Assembly (NCBI GenBank): GCA_950097015.1
Contig: CATNEN010000029.1
Span: forward strand, 248,001 to 312,000
Length of the DNA stretch: 64,000 bases
Source: Macrostomum hystrix
Taxonomy: Eukaryota; Animalia; Platyhelminthes
Direction of reading: 5' to 3'
Part shown: piece after piece, positions 1-64,000 of the stretch
Position numbering within the stretch: the stretch's first letter is position 1
How the letters are laid out: each line of letters opens with the position of its first letter
Notes under the pieces: model-generated
What the model saw: only the letters and a program-made list of their open reading frames with translations
Told to the model about the DNA's origin: nothing
The model's database searches: none
Made by a program: the position numbers and the translations under genes

Positions 1-735
1 GAATTGGTGGTAATGGATTCTGGAGGTGAACTGAACTGGAGTTAATGGATTCTGGATGTGAACTGAATTGGTGGCAATGGATACTGGAGGTGAACTTAAT
101 TGGTGGCAATGGATTCTGGATGTGAACTGAATTGGTGGTAATGGATTCTGGAGGTGAACTGAACTGGTGGTAATGGATTCTGGATGTGAACAGAATTGGT
201 GGCAATGGATTCTGGAGGTGAACTGAATTGGTGGCAATGGATACTGGAGGTGAACTGAATTGGTGGCAATGGATTCTGGAGGTGAACTGAACTGGAGGTA
301 ATGGATTCTGGAGGTGAACTGAATTGCTGGCAATGGATTCTGGAGGTGAACTGAATTGGTGGCAATGGATACTGGAGGTGAACTGAATTGGTGGCAATGG
401 ATTCTGGAGGTGAACTGAATTGGTGGCAATGGATACTGGAGGTGAACTGAATTGGTGGTAATGGATTCTGGAGGTGAACTGAATTGGTGGCAATGGATTC
501 TGGAGGTGAACTGAATTGGTGGTAATGGATTCTGGAGGTGAACTGAATTGGTGGCAATGGATTCTGGAGGTGAACTGAATTGGTGGTAATGGATTCTGGA
601 GGTGAACTGAATTGGTGGCAATGGATACTGGAGGTGAACTGAATTGGTGGCAATGGATACTGGAGGTGAACTGAATTGGTGACAATGGATTCTGGATATG
701 AACTTAATTGGTTTTAATGGATACTAGAGGTGATC
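1..735. repeat. Minisatellite, 32-bp unit
   Basis: Unit GAATTGGTGGCAATGGATTCTGGAGGTGAACT, over 20 copies, truncated by the window start. Confidence 0.95.
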
Positions 736-1143
736 TAAATAGGAGTGTGAAAAAATTGGCACCATCAAATTGTACCTACAATTTGAAAAATTCCTGATAA
801 GCACTCAGAGTTTTTGGATTCTTTGCTCCCACAAAGCAACTGAAAAAATGGCTCTTTAATTGCTACAAGAAGCAATGTATGAGGAAAAATATTTTTTTCA
901 TGTAACACAGCCTTTGTGATCGCTACAAGAGCAAATTGGTCGTGTTTTTGCAAGCACATTCTAACTCAGTTTTTTTCTGTTTTGTCTGATCTTGTCAGTT
1001 TTTTAATCTGTATAAATTAGAATTTTGATAATTTAAATTCGCACCTTTCTACCAGACGGGTACACTAAATGACCATCGCACTTTCATGTATACGATGAAT
1101 AGTTGTGTACTAATTACAACATCCTTAGCAATTGAGAAAACGA

Positions 1144-2272
1144 GTAGATACCCCTAATTCTCCAGGATACAGGTGAATGCCCCTAATTCTCTACGATAAA
1201 ATTAGATACACCTAATTCTTCTGAATACAGGTATAGCTACCGCATTAATTCCTGTAATTCCTGAATACATGTCGATGGTACTGGTCCTCCAGACTACATG
1301 TGGATACCACTGATCCTCCAAAGTATGTGTAGATATCATTGGTCCTCCAGAATTCATGTCGATACCCCTGATTCTCCAGAGTACAGGTGGATACCACTGA
1401 TCCTCCAAAGTACGTGTGGATATCACTGGTCCTCCAGAATTCATGTCGATTAACCCCTGATTCTCCAGAGTACAGGTGGATACCACTGATCCTCCAAAGT
1501 ATGTGTAGATATCATTGGTCCTCCAGAATTCATGTCGATACCCCTGATTCTCCAGAGTACAGGTGGATACCCCTAATCCTCCAAAGTATGCGTGGATATC
1601 ACTGGTCCTCCAGAATTCATGTCGATACCCCTGATTCTCCAGAGTACAGGTGGATACCCCTAATCCTCCAAAGTATGCGTGGATATCACTGGTCCTCCAG
1701 AATTCATGTCGATACCCCTGATTCTCCAGAGTACAGGTGGATACCCCTGATCCTCCAAAGTACGTGTGGATATCACTGGTCCTCCAGAATTCATGTCGAT
1801 ACCCCTGATTCTCCAGAGTACAGGTGGATACCACTGATCTTCCAAAGTATGTGTAGATATCACTGGTCCTCCAGAATTCATGCCGATTAACCCCTGATTC
1901 TCCAGAGTACAGGTGGATACCACTGATCCTCCAAAGCATGTGTAGATATCACTGGTCCTCCAGAATTCATGTCGATACCCCTGATTCTCCAGAGTACAGG
2001 TGGATACCACTGATCCTCCAAAGTATGTGTGGATATCACTGGTCCTCCAGAATTCATGTCGATTAACCCCTGATTCTCCAGAGTACAGGTGGATACCACT
2101 GATCCTCCAAAGTATGTGTGGATATCACTGGTCCTCCAGAATTCATGTCGATACCCCTGATTCTCCAGAGTACAGGTGGATACCACTGATCCTCCAAAGT
2201 ATGTGTGGATAACACTGGTCCTCCAGATTTCATGTCGATACCCCTGATTCTCCAGAGTACAGGTGGATACCC
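1144..2272. repeat. Higher-order tandem repeat, 87-bp unit made of three 29-bp monomers
   Basis: GAATTCATG recurs every 87 or 89 bp. Monomers TGGATACCACTGATCCTCCAAAGTATGTG / TAGATATCACTGGTCCTCCAGAATTCATG / TCGATACCCCTGATTCTCCAGAGTACAGG. Confidence 0.92.
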
Positions 2273-3352
2273 TTGTCCTACTTGTAAATAAGAATGGGTA
2301 ATTGTGGAAGTCACATAATATTGTTCAATAGATCTACACTCGAGCTCCTTCAGACCCTCTCGTGCGTGCATTTCGTATGTGCATTAGCTTTATCAGAGCA
2401 GGCATATTTTGCGGTCATAAAATTCCTGGCACACTAGACTGATAGTGCATTGCTCAGCTAGTTCTGCCTATTCGCGGTACTAGACCTTGGTTTGCTTAAG
2501 TACAGTCAGAAACTCGTTGCCAGCGTGTGTGCCACAAGGCCAAATTTACTGTCTCTGCTAACAGTTCGTCGACATTTTTTATTTCGCTTGAAGCACCGAA
2601 CTAACTTTCAGAATCAAACTTCAGTTTTTTGGTTTTTAAAAAACGAACGACATGGAACGAAACTGCTCTGAGCGTTGAAAAAAACACTGAATAAGATCTG
2701 CATTTTACTTTTCCTTTTCATGTGATTACTTAACATGAATGGGGTAAGTGCATTATGTTTATATGCTTTTACTAGTTTGCATTTTTTAACGAACCATTTT
2801 ACGAAAGATCACAAAAGTAACGAGTGTCACAGACTGATTGGTTAATTGTTTGTCTCATGGGTACAATGGTACATGGGAATTTCAGAGAATTTCCTAGATT
2901 CCAATGTATCCAGGTGGACACTGTATCTGCCTATGCCCTGAGTCTCTACTCAATGCTGCATCATCAATTCCCTCTTGGACACCCTTGGGATTTGTTGCCA
3001 ATTGTCAGGAGTAATGTTTTCCTATCAGATTTTCTCTTGGCATTAGGGATTCTCTTAGAGAAATAAAGGAAGCTCTTTTACTGATATTCACGCAGCGCGC
3101 ATACTACCCTGACCAACAGATTCCGCCCAGCCGAAAGCTCCATCGAGGAATCCAGCAGGAACCAGTGCTGAAACTGGTTGTCCCCCTGTCCAGCTACTCC
3201 CTGTCTGCCACCCCATGCTGTAGGCCAATCAGGACCCGACTTCGAGCCTGAAGCCTGCGAAGGCCCCCAAGGGCTGCACTGAGGTGAAAGGAAAAGACAA
3301 ATCGCACAGCTGCAGTGGGTCTCGCCCTGTGTCGCTCTAATCGCATCGGACT

Positions 3353-4819
3353 ATGCCGTCCAGCCAGCCTACCGCCACGACCACCGCGACGCTGATCTTG
3401 GCCGCGAATGCCAGCGCCAAGACCGCCCTGGAACTGGAGGAGGAATGGGGCCGAGTGTTCTACTCTAGGCTGAACTCCTACTTCCTCATCTGGTACCTGC
3501 CGCTGCTGCTGCTCATTGGCACGCTGGGTGCGGTGTTTTGCACCCTCTTCATCTTCATGTCCAAGATTTTCCCTAAGATCATTCAGGTCTGGCTAATTAG
3601 CATCTGCTTCGGAGACTTCATGATCCTCATGTGGGACGCCCTGCGCATGTTCACCAAGATGGCGTTCGACTACGACTTCCGCGACTCTGGCATCGTTATC
3701 TGCAAGATGCAGGCCTATCTGGGCAACTTTTTCTTTCACTGGAGCGCCTACAACCAGGCCGCAATGTCCATCCAGCGCCTGGTGTTCATCAGCTTCCCGC
3801 TTCGCTCCAGGACTCTGTTAACCACACGTCGCGTCATCGGCATCTGGGCCTGCATGGGCCTCCTGCTGCTGTTTCCGAACATCACCTACCTCATCTACTG
3901 GCACATCGGCGAGCACGACGACTGCGAGCCAGTGAACAAGTGGTTCTACTACGTCACCACACTGGTGCACCTTGTGGTCTGGGGCATCATTCCTTTGGCC
4001 TCCATGACTGTCTCAACCGCCTGCATCTCCTACCGGCTCATTCGCTACAGACGGTCTAACTTCAAGACGAAAAGCGATGGACGAGGCGCTGGGGAGGGTG
4101 AAGGAGGTGACTGCACCAGCGGCGGTGCCTCTGAGGTTCACCAGCCAACAGTGATCAGTGGAAGGCGTCATGGCTCAGACCAAGGAGCTCACGTGACCCG
4201 TCTGCTCGTCTCCATGAACCTATTTTACCTGTGCACTACATTTCCGCTGTTAATCTACATGATGCACCTGAACTTTCGCCTGGAGAACAAAGTCGGCGTC
4301 ACCATCGCCAAAAGCGTGCACAAGTCCTACTATTACCTGTTCCGATCGATCGCGTTCCTGAACGCTTCGCTCAACTGGGTGTTCTACTGCGCCGCTGGCA
4401 AGATCTTCCGCCAGGCCGCCAAACGCATCCTCTGCCGACTGTTCTGTCCACAGCGGCTCCGATTCCGCGGCGGCGTCGCCGGCGGTCGCGGAGCTGGAGC
4501 CCCCCCAAATCGGCACCGGAACCACCAGCACCATCTGTTGCAGAACCGTCGGGCCGGCTCGCCTGAGGCCACCTCCAGGGCTGATGCCACCGCCACGGCC
4601 ACCATAACAGTGCCCCTCATTCAGCAGCAGCCGCTGGACTACTCCCACAGCGATTGCGGAGACTGTACTGCGCAGGCGGTTCAGGCGACAATTAGCGTTG
4701 ATGGAGGGTTGTACGGAGATGACTTCAGCTGTGACAACAGCGGCAGCGGCTGCGGTGGCGGCGGCAGCGGCTGCGATGAGAAGCCTATTCCGCTGCTTCC
4801 TCGGACCTGTGTCGACTGA
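3353..4819 (+). CDS. Intronless class A (rhodopsin-like) GPCR, peptide-receptor-like (FMRFamide/myosuppressin/Srw-like group), 488 aa
   Basis: Single ORF with GC3-rich codons and seven hydrophobic segments. TM3 end AMSIQRLVFISFP is a DRY-equivalent, with an ECL Cys pair, TM6 CTTFP and TM7 NASLNWVFYC followed by helix-8 GKIFRQ. Confidence 0.9.
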   Translation: MPSSQPTATTTATLILAANASAKTALELEEEWGRVFYSRLNSYFLIWYLPLLLLIGTLGAVFCTLFIFMSKIFPKIIQVWLISICFGDFMILMWDALRMFTKMAFDYDFRDSGIVICKMQAYLGNFFFHWSAYNQAAMSIQRLVFISFPLRSRTLLTTRRVIGIWACMGLLLLFPNITYLIYWHIGEHDDCEPVNKWFYYVTTLVHLVVWGIIPLASMTVSTACISYRLIRYRRSNFKTKSDGRGAGEGEGGDCTSGGASEVHQPTVISGRRHGSDQGAHVTRLLVSMNLFYLCTTFPLLIYMMHLNFRLENKVGVTIAKSVHKSYYYLFRSIAFLNASLNWVFYCAAGKIFRQAAKRILCRLFCPQRLRFRGGVAGGRGAGAPPNRHRNHQHHLLQNRRAGSPEATSRADATATATITVPLIQQQPLDYSHSDCGDCTAQAVQATISVDGGLYGDDFSCDNSGSGCGGGGSGCDEKPIPLLPRTCVD

Positions 4820-6980
4820 ACCGTTAACTGCAATTTTTGCCGCTTTAAAATAGAATTTGCGTTCAACTATGCGATGCTCCTTCAGCGAGCTTTCCCACCG
4901 TTCCTCCAAACTGCCAGAAAATTAGTCTAGCTTTTTTATTTACCTGGAATATACCTGGAAATATACGCGAAGTGTCGCCCAGTTAGCAAAATTTCAACAG
5001 AACTCATGCAACGTAAGTGTAATTAAACTCGCTGATGGACACAAGCGCCTATCTTCGCCCAATCGAATTTTAGTCTATAGTAGAAATTATCCTGTGACCA
5101 GCCGTTTGCATACCGTTTTGTATTACACACCCATATTCACAGTTTCCGTGCGTTAAGCACCAACTCCTGGAGCATCTTTCCCTTAAATATGTAGACTTCT
5201 ATTGCGTTTAAATCTCCTAGTAGCAGCCACGTATTTACTTACCTCTTCGTAGTTGTTTTGAAAGTTTGTTCTTTCTGTTTAGTTATGAATGTTCCGCCAT
5301 GCAGATGCTTCACTTGTACGGTATTATTTTTTGTTTTGGTATAAAAACTTTGAGAACGAATATTTTAAACAACACTGTCCTGATGTCTAGCTACTAGGAT
5401 ATACGTTATTACGTTAAGCGGCGATATTATACAAGTATTTTGTTTAAAAACGATCACTTTAGGACGTTTTTTGTTCCCAAGTGAAGTTTTATGTTGTAAA
5501 AAAGCTGTTTTATTGCCAATGAAGCCCGGGCAAATCGGTCATTTGAAATATTGAATTAGGTCAGACAACTTTCAAGAGCTTCAATTCGAATTGTATTTTA
5601 CCCACCTCAACCTTCCTAAGCTTGTTTTCTAACCCCTTCCTGGTCTCTGATTGGTTAGACGGCCTAAGGGAAGGTCCTGTCAACTGAGAATACGAGCTAG
5701 TGGCTTACGAGTCAAAACGAAGAGCGTTTGCGAACCCGTACATTAGAATCTCCATCCTGCTTCAATTCGAATACTGCACTTACATGGGCAGTTAGCAGAG
5801 CTAAAGAGACAAAGGGCATGGGTGTTTAGTTTGGATTATCCAGCCAAAAAAATGGCCAAGCAAAAGCGTTTCTGGCGAGCTGATGCGGAGGCCATCTCCC
5901 ACCATATGGCACTTTTGTTGCTCTTCCTTTGGCTCCAATCGGGCCAGGCAAAATGTCCCTTTACTATCTGCCTCCCTGTCCCTCTGTCTCATTGCCGCGG
6001 ATAACTGTAAGCTGCAGCCCGGGGGGGCTGAGGTAATCGGGCTTTCATTGTGGCAGCCAGCCGCATTAGCTGTGCCACTGACTGACACGGAGGGGAAGCA
6101 AGCAGGCAACTATATAAAATGGGACGGGGGGAGCTTTGGGAACACGCAGGATTCTCTGAAGAGGCTCCAGGAGCACTGCCTCACTGACTGTGAGCTGCCA
6201 CAGCTGGCCCTCTCACAGTGAAAGCCAGAAGGCGAGGGAGTAGGGGGTACAGAGAGCAGTGAGAGAAGATAAGTTAGCAGCAAGTTGTGTAGTAACATAG
6301 CTGGAAATTCAACGGAAACTGCAACTGTCACTCTCTCTCTCTCACTCTCTCTCTCACGATTTCGCCGCCCTCCGTCCTCGTTGTGTTTCCGCGCGACCCA
6401 GAGCCAGGCGGAGCGGATTGAGGTGGAATAATTTCCTGCAGAATTGATCGCCCGTCGTCCCCACCTCACTGTTGCCCGCGGGGCAGTGTAAATTCTTCCT
6501 TCCAGCGGCAGCCAGCTGTAAGGTCTTCTCCCCATTTTGCACTGAGCACAGATTGCCAACAACATGCAGCTCAGTGGGCAACTGCCCCCTTTATCCAGTG
6601 TTGAAAAAAATGTCTGCAAAATAATTCCAGCCTAGCAAAAGCCATCGAACACTTACCAGCATAGCCCCGAAATCTGAAACACGATCTCAGAGCAAAAGGG
6701 CCTCCTTGCTCGGCGAAGTCTTCTGCCGCTTGATTAACCCACAGTCTGAAATGGCGCTCTCGATGAAACAGAATGAGATTCTGTGACTGAAGTGCAGGGT
6801 ATCGTAGCGTGTAGCGATTATGAAAGAACTGCTGGGCAGGCTTTGATTGGGCATGCAGGAAGTTTGACGCTAACATTCAGTCATTCTCATTCAAATGGCT
6901 GCTCAGGAGGCTGCTATTTTTTAAAACCTTTTGAGTCGGTCTCAAGATCTTCCGAGTTAAAACTTTAGCCTGAATATTTA

Positions 6981-7300
6981 GCGAATGTGGAATGAGTCAA
7001 GCGAATGTGGACTGAGTCAAGCGAATGTGGACTGAGTCAAGCGAATGTGGAATGAGTCATGCGAAGGTGAAATGAGTCAAGCGAATGTGGAATGAGTCAA
7101 GTGAATGTGAAATGAGTCAAACGAATGTGGAATGAGTCAAGTGAATGTGAAATGAGTCAAGCGAATGTGGAATGAGTCATGCGAATGTGAAATGAGTCAA
7201 GCGAATGTGGAATGAGTCAAGCGAATATGGAATGAGTCATGCGAATGTGAAATGAGTCAAGCGAATGTGAAATGAGTCAAGCGAATGTGAAATGAGTCAA
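6981..7300. repeat. Minisatellite, 20-bp unit x16, each containing TGAGTCA
   Basis: Unit GCGAATGTGGAATGAGTCAA. Confidence 0.95.
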
Positions 7301-8135
7301 GCTAATTTTACTCATAGAGTTCTCAATGACCTGATAGGACGATAAAAGTTCACAATATTAACTTACTGAGCAATTGGTTAAAAAACCAGAACCTGTGTAC
7401 ATTGAAATTATAGAGTAAATTATTAACGGATTAATTAACAAACACCTGGCTGACTCAGCCCTCAGTGCAGTATTGAATCTCTGTTTCCCACTCAGCATTC
7501 TCTCATCTTCCTCCTGCTCCAGTTTTGCACTGATGCCAACCACCTGGCAGCTCACTTCACACCGCTGCTAAAGAATGCGTGCAGTGATTCTTGACTGAGC
7601 TGTTTTGGTTTAAGTAGTATAGAGCAATCTCAATGCCGGTCTGGGAACCCCGCCCATGCCCAGTGCTCAGTTGAAGTCTTCTCTCGCCTCCTGCTACCCC
7701 TCTCCACTGGCAAGGAAACCCGCGGATTTAGCTGCCAACAGTCGAGAGAGAAAATCGATAAGTTTAATCCGAAGCTCAGCTTGGTCACCTGAGAGGCGGT
7801 CCCGCCTTGAAATAGATGGAGGCTGTGAGTATTGATGCAATGCCTGATATGAAAGAGATTTTTATCCTCTTTGACTAAATGTTTGTTCCACGGATCAGAT
7901 ACGGCTCGTAGTACAGGGAATTTCATACGAAACTGTCAGCGCCATTCCACTGGCGACACGCAGACATGATCCTTTTTCGTAAAAAAAAATTAAGATTAGG
8001 ATAAAATTCAAATAAAAAAAAAAAGAGAAACCCGAGTCCGGTTCCAAAAATGATTAGTTTCTTTGTCTCTAGGGTAGGCTAGCCCGTTACGTATAAAGCT
8101 GTTCGCGCTTCTATTGGGTGGAGTATCACCACTGA

Positions 8136-11100
8136 TACACTAGGAGGGACTGGTACAAGAGGACTGGGAGACTCTGGTACAAGAGGGACTGGGAGACTCT
8201 GGTACAAGAGGACTGGGAGACTCTGGTACAAGAGGACTGGGAGACACTGGTACAAGAGTGACTGGGAGACTCTGTTACAAGAGGGACTGGGAGACACTGG
8301 TACAAGAGATACTAAGAGACACTGGTACAAGAGGACTGGGAGACTCTGGTACAAGAAGGACTGGGAGACTCTGGTACAAGAGGACTGGGAGACACTGGTA
8401 CAAGAGATACTAGGAGACACTGGTACAAGAGTGACTGGGAGACTCTGTTACAAGAGGGACTGGGAGACACTGGTACAAGAGATACTAAGAGACACTGGTA
8501 CAAGAGGACTGGGAGACTCTGGTACAAGATGGACTGGGAGACACTGGTACAAGAGATACTAGGAGACACTGGTACAAGAGGACTGGGATCGACTCTGGTA
8601 CAAGAGGGGCTGGGAGACACTGGTACAAGAGGGGCTGGGAGACACTGGTACAAGAGGACTGGGAGACACTGGTACAAGAGGACTGGGAGACACTGGTACA
8701 AGAGGACTGAGAGAGACACTTGTACAAGAGGGACTGGGAGACTCTGGTACAAGAAGGACTGGGAGACTCTGGTACAAGAAGGACTGGGAGACTCTGGTAC
8801 AAGAGGACTGGGAGACACTGGTACAAGAGGACTGGGAGACACTGGTACAAGAGGACTGAGAGAGACACTGGTACAAGAGTGACTGGGAGACTCTGGTACA
8901 AGAGGACTGGGAGACACTGGTACAAGAGGACTGGAAGACTCTGGTACAAGAGTGACTGGGAGACTCTGTTACAAGAGGGGCTGGGAGACACTGGTACAAG
9001 AGGGGCTGGGAGACACTGGTACAAGAGGACTGGAGACACTGGTACAAGAGGACTGGGAGACACTGGTACAAGAGGACTGAGAGAGACACTTGTACAAGAG
9101 GGACTGGGAGACTCTGGTACAAGAAGGACTGGGAGACTCTGGTACAAGAAGGACTGGGAGACTCTGGTACAAGAAGGACTGGGAGACTCTGGTACAAGAA
9201 GGACTGGGAGACTCTGGTACAAGAGGACTGGGAGACACTGGTACAAGAGGACTGGGAGACACTGGTACAAGAGGACTGAGAGAGACACTGGTACAAGAGT
9301 GACTGGGAGACTCTGGTACAAGAGGACTGGGAGACACTGGTACAAGAGGACTGGGAGACACTGGTACAAGAGTGACTGGGAGACTCTGTTACAAGAGGGA
9401 CTGGGAGACACTGGTACAAGAGATACTAGGAGACACTGGTACAAGAGGACTGGGAGACTCTGGTACAAGAGGACTGGGAGACTCTGGTACAAGAGGACTG
9501 GGAGACACTGGTACAAGAGTGACTGGGAGACTCTGTTACAAGAGGGACTGGGAGACACTGGTACAAGAGATACTAGGAGACACTGGTACAAGAGGACTGG
9601 GAGACTCTGGTACAAGAGGGACTGGGAGACACTGGTACAAGAGATACTAGGAGACACTGGTACAAGAGGACTGGGATCGACTCTGGTACAAGAGGGGCTG
9701 GGAGACACTGGTACAAGAGGGGCTGGGAGACACTGGTACAAGAGGACTGGGAGACACTGGTACAAGAGGACTGGGAGACACTGGTACAAGAGGACTGAGA
9801 GAGACACTTGTACAAGAGGGACTGGGAGACTCTGGTACAAGAAGGACTGGGAGACTCTGGTACAAGAAGGACTGGGAGACTCTGGTACAAGAGGACTGGG
9901 AGACACTGGTACAAGAGGACTGGGAGACACTGGTACAAGAGGACTGAGAGAGACACTGTTACAAGAGTGACTGGGAGACTCTGGTACAAGAGGACTGGGA
10001 GACACTGGTACAAGAGGACTGGGAGACACTGGTACAAGAGGACTGAGAGAGACACTGGTACAAGAGGACTGAGAGAGACACTGGTACAAGAGGACTGGGA
10101 GACACTGGTACAAGAGGACTGGGAGACACTGGTACAAGAGGACTGGGAGACACTGGTACAAGAGGACTGAGAGAGACACTGGTACAAGAGGACTGGGAGA
10201 CACTGGTACAAGAGGACTGGGAGACACTGGTACAAGAGGACTGGGAGACACTGGTACAAGAGGACTGGGAGACACTGGTACAAGAGGACTGGGAGACACT
10301 GGTACAAGAGGACTGGGAGACACTGGTACAAGAGGGACTGGGAGACTCTGGTACAAGAAGGACTGGGAGACACTGGTACAAGAGGACTGAGAGAGACACT
10401 GGTACAAGAGGACTGAGAGAGACACTGGTACAAGAAGGACTGGGAGACACTGGTACAAGAGGACTGGGAGACACTGGTACAAGAGGACTGGGAGACACTG
10501 GTACAAGAGGACTGAGAGAGACACTGGTACAAGAGGACTGAGAGACACTGGTACAAGAGGACTGGGAGACACTGGTACAAGAGGACTGGGAGACACTGGT
10601 ACAAGAGGGACTGGGAGACTCTGGTACAAGAGGACTGGGAGACACTGGTACAAGAGGACTGGGAGACACTGGTACAAGAGGACTGAGAGAGACACTGGTA
10701 CAAGAGGACTGAGAGAGACACTGGTACAAGAGGACTGGGAGACACTGGTACAAGAGGACTGGGAGACACTGGTACAAGAGGACTGGGAGACACTGGTACA
10801 AGAGGACTGAGAGAGACACTGGTACAAGAGGACTGGGAGACACTGGTACAAGAGGACTGGGAGACACTGGTACAAGAGGACTGGGAGACACTGGTACAAG
10901 AGGACTGGGAGACACTGGTACAAGAGGACTGGGAGACACTGGTACAAGAGGACTGGGAGACACTGGTACAAGAGGGACTGGGAGACTCTGGTACAAGAAG
11001 GACTGGGAGACACTGGTACAAGAGGACTGAGAGAGACACTGGTACAAGAGGACTGAGAGAGACACTGGTACAAGAAGGACTGGGAGACACTGGTACAAGA

Positions 11101-11575
11101 GGACTGGGAGACACTGGTACAAGAGGACTGGGAGACACTGGTACAAGAGGACTGAGAGAGACACTGGTACAAGAGGACTGAGAGACACTGGTACAAGAGG
11201 ACTGGGAGACACTGGTACAATAGGACTGAGAGAGACACTGGTACAAGAGGACTGGGAGACACTGGTACAAGAGGACTGGGAGACACTGGTACAAGAGGAC
11301 TGGGAGACACTGGTACAAGAGGACTGGGAGACACTGGTACAAGAGGACTGAGAGAGACACTGGTACAAGAGGACTGGGAGACACTGGTACAAGAGGACTG
11401 GGAGACACTGGTACAAGAGGACTGGGAGACACTGGTACAAGAGGACTGGGAGACACTGGTACAAGAGGACTGAGAGAGACACTGGTACAAGAGGGACTGG
11501 GAGAGACACTTGTACAAGATGGACTGGGAGACTCTGGTACAAGAGTGACTGGGAGACACTGGTGCAAGAGGGATC
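8136..11575. repeat. Minisatellite, about 24-bp unit, 3.4 kb, with nested block duplications
   Basis: Unit GACTGGGAGACACTGGTACAAGAG with 23-26 bp variants. Confidence 0.95.
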
Positions 11576-12042
11576 TACCCTTTCTGCCCACATTTTCTTC
11601 TACTCTGATAAATTCTTAGTCGTAAATATTTCAAGCAAGAGCAGATAGGAGGGCCAACAACAGAAACAAGATAAGCAGATTTGGTTCGGGTTGCAAAATA
11701 CTCTCATGCGTTAGTTTTGTGGAAGATTAAAATGAAATGAAGCGCAACTAGAAGGTGTCAGGTTGGGAGCTGATTGCTTCCCTGAACTCATGGCTTAAGA
11801 CTGAGAACTCATTAGGAGCAGACCCAAAATTTGAAAGAAATACGAATAACTGTCCGTTCTCATTTCTGTCATATGCAAATTAAACAAAAGACGCCAAGAC
11901 ATTTTTTTCTTATCAGGCACTCAAGTTTCGCTTCAGGTTATAGTCGGTGGGCTCTGGGGCGGTCCTGCTGAGTATGGGAATGTGGCGGGAGAATGCGTTG
12001 GACGCATGGAGGCTGCAGAAAAATACAAAAGGATGGGGAGAG

Positions 12043-13810
12043 TGCAGAAAGATGCGGATGGGGCTGCAGAAAGATGCGGATGGGGATGCAGAAAGATGCG
12101 GATGGGGATGCAGAAAGATGCGGATGGGGCTGCAGAAAGATGCGGATGGGGCTGCAGAAAGATGCGGATGGGGCTGCAGAAAGATGCGGATGGGGCTGCA
12201 GAAAGATGCGGATGGGGCTGCAGAAAGATGCGGATGGGGCTGCAGAAAGATGCGGATGGGGATGCAGAAAGATGCGGATGGGGATGCAGAAAGATGCGGA
12301 TGGGGCTGCAGAAAGATGCGGATGGGGATGCAGAAAGATGCGGATGGGGATGCAGAAAGATGCGGATGGGGCTGCAGAAAGATGCGGGATGCAGAAAGAT
12401 GCGGATGGGGCTGCAGAAAGATGCGGATGGGGCTGCAGAAAGATGCGGATGGGGCTGCAGAAAGATGCGGATGGGGCTGCAGAAAGATGCGGATGGGGCT
12501 GCAGAAAGATGCGGATGGGGCTGCAGAAAGATGCGGATGGGGCTGCAGAAAGACGCGGATGGGGCTGCAGAAAGATGCGGATGGGGATGCAGAAAGATGC
12601 GGATGGGGATGCAGAAAGATGCGGATGGGGATGCAGAAACATGCGGATGGGGATGCAGAAAGATGCGGTTGGGGATGCAGAAAGATGCGGATGGGGCTGC
12701 AGAAAGATGCGGATGGGGATGCAGAAAGATGCGGATGGGGATGCAGAAAGATGCGGATGGGGCTGCAGAAAGATGCGGATGGGGCTGCAGAAAGATGCGG
12801 GATGCAGAAAGATGCGGATGGGGCTGCAGAAAGATGCGGATGGGGCTGCAGAAAGATGCGGATGGGGATGCATAAAGATGCGGATGGGGATGCAGAAAGA
12901 TGCGGATGGGGATGCAGAAACATGCGGATGGGGATGCAGAAAGATGCGGTTGGGGATGCAGAAAGATGCGGATGGGGCTGCAGAAAGATGCGGATGGGGA
13001 TGCAGAAAGATGCGGATGGGGATGCAGAAAGATGCAGAGAATGCAGAAAGATGCGGATGGGGCTGCAGAAAGATGCGGATGGGGATGCAGAAAGATGCGG
13101 ACGGGGCTGCAGAAAGATGCGGATGGGGATGCAGAAAGATGCGGTTGGGGATGCAGAAAGATGCGGATGGGGATGCAGAAAGATGCAGAGAATGCAGAAA
13201 GATGCGGATGGGGCTGCAGAAAGATGCGGATGTGGATGCAGAAAGATGCGGATGGGTATGCAGAAACATGCGGATGGGGATGCAGAAAGATGCGGATGGG
13301 GATGCAGAAAGATGCAGAGAATGCAGAAAGATGCGGATGGGGCTGCAGAAAGATGCGGATGTGGATGCAGAAAGATGCGGATGGGGATGCAGAAACATGC
13401 GGATGGGGATGCAGAAAGATGCGGATGGGGATGCAGAAAGATGCGGATGGGGCTGCAGAAAGATGCGGATGGGGCTGCAGAAAGATGCGGATGGGGATGC
13501 AGAAAGATGCAGAGAATGCAGAAAGATGCGGATGTGGCTGCAGATAGATGCGGATGGGGATGCAGAAAGATGCGGATGGGGATGCAGAAAGATGCGGATG
13601 GGGATGCAGAAAGATGCAGAGAATGCAGAAAGATGCGGATGTGGCTGCAGATAGATGCGGATGTGGATGCAGAAAGATGCGGATGGGGATGCAGAAAGAT
13701 GCGGATGGGGATGCAGAAAGATGCGGATGGGGCTGCAGAAAGATGCGGATGGGGCTGCAGAAAGATGCGGATGGGGATGCAGAAAGATGCAGAGAATGCA
13801 GAAAGATGCG
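12043..13810. repeat. Minisatellite, 22-bp unit
   Basis: Unit GCAGAAAGATGCGGATGGGG(A/C)T. Confidence 0.95.
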
Positions 13811-14544
13811 GAGGATGTAGGGAGAAGTGGAGGCTGCTGAAGCATTACGGAGGCTCTGCTGAATGTACTGAAAGTTGCAGTTCCTGTTGCTATGCTATAG
13901 AAGGCACTATTTGGGCAATGAAAATTAAAACCAGCACATCTCATTCTACTGCTAAATGTGTCTTGCACCTTGCCTGAAGTTGATTGTGCAATTAAAATAG
14001 CCATTAGTCGTATTTTCAGATGTCGCATTTTCCATTATCACTAAAGCTAGTCTTCAAAGTCTGATTTGCCAAGATTTTCCATCATTTCTCGGACAAAGGC
14101 CTGCTGGATGCAATCCTGCCGGGCATAGTGGTTTTGGCAGACTGCTGTCGCCGCACTAAAAGCCGGCGCACTTCACTTTTGTCCATCCGATACTCCGCTG
14201 TCAAAACAGACGGACAGACGGACTGTAGGCTGTTCTTGTCCGCTGCGCCACCTGACACGCCCAGGCTCTTAAGCGGTGTTTGGACATGATGCCAGCTTCA
14301 CTACCTGCTTATTTACTTTGCTTGTGTACCTGCGACGGGTCCTATTTCCCAATCCTCAGCGTTTGATGCCGGCCTAAGGTTAAAGGAATTGAATCTACAG
14401 CTACAGCGCTTGTAAAATAAGCACCAATGTGAAATGCAGAAGACAGTCGACAAGCAATGGGTAAACAGAGACGCGAATGGTGTGGAGATTCTGATTCTGG
14501 GAGAGGTCATGGAGGTAGAACGGTGGGTGGGGGACGCAGGGTTG

Positions 14545-15385
14545 CTGAGAGATGCAGGGTGTGTGAGAGATGCAGGGTGTGTGAGAGATTCATGGTGTGT
14601 GAGAGATGCAGGCTGGGTGAGAGAAGATGTAGGCTGGGTGAGAGAAGATGCAGGCTGGGTGAGAGAAGATGTAGGCTGGGTGAGAGAAGATGCAGGTTGG
14701 GTGAGAGAAGATGTAGGCTGGGTGAGAGAAGATGCAGGTTGGGTGAGAGAAGATGTAGGCTGGGTGAGAGAAGATGTAGGCTGGGTGAGAGAAGATGTAG
14801 GCTGGGTGAGAGAAGATGTAGGCTGGGTGAGAGAAGATGCAGGTTGGGTGAGAGAAGATGTAGGCTGGGTGAGAGAAGATGCAGGTTGGGTGAGAGAAGA
14901 TGCAGGTTGGGTGAGAGAAGATGTAGGCTGGGTGAGAGAAGATGTAGGCTGGGTGAGAGAAGATGTAGGCTGGGTGAGAGAAGATGTAGGCTGGGTGAGA
15001 GAAGATGCAGGTTGGGTGAGAGAAGATGTAGGCTGGGTGAGAGAAGATGTAGGCTGGGTGAGAGAAGATGCAGGTTGGGTGAGAGAAGATGTAGGCTGGG
15101 TGAGAGAAGATGCAGGTTGGGTGAGAGAAGATGCAGGTTGGGTGAGAGAAGATGTAGGCTGGGTGAGAGAAGATGTAGGCTGGGTGAGAGAAGATGCAGG
15201 TTGGGTGAGAGAAGATGATGTAGGCTGGGTGAGAGAAGATGCAGGTTGGGTGAGAGAAGATGCAGGTTGGGTGAGAGAAGATGTAGGCTGGGTGAGAGAA
15301 GATGTAGGCTGGGTGAGAGATGCAGGGTGTGTGAGAGATGCAGGGTGTGTGAGGGTTGCAGGGTGGATGAGAGATGCAGGGTGTG
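14545..15385. repeat. Minisatellite, 21-bp unit, with 18-bp related flanking units
   Basis: Unit GGGTGAGAGAAGATGTAGGCT; flanks GAGAGATGCAGGGTGTGT. Confidence 0.93.
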
Positions 15386-15756
15386 GGATTAAAGAGGGTT
15401 GGGAAGCAGTACAGAGACATTAGCAAGAGCAAAACAGAATGCGCTGTGAGTACAGGTCGTAGGTGTGCAAGGAGTCCATTGGGTGAAAGTGAGCTTGGAA
15501 CAGCATGTTTGAAAGCCGTGCGCGGCCATAAGCAGAAACGGCCCCCCAGATGGGCAAATTCGCATTGATGATTCGCGTCACGCAACTGACAGCCGTTCGT
15601 CCGAGGATCGGAATGGGGCATTCAGCCTCATCTTTCATCTCAATTTATTTCCTACGGTTTCAGCATTATAAAAAAAGCAATAACTGGAGGTAACAGAAAA
15701 AATGAGCTGAAAAATATTCCAACCTCGATTTGATTTCCACACTAATCTAATCTCAT

Positions 15757-16040
15757 CAATCACTCACTAGTCTACTCAAATCACTCATTGGTCTACTCAA
15801 ATCACTCACTGGTCTACTCAAATCACTCATTGGTCTACTCAAATCACTCACTGGTCTACTCAAATCACTCACTGGTCTACTCAAATCACTCACTGGTCTA
15901 CTCAAATCACTCACTGGTCTACTCAAATCACTCACTGGTCTACTCAAATCACTCACTGGTCTACTCAAATCACTCACTGGTCTACTCAAATCACTCACTG
16001 GTCTACTCAAATCACTCACTGGTCTACTCAAATCACTCAA
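15757..16040. repeat. Minisatellite, 21-bp unit, about 13 copies
   Basis: Unit CACTGGTCTACTCAAATCACT. Confidence 0.95.
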
Positions 16041-16242
16041 AGGTCAAGCTTGAATTCTTAGTGTTCTCTAGGTGAAACAATGTGATAATGAAATTCACTT
16101 TATGAAGAACAACAGCAGCCACTGCTCAGTCGAGCATACTCTTCAATTAAAACTGTGATACAGGCTTTAAAAAGATTACTCTGCCCTTTAATTTAAACTC
16201 CAGTAAAAAACATGGATGCTGCATTCTTCAAATTTTTTTTGT

Positions 16243-16432
16243 GGTCTCCCCAGTCCGCAGCCTCCATCCAGCTACATCCTGGTCTCCCCAGTCCGCAGCC
16301 TCCATCCAGCTACATCCTGGTCTCCCCAGTCCGCAGCCTCCATCCAGCTACATCCTGGTCTCCCCAGTCCGCAGCCTCCATCCAGCTACATCCTGGTCTC
16401 CCCAGTCCGCAGCCTCCATCCAGCTACATCCT
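16243..16432. repeat. 38-bp tandem repeat at the stop codon/3' UTR of SLC23 paralog A, about 5 copies
   Basis: Unit GGTCTCCCCAGTCCGCAGCCTCCATCCAGCTACATCCT. Confidence 0.92.
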
Positions 16433-19400
16433 GCTCTCCTGGTGTCCGCAATCCATTGCAGCCTCGGAAGGGTTCGGCAGGCTCGCTGGAAAGAGCGGCA
16501 GGCGGTGCAGGCCGGGCAGGTGGACGCTGTAGAACCTGTGGAAGGCAGCCGACTCGTAGCAGTCCACCTGCCGGCGGAGCTCCGCCTTCACCCGGTCGCC
16601 ACCGGCGACTTCGTCTTCGGCCGCATCCCGATCCACCTCCAGACCTCGCTCCTTGCGTGTGCCTGAAGGCAAGGGTGCGCAAAATGTATGAACTTCGAAG
16701 ACAAATTCGGGATCCAGATTTGAATTAGATCCTTCTTAGCGTGCACCCTGGCAAAGACGTACCTGGCAGACAGCAGTCCAGCAGCAAGGCAGTTGCAGTT
16801 CCTACCAGCATCTCATTGCTGAGAAGATCCTGGCAGATGCTGACAGTGATCTCTTGGGCCGATGCTGCAATTTTGTGGATTACTTGAAGTTGCGAAGTAG
16901 GCAGTGGGGCCGGTCGATAGGTAAGTTGATTAGGTAAGAAGAAAGACTCAAGCAAACTCCTCACAGGACATTGTGGCTGCCTCGCGCTGTCGGCTCGCCT
17001 TGATATGTAGCGGCACAACAACGCCGAGGAAGACGCTGAAGCCGAACACGAACGCGTTTCTCGGCCGGTCCATCCGGACGCTCCGGAGGCTGCCCGCGGC
17101 GACGCCGCAGATGATGCCGATGGTGGACAGCAGCACGCCGCCGATGATTGGGTCGGGGATGCACACGAACAGGGCGCTGAGCTTCGGGAACAGGCCGAAC
17201 AGGAGCAGGATGGCAGAGGTCGCCTGCATCACGCGACGACTCGCCACCTTCGTCATGCTGATGGCAGCGATGTTGTTGCTGTAGGAGGTCGGTCCCACCG
17301 GCAGTCCGAACAAACCACTCACGAGGCAGCCGAAGCCCTCGGCTGCGATGCCTGCGAAGGATTTTGGAGGTTGGCGCCTGCGCTTCTGAAACGCTTTGTT
17401 GGAAATCCAAGGACTTTACACTATGCTATGTTCGTATAATGCTTTTACGCCGAGCAAGTTGAATGATGAACTTCCATGACTTTTTAGGAAAAAAATCCTA
17501 ATAGCAAAAAATCACCAAAATAGGCATCCATTTTTCGCTCACAAAATTTCATCATGTCACCATGTCGGCTGTTATTGTTGAGTATTTTATATTATTATAT
17601 AGGTAAGTAATATATTATTGAACCGATATGGGTTCGCCATAGAGGTTTATACGAAGCAATGTCAGTTGTCCTTGTCACCAGATCTTCGAAAAGAATCACC
17701 GAGTACCTCGATAATGATGACTCAAAGGCTTTTAATGCGCAAAATTCTGGTGGTGCACTTTCTACGAAATCGGTCATTCGGTTTCGGAGCTATCGTGAAG
17801 TAGGCAGTGGGTATTCGAAACACTCCCGCCATCTTTCCCCAGAGAAAAGTTGACCCATTCTTGACGCCAATGTTTTTGGATATTGGTCTTGCTGGATGTC
17901 TGTCTGTGGTGCTTGCTTTTGCAATGGGTAACCTTGGTCGCAGTTTCCCGTGATTTGTTTATGGCACGAACCGTATTCATGAATGGGCGGACTATGACTA
18001 AATGAAACATTTTCGTGGGCAAAGTTGATTAAATTTTTGGGAAAAATGACTAGCCTGTACTCATTCGCAAGAAAGTGACAATGTGCTGAATGCTCTACTA
18101 TGATCAGTAGACATTCAGAGCGAGCTCACCTCGGTTCATGGGGAAGCCGACGGGACTGGCGGAGCCGCAGAACTTGGCGCAGGTCACGTAGTCGCCGATG
18201 CTCTCCATGATGGAGACGAGAATCGCGCAGCTGACCGCCACAACGCCAGGCCCGTTGACCGACAGCCTGCCGAACTGCAGCGGGTGCGGCAGCCGGAACC
18301 AGCCGGCGTTCGCCACCGCTGACGACTTCCCGTCGGTGCGCCCGCCGTAGCCCCAGGCCTTCGGGTTGTTCGGCAGGACGTCCGTGACAGTCAGCACGTG
18401 GCACACCGAGTACATGATAGCCATGGACAACAGGATCTGCTCGGTTTAAAAAATGGCACTCATATTCTTAATAACTGTTGCTGGGTCCCAATGCTTATCC
18501 TTTAGGCTTCACCGATTAACGATTAAATTACAACTGATTGAGACCAGTTAGGACGCCTGCTTTGAGCACCTAATTGAATTAGGGCCGTAAGCCCTGGGGA
18601 GCAAGGGGGCCGCGGCCCACACTAATCGGCTGACGAAACTATTGAGGCGCCGCCTCCCCCAATCGGCTGACCCCCTGGTATTGGCTCCCCCTGGTATTGG
18701 CTCCCCCTGGTATTGGCTCCCCCTGGTATTGGCTCCCCCTGCTATTGGCTCCCCCTGGTATTGGCTCCCCCTGGTATTGGCTCCCCCTGGTATTGGCTCC
18801 CCCTGCTATTGGCTCCCCCTGGTATTGGCTCCCCCTGGTATTGGCTCCCCCTGGTATTGGCTCCCCCTAATATTGGCTCCCCCTGGTATCGGCTCCCCCT
18901 GGTATTGGCTCCCCCTGGTATTGGCTCCCCCTGGTATTGGCTCCCCCTAATATTGGCTCCCCCTGGTATTGGCTCCCCCTAGTATTGGCTCCCCCTGGTA
19001 TTGGCTCCCCCTAGTATTGGCTCCCCCTGGTATTGGCTCCCCCTGGTATTGGCTCCCCCTAGTATTGGCTCCCCCTGGTATTGGCTCCCCCTGCTATTGG
19101 CTCCCCCTAGTATTGGCTCCCCCTGGTATTGGCTCCCCCTGGTATTGGCTCCCCCTGGTATTGGCTCCCCCTGGTATTGGCTCCCCCTGGTATTGGCTCC
19201 CCCTGGTATTGGCTCCCCCTAGTATTGGCTCCCCCTGGTATTGGCTCCCCCTGCTATTGGCTCCCCCTAGTATTGGCTCCCCCTGGTATTGGCTCCCCCT
19301 GGTATTGGCTCCCCCTAGTATTGGCTCCCCCTGGTATTGGCTCCCCCTAGTATTGGCTCCCCCTGGTATTGGCTCCCCTAGTATTGGCTCCCCCTGGTAT

Positions 19401-22400
19401 TGGCTCCCCCTGGTATTGGCTCCCCCTAGTATTGGCTCCCCCTGGTATTGGCTCCCCCTAGTATTGGCTCCCCCTGGTATTGGCTCCCCCTGGTATTGGC
19501 TCCCCCTAGTATTGGCTCCCCCTGGTATTGGCTCCCCCTGCTATTGGCTCCCCCTAGTATTGGCTCCCCCTGGTATTGGCTCCCCCTGGTATTGGCTCCC
19601 CCTGGTATTGGCTCCCCCTGGTATTGGCTCCCCCTGGTATTGGCTCCCCCTGGTATTGGCTCCCCCTAGTATTGGCTCCCCCTGGTATTGGCTCCCCCTG
19701 CTATTGGCTCCCCCTAGTATTGGCTCCCCCTGGTATTGGCTCCCCCTGGTATTGGCTCCCCCTAGTATTGGCTCCCCCTGGTATTGGCTCCCCCTAGTAT
19801 TGGCTCCCCCTGGTATTGGCTCCCCTAGTATTGGCTCCCCCTGGTATTGGCTCCCCCTGGTATTGGCTCCCCCTGGTATTGGCTCCCCCTAGTATTGGCT
19901 CCCCCTGGTATTGGCTCCCCCTGGTATTGGCTCCCCTAGTATTGGCTCCCCCTAGTATTGGCTCCCCCTAGTATTGGCTCCCCCTAGTATTGCCTCCCCC
20001 TGGTATTGGCTCCCCTAGTATTGGCTCCCCCTAGTATTGGCTCCCCCTAGTATTGCCTCCCCCTGGTATTGGCTCCCCCTGGTATTGCCTCCCCCTAGTA
20101 TTGGCTCCCCCTGGTATTGGCTCCCCCTGGTATTGGCTCCCCTAGTATTGGCTCCCCCTAGTATTGGCTCCCCCTGGTATTGGCTCCGCCTAGTATTGGC
20201 TCCCCCTGGTATCGGCTCCCCCTGGTATTGGCTCCCCCTGGTATCGGCTCCAACCCCCAAAGGCGCGGATTTTACAAGAAGAAAATCATGGCTACGCCAG
20301 GATTGACTCACCGGCAACGCTGAAAACACGGCGATTCGGGCCACTCGAATCCTTCGCTGTTGAAACGAAAAGTGGGGAATGGGGACTTGAACCCGATCAA
20401 CCCCGTAGGTGAACAAAATGATTAAGATGCAGCACCTGGAACAGATTAGACGGCTGTTTGTCAGGTGAATTAAAATTTACTTGAACCTGCTCTAAATATT
20501 ATGTTCTTGTCACTCACGCCATCGCCAGATAGAACTGCGGCGCACACAGCTTCAGGACGGCACCCATGACGCTGAAGCCGATGAGGAAGATGGTCGGCGC
20601 CACCACCAGCGGGCTGACGAAGTGCAGCAGGCGACTCATCACCCCGGTGCTCCCGATGAGAAGCTGCAAGATGGAGCCGACCGCGATGGTGCCGGCCACC
20701 TGGCCGATGCGCGAGTGCCACAGCTGCTCGCCCGACTGCGGCAGCACCGTTGTGCCGTTCTCCAGGGTCCCGTTGCCTGGAGTAACCAGGTGTGATTACC
20801 AGAGGCCATGAGTTAAGATAGAGGTAGAAAGGTAACCTAAGTCTTTGTGTTAGCAGGTTATCAAATTAAGAATATTTGCTGACTTTTTGGTTTGCTAGTT
20901 AGTTACGAGCGTTGTTACTTTCGTTTGGTTTGCTAGTTAGTTACGAGCGTAGTTACTTTCGTTTGGTTTGCTAGTTAGTTACGAGCGTAGTTACTTTTGT
21001 TTGGTTTGCTAGTTAGTTACGAGCGTTGTTACTGTCGTTTGGTTTGCTAGTTAGTTACGAGCGTTGTTACTTTCGTTTGGTTTGCTAGTTAGTTACGAGC
21101 GTTGTTACTTTTGTTTGGTTTGCTAGTTAGTTACGAGCGTTGTTACTTTCGTTTGGTTTGCTAGTTAGTTACGAGCGTTGTTACTTTCGTTTGGTTTGCT
21201 AGTTAGTTACGAGCGTTGTTACTTTCGTTTGGTTTGCTAGTTAGTTACGAGCATAGTTACTTTCGTTTGGTTTGCTAGTTAGTTACGAGCGTAGTTACTT
21301 TTGTTTGGTTTGCTAGTTAGTTACGAGCGTTGTTACTTTCGTTTGGTTTGCTAGTTAGTTACGAGCGTTGTTACTTTCGTTTGGTTTGCTTGGTTAGTAA
21401 GCTTGGTGCCCAATGGTCAGAAGTTCGAATCGCATCCTAAACTAAACAATATTGTGTACGTTAGCAAGACACTTAATTCCCTCCTCAGTGCTTCAGTTCA
21501 TACGGCTGTATTAATAGTACCAGTATGAATACGAGAAATTTGTGTTCGTACGTCTGCCCCCCCACTCCATAGACAGAACAGCTGCACAAAGCCTTTGGAA
21601 GAGCCGTGCAATAGCTGCGGCTGTACCACTGGCCCATGAAATCAAAGTTATTTCCAGCCGAGATTTACCAACGAGCTTCAAGTCAGGGCAAACCGAGACG
21701 TCGCTGGCCATGATTCCAACGGCCACTGGATAAAAAACAATGCTTGGTCCCTGGGCAATGGGCAGCCTGATGCCAAGGCTGCATTGTACCAGGGTCGTGA
21801 TGCCCATCACGAAGAAGCAGGAGGCGATGAGGTTCGACTTGTCCACCTCGTCCTGCACGCAGGCGGCCTCGAACAAGATGATGACACCGAAGGCGCAGCC
21901 GCTGCTCATGATGATGAAGTGCTGGAAGCCCAGCAGCAGCGTCAGGTACCATCTGGGGTTGTCGTTCAGCCCGTAGGTCAGGCGCAGAGCTTTGGTTTAG
22001 CGAGTGGGATAATCAGGTGTTGGAAGTCTGCTTTAAAAGTACATTTAGCTAATGTGATGATGTGATGATGGCCTGAGTACCCTGAGACAGAACTCTGCAA
22101 TATCCGTTTCACGGGCCTCAAAACAAACATCTCGTGGGCCTTTGTAACAAACATTTATGTATGCTTCATTGATTGAGGTTGAGTTAATGCTAAAATTGTT
22201 GGTTCAGTCAACCCTGATCAGATCAAAATTATCTCTTCAATAACTGTGAAGAGTAATTTTAAGTTCGTCTATCTAGAACTATTTTGAGTAGCTGCTCACG
22301 AAACCACTGCAATCACATTCTTCCATCTAGAACTATTTCGAGTAGCTGCTCACGAAACCACTGCAATCACATTCTTCCATCTAGAACTATTTTGAGTAGC

Positions 22401-23215
22401 TGCTCACGAAACCACTGCAATCACATTCTTCCACCTAGAACTATTTTGAGTAGCTGCTCACGAAACCACTGCAATCACATTCTTCCATCTAGAACTATTT
22501 TGAGTAGCTGCTCAAGAAACCACTGCAATCACATTCTTCCATCTAGAACTATTTCGAGTAGCTGCTCACGAAACCACTGCAATCACATTCTTCCATCTAG
22601 AACTATTTTGAGTAGCTGCTCACGAAACCACTGCAATCACATTCTTCCATCTAGAACTATTTTGAGTAGCTGCTCACGAAACCACTGCAATCACATTCTT
22701 CCACCTAGAACTATTTTGAGTAGCTGCTCACGAAACCACTGCAATCACATTCTTCCATCTAGAACTATTTTGAGTAGCTGCTCAAGAAACCACTGCAATC
22801 ACATTCTTCCATCTAGAACTATTTCGAGTAGCTGCTCACGAAACCACTGCAATCACATTCTTCCATCTAGAACTATTTTGAGTAGCTGCTCACGAAACCA
22901 CTGCAATCACATTCTTCCATCTAGAACTATTTTGAGTAGCTGCTCAAGAAACCACTGCAATCACATTCTTCCATCTAGAACTATTTTGAGTAGCTGCTCA
23001 CGAAACCACTGCAATCACATTCTTCCATCTAGAACTTTTTTGAGTAGCTGCTCACGAAACCACTGCAATCACATTCTTCCATCTAGAACTATTTTGAGTA
23101 GCTGCTCAAGAAACCTCTCAAATCACACAGTACAATCCTCACCGCCGAGAGCCGCATGCTTCTCATTGTCAGGATGGCCCGTCTTGAGCGCCTGCATTTC
23201 CGTGGCGTCAGCCAT
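16424..23215 (-). CDS. SLC23A: SLC23/NAT (NCS2) nucleobase-ascorbate transporter, paralog A; 8 exons, 603 aa predicted
   Basis: Exons 23215-23143, 21989-21669, 20776-20518, 20435-20312, 18436-18130, 17351-16965, 16864-16763, 16662-16424. Phases are compatible and total 1812 nt. Motifs: LLGFQH (TM1 QH), MESIGDY (TM8), TSYSNNIAAISMTKVASRRV (NAT signature region), PDPIIGG, RNAFVFGFS. Confidence 0.9.
18670..20250. repeat. Minisatellite, 16-bp unit, about 98 copies, in intron 4 of SLC23 paralog A
   Basis: Unit TATTGGCTCCCCCTGG. Confidence 0.95.
20886..21400. repeat. Minisatellite, 37/38-bp unit, in intron 2 of SLC23 paralog A
   Basis: Unit TTGGTTTGCTAGTTAGTTACGAGCGTTGTTACTTTCGT. Confidence 0.95.
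21406..21510 (+). mobile_element. SINE family 1, truncated copy
   Basis: GTTCGAATC followed by GTGTACGTTAGCAAGACACTTAATTC. Confidence 0.65.
22271..23115. repeat. Minisatellite, 54-bp unit, about 15 copies, in intron 1 of SLC23 paralog A
   Basis: Unit TCTAGAACTATTTTGAGTAGCTGCTCACGAAACCACTGCAATCACATTCTTCCA. Confidence 0.95.
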
Positions 23216-23731
23216 TTACAGTTAGTTTGCCCAGGTGAGTTGGGTTCTGAGTACTGAAACTTATTAAATAACAATTTGCTTCAGTGCAGTGACTCCGGCC
23301 ATTGTATATGTAGACTGAAAGTAGAGTGCAGCCCGCAGAAATTGGTTAGAACTCACCCGAAGTATACAAGCCTGTTCAGGGGATTCCTGTATTTCTACTT
23401 GGTTACTACTGGCCGTGCAACAAGCACGCGCACTGAAATATTAGTGCTGTGAGAGACCCATTCCGTGCCTATATTGGCACCCTTGTTCCTGTCTCCCTTA
23501 TCTTGGTTCCCTTGAGATAATAAATTTGCAACTGATAGTGGCTTACAATGCGAAAGCACTCGTGTTGGCTAGCTCCGCTTAGTTAAGCCTTTATCTGTAC
23601 TAAAGCAGTGAAGCGCAATCCTTAGTTTTAAGCTGTCGCTAATAATTAAAAATTATTAAAATTGTTTTGTCCTTTGTTTGGTGTTTGTGTCTGGGTCAAA
23701 GAAAACACGGTACTTGATTTTAATTTTGCGC

Positions 23732-24050
23732 AGAGGTTGTAGCCTAGTGGTTAGGGCGTCGGACTTACGACTTGAAGGTCGGGGGTTCGATTCCCGAATC
23801 TACTGGAACAATTTGTGTCCTTTAGCAAGACACTTAACTCTGCATTGCGTCAGTTCACCCAGCTGTTAAACGGGCACCAGCATCAGCTGGGATAATTGAA
23901 GGTGGGTGTGGCGTCTCCCCAGTCCATGGACTGAACGGCTGTACGCAGCCTTCAGATCCGCCGCGCAATATCTGCGGCTGTGTTGTCGGCTGCACATCTG
24001 GCCCGATTGGGACAGGTGTAATCAATTATTATTATTTATTATTATTATCT
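23732..24050 (+). mobile_element. tRNA-derived SINE family 1, near full length
   Basis: A-box TAGCCTAGTGG and B-box GGTTCGATTCC. CORE-like body GTGTCCTTTAGCAAGACACTTAAC..CACCCAGCTGTTAAA. 3' tail GGTGTAATCAATTATTATT. Homologous copies occur elsewhere in the window. Confidence 0.8.
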
Positions 24051-24636
24051 AATCTTACTCATAAATTACTCTTTGACTCCATTGTAGAGTTGATATCTAA
24101 CTGACAACTATTATATAAGCTGAAATTTGGTTTGGTATGAACTCATGCGAGTGTATTATGAAGGTCACATGCGTCCCTCAGACCTCAAATTGACATCAAA
24201 ACAATGCTGCAAATGTTAAAGTGAAAAATCAATGTCACCTCTTTATATTTTGCTATAAAATATTGGTTCGGAAGACGTTTCTAAAATTCAGTAGTAACGT
24301 AACTATTCGTGACCAGCACTTTTACTTTCCAAATATGTTTTTGAAGCGCACAGTGAGTTCTTTGTACGAAAACACTAATTAAGTAACAATAAAAGCGTCC
24401 GATTTTTGTATTTTAGTACGACTGCTTTTTCTGTGCCATGAAGAAAAAAACGTTTTTAACTTATGGCACCTAAACGCAAAATATCCTATTGCTCGTTATT
24501 ACGCTAGCCGACAATACCGACCTGTCTTTTGTGTGGTTTAGATATTGATTTGTGCCTTGTAGTGCAACTTAGCTCGTACACCCGTGGGAACCAAACACAA
24601 AGGTACAGTGAGAGTGTACTCTGCCTGGCTATAAGT

Positions 24637-25028
24637 CTACATCCTGGTCTCCCCAGTCCGCAGCCTCCATCCAGCTACATCCTGGTCTCCCCAGTCCGCA
24701 GCCTCCATCCAGCTACATCCTGGTCTCCCCAGTCCGCAGCCTCCATCCAGCTACATCCTGGTCTCCCCAGTCCGCAGCCTCCATCCAGCTACATCCTGCT
24801 CTCCTGGTGTCCGCAGCCTCCATCCAGCTGCATCCTGGTCTCCCCAGTCCGCAGCCTCCATCCAGCTGCATCCTGGTCTCCGCAGTCCGCAGCCTCCATC
24901 CAGCTACATCCTGGTCTCCCCAGTCCGCAGCCTCCATCCAGCTACATCCTGGTCTCCGCAGTCCGCAGCCTCCATCCAGCTGCATCCTGGTCTCCCCAGT
25001 CCGCAGCCTCCATCCAGCTACATCCTGC
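24637..25028. repeat. 38-bp tandem repeat at the stop codon/3' UTR of SLC23 paralog B, about 10 copies
   Basis: Same unit as 16243-16432. Confidence 0.92.
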
Positions 25029-28000
25029 TCTCCTGGTGTCCGCAATCCATTGAAGCCTCGGAAGGGCTCGGCAGGCTCGCTGGAAAGAGCGGCAGGCGGT
25101 GCAGGCCGGGCAGGTGGACGCTGTAGAACCTGTGGAAGGCAGCCGACTCGTAGCAGTCCACTTGCCGGCGGAGCTCCGCCTTCGCCCGGTCGCCACTGGT
25201 GACTCCATCTTCGGCCGCATCCCGATCCACCTCCAGACCTCGCTCCTTACGTGTGCCTGGGAACGAGGGGTTCTTAGTGCGTATCAAATCATGAGGAGAA
25301 CTCTGATTCAGAGTTTTCAAAGCATGCAGCCTGGGCAGACAGGAGTCCAGCTGCAGGGCAGTTCGATGAGGATCCATCATTGAGATATCATTTATGGCAT
25401 CATCATTTATTTTTTTATTGCTAAAACACACTAACCTACTCCACCAGAGTTCAAATGCACATTACATCACTTACATTTCAGTCATGTTCTAGCCACACAG
25501 CGTTAAAACTACTTGCCTACCACGCCTTTTCCTACAAATGCTCTATCTTACTAGATGGCATTCCATCGACATTTGAACTCTCCTCTATGTGTTCTGAACA
25601 GTGTTTTCTCTGCTTTACCTGCCTGTGTAAACAAGTAGCTGCACTTGTCTATGGCCATAACACTCGTCACAAAGTGAGAGAGGAGTACGTTAGAGAACGG
25701 AGACTGGCTTAAATGTGAGCTTTCTATTTATCTTCGACTCGCTTAGTTTCACAGCCCTGAGCTACGAGATCAGTAGGATCTGCGCTGAAGATACCGGTGA
25801 CACCAGAAACGGATGGTCGCCTTTCTTCGACTCCGGAGGTTTCACAGCTTGTCGAGGCTCCCTCGCGCACGCTTCCAGCAGATCATGCGTGGATCACAGA
25901 CTGCATACCAGCAGTGGTTCACTAAATATCAGTGAACGTAACGCACCTGGCAACAGGCAGTCCAGTAGAAGAGCAGTGCTCGTTCCGACTAGCATTTCAT
26001 TGCTGAGCAGATCCAGCATTATTGAAGTTGGTACTGACTCGTCTGTAATGAAGCGGAGGTTAGGATGAGCGGTGCAAAAAGCCAATGCAAAGTCTAAAAA
26101 AGAAATTTCTCATGTACCGATCCGTTTTGGTCGGCTCGCCTTGACCTGTAGCGGCACAACAACGCCGAGGAAGACGCTGAAGCCGAACACGAACGCGTTT
26201 CTCGGCCGGTCCATCCGGACGCTCCGGAGGCTGCCCGCGGCGACGCCGCAGATGATGCCGATGGTGGACAGCAGCACGCCGCCGATGATCGGGTCGGGGA
26301 TGCACACGAACAGGGCGCTGAGCTTCGGGAACAGGCCGAACAGGAGCAGGATGACAGAGGTCGCCTGCATCACGCGACGACTCGCCACCTTCGTCATGCT
26401 GATGGCAGCGATGTTGTTGCTGTAGGAGGTCGGTCCCACCGGCAGTCCGAACAAACCACTCACGAGGCAGCCAAAGCCCTCGGCTGTAATGCCTGATTCA
26501 CAAGGAAATTCATGGTCAATTTAAGGGTCGACATTACAGCTTTGGGGTTTTTTGGTATGAAGTTTTGAGGGTAATGCAGAGCGTTCTAGATTTCAAGAAG
26601 GATTCAACGATTAAGTTCTAAGGATACAGTTTCGGGGTGATTGGCTGAGCGGTAGACTCTGCGGTCGAGGCCGCATTCATTTGACGCGCAGCCGTGGAGC
26701 GATGATTTTGCGCGCTTGTCGTGTAATTTACACCCACGAGGGCAAACCCCCCAAAACAGCTACACCGCAGAGGGAGAGTGTACACCGCAATAAAATGAAA
26801 AGTCAAGGTGTGTGTTAACCTTTTGGGTGAGTGGGTGCCTGGGCTAAGCGCTGACAGCGGGTCTACAGTCACTAAATGTTGTGCAAGAGTCCAAAGCCAA
26901 TATTATTTCTAAGGATAAAGTTTCGATTTTTTAATCTTATTTGCCCAACTCAGATGGCAACCAACCGCGGTTCATGGGGAAGCCGATGGGACTGGCGGAG
27001 CCGCAGAACTTGGCGCAGGTCACGTAGTCGCCGATGCTCTCCATGATGGACACGAGAATCGCGCAGCTGACCGCCACTACGCCGGGCCCGTTGACCGACA
27101 GCCTGCCGAACTGCAGCGGGTGCGGCAGCCGGAACCAGCCGGCGTTCGCCACCGCTGACGACTTCACGTCCGTGCGCCCGCCGTAGCCCCAGGCCTCCGG
27201 GTTGTTCGGCAGGACGTCCGTGACAGTCAGCACGTGGCACACCGAGTACATGATAGCCATGGACAACAGGATCTATTCAAAGGAGGTTTTAGTTTTTCAA
27301 TTTTAAACTTGGTGGCTGGGACTTTAAGATTCTTGAGCACTTTAGTATTGAGTGTAAAGCAGTGCTCTCCGGACGGACTCACAGGCAGAGATGAGAATAT
27401 GGCGCATCTGGTCACCCTGACGCGTCGTTGCCGAAACGAAAAGTACGGAAGGGGCACCCCGACCCAGTCCAGCGCATATGTGAAAGCGATGATCAGCACA
27501 CAGCAGCTGAAAATCAGGTGTCGAGCATTTAAAATGGTTGCATTTTATAACAATATTGATAATAGTAATACCTAGAATTCCTTAGGAAAATGGGATCTGC
27601 ACAATTTGTCGCTCAAAAGTAGAACGCGAAGTCCGTTTTGTCTTTAAGTGTGGCTGGAGTCCATACAGTTCAATCAGGGAGAATATTTTCCAAGAAATAC
27701 TAACTGATTGCTGTGGCTAACTTAGAAGATGACGAATGCATATACCGAATGGCGCAAGAAAGTGAAGAACTGACACAAGGACTAGCGTTATTTGCCTAAT
27801 ACTATTTGAAATTATAGAAAGCGAACAGCTTAAGACTTCATTTTGGTATAAATAGCGACATAATGATAGTAAATATATACGCAAAATCTGTCTACACCAG
27901 CTGACCTGAGTTTGACTTTCTGTTTATGCAAACACGCAGAACAAAAATAAATATCTAACTACAGAGCTCTTGTGTCAGACTGAGCAGCTCACGTGTGTTT

Positions 28001-29547
28001 GAGTCTTCCACAACGAATTTCATCTTGAACTGAAAAATATTAGCTTTATCTTCATTTCAGTATTGGCTCACTCACGCCATTGCCAGGTAGAACTGCGGCG
28101 CACACAGCTTCAGGACGGCACCCATGACGCTGAAGCCGATGAGGAAGATGGTCGGCGCCACCACCAGCGGGCTGACGAAGTGCAGCAGGCGACTCATCAC
28201 CCCGGTGCTCCCGATGAGAAGCTGCAAGATGGCGCCGACCGCGATGGTGCCGGCCACCTGGCCGATGCGCGAGTGCCACAGCTGCTCGCCCGACTGCGGC
28301 AGCAACGTTGTGCCGTTCTCCAGGGTCCCGTTGCCTGGTGAACAAACGGTGGATGAATTCCCCTTGCATAAATAGTTAGTCAGAAAGAAGCCAGATTGTA
28401 TGCAGTTTTATTTGCAAGGAGCGGTGGGCAATAGTGGATCAGTTCTGCCCATTCTTCTGATTTCTGAACACTCACACAGGTGTGTACATCTGTCTCTTCG
28501 TCAGCAGTGTACACTCTCACTGTGCCTTGGAGGTTGGCCCTCAAGGGTGCAAATTTCACAAGCACCCAAGCCTTCTCTCCGCAGCTGCGCCCCAAATGAA
28601 TGTGGCCCCGCCGCGGAATCGAGCCCAGGGACCTTGGTGCGAGAGGCAAACGCGTTGACCGCTCTGCCACTCACCCTCAGGTTAGCTCACATCGGCGGCA
28701 GTAAAATCTAGAAAACATTAGGAAAAGACATTGGGAACAAAACAAATACTGCTTGATGTTTCCTGGAATCCTTTCTCGACAAATCAACTGCGTGTCTTTT
28801 CTAGCACACCTTGAGAATCAAAGTGGGTTCAGCAGGTTTTTAGGTCTGAGTTTGTCCATTGCGGGGCAGCCATTCAGTTCTGGCATCATTCTGCACAAAT
28901 ACTCGTATAATGTGGGAATCGAAACGGCACATCCTGATCTTGCTTTACCTTTCAGCTTCAAGTCAGGGCAAACCGAGACGTCGCTGGCCATGATTCCAAC
29001 GGCCACTGGATAAAAAACAATGCTTGGTCCCTGGGCAATGGGCAGCCTGATGCCAAGGCTGCATTGTACCAGGGTCGTGATGCCCATCACGAAGAAGCAG
29101 GAGGCGATGAGGTTCGACTTGTCCACCTCGTCCTGCACACAGGCGGCCTCGAACAAGATGATGACACCGAAGGCGCAGCCGCTGCTCATGATGATGAAGT
29201 GCTGGAAGCCCAGCAGCAGCGTCAGGTACCATCTGGGGTTGTCGTTTAGCCCGTAGGTCAGGCGCAGAGCTGAAGTCGGATTTGAGCATAGTTAGTCAGT
29301 CATGCTTTCTAATTCACAGTATAGACTGATATTTAACCGCTTGAAATTCTATGATTAGGTAGAGAGGTTTAATTTATATCAGAGATGTGCTCTGTAGTGT
29401 CTGCAATGGTCACAGTCGGTCATTCTTGAAATAACGATACCATACCACATTTCCAACTGCTAGTTCTTTGAACTGCTCACCTTCAAACTCCAGATCTGGA
29501 GGCTCCTGCTTCTCGTCAGTACCTGTGTTGCTGGCTTGAATAGTCAT
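25018..29547 (-). CDS. SLC23A: SLC23/NAT (NCS2) nucleobase-ascorbate transporter, paralog B; 8 exons, 595 aa predicted
   Basis: Exons 29547-29481, 29269-28949, 28334-28076, 27506-27383, 27272-26966, 26492-26118, 26042-25947, 25256-25018. Same phases and motifs as paralog A; total 1788 nt. Confidence 0.9.
26642..26790 (+). mobile_element. SINE family 2, old diverged copy in intron 5 of SLC23 paralog B
   Basis: CGCAGCCGTGGAGCG..GCTTGTCGTGTAATTTACACCCACGAGGGCAAACC..GAGAGTGTACAC aligns loosely to the family 2 body. Confidence 0.5.
28485..28672 (-). mobile_element. tRNA-derived SINE family 2
   Basis: Reverse complement aligns with 32246-32490 and 36186-36410 (GAGAGAAGGCTTGGG..CCCTTGAGGGCCAACCTC..ACAGTGAGAGTGTACAC). 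Confidence 0.7.
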
Positions 29548-29574
29548 GAGATATCCTGACTGATGCTGAGTCGG

Positions 29575-30022
29575 AGGATTGCTTCCAGAGTCAGAGGATT
29601 GCTTCCAGAGTCAGAGGATTGCTTCCAGAGTCAGACGATTACTTCCAGAGTCAGAGGATTGCTTCCAGAGTCAGAGGATTGCTTTCCAGAGTCAGAGGAT
29701 TGCTTCCAGAGTCAGAGGATTGCTTTCCAGAGTCAGAGGATTGCTTCCAGAGTCAGAGGATTGCTTCCAGAGTCAGAGGATTGCTTCCAGAGTCAAAGGA
29801 TTGCTTCCAGAGTCAAAGGATTGCTTCCAGTGTCAGAGGATTGCTTCCAGAGTCAGGCGATTGCTTCCAGAGTCAGTGGATTGCTTCCAGAGTCAAAGGA
29901 TTGCTTCCAGAGTCAAAGGATTGCTTCCAGAGTCAGAGGATTGCTTCCAGAGTCAAAGGATTGCTTCCAGAGTCAGAGGATTGCTTCCAGAGTCAGAGGA
30001 TTGCTTCCAGAGTCAGAGGATG
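29575..30022. repeat. Minisatellite, 20-bp unit, just upstream of the SLC23 paralog B ATG
   Basis: Unit GGATTGCTTCCAGAGTCAGA. Confidence 0.95.
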
Positions 30023-30584
30023 CCGCTTCCTGTTCGCTCGATTTGGTTCCGAAGTCCTTTGAACCAATGTCCCACTGAGTAAGCACTGAGTAGTCTCTCT
30101 GCTTTCAATGAGATAAGGCCTTTCAGAAGTGGAGCCGCTGTCCCTGTACAATCGGACACCTGCGACCTTTCTTTTAGTTGTCTACAAAATAGATTTCTTC
30201 AAATTTGACTCCAACCTTGTGATTTAAGCACTTCAGCTTAGAAATTCTGTATTTTTATGCCACAAATAGCTACAGACCGAACTGCTTGCTTTATGGGCTC
30301 CTTGTGACCCGTTCTGGTGGACTTGAAATCTAAATTGCATTTTCAACAAATTATTCAAATCGTTGGGCATTCAAATATTTACTTGCAGAACTGTATGGCC
30401 TGTGAACTCTCATTCCTTCTCTCTCCAAATAGCATACGATTTGTGTTATCAATCCTTATGCAAAGCGTGCAGGTAACAAGTTGCTCTTTGCTGTGTCAAA
30501 ACAAAGTCTCTCAGGCTACAAGCCTTAAAGCCAAAGTTGAAACTTAAAAAGCGAATTAGAGGTTGCCTCTTAAGTCCTGGGGTG

Positions 30585-32113
30585 TTTGTGTCTTGAGTCC
30601 TAGGGTGTCTGTGTCTTGAGTCCTTGGGTAATCTGTGTCTTGAGTCCTAGGGTAATCTGTGTCTTCAGTCCTAGGGTAATCTGTGTCTTGAGTCCTAGGG
30701 TAATCTGTGTCTTCAGTCCTAGGGTAATCTGTGTCTTGAGTCCTAGGGTGTCTGTGTCTTGAGTCCTAGGGTAATCTGTGTCCTTGAGTCCTAGGGTAAT
30801 CTGTGTCTTGAGTCCTAGGGTAATCTGTGTCCTTGAGTCCTAGGGTGTCTGTGTCTTGAGTCCTAGGGTAATCTGTGTCTTGAGTCCTAGGGTAATCTGT
30901 GTCTTCAGTCCTAGGGTAATCTGTGTCTTGAGTCCTAGGGTAATCTGTGTCTTGAGTCCTAGGGTAATCTGTGTCTTGAGTCCTAGGGTGTCTGTGTCTT
31001 CAGTCCTAGGGTGTCTGTGTCTTGAGTCCTTGGGTAATCTGTGTCTTGAGTCCTAGGGTGTCTGTGTCTTGAGTCCTAGGGTAATCTGTGTCCTTGAGTC
31101 CTAGGGTGTCTGTGTCTTCATTCCTAGGGTAATCTGTGTCTTGAGTCCTAGGGTAATCTGTGTCTTGAGTCCTAGGGTAATCTGTGTCTTCAGTCCTAGG
31201 GTAATCTGTGTCTTCAGTCCTAGGGTAATCTGTGTCTTCAGTCCTAGGGTAATCTGTGTCTTCAGTCCTAGGGTAATCTGTGTCTTGAGTCCTAGGGTAA
31301 TCTGTGTCTTCAGTCCTAGGGTAATCTGTGTCTTGAGTCCTAGGGTGTCTGTGTCTTCAGTCCTAGGGTGTCTGTGTCTTGAGTCCTTGGGTAATCTGTG
31401 TCTTGAGTCCTAGGGTGTCTGTGTCTTGAGTCCTAGGGTAATCTGTGTCCTTGAGTCCTTGGGTAATCTGTGTCTTGAGTCCTAGGGTAATCTGTGTCTT
31501 GAGTCCTAGGGTGTCTGTGTCTTGAGTCCTAGGGTAATCTGTGTCCTTGAGTCCTAGGGTGTCTGTGTCTTGAGTCCTAGGGTAATCTGTGTCTTGAGTC
31601 CTAGGGTAATCTGTGTCTTGAGTCCTAGGGTGTCTGTGTCTTCAGTCCTAGGGTGTCTGTGTCTTCAGTCCTAGGGTAATCTGTGTCCTTGAGTCCTAGG
31701 GTAATCTGTGTCTTCAGTCCTAGGGTAATCTGTGTCTTGAGTCCTAGGGTGTCTGTGTCTTCAGTCCTAGGGTGTCTGTGTCTTGAGTCCTTGAGTCTTG
31801 TGTCTGCTGTCACTCCTGTGTCTGCTGTCACTGTATAATCTGTGTCTTCAGTCCTAGGGTGTCTGTGTCTTGAGTCCTTGGGTAATCTGTGTCTTGAGTC
31901 CTAGGGTGTCTGTGTCTTGAGTCCTTGGGTAATCTGTGTCTTGAGTCCTAGGGTGTCTGTGTCTTGAGTCCTTGGGTAATCTGTGTCTTGAGTCCTAGGG
32001 TAATCTGTGTCTTGAGTCCTAGGGTGTCTGTGTCTTGAGTCCTAGGGTGTCTGTGTCTTGAGTCCTAGGGTAATCTGTGTCCTTGAGTCCTAGGGTAATC
32101 TGTGTCTTGAGTC
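30585..32113. repeat. Minisatellite, 23-25-bp unit
   Basis: Unit GAGTCCTAGGGTAATCTGTGTCTT / GAGTCCTAGGGTGTCTGTGTCTT. Confidence 0.95.
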
Positions 32114-32245
32114 GTGGTCTTCTGCGCTGACGGGTTGAGGGGCATGCAACGGAGCTTCTGCGCTGTCAGCAGTTCGTCTACTTCGGTGGGCTGGTACCTG
32201 ACGTCCGCGAAGATCTGCGGCGTCGCCGCGACTCGCCTGGGCTGC

Positions 32246-32490
32246 CTGTGGCAGAGCGGTTAACACGTTTGCCTCTCGCACCAAGGTCCCTGAGCTCGAT
32301 TCCGAGCCGAGGCCACTTTCTTTTGGGGGCGCAGCCACGGAGAGAAGGCTTGGGGGCTTGTCTTACAATTTACGCCCTTGAGTGCCAACCTCAAAAACAC
32401 AGTGAGTGTACACTGCCTGACGATGAGAAAGTCAGGGCAGATGTACTGTAGTACACACCTGTGTGAACGTGTGCCTGCTTACAGTATCTG
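32246..32490 (+). mobile_element. tRNA-derived SINE family 2
   Basis: A-box-like GGCAGAGCGGTTAA, B-box-like GAGCTCGATTCC, and the shared body sequence. Confidence 0.7.
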
Positions 32491-32547
32491 CGTGCTTGGC
32501 ATCTCTATTTGTGTCTCATTTGCGTAACAAATCATGTCAGAAAGCTG

Positions 32548-32730
32548 TGGGCTTGTGAATGGAGCTTCGAATTTCTGACTAAGAGGTCCGGAGTTCGAAT
32601 CTCAGCCGAAGGGAAACAACTTGTGTCCTCGAACAACGATACTTAATTCGCTAGTGCATCAGTTTATTGATTTGTAAAAGGGATGCAGTTGCACGCACCT
32701 GGCCCAATTAGGATAGGTGCTATTTCTATT
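32548..32730 (+). mobile_element. SINE family 1, diverged copy
   Basis: GAGGTCCGGAGTTCGAATC, CTTGTGTCCTCGAACAACGATACTTAA, and 3' GGCCCAATTAGGATAGGTG. Confidence 0.6.
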
Positions 32731-33527
32731 CTACTGCGTGAAACTAAATCAAACGAAGTCCACTTGATCAAGTAAAGAATATATGTGTTCATCCATTAGC
32801 ATGGCATGAGTATATTTGATTATTGCGAGAGTAAATCACAAGTGTTTTATGGCAGGTACCGGGTTCGAGTCCCGAACTTGGGTAAACATTAGTCTCCAGC
32901 TTCTTTTTCGTCGTTTTCAGGCAAGCAGCAAATTTTTAAATACCAACTTTCTTTGCTGTGTTACGTTTAAAATATTATAATGAATTTCAAAGTCTTAGAC
33001 TTTATTTTACACACACTCAGGGTTAGGCGAAGCCAATTAGACAGAACTATTTCGCATTATTCTTGCTTGGCATACTACTTTTGCTGCTGTTTAAAGGAAA
33101 ATACGAGTAGTTTAAATAGAATGTTTATAGAATAGCAACAAAGAGAAAGTCGTGTCTTTACAATTTACATTTACTATACAATTTGAATCTACTGGGTTGC
33201 ACTACAAGCTTATGCAATATAAGGCAGTAAAGGGCTACTTTCATTGTACAGTATGCATCTGAAAACTATGAGATGTGAAAACACATGGCCAGCTCTTGCT
33301 TAGATTTGGAAAAGTTCAAGACTCAAAGAAATTTTGCGGCGCTAAAAAAGCGATTAAAAAGCAGAAGAAAATACACTGATGAAGTTAGCTGATCAAAAAT
33401 AAGAATTTCTAACTAAGTCTCTTTGGTTCATGAAAGTAAGCATAACAAGTTGTTCACAGTTTTTTTTCTCGACTCTCACACCTGGCTGCTTCTGCTGCGT
33501 CTGAGCTCATTGAAGGCTGGCAGATGA

Positions 33528-36500
33528 TCAAGTTGGCTTCACCTTGTTGCTGTTCTTGCGATCGTCGATGAGTAAAATGGCTGCACCAACTATCAGCAAG
33601 CACTGCGGGAGACAAACTTCACTCTAATTGATATCTGCTGTCACTCCTGTGTCTGCTGTCACTGATGTGTCTGCTGTCACTGGTATGTCTGCTGTCACTG
33701 CTGTGTCTGCTGTCACTGATGTGTCTGCTGTCACTGATGTGTCTGCTGTCACTGCTGTGTCTGCTGTCACTGCTGTGTCTGCTGTCACTGCTGTGTCTGC
33801 TGTCACTGCTGTGTCTGCTGTCACTGATGTGTCTGCTGTCACTGCTGTGTCTGCTGTCACTGCTGTGTCTACTGTCACTGCTGTGTCTGCTGTCACTGCT
33901 GTGTCTGCTGTCACTGCTGTGTCTGCTGTCACTGCTGTGTCTGCTGTCACTGATGTGTCTGCTGTCACTGATGTGTCTGCTGTCACTGGTATGTCTGCTG
34001 TCACTGCTGTGTCTGCTGTCACTGCTGTGTCTGCTGTCACTGCTGTGTCTGCTGTCACTGCTGTGTCTGCTGTCACTGCTGTGTCTGCTGTCACTGATGT
34101 GTCTGCTGTCACTGCTGTGTCTGCTGTCACTGCTGTGTCTACTGTCACTGCTGTGTCTGCTGTCACTGATGTGTCTGCTGTCACTGCTGTGTCTACTGTC
34201 ACTGCTGTGTCTGCTGTCACTGATGTGTCTGCTGTCACTGCTGTGTCTGCTGTCACTGCTGTGTCTACTGTCACTGCTGTGTCTGCTGTCACTGCTGTGT
34301 CTGCTGTCACTGCTGTGTCTGCTGTCACTGCTGTGTCTGCTGTCACTGATGTGTCTATTGTCACTGCTGTGTCTGCTGTCACTCCTGTGTCTGCTGTCAC
34401 TGCTGTGTCTGCTGTTACTCCTGTGTCTGCTGTCACTCCTGTGTCTACTGTCACTGATGTGTCTGCTGTCACTGATGTGTCTACTGTCACTCCTGTGTCT
34501 GCTGTCACTGATGTGTCTACTGTCACTGATGTTTCTACTGTCACTGATGTTTCTGCTGTCACTGATGTGTCTACTGTCACTGATGTTTTCTGCTGTCACT
34601 GATGTGTCTGCTGTCACTGATGTGTCTGCTGTCACTGATGTGTCTACTGTCACTGATGTGTCTACTGTCACTGATGTGTCTGCTGTCACTCCTGTGTCTG
34701 CTGTCACTTTATTTGTCTGGTATCCAGAATTTTAAGGAAAAGTCCAAAATTTGCGAATTGGCAGACGAGTTTAAAAGTACAACTTACCTGGAATCCGAGA
34801 ACACCGCCCATTCCGTAGAACAGGTAGTCAAGCGGTATGTACTTATCGATGTAGTTAAAGATGGCATCGTAGCAGCCGTTCTGATAGTTGCTGGTCTGTG
34901 GCGTGGTGTTGTTGTACGGGCATGTGCTATCAATTATCGAGAATGTGCTGATGTTGTACTTGCAGCAGGTAAGCGGATAGGTCAGGTCTGAAAAACGATT
35001 GCAAAATATTCAACTGTTATGTATGTTGGACTTCACTAGGCTCACTTAACAGTAGAACTACCAAGGGGGGAATTCCTGACAATTCTTGTGCTGCACCCGA
35101 ACGGAGCAACGCAAGCGCACGAAACTCGAGAACTCGGGCCAACTTTTTGTTGCGTCCATTTTGTCTAAAACAAGAACCAAGTCTCCAGCTCTTCAGACCG
35201 TGTATTACACACACCCCTTGCCAGGCCTTAAAAATTTATCAGCACGTGACCATCTTTGGCGGTCACCAACCTTTATCTAGACGGAGCTGCTGGACCTTCA
35301 AGGGCTAAACCAGTTGTAACTAGGCCACAATGGACACCCTGACGCGAATTTCTCCACTTTCACTGATCAAGCCTAAGTACAGGCTCAGCTCAACCACAGG
35401 ACACCATCATCTAGTCTGTAAATCAAGCAGGGCGAGAGCAAGCACCCAACGCTGTTAGCATTCAGTCGCTGCCAAAAATATTTTCAGGGGGGGGGAATTC
35501 CCTCCCGCCTTAGTATAAAAAACGGGAGGCAAAATGGGTTGGTAGTCTTTGTACTGCAAGTTCTACTATAAGCAGATTCAAACTCACTGAATGTATAGTT
35601 GTACCCCGAGCTTTTGTAGGTGTAAGTCCTGTCCCACTTGGCGCTCAGTGTGTGAAAGTCGGTGCCATTGGTCACGCCGCAGCAGCCGATGAAGATCTGA
35701 ATCATGTTCTGCAGCAGGCTCTGGATGTTCTTGCTGCTGATTCCAGTGAACTGCTTCAGGCTCTCCTCCATGGCCGTCTTAGCGTTGGCCTTGAACTGCG
35801 AGCGGCAAAGGAAATCCGAGTCCTGGTTTCATCTCACGGTCTTTCTTTTTTAAGAAATCTTTTATAAGAGTATGTAGCCCAATTATTAAAGCTTTGCACT
35901 TCTGACCGAGAGGTCACGAGTTCGAATTTTAGCTCAAGGAAGACAACTTGTGTCGTTGAGCAAGACAATTGCATTTAGTGCTTCAGTTCGCTAAGGGTAC
36001 CAGCATCAGCTGAAGTAGAAATTTTCAGGGATGTCGGGCTGAACAGTTAGACGTAATTTCAATCAAGCGTGCCTAAAGTCTTCATTCTGTAAATAATGAA
36101 TTTGAAATCATTTGAATTTCAGGATTCTCAAGATTATGAATTTTGCAGCTGATAGTAGACGCTGCTAAAGGGGAGTGTTATTAGTCGCAGAACGGTCTAA
36201 CACGTTTGCACCAGGGTCCCTGAGCTCGATTCCACGGCGAGACCACATTCATTTGGGGCGCAGCCACAGAGAGAAGGCTTGGGGGCTTGTCGTGCAATTT
36301 ACGCCCTTGAGGGCCAACCTCCGAGACACAGTGAGAGTGAGAAAGTCAGGGCAGATGTACACACCTGTGTGAGCGTGTGCCTGCGTACAGTATCAGTGAG
36401 CTTGTGTGTGCTCAGGAGTCAGCGGAATGGGCAGAATTACCTTCTCGCTGGCTGCGGGTCTAGTGTCTCCAAATGATGCGCCATTACCAAAAGCACTCAA

Positions 36501-37583
36501 GTAATATTACTATTAGACATTGCTACAAACTTTTTTTTACTTTAATTAGAAACTTACAATTTTTTGTTACTCTTTTTTCTAAAAGCAGAAAACTCAACAA
36601 AATGTACTATTATTAAATAAGTGATTCAAATCGCATCGAAGAGGCAGATTACCAGGTTATTGTTGGAGAACCAGATGGCAACTACAATGACCTGGGCCAC
36701 CAGAATGACTGCAACCAGCACAGCGTACTGAAATTTGAATGTGGCGAACTCATGTCAAGTTATTACTATTGATCAGAGGTCCCTTCCTAGTATAGGCTAC
36801 GTTAATTTCACACGTTAACTTATTTTTATTTTAATTGGCGCCAATTCTGTCTTTGTGCAGTTACAGTTTCAAACTCTAAATTTTCATGATTGAATCTTAT
36901 AGCATAATTCACTGTACTTTTAAGAAAGCTTCTATGTACAATATATAGCTATATATAATCCGTTAAGGAGAATTAAACTTATTCTGTACAAGAACAGATT
37001 TGGCACCACTTCAAATGATCCATTCACTTACAATGATGAGGCAGGCTCTGACAGTGCAGCAGGCACCGCAGCAGCCGATGCAGCTCAGCACAATGACAAT
37101 GGCGCCCAGCACCAAGAAACTCCATCCGATTGATCCGGTGACTTCACTGATGTTGCCAAGCAGTTCCGAGATGTTGATGTCTACGCCCTGCTTCTTGAGC
37201 TCGCTAGTCAGAGAGCTCAGGGCCGAATCAATATAAGTGGACAATGCGCTGCTAGCCAGCTGCAGCAGAAAGGTGAATACGGCGCCAATCAGCAGCAAGA
37301 GCACTCCGATAATCTGCAGGTGCGAGGGATTGCCAGGGCTGCATCATCTACTCTACTGCCGGCTATCACGACAGAAGTCAATCACTGCTCCGGCACAACT
37401 CGAGGACCTGACTGGGTCTATTTTTCTAGTATCCGAACTTTTGACTATATTTAACAAACTGTTGTTGGTTTAAAAACAAACTGAAATAGAAATCGAGAAA
37501 CTGCTTACGATGGCCACAATGTTCGTGCAGACTAGCAGGCACTTGAATAAGCAGCTGCAGAAACTCAGGCAACCCTTCGACAT
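33528..37583 (-). CDS. Tetraspanin 1; 6 exons, 304 aa predicted
   Basis: Exons 37583-37509, 37313-37032, 36727-36653, 35795-35588, 34987-34788, 33602-33528; total 915 nt. Four TM helices, CIGCCGAC after TM2, EC2 with GCCG, TCC, C and GCY. Confidence 0.9.
33633..34708. repeat. Minisatellite, 18-bp unit, about 60 copies, filling intron 5 of tetraspanin 1
   Basis: Unit CTGCTGTCACTGCTGTGT. Confidence 0.95.
35868..36020 (+). mobile_element. SINE family 1, diverged copy in tetraspanin 1 intron 3
   Basis: GAGGTCACGAGTTCGAAT, CTTGTGTCGTTGAGCAAGACA, GGGTACCAGCATCAGCTG. Confidence 0.65.
36186..36410 (+). mobile_element. tRNA-derived SINE family 2
   Basis: Close match to 32246-32490. Confidence 0.7.
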
Positions 37584-38696
37584 GGTTCAGATTGTTAGTT
37601 TAAAAGGCGCCTTAATCACTGATGTTCTGTTTTCTGCTTGTTTGACACTGGGAGGCTGCGCCCGATATTACCTGTGAGAACCAGGCTGTGTGTGAGTTGG
37701 CCCGAGTTCCACTCTTAGATGGCTTGGACGGCGATTTAAAGGCCAGGGCAGAAATAAATTCCTGCCATTGTGAACAGGCCAGGGGCAGAAGGGATAGATT
37801 GAGCAGGACTCAGGCGAGCCGCTGAGCATTGGCGGTTAGAGATATTACCGATGCACGTTTTGCTGCAGCCATGAAAAAGCAGAAAAAACTGCTGAACTTG
37901 GTCTACAGTGAAACAGACATTGGGTAGGACTGGGCCAGATTTGGGCTGAGAAGGAAGGAGGCGCCCCGCGCATTTGGACTCATTGTGTGAGATTGCATTG
38001 TGTGCGAAGGGCGCCCGCCAGAGAGGGTAGGTAGATGAGCGGGGAGAGAGAGAGGTTGCATGAGCACCTGGGAGTGTGGGTACCTGGGTACTCTATTTGC
38101 TTTGACAACGGTCCTACCTAGCGACGGAGCGAGGCTAAGGAAGGAAGCTTGAGTTGAGCACTGTGACGAGGGCGGCCCAGGAAGCTAATCCTATAGAGGA
38201 GTCTCGGGGAGAAGCTGGGAGAGAAAGCATGGGATGAGGATAATGATATAGAAGTCAGCTTCAGACTGCACCACGGACTGTGAGGGGGGGGGGGCAATAG
38301 TGCATAGCGAATGATCAAAACTAATAAAAAGTTCTCTGTGATATTGAGCTACAATATAGCTTTATTCTGAGTAATATCTGCTCTTGAAGATATACTCGTA
38401 CTTTTGCAGCTACTCAAAGCTATGCTACTGCTTACAATGTCTATTTTATAGTCGCAGTCTGTTAATATGCTTTCAGAAGCTTGTTAGGCATGTCTAATTT
38501 GCTGATGTTTAACCTGCTTAATAATTTGTGTCTACTATTGTCTACATTGAATGGGCCACAATTGTCTTTGTGGCGCAGTGAGCGAGCACACACACACACA
38601 CACACAACTCACCGAAAATTCACACAGATTAATAAAGAGGCTAACGGTTAAATATACCTCTACGGAAGTGAGTGTCTAATGCAGATGCAGACACAC

Positions 38697-39935
38697 TGAG
38701 ATTGAGATGAGAAACTGCGAGACTGAGATGAGAAACTGTGAGATTGAGATGAGAAACTGCGAGACTGAGATGAGAAACTGTGAGATTGAGATAAGAAATT
38801 GCGAGACTGAGATGAGAAACTGTGAGACTGAGATAATAAACTGTGAGATTGAGATAATAAACTGTGAGATTGAGATGAGAAACTGCGAGACTGAGATCAT
38901 AAACTGCGAGACTGAGATCATAAACTGCGAGACTGAGATGAGAAACTGTGAGATTGAGATGAGAAACTGTGAGATTGAGATGAGAAACTGCGAGACTGAG
39001 ATCATAAACTGCGAGACTGAGATAAGAAACTGTGAGACTGAGATGAGAAACTGTGAGATTTGAGATAATTAGCTGTGAGATTGAGATAATAAACTGTGAG
39101 ATTGAGATAATAAACTGTGAGATTGAGATAATAAACTGTGAGATTGTGATAATAAACTGTGAGATTGAGATGAGAAACTTGGAGATTGAGATGAGAGGCT
39201 GTGAGATTGAGATAATAAACTGTGAGATTGAGATAATAAACTGTGAGATTGAGATAATAAACTGTGAGATTGTGATAATAAACTGTGAGATTGAGATGAG
39301 AAACTTGGAGATTGAGATGAGAGGCTGTGTTATTGACAAAATAAACTGTGAGATTGAGATGAGAAGCTAAGAGATTAAGACAATAAACTGTGAGATTGAG
39401 ATGAGAAACTGTGAGATTCATATGAGAAACTGTGAGACTGAGATGAGAAACTGTGAGATTGAGATAATAAACTGTGAGATTGAGATAATAAACGGTGAGA
39501 TTTGAGATAATTAGCTGTGAGATTGAGATAATAAACTGTGAGATTGAGATAATAAACTGTGAGATTGAGATGAGAAACTTGGAGATTAAGACGAGAAACT
39601 TGGAGATTGAGATGAGAAACTTGGAGATTAAGACGAGAAACTTGGAGATTGAGATGAGAGGCTGTGAGATTGACATAATAAACTGTGAGATTGAGATGAG
39701 AAACTTGGAGATTGAGATGAGAAACTTGGAGATTAAGACGAGAAACTTGGAGATTGAGATGAGAGGCTGTGAGATTGACATAATAAACTGTGAGATTGAG
39801 ATGAGAAACTTGGAGATTGAGATGAGAGGCTGTGAGATTGACATAATAAACTGTGAGATTGAGATGAGAAACTTGGAGATTGAGATGAGAAGCTAAGAGA
39901 TTAAGTTAATAAACTGTGAGATTGAGATGAGAAAC
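38697..39935. repeat. Minisatellite, 21-bp unit with variant blocks
   Basis: Unit GAGATGAGAAACTGTGAGATT / GAGATAATAAACTGTGAGATT. Confidence 0.95.
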
Positions 39936-41123
39936 AGTGAGATTTGTTCGAGAAGCGTTGAGATGGACGTGACAAAGTGTGAGATTGATGAGGGTAACAT
40001 ATGAAGGTATTAGGTTAGCAACAGACGTGGTGACGGACCAAACCTTGGCTCGTACAAATGGCAAAAAGCATGCCTGAGCAGATAGAATGACAAGAATCAT
40101 ACTAAATACACACAGAGACCATTTTGCAAACCCGTTTTTGCTCTTTCGAGCACGAGTTGGGCTTTTCGAATACAGTTTTTTGTGTCCGAATCTCTCTCTC
40201 TCTCCGTCTGAGTTTGAGCACAGCAGCTGGCCGTGAGACTGTTTCTCTGTGTTTTGCTCACAGCATAGTAACTAATATTGTGCTCTCTTTAATTGTGTCT
40301 CTTACTCAAGTTGGTTTGCGTCATTGGCGAGCTAAATTTGGCCTAAATAGTGTGTCGAGTTGTTATTCGGATCACAGTAATGCCTGTTAATGCTCCTAAC
40401 TATTCAATTAAATTTTCTCTCTCTTTTAGCTACTGTGCCACGTAGAAAATGAAGTATCGCTAGTGTATTATGCTGTTGGTACTACACGCAGCTCTGACTC
40501 CAGAAACTGGAGAGACAAATCTCCGACAAACACCCATTTTTAATGGGCTGATAGGAAGTTCCGATGCACTAGTTGGAGAAAGCAACGATCACTTCCGTAT
40601 CTTGCAGCATATTTTCTCAGTTTTTGTTTTATTGTTTTGTTTTTGTTTTTTGTTAGACGCACAAGCTTAAACTAAAATGTAGACAATTTATTCAGCTTTC
40701 TAGTGAAACAAACATTTTCAAAATCTGTTGCACGATACGGAAGTTATCTGTGTTTTTTACTCCAAGCGGTGCATTAGAATGTCCTATCTGCCCAGTGTGT
40801 TTTCGGGACAGCCAGTTAGCCCACACTGGTACGGAAAATGGGGGTTTGTCGGAGAGTTGTCTCTCCGGTTTCTGGATTCAGAGCTCTATGCATATACTCT
40901 TTATTCAGATTGTTCTTTGCGATACCTAAGCTCAGCGGCATTGTTTGAGGCCACCCGTAATAAAAAGTACAATTGTGACAGTGAAATAACAGCCCCTAGC
41001 AACGGTCGATTGTAGTATCCGCTGCTTTTACTCATCGCTAACTCAAGCTTGAGTTGTAGAATGCTCTTCAAAGATTTTTTATAATCAGGCTTTTAGCTCA
41101 CTGAGGATAGCACAAAAATAGGC

Positions 41124-41141
41124 TAGATAGATAGATAGATG

Positions 41142-41173
<32 letters not shown>

Positions 41174-41174
41174 T

Positions 41175-41208
<34 letters not shown>

Positions 41209-41258
41209 CGATAGATAGATAGATAGATGGATAGATAGATAGATAGATAGATAGATAT

Positions 41259-41321
<63 letters not shown>

Positions 41322-41452
41322 TATAGATAGATAGATAGATAGATAGATAGGTAGATAGATAGATAGATAGATAGATGGATAGAAATATAGATAGATAGGT
41401 AGATAGATAGATAGATAGGTAGATAGATAGATAGATAGATAGATGGATAGGA

Positions 41453-41483
<31 letters not shown>

Positions 41484-41512
41484 TAGATAGATGGTTAAAT
41501 ATATAGATAGAC
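41124..41512. repeat. (GATA)n microsatellite, about 390 bp
   Basis: Near-pure AGAT tetramers. Confidence 0.97.
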
Positions 41513-41732
41513 ACGAGTCCGGTCAACCAACTTTTAGTGTGGTGTACTACTTAAAGTAATACGAATAAGAAACAATATGAAAAATGCACTAACGAAAAAT
41601 TGTACGAAAATTGCTCAGACAGTTTTGATTTCAAGTTACAAGGCCTAACTCTTACGAGGAAATTAAAGGTACCATTTAGGACGTTTTATCTCGTCAGTTA
41701 ATTTTAATCATTTTTCTTAAAAAATATTCTGA

Positions 41733-41932
41733 CAATCGACGAATCAAGAATCGACGAACCAACGATGGACGATCCGAAAATCAACGCACCAAGAAACGAC
41801 GAACAAAACCAAGAATAGACGAAGCCAAAATCGACGAACTTAGAATCGACGAACTTAAAATCGGCGAACCCAAGATTGACGAACCCAAAATCGAGAAATT
41901 AAAATCTACCAAATTAAAATCGACGAACCAAA
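41733..41932. repeat. Degenerate short tandem repeat with AATCGACGAAC core
   Basis: About 10 imperfect copies at 15-20 bp spacing. Confidence 0.7.
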
Positions 41933-43084
41933 AATCTATTATAATTGATAATTGAAAGATTAAAATTGCCGAAGTATGAGTGACCAGCAGAGAAAATGAG
42001 CGGAAAGTAAGCCAAGTAGTTGCAGTGAGTCAGATATTTCCTATTCAGTTCGTAACAACACTTTATGAGGGATGCCTCCATCCTGCTGTAATTTGTGTAT
42101 TTCTGGGATTCGAGTATGGGACCAGACATTGTGATTTCAGTATGGCTTTAACAAGCTATTTTTAGACAATACTCACTTATGAGTAATGAATGAGTAATAT
42201 AACAATGTCAGCGTAAAAGATCGATTAAATTCAAATGATAGAGAATGGATGCGTTAAAAAAAACTAATCGATTTGTTATACTGCACTTAATAAAAAACGA
42301 AAAAGTTAAAACAAAAGCGCGCCGTTTCAAGTTTATAGGTTGAATATTTCGAAGCAGGATATACAATTATGCAGCCAATTAGTTCCTTAGTTGTTAATAG
42401 TATATACAGTATACACTGAAACTGCTTGTACAGTTCGTTATAAGCATTTTGCGGGAATTTTAGCATAAATTGCTGCTAAGTACATTGGGCTGGGGCATGA
42501 GTAAGAAGAGTACACGGCTGTTAAAGCTGCATTAGTTTAGACTGCTTATACAGAAACACATCCAGAGGCAAGCAATCCTGCTATGCTAATTCTCAAATCG
42601 GCAAAAAGCGAAGCTATAGGTAAACAGGTTTGTAAACAGTAAACAGTGTTGTTGGTTCTGGTCTCGTACATTCTCTACCTTATTTTACCAATGAACTATT
42701 GATACATTACCCTATTAGTGGGGCTCAGTCCAATAATCAAGCCAAGCTGATCGAGTGATCCGAATGCACGAAATCAAAATGATCAAACAATCCAACGAAG
42801 GAATGGCTTTGATGATTGTAGGATGATCATGACCCAACGACCTAGTGAGTTAATGACCTATATCAAATGATAAGAGCAGCGATAGAATGACTTAAATAAT
42901 ATGGCCTCTGTGACCGAATGACTATAATATGACTCAAATAAGCTTTTTTCCCAGCGAAGCAGGTCGGTTCTCACTAGAAAAAAAGATAAAGTTCGAGAGA
43001 GAAAAAGAGATCCTTGGTCCGAGACGCAAACTGTACACATCCGACCAGCAATGGGGCGCACAAGGCCCCTCCAGGTTGTGTCGA

Positions 43085-45457
43085 TCACGCCATCTGTGGC
43101 TGCATCTTGTACTGCACACCGCTGTGCGGTATGTCCTCGTGCTCCTGCCGCTTGTGGTAGTAGATCAGCAGGGCTCCAAGTAGCAGCATGATCTGCGACA
43201 AATGTGCGGTGCGCGTGAGCCTCATTCTGATTGGCCATCTTCCTTGCTCGCAGTTAATCAAACTAAACTCACCTCCATTCCAAGGCAGCCGGCAATGCTG
43301 TAGAAGAATGTATCGAAGGTTGATCTCAGTTTGTTCTCAAATAGGTCGACCATTTTCTGATAGCAGCCAATCTTGTAGTTACTGTAGCTCTCGCTAACGT
43401 TTGAATAGGCGCACTTATAGTCCTGGTTAGGATTGTCCCACTTGCAGCAGGAGTATGGATATGAGCCATCTGCAGTTTTAATATGGCATTTGTGAGCAGA
43501 GGAGCATTCAGTGGAAGTAGACTGAAATGACACCTAGAAATGACAATGACGCCAGTTGGGCCAGGTGTACAGCCAGTGGCACAGATGTACATCCAGTGGC
43601 ACAGATGTACATCCAGTGGCACAGATGTACAGCCAGTGGCACAGATGTACAGCCAGTGGCACAGATGTACAGCCAGTGGCACAGATGTACAGCCAGTGGC
43701 ACAGATGTACAGCCAGTGGCACAACCGCAGCTATTGAGGGACACGTCCAAAGGCTGTGTACAGCAGTTCAGTCCGTGGACTAGGAAGCCCCCAAACCCAT
43801 CCAGATGTCTACCCCCAGTCGATTCTGGATGCCTATTTTTACAGCCGGATGAACTCAAGCAATGAGTACTCAAGTGTTATGCTGAGATTCGAACTCCCGA
43901 CCTCTGAGTCAAAAGTCCGAAGTTCTAACCACTGGGATACGAGCCAAAAGGCCGGTTGTGAAAGTGGAAGATCCAATCCGAGTATCTGGAAGGTAGGCAA
44001 ATGAGAATTGAGAATAGCTTCGCTCACTATAGAAGGTGAAGTTGCCCTCCTTGTTCTCCCTGAATCCGATGGTGCGATTCCAATTGGTGGACATGGTATA
44101 GAAATCGTTGCCATTGTTCAAACCGCAGCAGCCAAGGCTCAGCTGTACAAAGTCCAGGCCGAGAGAGCCAGCGTCCGTGTTCTGAACACCCTTGTAGTTA
44201 ATGACACTTTTCTCTAGCCAGTTCCGGCTGCAGGTGTTCACCTGGACAAGTCAGAAGGGATTGGCTGTCAACTAGTCAGAAGCTGTGGTATCAGTTTCTG
44301 TGGTCCAGTACGAGCGTAGTCCCATCGTCTAAACACTAAGAGTATTCATTTTACGAATAGCACAAACTTCCCGTTCTAGTCCCGGCACACAACTATAGGG
44401 TGCCAACCCCTTTCCACTCCCGGCACACAACTATAGGGTGCCAACCCCTTTCCACTCCTGGCACACAACTATAGGGTGCCAACCCCTTTCCACTCCCGGC
44501 ACAAAACTACAGGGTGCCAACCCCTTTCCACTCCCGGCACAAAACTATAGGGTGCCAACCCCTTTCCACTCCCGGCACACAACCATAGGGTGCCAACCCC
44601 TTTCCACTCCTGGCACACAACTATAGGGTGCCAACCCCTTTCCACTCCCGGCACAAAACTACAGGGTGCCAACCCTTCTCCACTCCCGGCACAAAACTAC
44701 AGGGTGCCAACCCAGTTTAATCGAGTTGACTTACCCCGTCCGTGTTGGTGAACCAGACGATGACAAGGGCGGCCTGGCTCAGTAGAACTAGTCCGATAAA
44801 CACGACGTACTAAAACATTTATAAAAAAAGATATCTAAGTTTCAGTAAGGCTCAATTTTTTCCGGCATGCTTCGATACTACTAAATTTTCAGAATTGAGT
44901 AGTCATGGCTGTTTCGAATCAGTGCATCGATTTGCTAAATAACATATTGACAAACAAACTCATTTGAAATTCATAGAGCTCAATATTACAATGATTAGGC
45001 AGGCCGGCACGCCGAAGCAGGCTCCGCAGCAGCCGAGGCAGCTGAAGACGATGAGCACAACGCCAAGGATAATAAGCACGGCAGCCAGCATCGAAGTAGA
45101 TTGCTCCAAGACATTGTGAAAGCTATTAATGTCAAAGTTGCCTTGTACTTTTTCGGTTGAGTAGACTATGTTGTTCTTGGATAGCATGCTGTCTAATCCA
45201 GTGCGGATCGCCCAGTAGAACCACAGCATGGCCACACCTGCGGCCAGGAATGTGAGGCCGAGAATCTGGGGATGCGGGATAGCGGCAGGTGGGTTGGGCA
45301 TGTGACAGTTCAAAATGAGCACTTAGTTGAACAGTACTCAACTAAGAAACAATGATTAACAATAGCTAGTCAAGATGCTTACGGTCGTCAGCACATTGAC
45401 GAACGAGATGAAGCAGCAGCAGCACCATCTGCAGCAGGTTAGGCAGCCGGAGCCCAT
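43085..45457 (-). CDS. Tetraspanin 2; 6 exons, 314 aa predicted
   Basis: Exons 45457-45383, 45265-44990, 44809-44735, 44241-44028, 43469-43273, 43192-43085; total 945 nt. CLGCCGAC after TM2, EC2 with GCCG, SCC, C and GCY. Same intron phases as tetraspanin 1. Confidence 0.9.
43566..43722. repeat. Minisatellite, 20-bp unit, about 8 copies, in intron 4 of tetraspanin 2
   Basis: Unit GTACAGCCAGTGGCACAGAT. Confidence 0.95.
43868..43940 (-). mobile_element. SINE head fragment (tRNA-like)
   Basis: Reverse complement reads CAGTGGTTAGAACTTCGGACTTTTGACTCAGAGGTCGGGAGTTCGAATC. Confidence 0.55.
44381..44714. repeat. Minisatellite, 38-bp unit, about 9 copies, in intron 3 of tetraspanin 2
   Basis: Unit CCCGGCACACAACTATAGGGTGCCAACCCCTTTCCACT. 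Confidence 0.95.
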
Positions 45458-47974
45458 GTTGACTGTTGTCTATCAAATCAGTAAGTAGCCAACACAAGTG
45501 ATATGATAATTCGGTGATCGCTTGTTTAACAGCAGGATCGGATTCGGTTATTTTCGGTTGCTGCGTATAGCAAGGGCTACTTATTTCTTTCCGCCTGGCA
45601 GGGTCTGGTCTGGTTCAGTCAGTGGGGTAGGCCATGTAGCAAAAAGTTCCGCGTACTGAGGGAGGGGGAGAGAGTCAGAAGGGGACCGCGCTCCTGTCTA
45701 TCCCCTAATTCAGCATTCACTCAGTCCCGCTTTGGGGTCCCAATGGCCAATATCTCTTCCCCCCCGGGCGGGCCCTCTCCTCTATCCCTGCATGTTATCC
45801 TCCCCGCCCCGAAACCACAGAACAGGACTCGGATGAGATTAGGTTGGTAAAAGAAGAGCATTGGGATTGCGGTGTACACCCGGGAGGGTTAGCCTCCCCT
45901 CTCCCGTGTTTCCAGTGTACAAGCTAGGCTAGGCTAGGTAGGCTAACACCAAAGCGACACGAGAAATTGTACGCTTCTGTTGTTGATACTTTGAGAATCT
46001 AAATTCTGCTAGACTCAGGGCAGAGCTAGAATTTTGATGAGACGAGATGCTTGTGCAAGTGCGATAGATGTTCTAAAAAAGTTGTGAACTGCTGCAGCCT
46101 GCAGGACTGGCAAAACCAGCAAATTAAAGCACGATTTAAGTGCCAATAATTGGCTTATGGCTGATTTGAACTGACATTTTGCTGCTTGTGTATGCCAGGA
46201 ACTGTCTGTTTCCTTACAAGTTCCCCATTCCTAATGAAACACTAAAGTACATTTGATTTGTCAACTAATGAGAAAGCAGTCGCTAATGCAGTTTTACTGT
46301 TTTGCCTTGGACGAAAATCCCTTGGATTCCTCGGAGTACAAAACCCTGAGAAGTTCCAGAATTAAAGACTGAAAAAGCGAGTAGGAAAGAAGCATTTAGG
46401 AGTTGTGAGTTGTCGGGGGTTGGAGATCGGTCTTCGGGGGAGACACGCTGAGCCGCTCTCTCCCGCCGCGATGCCTTCAATATCGATCGAGACAAGAAGA
46501 AGGAGAAAGAAAACACGGAGGGTGGGCGTCGGAGAGTGTAGAGGGAGAGAAGGGGCAGAGAGGAAGTTGCCCGCCTAAGCCGTCCAAAGGCTTTAGAACC
46601 AGCCGTTGCTGCAAACGGTATTGGGGCCGCTTGGAGCTGAAGTGCAAGGAAGGAGGCTGGATGGGATCTGGATGGAGGGGAGGCAGGCAGGTGGAACTGT
46701 CGGCTTGCAAATCACCCACCCCCAGCTGCTTGCTTTGCCATTCTGCGTCGGCTAGAGGGAGTTCCGCTTCATCATCGATTGCACAGACACTACTCCCTGC
46801 CTCCCTGCCTCCCTGCCTCTGTCTTCTGGCTGTAGCCGGGGCGACCCCTCTGACTGATCTCCTTCGCATCCGCACTTGGACTGGAAGCGAGGTGGGGGAA
46901 GAGGGGTGAAGCCAGGCTGGATTATCCCAGCCGCTGCGCATCAATCCTGACAGCAGAGGGCCCCGGCCCACTTTCTCTGGCCTTATCCGCTCCATCTCAT
47001 TCGATCCATAAGAGTCCCCGATAGCATAATCCGAGTCCGCTGTCTAATTGACTTGGAAGCCCAAGGAGGCTTCGGATTTCGGCCGCTGAAAACCCGGCCT
47101 AGTTCCATCCCAGCCTCTTTCTGTCGCTTCTTCCCATCTTCCTCTTCTTTTTCCCATTTCTATTTCGTCCCCTCGGGCTCAAGGAGTGATCCTTCTCGCT
47201 CACTCATAAGTCGGCCTTCCCGTTCCATTTCCAGTTAATTTAGCCGGAACCAGCGGGTTGGAGAAAGCGCTAGTTCGGGATGTTTGCATGGAGAAATTCG
47301 CGGGTCAAAAGTGCAGAATTCGGGCTCCTATCTTCTCTGAAAAAACCTTTCTATCCACTTTCCCTCACTGAATGCATCGATGCAGTTTATTTGTGTCCTA
47401 CAGTCTGCATGGATTCCATGCGTCCGGAATTCAAGGGGCCGGCCTACTTCCCTCTCCAACCGCTCCCACTTGCCGATTCCCATTGCTGCAATCCTCTGAG
47501 CCAGGGGCAGTGGGTGCGTACACTTAGGGGGATGTCGTCAGACGCAGCTTCAGCGGCATAAGTATTGCTGCTTTTTTATCCAAACCCTGGTCACGCGACT
47601 CTCTTGTTCATTGATTCTGCCGGCCCGCTGCAGTACTGCGAATGGGAAGCAAATGTGACTCAGACATTGTTGGCTGCCTGCGTGAGGTTTGAGAGGAACT
47701 CAAATTGACTGCATCGCAATTTTAGAATGGTCGATGGGAGACGGGAAAATGTGGAAAAGATATTGGAGATAGGCGAATCAAGTAAAAAGGCAGAACCAAG
47801 ATAAATTGTTTTCCTAAAAAAAGATAAGTGGAGAAAAAAATACAAGCTGATAAGTACCTTAGTTGTGCTACTGGAATCCAGAAGTCAGAAATCATTGAAG
47901 CGACGGATTTGGGTTCAGGACAGATCAGAAATGCCAATGAAGTGAGGTACGTCTATTGAAAGATAGATGTCGGT

Positions 47975-48665
47975 GGACAAAAGGGATGTCTATGGAGCGA
48001 GGGAGGTGGGAGGACAGATGTATGTCGGTGCACAGAGGGAAGTCGGTGGACAGAGGGATGTCAGTGGACAGAGGGATGTCATGTGGACAGAGGGTTGTCA
48101 TGTGGACAGAGGGTTGTCATGTTGACAGAGGGTTGTCATGTGGACAGAGGGATGTCATGTGGACAGAGGGTTGTCATGTGGACAGAGGGATGTCAGTGGA
48201 CAGAGGGATGTCGATGGACAGAGGGTTGTTATGTGGACAGAGGAATGTCGGTGGACAGAGGGTTGTCATGTGGACAGAGGGATGTTGGTGGACAGAGGGA
48301 TGTCGGTGGACAGAGGGATGTCCGTGGACAGAGGGATGTCGGTGGACAGAGGGTTGTCATGTGGACAGAGGGATGTTGGTGGACAGAGGGATGTCGGTGG
48401 ACAGAGGGATGTCGGTGGACAGATGGATGTCGGTGGACAGTCGGATGTCGGTGGACAGAGGGATCTCCGTGGACGGAGGGATGTCGATGGACAAAAGGGA
48501 TTTCGTTGGACAGACGGATGTCGGTGGACAGTCGGATGTCGGTGGACAGAGGGATCTCCGTGGACGGAGGGATGTCGATGGACAAAAGGGATTTCGTTGG
48601 ACAAACGGATTTCGGTGGACAGAGGGATTTCGTTGGACAGAGGGATGTCGGTGGACAGGATGTTG
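47975..48665. repeat. Degenerate minisatellite, about 18-bp unit
   Basis: Unit GGACAGAGGGATGTCGGT and variants. Confidence 0.9.
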
Positions 48666-48836
48666 GTGGATCGAAGTTTACTTTTTCGTTGTGGGCCTTG
48701 AAATAAACAAGCTTAACTAATACTAAAGTTGGTGGTTATAGTTCGGTCACATGTTCAGTTATAAACTTTTTACGACCGTAGCGATTGAAGAGTCTGTTTG
48801 TTTCAAACAGAAGGGAAAGATCGCGTTGGGTTTAAA

Positions 48837-48926
48837 CATTGGGTTTAAAGATCGCGGCATTTTATGCGAATTTCAGCCTGAGCGGCGGGGGTTGCGGCGG
48901 TCCAGTCGCACCACCCCCTCCCTTCT
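48837..48926 (+). repeat. 90-bp dispersed repeat, copy 1 (probably MITE/DNA-transposon derived)
   Basis: Identical to 54630-54719 by eye. Confidence 0.85.
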
Positions 48927-49984
48927 GTGGTTGCTATGCGACGGAGTGACGCTGACTTTGCGACCAAAGCAGAGCACACAATTATTGATTTAGTTTAACG
49001 TCGTTTTATGCCACAGAATGCACAACAAACTCGACAGTTAGAGTTTTATGCGAATGAATGATATATATGTACTCGTAACAGACGTATTTTGGGTCACACG
49101 GGTATGCTGTGTGAATTGTCAAGTTTAACTGGGGATGTTGATGAGTTTGAGTGTGACAGAGCAAACAGGAAGCGAAATTATAAATCCGATAAACAGTTCA
49201 ACATCAACGACATTGATCAAAGCTAGATATTGACAGCAGGTAAAGCTGACAATAGAAGACAGTAAATAGTACACGAATTCGAAACTCATAAATCTAAAAA
49301 ACACGTTTCTGTACATGAAACAAGAATTAACTAACAATTGCGAGAAGCTGTACAATGGGCTGAATGTGGCAGAAACAATTGTTTACTGTTTACTTCAGTA
49401 AACACTTAGTTTTTTACTTCACTGAAAAAAGTAGGATTATTGTGCAATAATCATACTAAACAATTAATTTACTGGCGAAAAATGATAATAGACACGATAT
49501 TGAGAATAGGAAAGCGATGGCTTTAAATGGCTTTAAATAAGTGTGACTGTTTTAAGCGCTATAGGCATATCAAGTAGAACACTGGAAATTTTAAAGAAAG
49601 AGGAAATTACAATAATAAAACATAAGCATTAACAACTACTAATCGCCGGGAACAGTTTTAGTCAGGTGGTATATTCAATAATAAAGTTTTAGTTGCCATG
49701 GTTGCAGGCAACAGTCGGATGAGAAGTACAGAGTGTATTAAACGAAACGATATGAAAGCGAATGCGTCCGAATGCAGTTTCTAGGAAACAGAAAGCAGAT
49801 AATCAAATCTTACAAAGGAAACGCCAGTAACAAAACTCAATCAGTGTACATTGTTTGGATCAGCAATTTCGGCGCATTTTAAATCTCTAGAAATGTGTTG
49901 CTGAGAACTCTAAACTAAAAATATGATTTTAGACTGCACTTTAAGGCCTAAAACTCCACAAAACCTCAGAAATTTCCAGTAAGA

Positions 49985-50660
49985 GAGCCTCAGAATCCTT
50001 TAGAGGAATATCAAAATCCTTTAGCGGGAGAGCCTCGAAATCTTACAGTTCGAGAGCATCAAAATGCTTCAGTTAGAGAGTCTCAAAATCCTTCAGTGGG
50101 ACAGTTTCAGAATCCTACAGTTAGAGAGCCTCAAAATCCTTCAGTTAGAGCCTCAAAATCCTTCAGTGGGACAGTTTCAGAATCCTACAGTTAGAGAGCC
50201 TTAAAATCCTTCAGTTAGAGAGCCTCAAAATCCTTCAGTGGGAGAGCCTAAAAATCCTTCAGTGGGAGAGCCTAAAAATCCTTCAGTGGGAGAGCCTCAG
50301 AATCCTTCAGTTAGAGAACCTCAGAATCCTTTAGTTTGAGAGCCTCAAAATCCTTCAGTTAGAGAGCCTCAAAATCCTTCAGTTAGAGAGCCTCAAAATC
50401 CTTCAGTGGGAGAGCCTAAAAATCCTTCAGTGGGAGAGCCTCAGAATCCTTCAGTTTGAGAGCCTCAAAACCCTTCAGTTAGAGAGCCTCAAAATCCTTC
50501 AGTGGGAGAGCCTAAAAATCCTTCAGTGGGAGAGCCTCAGAATCCTTCAGTTAGAGAGCCTCAGAATCCTTCAGTGGGAGAGCCTCAGAATCCTTCAGTT
50601 AGAGAACCTCAAAATCCTTCAGTTTGAGAGCCTCAGAATCCTCCAGTGGGAGAGCCTCGA
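49985..50660. repeat. Minisatellite, 24-bp unit
   Basis: Unit AGAGAGCCTCAAAATCCTTCAGTT. Confidence 0.92.
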
Positions 50661-50761
50661 AATGAAACACCGGCAGATACTAGAAATCTTAAAAATAAAT
50701 AATCAAGGTCCCAATAAGCATTTTCCGAGCCTAAAGGTCAAAGTTCAACCGCTCGTCAGCT

Positions 50762-53678
50762 TCAAAGCTCTGCGTCGGCATCAGCTGTGTCGCCTTGCAG
50801 GTCGAGAAACTCGGCCATGAGCGGCCGCACCAGCCTTGCGTTGGCCTGTCCGGCCAGGTCGGCAAACTGGCGCTCCAGGCAGCGCAACTCGGCCAGCTGG
50901 GCCAGGATCTGCGGGTACAGGCGGCGGGCCTCGGACACCGGGTGCCGGGTTCGCAGCAGCCGCTCTAGCAGTCGGCAGTAGCCAGCCTGAGCGGACTCAA
51001 CTTCGGCGCGACCGTCAGCTGACAGAGCGGGGCGGTCCGGGCTGAAGAGGCAGGAGAGCAGCAGCAGGACCAGAGTCGGCCGGTCCGCCCGCAAGCCGCA
51101 GCGCAGGGCGGTGGCCAGGCGGAGCAGGGCTTGGCCGCTGGCGCCGGCAGCGCGCAGGAAGTCGCCGCCGTCCATCGCCAGCGAGTCGGCTCGATCGGCA
51201 TCGGCTGCGTCCAGGAATCGGGCGCCCTCCGGGTCGAAGCTGATGACGCCGCGAAGCAGGATCAGCTCCATGGCGCCGCCTTTGAGCAGAGCGACCTGAA
51301 GGCCGATCGGGCAATAATTGATTACACCAGCCCCAATAGGTGAGTGGTTCGTCCATGGACATGGCTGTTCAGTCCATGGACAGGGGAGCTCCATACCCAC
51401 CCTGAATCACCCTGAATCACCCCAACTCATTTAACAGCTGGGTAAACTAGAGCAATGCAGAGTTAAGTGTCTTGCTTAAAGGACACATATTTTTCCAGTG
51501 GAGACGGGATTCAGGAATCGAACCTCCGACCTTCCCCAGTCCAGCTCACCTTGTCCTGCTGGCTGAGCCGGCGAAACGGTTCAAGCCGCTTACTCAAATC
51601 GATGACGCGAAGCACGGACAGCTCGGCGAAGTTGATGAGGTCGTCCACGCCGACTGGGGCGGTGGGCCGTTCGCTTGGCGCCTGCGGCGGCAGCACGCAC
51701 GCCTCCGAGCTGGCGTAGCTGTCCAGAGCGCTGCGCAGGTCGGCGAGCTCAGACTCGGTCAGCAGCTCGCGCTGGGACAGCTCGGCGGCCGGCAGGTCCT
51801 TCGGCAGCAGTTGCAGAGCCTCCAGGCTGCGAACCAACCTGCACACCGGGTGGAAGAAAGTAGAAACTGGAATTGCCTCATCAAGAATGTGTATACAAAG
51901 GTGCTGTGGGACATTTCGATCTTTAAGGCTCACTTTTAGGAGCATTATTAATAATAATTGATTACACCTGCCCCGGTCGTTGCGCGGCGCATCTGATGGC
52001 TGCAGCTGCACAAAGGTTCTGGAGCCTCATAACACACAAACACACACACGTCTACAGGCAGTTGATTCTAAGTGAATTAGCTGGACTACACTATTTGCCA
52101 ATCCCAATGGGAATAGAGTCTAGTCCACATGGGGGATATCCATGACTGATACTGAAATAGTGCGCCTAAATAATTTATTAGCTTAGCAACCCTCCGCTGC
52201 GCACTCATAATCTATCTACTCAACTCACTCGCGCCCGCTCGCTTCATGGTCCCAGAACAGCCAGTTGCCATGCAGCCAATTTCTGCGGGTGCTATTGGGT
52301 TGAGCTCAAGCCACCCTCCCCCCAGAAACTCCTGCAGACCATCAATTTGTTCAGAATTGTGTTCAGTAAAAATTCCCTTTTGACATGCTTTTCGGGTGAT
52401 GAACTGCTAAAAAATAGCTTGGATATTTTATTGTTGCTACTTACAGTAGGTTTGGAGTTTTTTAGACAAAACATTCGAGGCTCATTGAATCAGGACCAGG
52501 GATTTCTGGCAAGAAGCGACCTCTGGTTTCTTTTCACTTACTTATTCTGGTCGATCTTCTTCCGCTTGACCTGCTTCTCCTCCTCGGACAGGATGTACTC
52601 CTTCTTCATGCCGACCTCGAAGCACTTGCGAAGGCGGCAGCGCTTGCAGAAGCGCCTGTTGGAAACATCCATGACGCAGTGGCCCTCGTAGGGACACTTG
52701 AAAGCAGCCTTTGAAGTAGAGTGAGAGTAATAAATTGCATCACGCTGGCTCCCGAATTTACATAATGGGATTCCGATCCCACTTCTCGGTACTGCATATT
52801 TTGATACCACTTTCTTCAACTAAAATCCTGATCCTATATCCCATTGCTATACTGTAAACCACATCCTTCTAGAATCCAAATCCCACTTTCCTGTACTAGA
52901 ATCCAAATCCCACTTTCCTGTACTAGAATCCTAATCCCACTTCCCTGTACTAGAATCCAAATCCCACTTCCCTGTACTAGAATCCAAATCCCACTTCCCT
53001 GTACTAGAATCCAAATCCCACTTCCCTGTACTAGAATCCTAATCCCACTTCCCTGTACTAGAATCCTAATCCCACTTCCCTGTACTAGAATCCAAATCCC
53101 ACTTCCCTGTACTAGAATCCCAATCCCACTTCCCTGTACTAGAATCCAAATCCCAACTCGAGAAGCTTCATGCAAACTCACCACACCGCGACCAGCGTTG
53201 CGTCTAAAGAATGCCTTGCAGCTCTCGCAGCTGACAGCATCAAAGTTGAAGCCGAGCGCTTTGTCGCCGCACACGCCGCAAATTTTGTCTTCGCGAGGCC
53301 GCGGCACCCGTCGCTGCGGCCCGACACCGCCGCTGCCCGCGGATGACGAGCTGACGATCCCGACGGCGGCCCCGTTCGGCGACAACGGCTCAGACTTGGC
53401 TGGCTCCGGCGGGGTGACACATTCGAAAAGAAAGTCCCGCTCGAGCGACTGCTGGGCTATGATCGGCTGCGGCTGCTGCTGCTTCTGCTGCAGTTCAGAG
53501 AAAGCTGAGTATGTGCCAGTGGAATCCGATCCTGGTGACAGGTCGTCAGAGCCACCGAGAATGTAACAGCCGTACGCGGCCGACTCCTCCTGCTCGAAGG
53601 GAGCCAGAAGCTCGAACTTCAAGTCATCCAGAGGGCCGCGCATTGTGGATGTCATCAGACTGTGCTGCGGCTGCTGTA

Positions 53679-53710
<32 letters not shown>

Positions 53711-53778
53711 GGTTGTTGTGGGTACTGGAATTGCAGCGACTGCTGCTGCTGTTGCTGTATTTGCTGCGGCTGCTGCAT
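50762..53778 (-). CDS. Hr96: Nuclear receptor, HR96/DAF-12-like (NR1J), with Gln-rich A/B domain; 4 coding exons, start codon uncertain
   Basis: Exons about 53778-53182, 52708-52542, 51838-51550, 51295-50762. C4 zinc fingers [27 protein letters not shown] and [20 protein letters not shown]-box CESCKA is typical of HR96/DAF-12. LBD signature [17 protein letters not shown] and AF-2-like PLMAEFLD. The frame is open up to an acceptor at 53841; the first in-frame ATG is at 53778. Confidence 0.88.
51313..51535 (-). mobile_element. SINE family 1 copy filling the last intron of the nuclear receptor
   Basis: Reverse complement aligns to 23770-24030 from GAAGGTCGG..GTTCGATTCC through the GGTGTAATCAATTATT tail. 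Confidence 0.75.
51946..52015 (-). mobile_element. SINE family 1, 3' end fragment
   Basis: Reverse complement ends GGGGCAGGTGTAATCAATTATTATT. Confidence 0.6.
52868..53155. repeat. Minisatellite, 27-bp unit, about 10 copies, in the intron splitting the nuclear receptor DBD
   Basis: Unit TACTAGAATCCAAATCCCACTTCCCTG. Confidence 0.95.
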
Positions 53779-54629
53779 TTGTTGCTGTTCATAAAATGGC
53801 CAAATTAATTGATTCTGCTGCTGTGGATGCTGTGGCGCCACCTGGCTGTAAGCAAGGGTGCAGATCGGCTTTTAGTTATTGCGCTACAGTAAAAAAATTG
53901 GCGGACATTTTCATATACTGCTACTAACACGAATTAAGTAGGCAAGTTTGCGTTTTCTACTTCTCTTTTCTCTTACAGCCTACTCGTAATTATGTGCTAT
54001 GTGAAAGGCTGTAAAATACGTAGGCGACCCACTTTCAGCCTAATAGACCCAAGCTTTCCCTTATCGCGTCCAATTTATAGCCTATACCGTAAAATTCGTG
54101 ATAGAAACGATTTCTCACCTTTCCCCACGAGCGACTTTTGCGGATTCTATTAATAACAATGATTAATAAGGATTTTGTCACACAAACCAAGACAATAAGG
54201 AAATTTTCAAAGCGCTCTATGAATCAATATTTTTGTGTTGGCGGAAATCTGAAAATCCGTACGCTCAAGTGTTTAGCAACTAAGAATGTTTTTTAACTTA
54301 ACAAAGAAATCTAACACGATGTGCAGAAGAATGAAAAATAATGCACACGTCGCTTGCTATAATATAAGGCCAAACTCAGCTGTAAAAAGAAAGCCAATAT
54401 ATACATCATATTGATCTTCAGTTTTAAAGCCAAGTATTCAAGAATCAGCTTACCTTCCATAATCAGATTTCATACAGATTGATGTCATTGTCTTCTGAAT
54501 TACCTGTGCTCTGTCTTATTTTACTTTTACTGCTTAATTAAATTCAGTTGAATTGTTTTAACTCGGATAAAAATATAAGTGGTTGCGATACGCACTGGCT
54601 GAGACTGGCGGATTTGTTTTGCTCGGGTG

Positions 54630-54719
54630 CATTGGGTTTAAAGATCGCGGCATTTTATGCGAATTTCAGCCTGAGCGGCGGGGGTTGCGGCGGTCCAGTC
54701 GCACCACCCCCTCCCTTCT
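54630..54719 (+). repeat. 90-bp dispersed repeat, copy 2
   Basis: Identical to 48837-48926 by eye, same orientation. Confidence 0.85.
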
Positions 54720-56391
54720 CTCTCCTCTCTGGCGCCGTCCTTCCTCTCTATTCTTTCTATCGCAGGGTTCACCCGGTATGGCCAGGCGTGGCAGAGCCCA
54801 GCTATATTTGGAAATCTCAGTCTGGCTGGCCCAATGCGTCACTGGTGTACACTCGGGGCCGCGGGGCTGCGTACATTCCAGACCCCGAAAGGGCGTGCAC
54901 TACTGATAATTCCACAGAATTCCAGTTGAATTAGTGGAATAAGGGAAAAGGAGGATGAGGAAGTGGAGTAGAAATTGGAGCACGTGATAATTTTTTCTCA
55001 TTTCTTTCCGACCAGCCCGCAGTCTAATTTGTGAATTATAAAACGGATTTAAATGAAGGAAATGGTTGTCCACGAAGGCAAAAGAAACTTTTTAAAACTT
55101 TTTTTTCTGAATCTTAAACGTTAAGCCTGACTATAAAAAGGCAAAAAGCTGGTACGGAAGGAAACGGCGTTTTCTAGGATTTTAATAAGCTCGTTTAAAT
55201 AAATCTCAATTGCTAATAGCATATTATTGTTATTATTCAGCTTTTTGTTTGTAAATTGTAAACGTGTAAAGGTTATTAAGCAAATACATGATCAGGAAAA
55301 ATTATTTTAGAAGTTTTAGGTTTCAGTTTCTGATATTTTGTTCGGTAATACTTGGAAAATTCTCTTTTTATTATGATAAGTAAAAATAATTACTAAAAAA
55401 ATTTGTATTACTTCTGCAGTATTCCGTTAAACATAAAGAACATTTTAAAATAGAAAATGATATCATATTTCTATAGATTCTCATGTGACACGCGCGGGGT
55501 GGGGTCCACTGGGGTGACAGAGAGCAAACCCCTAATGTACATAATAAGATGTACATTCTAGCCACTAAGGGAGGGGGAGAATCCACGAAGTCATTCCGTA
55601 CACGCAAACCCTCGCCTCTCAAGCTGCAAGTTGAGAAAGTGCGGCAAAATGCACCGAATGACCCCGAGCAGGCAATCCAAGACAGAACGTTAATGCTTTT
55701 GTACTAAATTGTCGGCCAAGTCGTTAAGATAAAAAACAAATTGCGGTGTTCAGTTTCGCCAAACAACGAATTCAAAGCTGACTTGGGAACTAAAAGTCAC
55801 CCCGAGTTCAATGAGGAAATGTTTTAAATTCACTATATTATTTTCTTGACTGAAACAGAATGTGTAAGCGGGATGGTTGCGTCCGAAATCCATGCCTGTG
55901 CCTTCAAATGTTGTGCAGGAAATTTCTAAAAACTTAAAGTTGTAGCGAATTCGCGGGCTTCATTTTTTATTTCTAAAGGCTTCAATTTCTGCTGAAGTTA
56001 TTTATTAACCTTTGAGTCTTGGAGGATAAGTTGAGGACACAAAAGTGGAGTCACCCGGTGCGAAATCTTCTGGCCAGGACCACTTATAATGCTTCTGCGC
56101 AAAAGTAAAAAAATGCAAGCAGCAGGAAAGCAACGGATGAGCGAAAGAAGAGGCTCGCCAAATCCCAGCAGGAAAAGTGATTTCTTGCCCGGACAGAGCT
56201 TCTTTGAATCTGAGGATGCCGACTGATTTAACAAGGTTTACTGCATTGCCCTCGGACTACAGAGTGTAGGTATCCGCTTTGGGACAGAAGAATAAGCGCG
56301 TGAAAAAACACATATAGAATTAAATAACTTCTCGAGATAAACTTCTCGTCCAGAATTTCATAGTTTAGGAAATTTATGAACCTTAGCTTGC

Positions 56392-57220
56392 TGACACCCT
56401 TAGCTAACTAACTCACACCCTAACAAACTGACACCCTAACTAGCTGACACCCTAACTAACTGACACCCTTAGCTAACTAACTCACACCCTAACAAACTGA
56501 CACCCTAACTAGCTGACACCCTAACTAGCTGATACCCTAGCTATCTGACCTAACCCTAACCCTTACAAACTGACACACTAAATAGATTAAAAACCCTAAC
56601 AAACTAACACCATAACTGACACCATAACAAACTGACACCCTAACAAACTGACACACTAACTAACTGACAAACTGACACCCTAACTAACTGAAAACCTAAC
56701 TAACCGACATCCTAACAAACTGACACCCAACAAACTGACACCCTAACTAACTGAAAACCTAACTAACCGACATCCTAACAAACTGACACCCAACAAACTG
56801 ACACCCTAACTAACTGAAAACCTAACTAACCGACACCCTAACAAACTGACACCCTAACTAACTGACTAACAAACTGACACCCTAACAAACTGACACCCTA
56901 ACTAACTGACAAACCTAACAAACTGACACCCTAACTAACTGACTAACAAACTGACACCCTAACAAACTGACACCCTAACTAACTGACAAACCTAACAAAC
57001 TGACACCCTAACTAACTGACAAACCTAACAAACTGACACCCTAACTAACTGACTAACAAACTGACACCCTAACAAACTGACACCCTAACTAACTGACAAA
57101 CCTAACAAACTGACACCCTAACTAACTGACTAACAAACTGACACCCTAACAAACTGACACCCTAACAAACTGACACCCTAACAAACTGACACCCTAACTG
57201 ACAAACCTAACAAACTGACG
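56392..57220. repeat. Complex degenerate satellite built on CCCTAAC / CTAACAAACTGACACC
   Basis: Interleaved 12-17-bp units; a short pure CCCTAA run at 56549-56563. Confidence 0.88.
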
Positions 57221-58907
57221 CACTTAGGTTGCTGCCACCCCTTTAGCTAGCAGACAGGCCGTTTTTGCCCTTTAACATGCTTTCCGATCTTCATAATTCG
57301 GATATAATTCGACCCAGTTTCCGCCTTGAGTATTATTTACAAAGCTTTACAAAAAGCACTACATTCCCCCCAGGCCTCAGCAAAATGGCGCAGAAAAACA
57401 AACACAAGAGAGACTTGATCCGACGGATTGCACCTTAACACAACAAAAAAATTACTTACAGTGTTCACAGATTTCACAGAGTTTTCACAAAAGTTTTCAC
57501 TTTTAATAGAGCATCCTCTTATTCAGCTAGTCAGTAAGATGATCATAGTCTAATCGTGACGCTATCGGCCTAAAATCAAACGCTTTATATAGACCTGCAA
57601 AAGTATTCTATAGCGCAAAGATCACAGGGATGATTTTTAGGGACATTTTTGGCCTGAGCTTGCTGTGTGCTAGGGTAAAGTGGGGTGTAGAGGCGGCTGT
57701 AATTGATGAGCCTGCACCCCGGCCATTGCGCCGCCCACCCCCACTCCCTGGGGGTGAGGGAAAGGAAACATCAAAGGAGGCGTGCCGACTGTTCTTAGTA
57801 TTTATTAAGTCGGGATGTGAGAAGGTAGAGAAGGAGGAGAAAGGAACTTTTATATAGGCATACAATCATGTGTGTTAATTTAGCTCACTTTAGCTCGAAT
57901 AATTTCGTGTAGAGCGCAAAGGTCAACGGGTGCATTCATTGCAGCCTCACGTTATTTCAGTATAACTGTGTATTTACTTACTTTAAGCGTTAATATTTAT
58001 TACGCACAATCATTTTATTAATAATCTGTGATATACAAACATTTTCGTTTGTTTTGTGAGTAATACTCGCTCAACAGTTTTCATTTTCTTTTTTGAGAAA
58101 GCTTTACACCTGAGAACAAACTTTGCCAAGGAATTTCAGGAATTTACATGTGACTCATTATCGTGTCATGAGTGTGCACACACAGTGCCTTCAAATAATT
58201 GCTATGCTCAAGATTAGAGTCATTTGAAGAATCGCTGACACAAGTTAAGGTCTAAAATATAGTGTATACAGTTACAAATATATTTTAGTTACTTATTTGT
58301 TCACTCGTTAAAAAATACAAAATACCAAAAAGAAGTGAAGTGAACGCATATGTACATTGCCACACACTACATCTGTATTAAGCAGGTGATATCTCTTATC
58401 GATCAGGTGATGTCTGCTTAACAAGGCCAAAACAAAATCAGGGAAATGCTATTCTTTGAAACGACTGGCGGCATTTTTAATCCGCTTCATTGACCGGCTT
58501 CTGCGTCGAGGATAGAAGCTTAAACAAAGACTTTATCAGTGCAAACAGAACAAAGACTAGTTCGGATTGGTTTTAGAAATGCAAATTCTTTGTCGGACAA
58601 AATAGCCTCGTTTTGAAAATTTGCACCGAGATTGTCTTATCAAATATAGAGGGCAGGAAAAAGCCACAGTTGATTGTAAGAAATTAACTATAACAAAGCG
58701 TTATAACTCACTAAACAAGCGTTGAGCGCCTGACAATCAGATAAAACTGTCAATCACTGGGTACAGCTGTCACAAACCTCCAGTGCACATTGTCTAAAAA
58801 TAGTTGCTGGCCTCTATCTTATCTTTATTAAACTTAAGAGTTTATATTTACAGCAAATATACTAGATGTGTCCAATCCCAAAGTTCCAAAAAATATCTTC
58901 GTGGAAC

Positions 58908-60367
58908 TCAGGTAGCGGCTGATTCATGGCTCAGGTAGCGGCTGAATGATGGCTCAGGTAGCGGCTGAAATGATGGCTCAGGTAGCGGCTGAATGATGGC
59001 TCAGGTAGCGGCTGATTCATGGCTCAGGTAGCGGCTGAATGATGGCTCAGGTAGCGGCTGAAATGATGGCTCAGGTAACAGCTGAATGATGGCTCAGGTA
59101 ACAGCTGAATGATGGCTCAGGTAGCGGCTGAAATGATGGCTCAGGTAGCGGCTGAACGATGGCTCAGGTAACGGCTGAATGATGGCTCAGGTAGCGACTG
59201 AATGATGGCTCAGGTAGCGGCTGATTCATGGCTCTGGTAGCGGCTGATTCATGGCTCTGGTAGCGGCTGAATGATGGCTCAGGTAACGGCTGAATGATGG
59301 CTCAGGTAACGGCTGAATGATGGCTCAGGTAGCGGCTGAATGATGGCTCAGGTAGCGGCTGAATGATGGCTCTGGTAGCGGCTGATTCATGGCTCAGGTA
59401 GCGGCTGATTCATGGCTCAGGTAGCGGCTGAATGATGGCTCAGGTAGCGGCTGAATGATGGCTCAGGTAGCGGCTGAATGATGGCTCAGGTAACAGCTGA
59501 ATGATGGCTCAGGTAGCGGCTGAATCATGGCTCAGGTAGCGGCTGAATGATGGCTCAGGTAGCGGCTGAATGATGGCTCAGGTAACAGCTGAATGATGGC
59601 TCAGGTAGCGGCTGAATCATGGCTCAGGTAGCGGCTGAATGATGGCTCAGGTAGCGGCTGAATGATGGCTCAGGTAGCGGCTGAATGATGGCTCAGGTAA
59701 CAGCTGAATGATGGCTCAGGTAACAGCTGAATGATGGCTCAGGTAGCGGCTGAATCATGGCTCAGGTAGCGGCTGAATGATGGCTCAGGTAGCGGCTGAA
59801 TGATGGCTCAGGTAGCGGCTGAATCATGGCTCAGGTAGCGGCTGAATGATGGCTCAGGTAGCTGCTGAATGATGGCTCAGGTAGCGGCTGAATGATGGCT
59901 CAGGTAGCGGCTGAATGATGGCTCAGGTAGCGGCTGAATGATGGCTCAGGTAGCGGCTGAATGATGGCTCAGTTAGCGGCTGAATGATGGCTCAGGTAGC
60001 TGCTGAATGATGGCTCAGGTAGCGGCTGAATCATGGCTCAGGTAGCGGCTGAATGATGGCTCAGGTAGCGGCTGAATGATGGCTCAGTAGCGGCTGAATG
60101 ATGGCTCAGTAGCGGCTGAATGATGGCTCAGGTAGCGGCTGAATGATGACTCAGGTAGCGGCTGAAATGATGGCTCAGGTAGCGGCTGAATGTCGGCTCA
60201 GGTAGCGGCTGAATGATGGCTCAGGTAGCGGCTGAATGATGGCTCAGGTAGCGGCTGAAATGATGGCTCAGGTAGCGGCTGAATGATGGCTCAGGTAACG
60301 GCTGAATGATGGCTCAGGTAGCGGCTGAAATGATGGCTCAGGTAGCGGCTGAATGTCGGCTCAGGTA
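58908..60367. repeat. Minisatellite, 23-bp unit, about 63 copies
   Basis: Unit GGCTCAGGTAGCGGCTGAATGAT. Confidence 0.95.
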
Positions 60368-61082
60368 TTGACCATTTTTCGCTCTCAAGCCTGTCATTTT
60401 TTATGATGCACTTCAGGTTCTCATAAAAATGTTGTTTGTAATTCAGGAAATTTAAAGGAAAGTCGTTTTGAAGCCGTTAGACAAAAATCAACAAAAAATC
60501 TTTAAATTGCTACTTCCAGCAGCAAGTTTCGCAAACAGTACGTTCTTTGTCGTCTGAAATTTAGACAAATTTGAAGCAAATTCTAGAATAATCTATATAA
60601 AGTCTGTGGGCACCTTCAGGATCCACTAAGATGCAGTCTGTTTAAATTTTCAGCAACCCACTCCTAAAAAGTCTGTGGACACATTAACCTTTAACTGACT
60701 TGTGAGTATAAGCTAGTAAAATAGTTTTTTAAATAACTAAACTGAAAAAGAGCATTCACTAGCAAGTGGCTGCGATTTTCGTGGCACTATCCATCTAAAA
60801 GAAGGCTTAATCGGATTGCGGTATCACCTGCTGATTGAAGCTCCTTATTTCGCTGACAAAACTACTCGAAGTAGAACTGGAGAAAATTGAGCTTCGGCAG
60901 CTCTGTTGAACGAACCCGGATCCAATAACAAAGACGAGAGTTGCCTTTTGATCTTGCAATGTAGAGAGTTGTAAAATGTGCTTTTTGCTTAACGCGCTAC
61001 TTAAAGTAATGCCATAAGGAACTCTTAGCTACAACATTTAATCTATTTTTAGGAATGAGTCATACGCTATTTTTAGAAACAA

Positions 61083-61864
61083 GTCATGTGACATGGAACC
61101 GGAGAACCGGTTCTTGACAGCTGTGTTTGCACAGTATTCCAAATATGGTAAAAACTCACAATCATGACTCACTAAACAAATATGTGTGACCTAAGTAAAC
61201 ACCCGGTAGTAGAACCGGTTTTTCCCCAAAATTTTACTATAAATACAAGCGAAAATCCGAGCTAAAAATTCAGACTCGGAGCGGTCCACCGGACTTCAAA
61301 ACACCTTACGAAGAAGAGGACTCATCTCTGAGGGAAAGACAAGTGGTAAGCGCTTTATTAGACAGAGTTATTTATTGCTAGCAATAGTTGTTGAATTGAA
61401 CTAAGTTTACGAGAGCCACATATCGTCGATACATTTGAGAAAGGCCTCCTTGTTTCCTAGGATACATTCCTAGAGGATTATTGATTTGATTTGAGTTATC
61501 CGTTATCTTTCGGAGGTAACGAAGAAGACGCCCTTCAGGAGGACCTATTAGAGATATACAAGAGAGATTTCAATTGTTCACTAGGGCGCACGTTTCTATT
61601 GTGAATTCCGAGCTCGAGGAAACCGAAAAGTAATCTGATTCGCTCTCGTCATTTATTGGCCAAGAGACAAACTCAAGCAGCTACCAGGAAGACAAAGAAG
61701 ACAAGACTACAAAGACTCAAGAAGCAACAGAACCGATACTTCACGGTCGACCAGCACAAGAAGAAGAACCGCCGGCTATCGAAAACCAAAGACTACAAAC
61801 AACTTACTATCAAGGAAGAAGAAGAAACTGCAGTAAGTGTCACGTGACTGTTATAAATTCCTAG
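61083..61864 (+). other. Unidentified promoter-plus-open-frame module, possibly a mobile element or viral relic
   Basis: GTCATGTGAC (61083), TATAAATA (about 61238), donor GTAAGC (61346), stop-free frame 61485-61847, donor GTAAGT (61833), GTCACGTGAC (61839). No ATG and no recognisable domain. Confidence 0.3.
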
Positions 61865-62550
61865 GCAATTGTTCCCCATTGTCTAGAAGTGGGAGTTTCG
61901 TGTGTCTGATCAACACGCAAAACTCTTCAGCAATGCTTTGGCAAAAAACTGTCTTTTGAACAAAGCGCGTGACATGATTTGACCTTGAAGTCAGTCACCA
62001 GACCTGAGTAAACATTTCCTTGAGAACAGTCGAAAATATGAGCCCGGATGAGTTCGACTGAGCAAATGTGAAAACTCTGAACTCAGTAGCTCAGCACGCA
62101 ACACATGCCATTTTTATCCTCTTTAAAGGTTTGCAAGAAGACACACCTTAGAGGTTCGGTGGTTTGTGCAACTCACACCAACCAGGGCCAACCTGGCTGC
62201 AAATTTTATATTATATTATGGATAGTTGTCTGTGAGTATTTTTCTGTTCGTAATGTTCGCCGTGCGCCTGGATAATGTGAATCTGAAATTAGTCCACAAA
62301 ATTACTCTAAAGCTGAAATAAAAAAATAAGGGACATTGCTGAAACTCAATTTGCTTTCTAGGCTGCTCAGTGGACACAACCAGTATACATACTCGTAGAT
62401 GAGCATGCTCACAGGAGAGCTATATTATCAGCGCATCTGTAACATTCCTACATTAGAGTACATAAGACTACAAGCAATACGACTGCATTTCAATCATCAG
62501 TTTATGAATAGAAAAAACTCTGTGCACTTTACACATACTCAACGTGCTCA

Positions 62551-64000
62551 TCATAGTACCGGGGGTACCTCAGCCACTGGTTTCTGCCTCGACTGTCCAG
62601 ACCTAGTGCCGCCTCCGGTGGCCCGCAGCCTCAGTGGCAGCTGGCTTCGGCGACGCAGCCGGAGCCGGAGGAGACGCCTGCAGACGGTCTGGCGGAATGA
62701 GCGCAGCGCGAAGCAGTAGAGCACAAAGTTCAGACTGAAGCCCAGGCACTGCATGCAGTTGGTGACGGCCTCCACAGATTTGTAGTCGGCGTTGGACTCC
62801 AGACTCTCAGCCTGTTCTCCAGATTGGCCGGCGCGAAGTAGCGAGTAGAGCTTCAAGGTCTCGCTGGGCGCCACCAGGACTAAGAAGGTGATAACTATGC
62901 ACACCAGCGTGATGGTTATAGTCACTCCAGGGTGACTGTCCGCTACGAAAGGGTGAGTACAGGTGAGTAAGTCAGGCATATTATTTGCAGAAGGACTATG
63001 GGCACTGAAATTTAGTGGCATTAGACCCACAGCCAGAGATAGGCAATTCTGCATTCCGCTGACTCCTCAGCGAATATGACGTGCGCAGTCATATCCTCTC
63101 TTCCCAAACCCACTCTCCAGCCCCACCGCCAAACGCATGGCGGCTGTCACCGAGCTGCAGAATTTCCGCTTTGCGGTTTTGCAGTCAATTTATCGATCGG
63201 CTGTCTATTAGGGAAACCCTTCTTGCAACTCGGCGGCCCCTGCGAAAATGAGTTGACAAAAATTCAACTCGCGAAGCAGAAATGCAATGCTCCGCACCGA
63301 TCGCAGGTGTCGAGCGCAGTTCTGTGGCCGCCTAAGCTTTAACAGGCGTGCCAAGCGAGTAAACCTCGCTGTACAAGTCTGCATCTCAGATTTATTTTTG
63401 ACGGGACTGGAAAGTGAACGTAAACCCCGTTTTAAGACACCCATTGAATGCGAAAGACAGCTTGTTAGCTTGTGATAAGTCCGACGATGAATGAGGCAAG
63501 GCCTCATTAACCCCCAATTAATGAAAGGGAGTATACAGTCTGGCGATAAAGAAGAAATCTGGTTTCTCAGGCGATCAGAATTGCCCCCACAATGGTTTTG
63601 GATCGACAAGTCACCAAGCGCCCGGTTCCTCATCCTTGCCTGCGGGGCTAGTCGAACTGCTGCCGCGGAATCGGTTGCTTCCGCCGCCGCCGCCCCTGTT
63701 GTTGGTGAGCCGGCGCCGATTTGCAATGGCTCGGCGAACGCTGAGCAGCAGGCGGGCGTTGCAGTACACCAGCACAATTAGCGGCAACACGTTCCCGGCT
63801 AGGGCCCACATCACCCGATAGGCTGTGTCCACCTTTGGGCTGACAATTGCCACGGCCTCGGTGGCGTAGAGCAGCTGCCATTCGGTCCCGGAGTCGCCCA
63901 GGCGGGCTAGGCAGCGTCGAGAGTGCGACGCCCTCAGCATCGGCAAGTTGAACACCGCGGCGAAGACAAAGGCGCCTGTGATGGCCATCCGGCCGCGCCG
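62551..64000 (-). CDS. Class A peptide-type GPCR, 3' part (TM4-TM7 and tail); 5' end lies outside the window
   Basis: An exon running from the window end to about 63640 encodes AFVFAAVFNLPML (TM4) and LAGNVLPLIVLVYCN (TM5). Exon 62942-62551 encodes TLVCIVITFLVLVAPS (TM6) and GFSLNFVLYCF (TM7). The junction between them is inferred. Confidence 0.8.

Follow-up and report, generated by a model that had tools for sequence, protein, structure and literature searches.

The 64-kb stretch of DNA analysed here (the window) carries two tandem SLC23/NAT genes, both on the minus strand, gene A at 23215-16424 and gene B at 29547-25018, with about 6.3 kb from ATG to ATG (29547 vs 23215) and 8.6 kb from stop to stop. 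We rebuilt exon coordinates, lengths and GT-AG sites for both genes, and in this exon-by-exon reconstruction the reading frames are open and the phases consistent over exons 1 to 8 (E1-E8) in both A and B. The positions and phases of all seven introns are common to the two genes, and each gene retains all seven. The exon lengths reported in an earlier sequence-only reading (321, 259, 124, 307, 387/375, 102/96 and 239 nt for E2-E8, and 73/67 nt for E1) were all reproduced on rebuilding. The features are listed below, where pS denotes silent divergence between A and B, X1 an independently assembled DNA run, and X2 and X3 two runs with RNA-like contigs.

23143..23215, minus strand: candidate first exon of gene A (73 nt), starting with the ATG at 23215 and followed by donor GTGAGG, from ORF and donor scan
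21669..21989, minus strand: gene A exon 2; 321 nt, homogenised, 6 mismatches against B, four of which fall within its final 5 nt; PF00860
20518..20776, minus strand: gene A exon 3; 259 nt, homogenised, 4 mismatches against B
20312..20435, minus strand: gene A exon 4; 124 nt, not homogenised, 64% nucleotide identity, pS 0.775
18130..18436, minus strand: gene A exon 5; 307 nt, homogenised, 8 mismatches against B
16965..17351, minus strand: gene A exon 6; 387 nt, first 363 nt homogenised (7 mismatches), NAT signature region
16763..16864, minus strand: gene A exon 7; 102 nt, not homogenised, pS 0.73
16424..16662, minus strand: coding part of gene A exon 8; 239 nt ending in TAG (16426-16424), homogenised, 9 mismatches
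16242..16439, minus strand: gene A 3'UTR minisatellite; 38-nt unit, 5.2 copies, stop codon inside the first unit
29481..29547, minus strand: first exon of gene B (67 nt), starting with the ATG at 29547 and followed by donor GTGAGC
28949..29269, minus strand: gene B exon 2; 321 nt, homogenised, X1 depth 148 vs ~72 in flanking introns
28076..28334, minus strand: gene B exon 3; 259 nt, homogenised, X1 depth 135, joined to exon 4 in an RNA-like X2 contig
27383..27506, minus strand: gene B exon 4; 124 nt, not homogenised, X1 depth 74.8, spliced on both sides (X2, X3)
26966..27272, minus strand: gene B exon 5; 307 nt, homogenised, X1 depth 134.9, joined to exon 6 in an RNA-like X2 contig
26118..26492, minus strand: gene B exon 6; 375 nt, homogenised save for its tail
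25947..26042, minus strand: gene B exon 7; 96 nt, not homogenised, X1 depth 76.7, spliced on both sides (X3)
25018..25256, minus strand: coding part of gene B exon 8; 239 nt ending in TAG (25020-25018), homogenised
24637..25033, minus strand: gene B 3'UTR minisatellite; 38-nt unit as in A, 10.4 copies

As judged from profile and structure-chain matches, A and B are members of the SLC23 / nucleobase-ascorbate transporter (NAT/NCS2) family. PF00860 (Xan_ur_permease, cut-off 27 bits) matches E2, E3, E5 and E6 with 40.4, 31.1, 36.3 and 116.8-120.2 bits, respectively, and these matches span profile positions 3-387 in order. The human SVCT1 chain 8jew_A is matched by E3 (7e-11, residues 138-202), E5 (5e-23, residues 257-357) and E6 (1.6e-24 to 2.8e-25, residues 359-479), so that SVCT1 (PDB 8jew, 7ytw) is colinear with exons 3, 5 and 6 of A/B over residues 138-479. 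A word search with exon 6 (128 aa) returned nothing at E <= 1e-10, the length window of that tool omitting full-length proteins. The NAT signature motif is [Q/E/P]-N-x-G-x4-T-[R/K/G]. The segment of A/B aligned to it reads N-N-I-A-A-I-S-M-T-K, which keeps N2, T9 and K10 and differs at positions 1 and 4; the aligned SVCT1 segment reads P-N-I-G-V-L-G-I-T-K. A/B have eight exons. Within the window, tblastn recovered no third copy of the transporter that could serve as an outgroup, no further duplicated gene was found, and an Rfam scan gave no match. Tandem repeats are abundant across the region, with long tandem arrays inside gene A, and many introns of the two genes are now occupied by minisatellites and SINE copies.

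Identity between A and B is distributed as a mosaic. E2, E3, E5, E6 and E8, together with the 3'UTR minisatellite, are 96-98% identical, and the mismatch counts of the earlier reading for these exons (6 in E2, 4 in E3, 8 in E5, 7 in the first 363 nt of E6, 9 in E8) are the ones we obtain. The tail of E6 is diverged, with a length difference of 12 nt between the copies (387/375). Past the stop codon, homogenisation continues for 182 nt into the 38-nt minisatellite with 4 mismatches. E4, by contrast, which had been described as carrying about 45 mismatches (~64% identity), is mismatched at 44 of its 123 in-frame nucleotides on recounting (64.2% identity), and the residue and codon counts match as well, 14 of 41 residues being replaced and 16 of the 27 conserved codons differing at silent positions. 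In E7 the last 68 nt are 76.5% identical, in line with the ~76% originally given for its 3' two thirds, while the 5' third is unalignable and 9 of 31 residues differ. The alignment score of the two E1 copies is no better than chance (reached by 107 of 500 shuffles), and none of the seven intron pairs, the 75-110 nt introns included, gives a blastn-short match between A and B at E <= 0.01, both in accord with the view that E1 and the introns are unalignable. Silent divergence per exon, which the same reading had asked for, is far from uniform: the five long exons have pS values of 0.03-0.065, E4 and E7 values of 0.73-0.78 (silent differences in long vs short exons, Fisher p = 2.6e-31).

Could similar codon choice, rather than exchange of DNA, produce this silent-site identity? 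The very high GC3 of the long exons (0.76-0.94) lends some plausibility to convergence under very strong codon bias or to selection at the mRNA level. Given the codon usage of those exons themselves, however, 245 (54%) of the 456 conserved degenerate codons in the long exons would be expected to be identical, and 440 (96.5%) are, a comparison on which we rejected this explanation; moreover, the non-coding minisatellite 3'UTR is equally identical, and E4 and E7 of the same transcripts lack any such effect, leaving codon convergence with a negligible probability. The silent-site and non-coding identity beyond codon bias also bears out the claim that purifying selection alone is insufficient. In E4 and E7, 21 of 48 conserved degenerate codons are identical (44%) vs 19 expected (40%), so that their silent sites are effectively randomised, which upholds the proposal that the duplication is old. 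GC3 is 0.86 in the homogenised exons vs 0.60 in the others (p = 1e-12), with GC at codon positions 1 and 2 equal (0.52 and 0.49). The raised GC3 is what GC-biased conversion is expected to leave (PMC2720389). Part of the rise may reflect codon preference; a neighbouring GPCR gene has a GC3 of 0.77.

Near-identical segments are a classic assembly hazard, and the region is rich in tandem repeats, so a collapsed, chimeric or cross-polished assembly, or else a recent duplication with fast intron change, had to be weighed. In the independently assembled X1 graph the long exons are unbranched nodes at a depth of ~135-154, and the B-specific flanking contigs that carry introns, E4 and E7 stand at ~68-77, which is the pattern expected of two-copy and single-copy sequence, respectively; the single-copy B paths show small differences of their own from the window. 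Together with the codon comparison and the 3'UTR, this double depth sustains the claim that homogenisation of the long exons took place in the DNA. The interior differences of E8, E3, E2 and E5 collapse in X1 into one path of about twofold depth with mixed A/B states, and differences at the edges between A and B still branch; read from these collapsed contigs, which drop variants, the pattern is suggestive of A/B differences being polymorphic. Contigs of X2 and X3 have coverage confined to exons and a few retained introns, and thus behave as RNA. Their spliced contigs confirm the E3/E4 and E5/E6 junctions of gene B and both sides of E4 and E7, with the gene B-specific E4 and E7 spliced onto shared exons. 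A-specific letters at E5 and E8 in the RNA-like contigs show that gene A is expressed, and both copies are expressed. We considered X2, labelled as another organism, as a sister-species outgroup and discarded it, its contigs being identical to the window, introns included. The X1 graph and the joining of B-specific E4 and E7 to shared exons argue against an assembly artefact, and saturated silent sites in E4/E7 with zero intron similarity are incompatible with the age that 2% divergence would imply, making this class of explanation very improbable.

Within the long exons, mismatches are concentrated at the ends. Positions up to 10 nt from a long-exon edge carry 17 mismatches in 90 nt (19%), and interior positions 27 in 1411 nt (1.9%); the contrast has p = 7e-11, or p = 4e-5 when the E6 tail is left out. 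A/B identity stops 0-7 nt from the splice sites, or within the exon. Interior mismatch density among the long exons ranges from 0.4% to 3.7% (p = 0.036-0.039), a spread that fits separate events per exon. A single conversion event over the whole gene is disfavoured, as interior divergence varies by exon and no intron was homogenised.

These edges also bear on the nature of the template. Identity is limited to transcribed exonic sequence, 3'UTR included, A and B are both expressed, and cDNA-templated conversion has a precedent in a proposal on ribosomal protein paralogues of fungi (PMC6993855), all of which would suit a spliced cDNA or mRNA template in place of the neighbour's genomic DNA. The fungal paralogues resemble A/B in that coding sequence is homogenised, with dS far under intron divergence, and introns and flanks are diverged; unlike them, A/B have internal short exons that were skipped, exon ends that are the least converted, and no intron lost. 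In any cDNA, E4 and E7 would lie between converted exons, yet they are untouched; the exon ends beside the junctions are the least homogenised; and a junction-crossing tract would remove an intron, whereas all seven are kept in both copies and no copy lacking introns turned up. The runs that yielded the spliced contigs, in addition, behave as RNA. Because of the skipped short exons, the unconverted ends and the retained introns, a genomic template with single-exon tracts fits A/B better, and we regard a cDNA template as improbable.

Conversion appears to be sorted by exon, and the sorting follows block length. The converted blocks measure 259-387 nt, with E8 plus UTR at 421 nt or more, and the unconverted ones 67-124 nt. 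The unconverted exons are the three shortest of eight, an arrangement with p = 1/56 (0.018), or p = 1/21 for internal exons only, in each case at one locus; E1 is a special case in this length comparison. Published MEPS values are ~200 bp in yeast and rodent cells (PMC3924818, PMC3966225), or >200 bp in mouse and 337-456 bp in human (PMC3966225). The longest perfect A/B runs at present are 81-185 nt, under nominal MEPS. Of the exon-length threshold put forward in the earlier reading, the size ranking of the exons stands, and length as its cause is consistent with the data only; that block length decides which exons stay in exchange seems to us slightly favoured. The accompanying idea of an in vivo minimal conversion length holds insofar as the published MEPS of ~200 bp falls inside the cut-off interval of 124-239 nt, and it is a loose bracket, drawn from eight exons at one locus. 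The experimental value falls in the gap between unconverted (<=124 nt) and converted (>=239 nt) blocks here, although MEPS experiments use engineered substrates and single events, and A/B show what evolution has left at a single locus of an invertebrate-like animal genome, with history and selection as confounding factors.

Selection offers another way of sparing E4 and E7: conversion would operate as above, but converted alleles in these two exons would be removed owing to functional divergence and not shortness. E4 is colinear with SVCT1 residues ~216-256 and E7 with the stretch past 479, and both presumably lie in the gate/dimerisation half of the SLC23 fold, so that a common functional reason is conceivable; the residues that differ number 14 of 41 in E4 and 9 of 31 in E7. 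Such 'islands of divergence' kept by selection have precedent, having been described and modelled (Teshima and Innan, as discussed in PMC3728101). Against this, dN is far under the saturated dS in both exons with no sign of positive selection, a few selected residues would not alone block conversion of a whole exon unless homology is already lost, and E1 and the exon edges escape too, which length and edge geometry explain and selection does not. The size cut-off, moreover, sits at the experimental MEPS value. We consider selection on E4/E7 unlikely, if less so than a cDNA template.

The best explanation of the locus is, with high probability, ectopic gene conversion restricted to homology islands the size of exons. 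Following an ancient tandem duplication, the introns have lost all A/B similarity, and each exon, flanked by introns with no remaining similarity, would have become an isolated homology island. Non-allelic (ectopic) conversion, with the DNA of the neighbouring gene as template, would then repeatedly overwrite the interior of islands that are long enough. Those still exchanging would be E2, E3, E5, E6 and E8 plus 3'UTR (259 to 420 or more nt), and E4 (124 nt), E7 (~100 nt) and E1 (~70 nt) would have left the exchange long ago and diverged to saturation. Tracts would stay within a single exon, so that introns are never carried along, and would seldom reach the final 5-25 nt at exon edges; we infer that conversion recurs separately for each exon. 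The account as a whole, from ancient tandem duplicates through per-exon conversion from the neighbour's genomic DNA to the dropping out of short exons, is in our judgement probable.

A and B appear recently duplicated over most of their length and anciently duplicated on two exons, and trees or dS dating of this family in this genome will mislead unless run exon by exon. The pair is an unusually clean natural experiment, with eight blocks of differing length at equal distance and in the same chromatin, in which a 124-239 nt bracket agrees with MEPS from engineered substrates and conversion depletion at block edges is measurable. More tentatively, and with the balance somewhat against it, in this minisatellite-rich animal genome fast loss of intron homology might make every exon of tandem paralogues its own recombination substrate, with exon length (a step at ~150-250 nt) deciding which exons remain under concerted evolution over very long times. 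If so, mosaic paralogues should be common genome-wide, exon identity plotted against exon length would give a natural germ-line MEPS estimate in a non-model animal, and the anchoring length at tract ends (~5-25 nt) would also be estimable. A/B alone are a single data point, the value of which lies in genome-wide repetition.

Exon-restricted conversion has already been described, and the edge mismatch excess and the GC3 contrast are new here. In mammals, the pairs BMP8A/B, DDX19A/B and TUBG1/2 undergo long-lasting concerted evolution (PMC2720389) and are, like A/B, old duplicates forming a concerted/divergent mosaic with GC3 raised in the concerted parts; their tracts include introns, which was a selection criterion of that study, whereas those of A/B include none. 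The general argument for exon-restricted conversion has been made in a Caenorhabditis review (PMC3966223), and in the copepod Tigriopus californicus GOT1Sd and GOT1Sr show exon-restricted inter-paralogue conversion with unalignable introns (PMC3728101). As in A/B, exons of the Tigriopus pair go on exchanging sequence, and an intron that can no longer be aligned bars exchange; the reading is shared too, with fast-diverging introns dropping under the homology threshold. In A/B, unlike Tigriopus GOT1, seven introns isolate eight exons so that the outcome can be read exon by exon, with short exons out of the exchange, edges depleted of conversion, and both copies intact and expressed.

Both minus-strand genes of the tandem pair, genes A and B, belong to the SLC23/nucleobase-ascorbate transporter (NAT) family, with exons E2, E3, E5 and E6 of each separately matching Pfam PF00860 in profile order, and E3, E5 and E6 aligning colinearly with residues 138-479 of human SVCT1. 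Their GT-AG introns occupy seven common positions and phases, the frames are open throughout, and no third gene copy was found within the 64-kb window.

23215 (candidate start) to 16424 (stop), minus strand: gene A, eight coding exons
29547 to 25018, minus strand: gene B, eight coding exons

The NAT signature segment in E6 (26118-26492 / 16965-17351, genes B and A) is N-N-I-A-A-I-S-M-T-K, as against P-N-I-G-V-L-G-I-T-K in human SVCT1, and because of this difference we presume that the substrate may be other than ascorbate. The window also holds a single-exon, 488-aa rhodopsin-family GPCR open reading frame (PF00001, 3353-4819, plus strand) and an exon encoding a C4 zinc finger of the nuclear-receptor type (PF00105, 52834-53841, minus strand), and thus derives from an animal genome.

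Comparison of the two genes exon by exon reveals a mosaic. A recount reproduced all exon lengths, mismatch counts and codon and residue counts of the earlier sequence-only reading, and silent divergence, computed per exon pair, is non-uniform, with pS (the proportion of differing silent sites) at 0.030-0.065 in the long exons (E2, E3, E5, E6, E8) versus 0.73-0.775 in E4 and E7 (silent changes, long versus short exons, p = 2.6e-31).

Coding exons of gene A compared with gene B
E2: 321 nt in both; 6 mismatches; pS 0.046
E3: 259 nt in both; 4 mismatches; pS 0.030
E4: 124 nt in both; 44/123 mismatches; pS 0.775
E5: 307 nt in both; 8 mismatches; pS 0.065
E6: 387 nt in A, 375 nt in B; 7 mismatches in the first 363 nt; pS 0.056
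E7: 102 nt in A, 96 nt in B; 36/93 mismatches; pS 0.73
E8: 239 nt in both; 9 mismatches; pS 0.053

In E4, 14 of 41 residues are changed and 16 of 27 conserved codons differ synonymously, and E7 retains 76.5% identity across its last 68 nt, its 5' third being unalignable. No perfect run in E4 exceeds 12 nt and none in E7 exceeds 11 nt, versus maxima of 81-185 nt in the long exons. That E1 and the introns cannot be aligned was likewise borne out: E1 (73/67 nt) aligns between A and B no better than with shuffled sequence, and none of the seven intron pairs gave a match, down to 7-nt words. Convergence through codon bias was rejected as the source of the identity, as independent codon draws from the long exons' own usage predict 245 identical codons out of 456, versus 440 observed. 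The same test gives 19 expected and 21 observed among 48 codons in E4 and E7, whose silent sites are therefore fully randomised.

A/B identity stops at exon boundaries or slightly inside them. E2 carries four differences in its last 5 nt, and E6 has two differences at its start and an unalignable last 12-24 nt, including the 12-nt length difference. Counted over the nine true long-exon edges, the outermost 10 nt hold 17 differences in 90 positions, versus 27 differences in 1411 interior positions (p = 7e-11, or 4e-5 when the E6 tail is left out). Constraint should be no weaker at the ends of an exon than in its middle, so the edge mismatches point to a physical process, in which tracts need anchorage inside the homologous block. 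Interior mismatch density also varies across the long exons, from 0.4% (E2) up to 3.7% (E8; p about 0.04), and separate events per exon fit this better than one event. The homogenised 3' block runs 182 nt past the stop codon with four mismatches, so non-coding DNA has been homogenised too; there it enters the 3'UTR, which in both genes is made up of a 38-nt minisatellite.

16242-16439: 38-nt 3'UTR minisatellite array of gene A, 5.2 copies
24637-25033: 38-nt 3'UTR minisatellite array of gene B, 10.4 copies

The stop and last codons lie inside the first array unit (16424-16439 in A, 25018-25033 in B), and in the array of B the C-terminal coding unit occurs once more near 24800, as though the array had arisen from the 3' end of the coding region.

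We compared four public sequencing runs with gene B alone (25034-29560, 4527 letters). The first, X1, behaves as genomic DNA; small indels and several intron positions set it apart from the window, so that it comes either from a different individual or from the second haplotype of the one assembled. Its contigs holding the B introns, E4 and E7 have a depth of 68-77, and E2, E3, E5 and E8 lie on separate unbranched contigs at a depth of 135-154, equivalent to two copies; both ends of these contigs fall within one k-mer of the outermost A/B differences. This contig structure and depth exclude a collapsed, chimeric or cross-polished assembly as the origin of the mosaic; a chimeric or collapsed assembly was one of the refutations that the sequence-only reading had named. 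Recent duplication was also tested and rejected. The X1 graph is split by near-edge A/B differences only; interior differences (seven sites in E8, two in E3, one in E2, and E5) share one path of roughly twice the depth, in which A and B states are mixed.

25034-25249: mixed-state stretch, E8
26968-27274: mixed-state stretch, E5
28088-28338: mixed-state stretch, E3
28954-29246: mixed-state stretch, E2

This may hint at polymorphism of the interior A/B differences, and so at exchange that still continues, but contigs drop minor variants. The remaining runs, X2, X3 and X7, behave as RNA, with spliced contigs and coverage of exons plus a few retained introns. X2 carries the label of a second organism, yet its sequence equals that of the window even in the introns, and its spliced E3-E4 and E5-E6 contigs of gene B show zero differences. 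In X3, E4 and E7 of gene B are spliced at both sides, and both X3 and X7 carry gene A letters at E8 and E5 differences, which shows that A is transcribed as well as B. A low-depth RNA-like contig of X7 joins 27152-27514 to 28084-28228 with intron 4 of B kept; the join misses each of the canonical E3/E4 splice sites by 8 nt, has no GT-AG, and could be either an aberrant transcript or an artefact.

We propose a model where an old tandem duplication would have been followed by divergence of the introns and their invasion by minisatellites as well as by a tRNA-derived SINE of very high abundance, leaving the exons as homology islands. Break repair templated by the neighbouring copy would then keep resetting the interiors of islands that are long enough, and in too short an island conversion would be rare, mismatches would pile up and the long perfect run would be lost, resulting in permanent escape. 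Confinement of tracts to one exon would account for the lack of homogenisation in every intron, those of 75-110 nt included. Ectopic gene conversion is very probably the process behind the mosaic. The sequence-only reading had further placed a length threshold between 124 and 239 nt; the eight exons of this one gene pair split perfectly by length at that interval, which brackets the minimal efficient processing segment of ~200 bp determined for yeast and for rodent cells (PMC3924818, PMC3966225), and as the deciding factor block length is a reading towards which we lean only slightly. The serious rival is divergent selection on E4 and E7, of the kind treated under "islands of divergence" in PMC3728101; we consider it unlikely, since each of the two exons has a dN much lower than its dS, and E1 and the exon edges escape too. 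A cDNA template (PMC6993855) would equally spare the introns, but it predicts junction-crossing tracts, intron loss and conversion of E4 and E7, none of which is seen, making it very improbable.

Base composition follows the same division, with a GC3 of 0.86 in the homogenised exons versus 0.60 in E4 and E7 (p = 1e-12), the first two codon positions being alike in GC (0.52 and 0.49) and intron GC 0.36-0.48, one repeat-filled intron excepted. GC-biased conversion produces raised GC3 of this sort (PMC2720389); codon preference is a possible source of the contrast as well, as the neighbouring GPCR has a GC3 of 0.77.

Minisatellites make up roughly a third of the window, in more than 25 arrays with 16-87-nt units and up to 139 copies, many of them in introns of genes A and B, and two arrays produce a strong GC and AT skew at 8149-13812. 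Several diverged copies of a tRNA-derived SINE-like element are also present, its summed k-mer depth in X1 reaching ~1.9 million (single-copy depth ~75).

8149-11571, 12043-13812, 18671-20251, 22264-23127, 30568-32113 and 58907-60367: example minisatellites
28490-28670: SINE-like element, intron 2 of gene B
32248-32431, 36183-36376 and 26655-26788: further stretches of the SINE-like element
23731-23806: tRNA-Val-like sequence between genes A and B (ARAGORN)
33619-34707: 18-nt array, ~60 copies

Translation of the 18-nt array gives a histidine-rich repeat matching Pfam Plasmodium_HRP, a homology rejected as a low-complexity match.

We found no report of an explicit exon-length dependence in the open-access literature. 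The value of the locus lies in its resolution: eight blocks of differing lengths in one pair, with a perfect length split and a measurable edge effect. Exon-restricted conversion itself is not new, and the locus belongs to an already described process, since inter-paralogue conversion in Tigriopus GOT1 is likewise limited to exons because the introns can no longer be aligned (PMC3728101), the reasoning behind exon restriction is already found in reviews (PMC3966223), and mammalian pairs, like genes A and B, combine long-lived concerted evolution with raised GC3 (PMC2720389).
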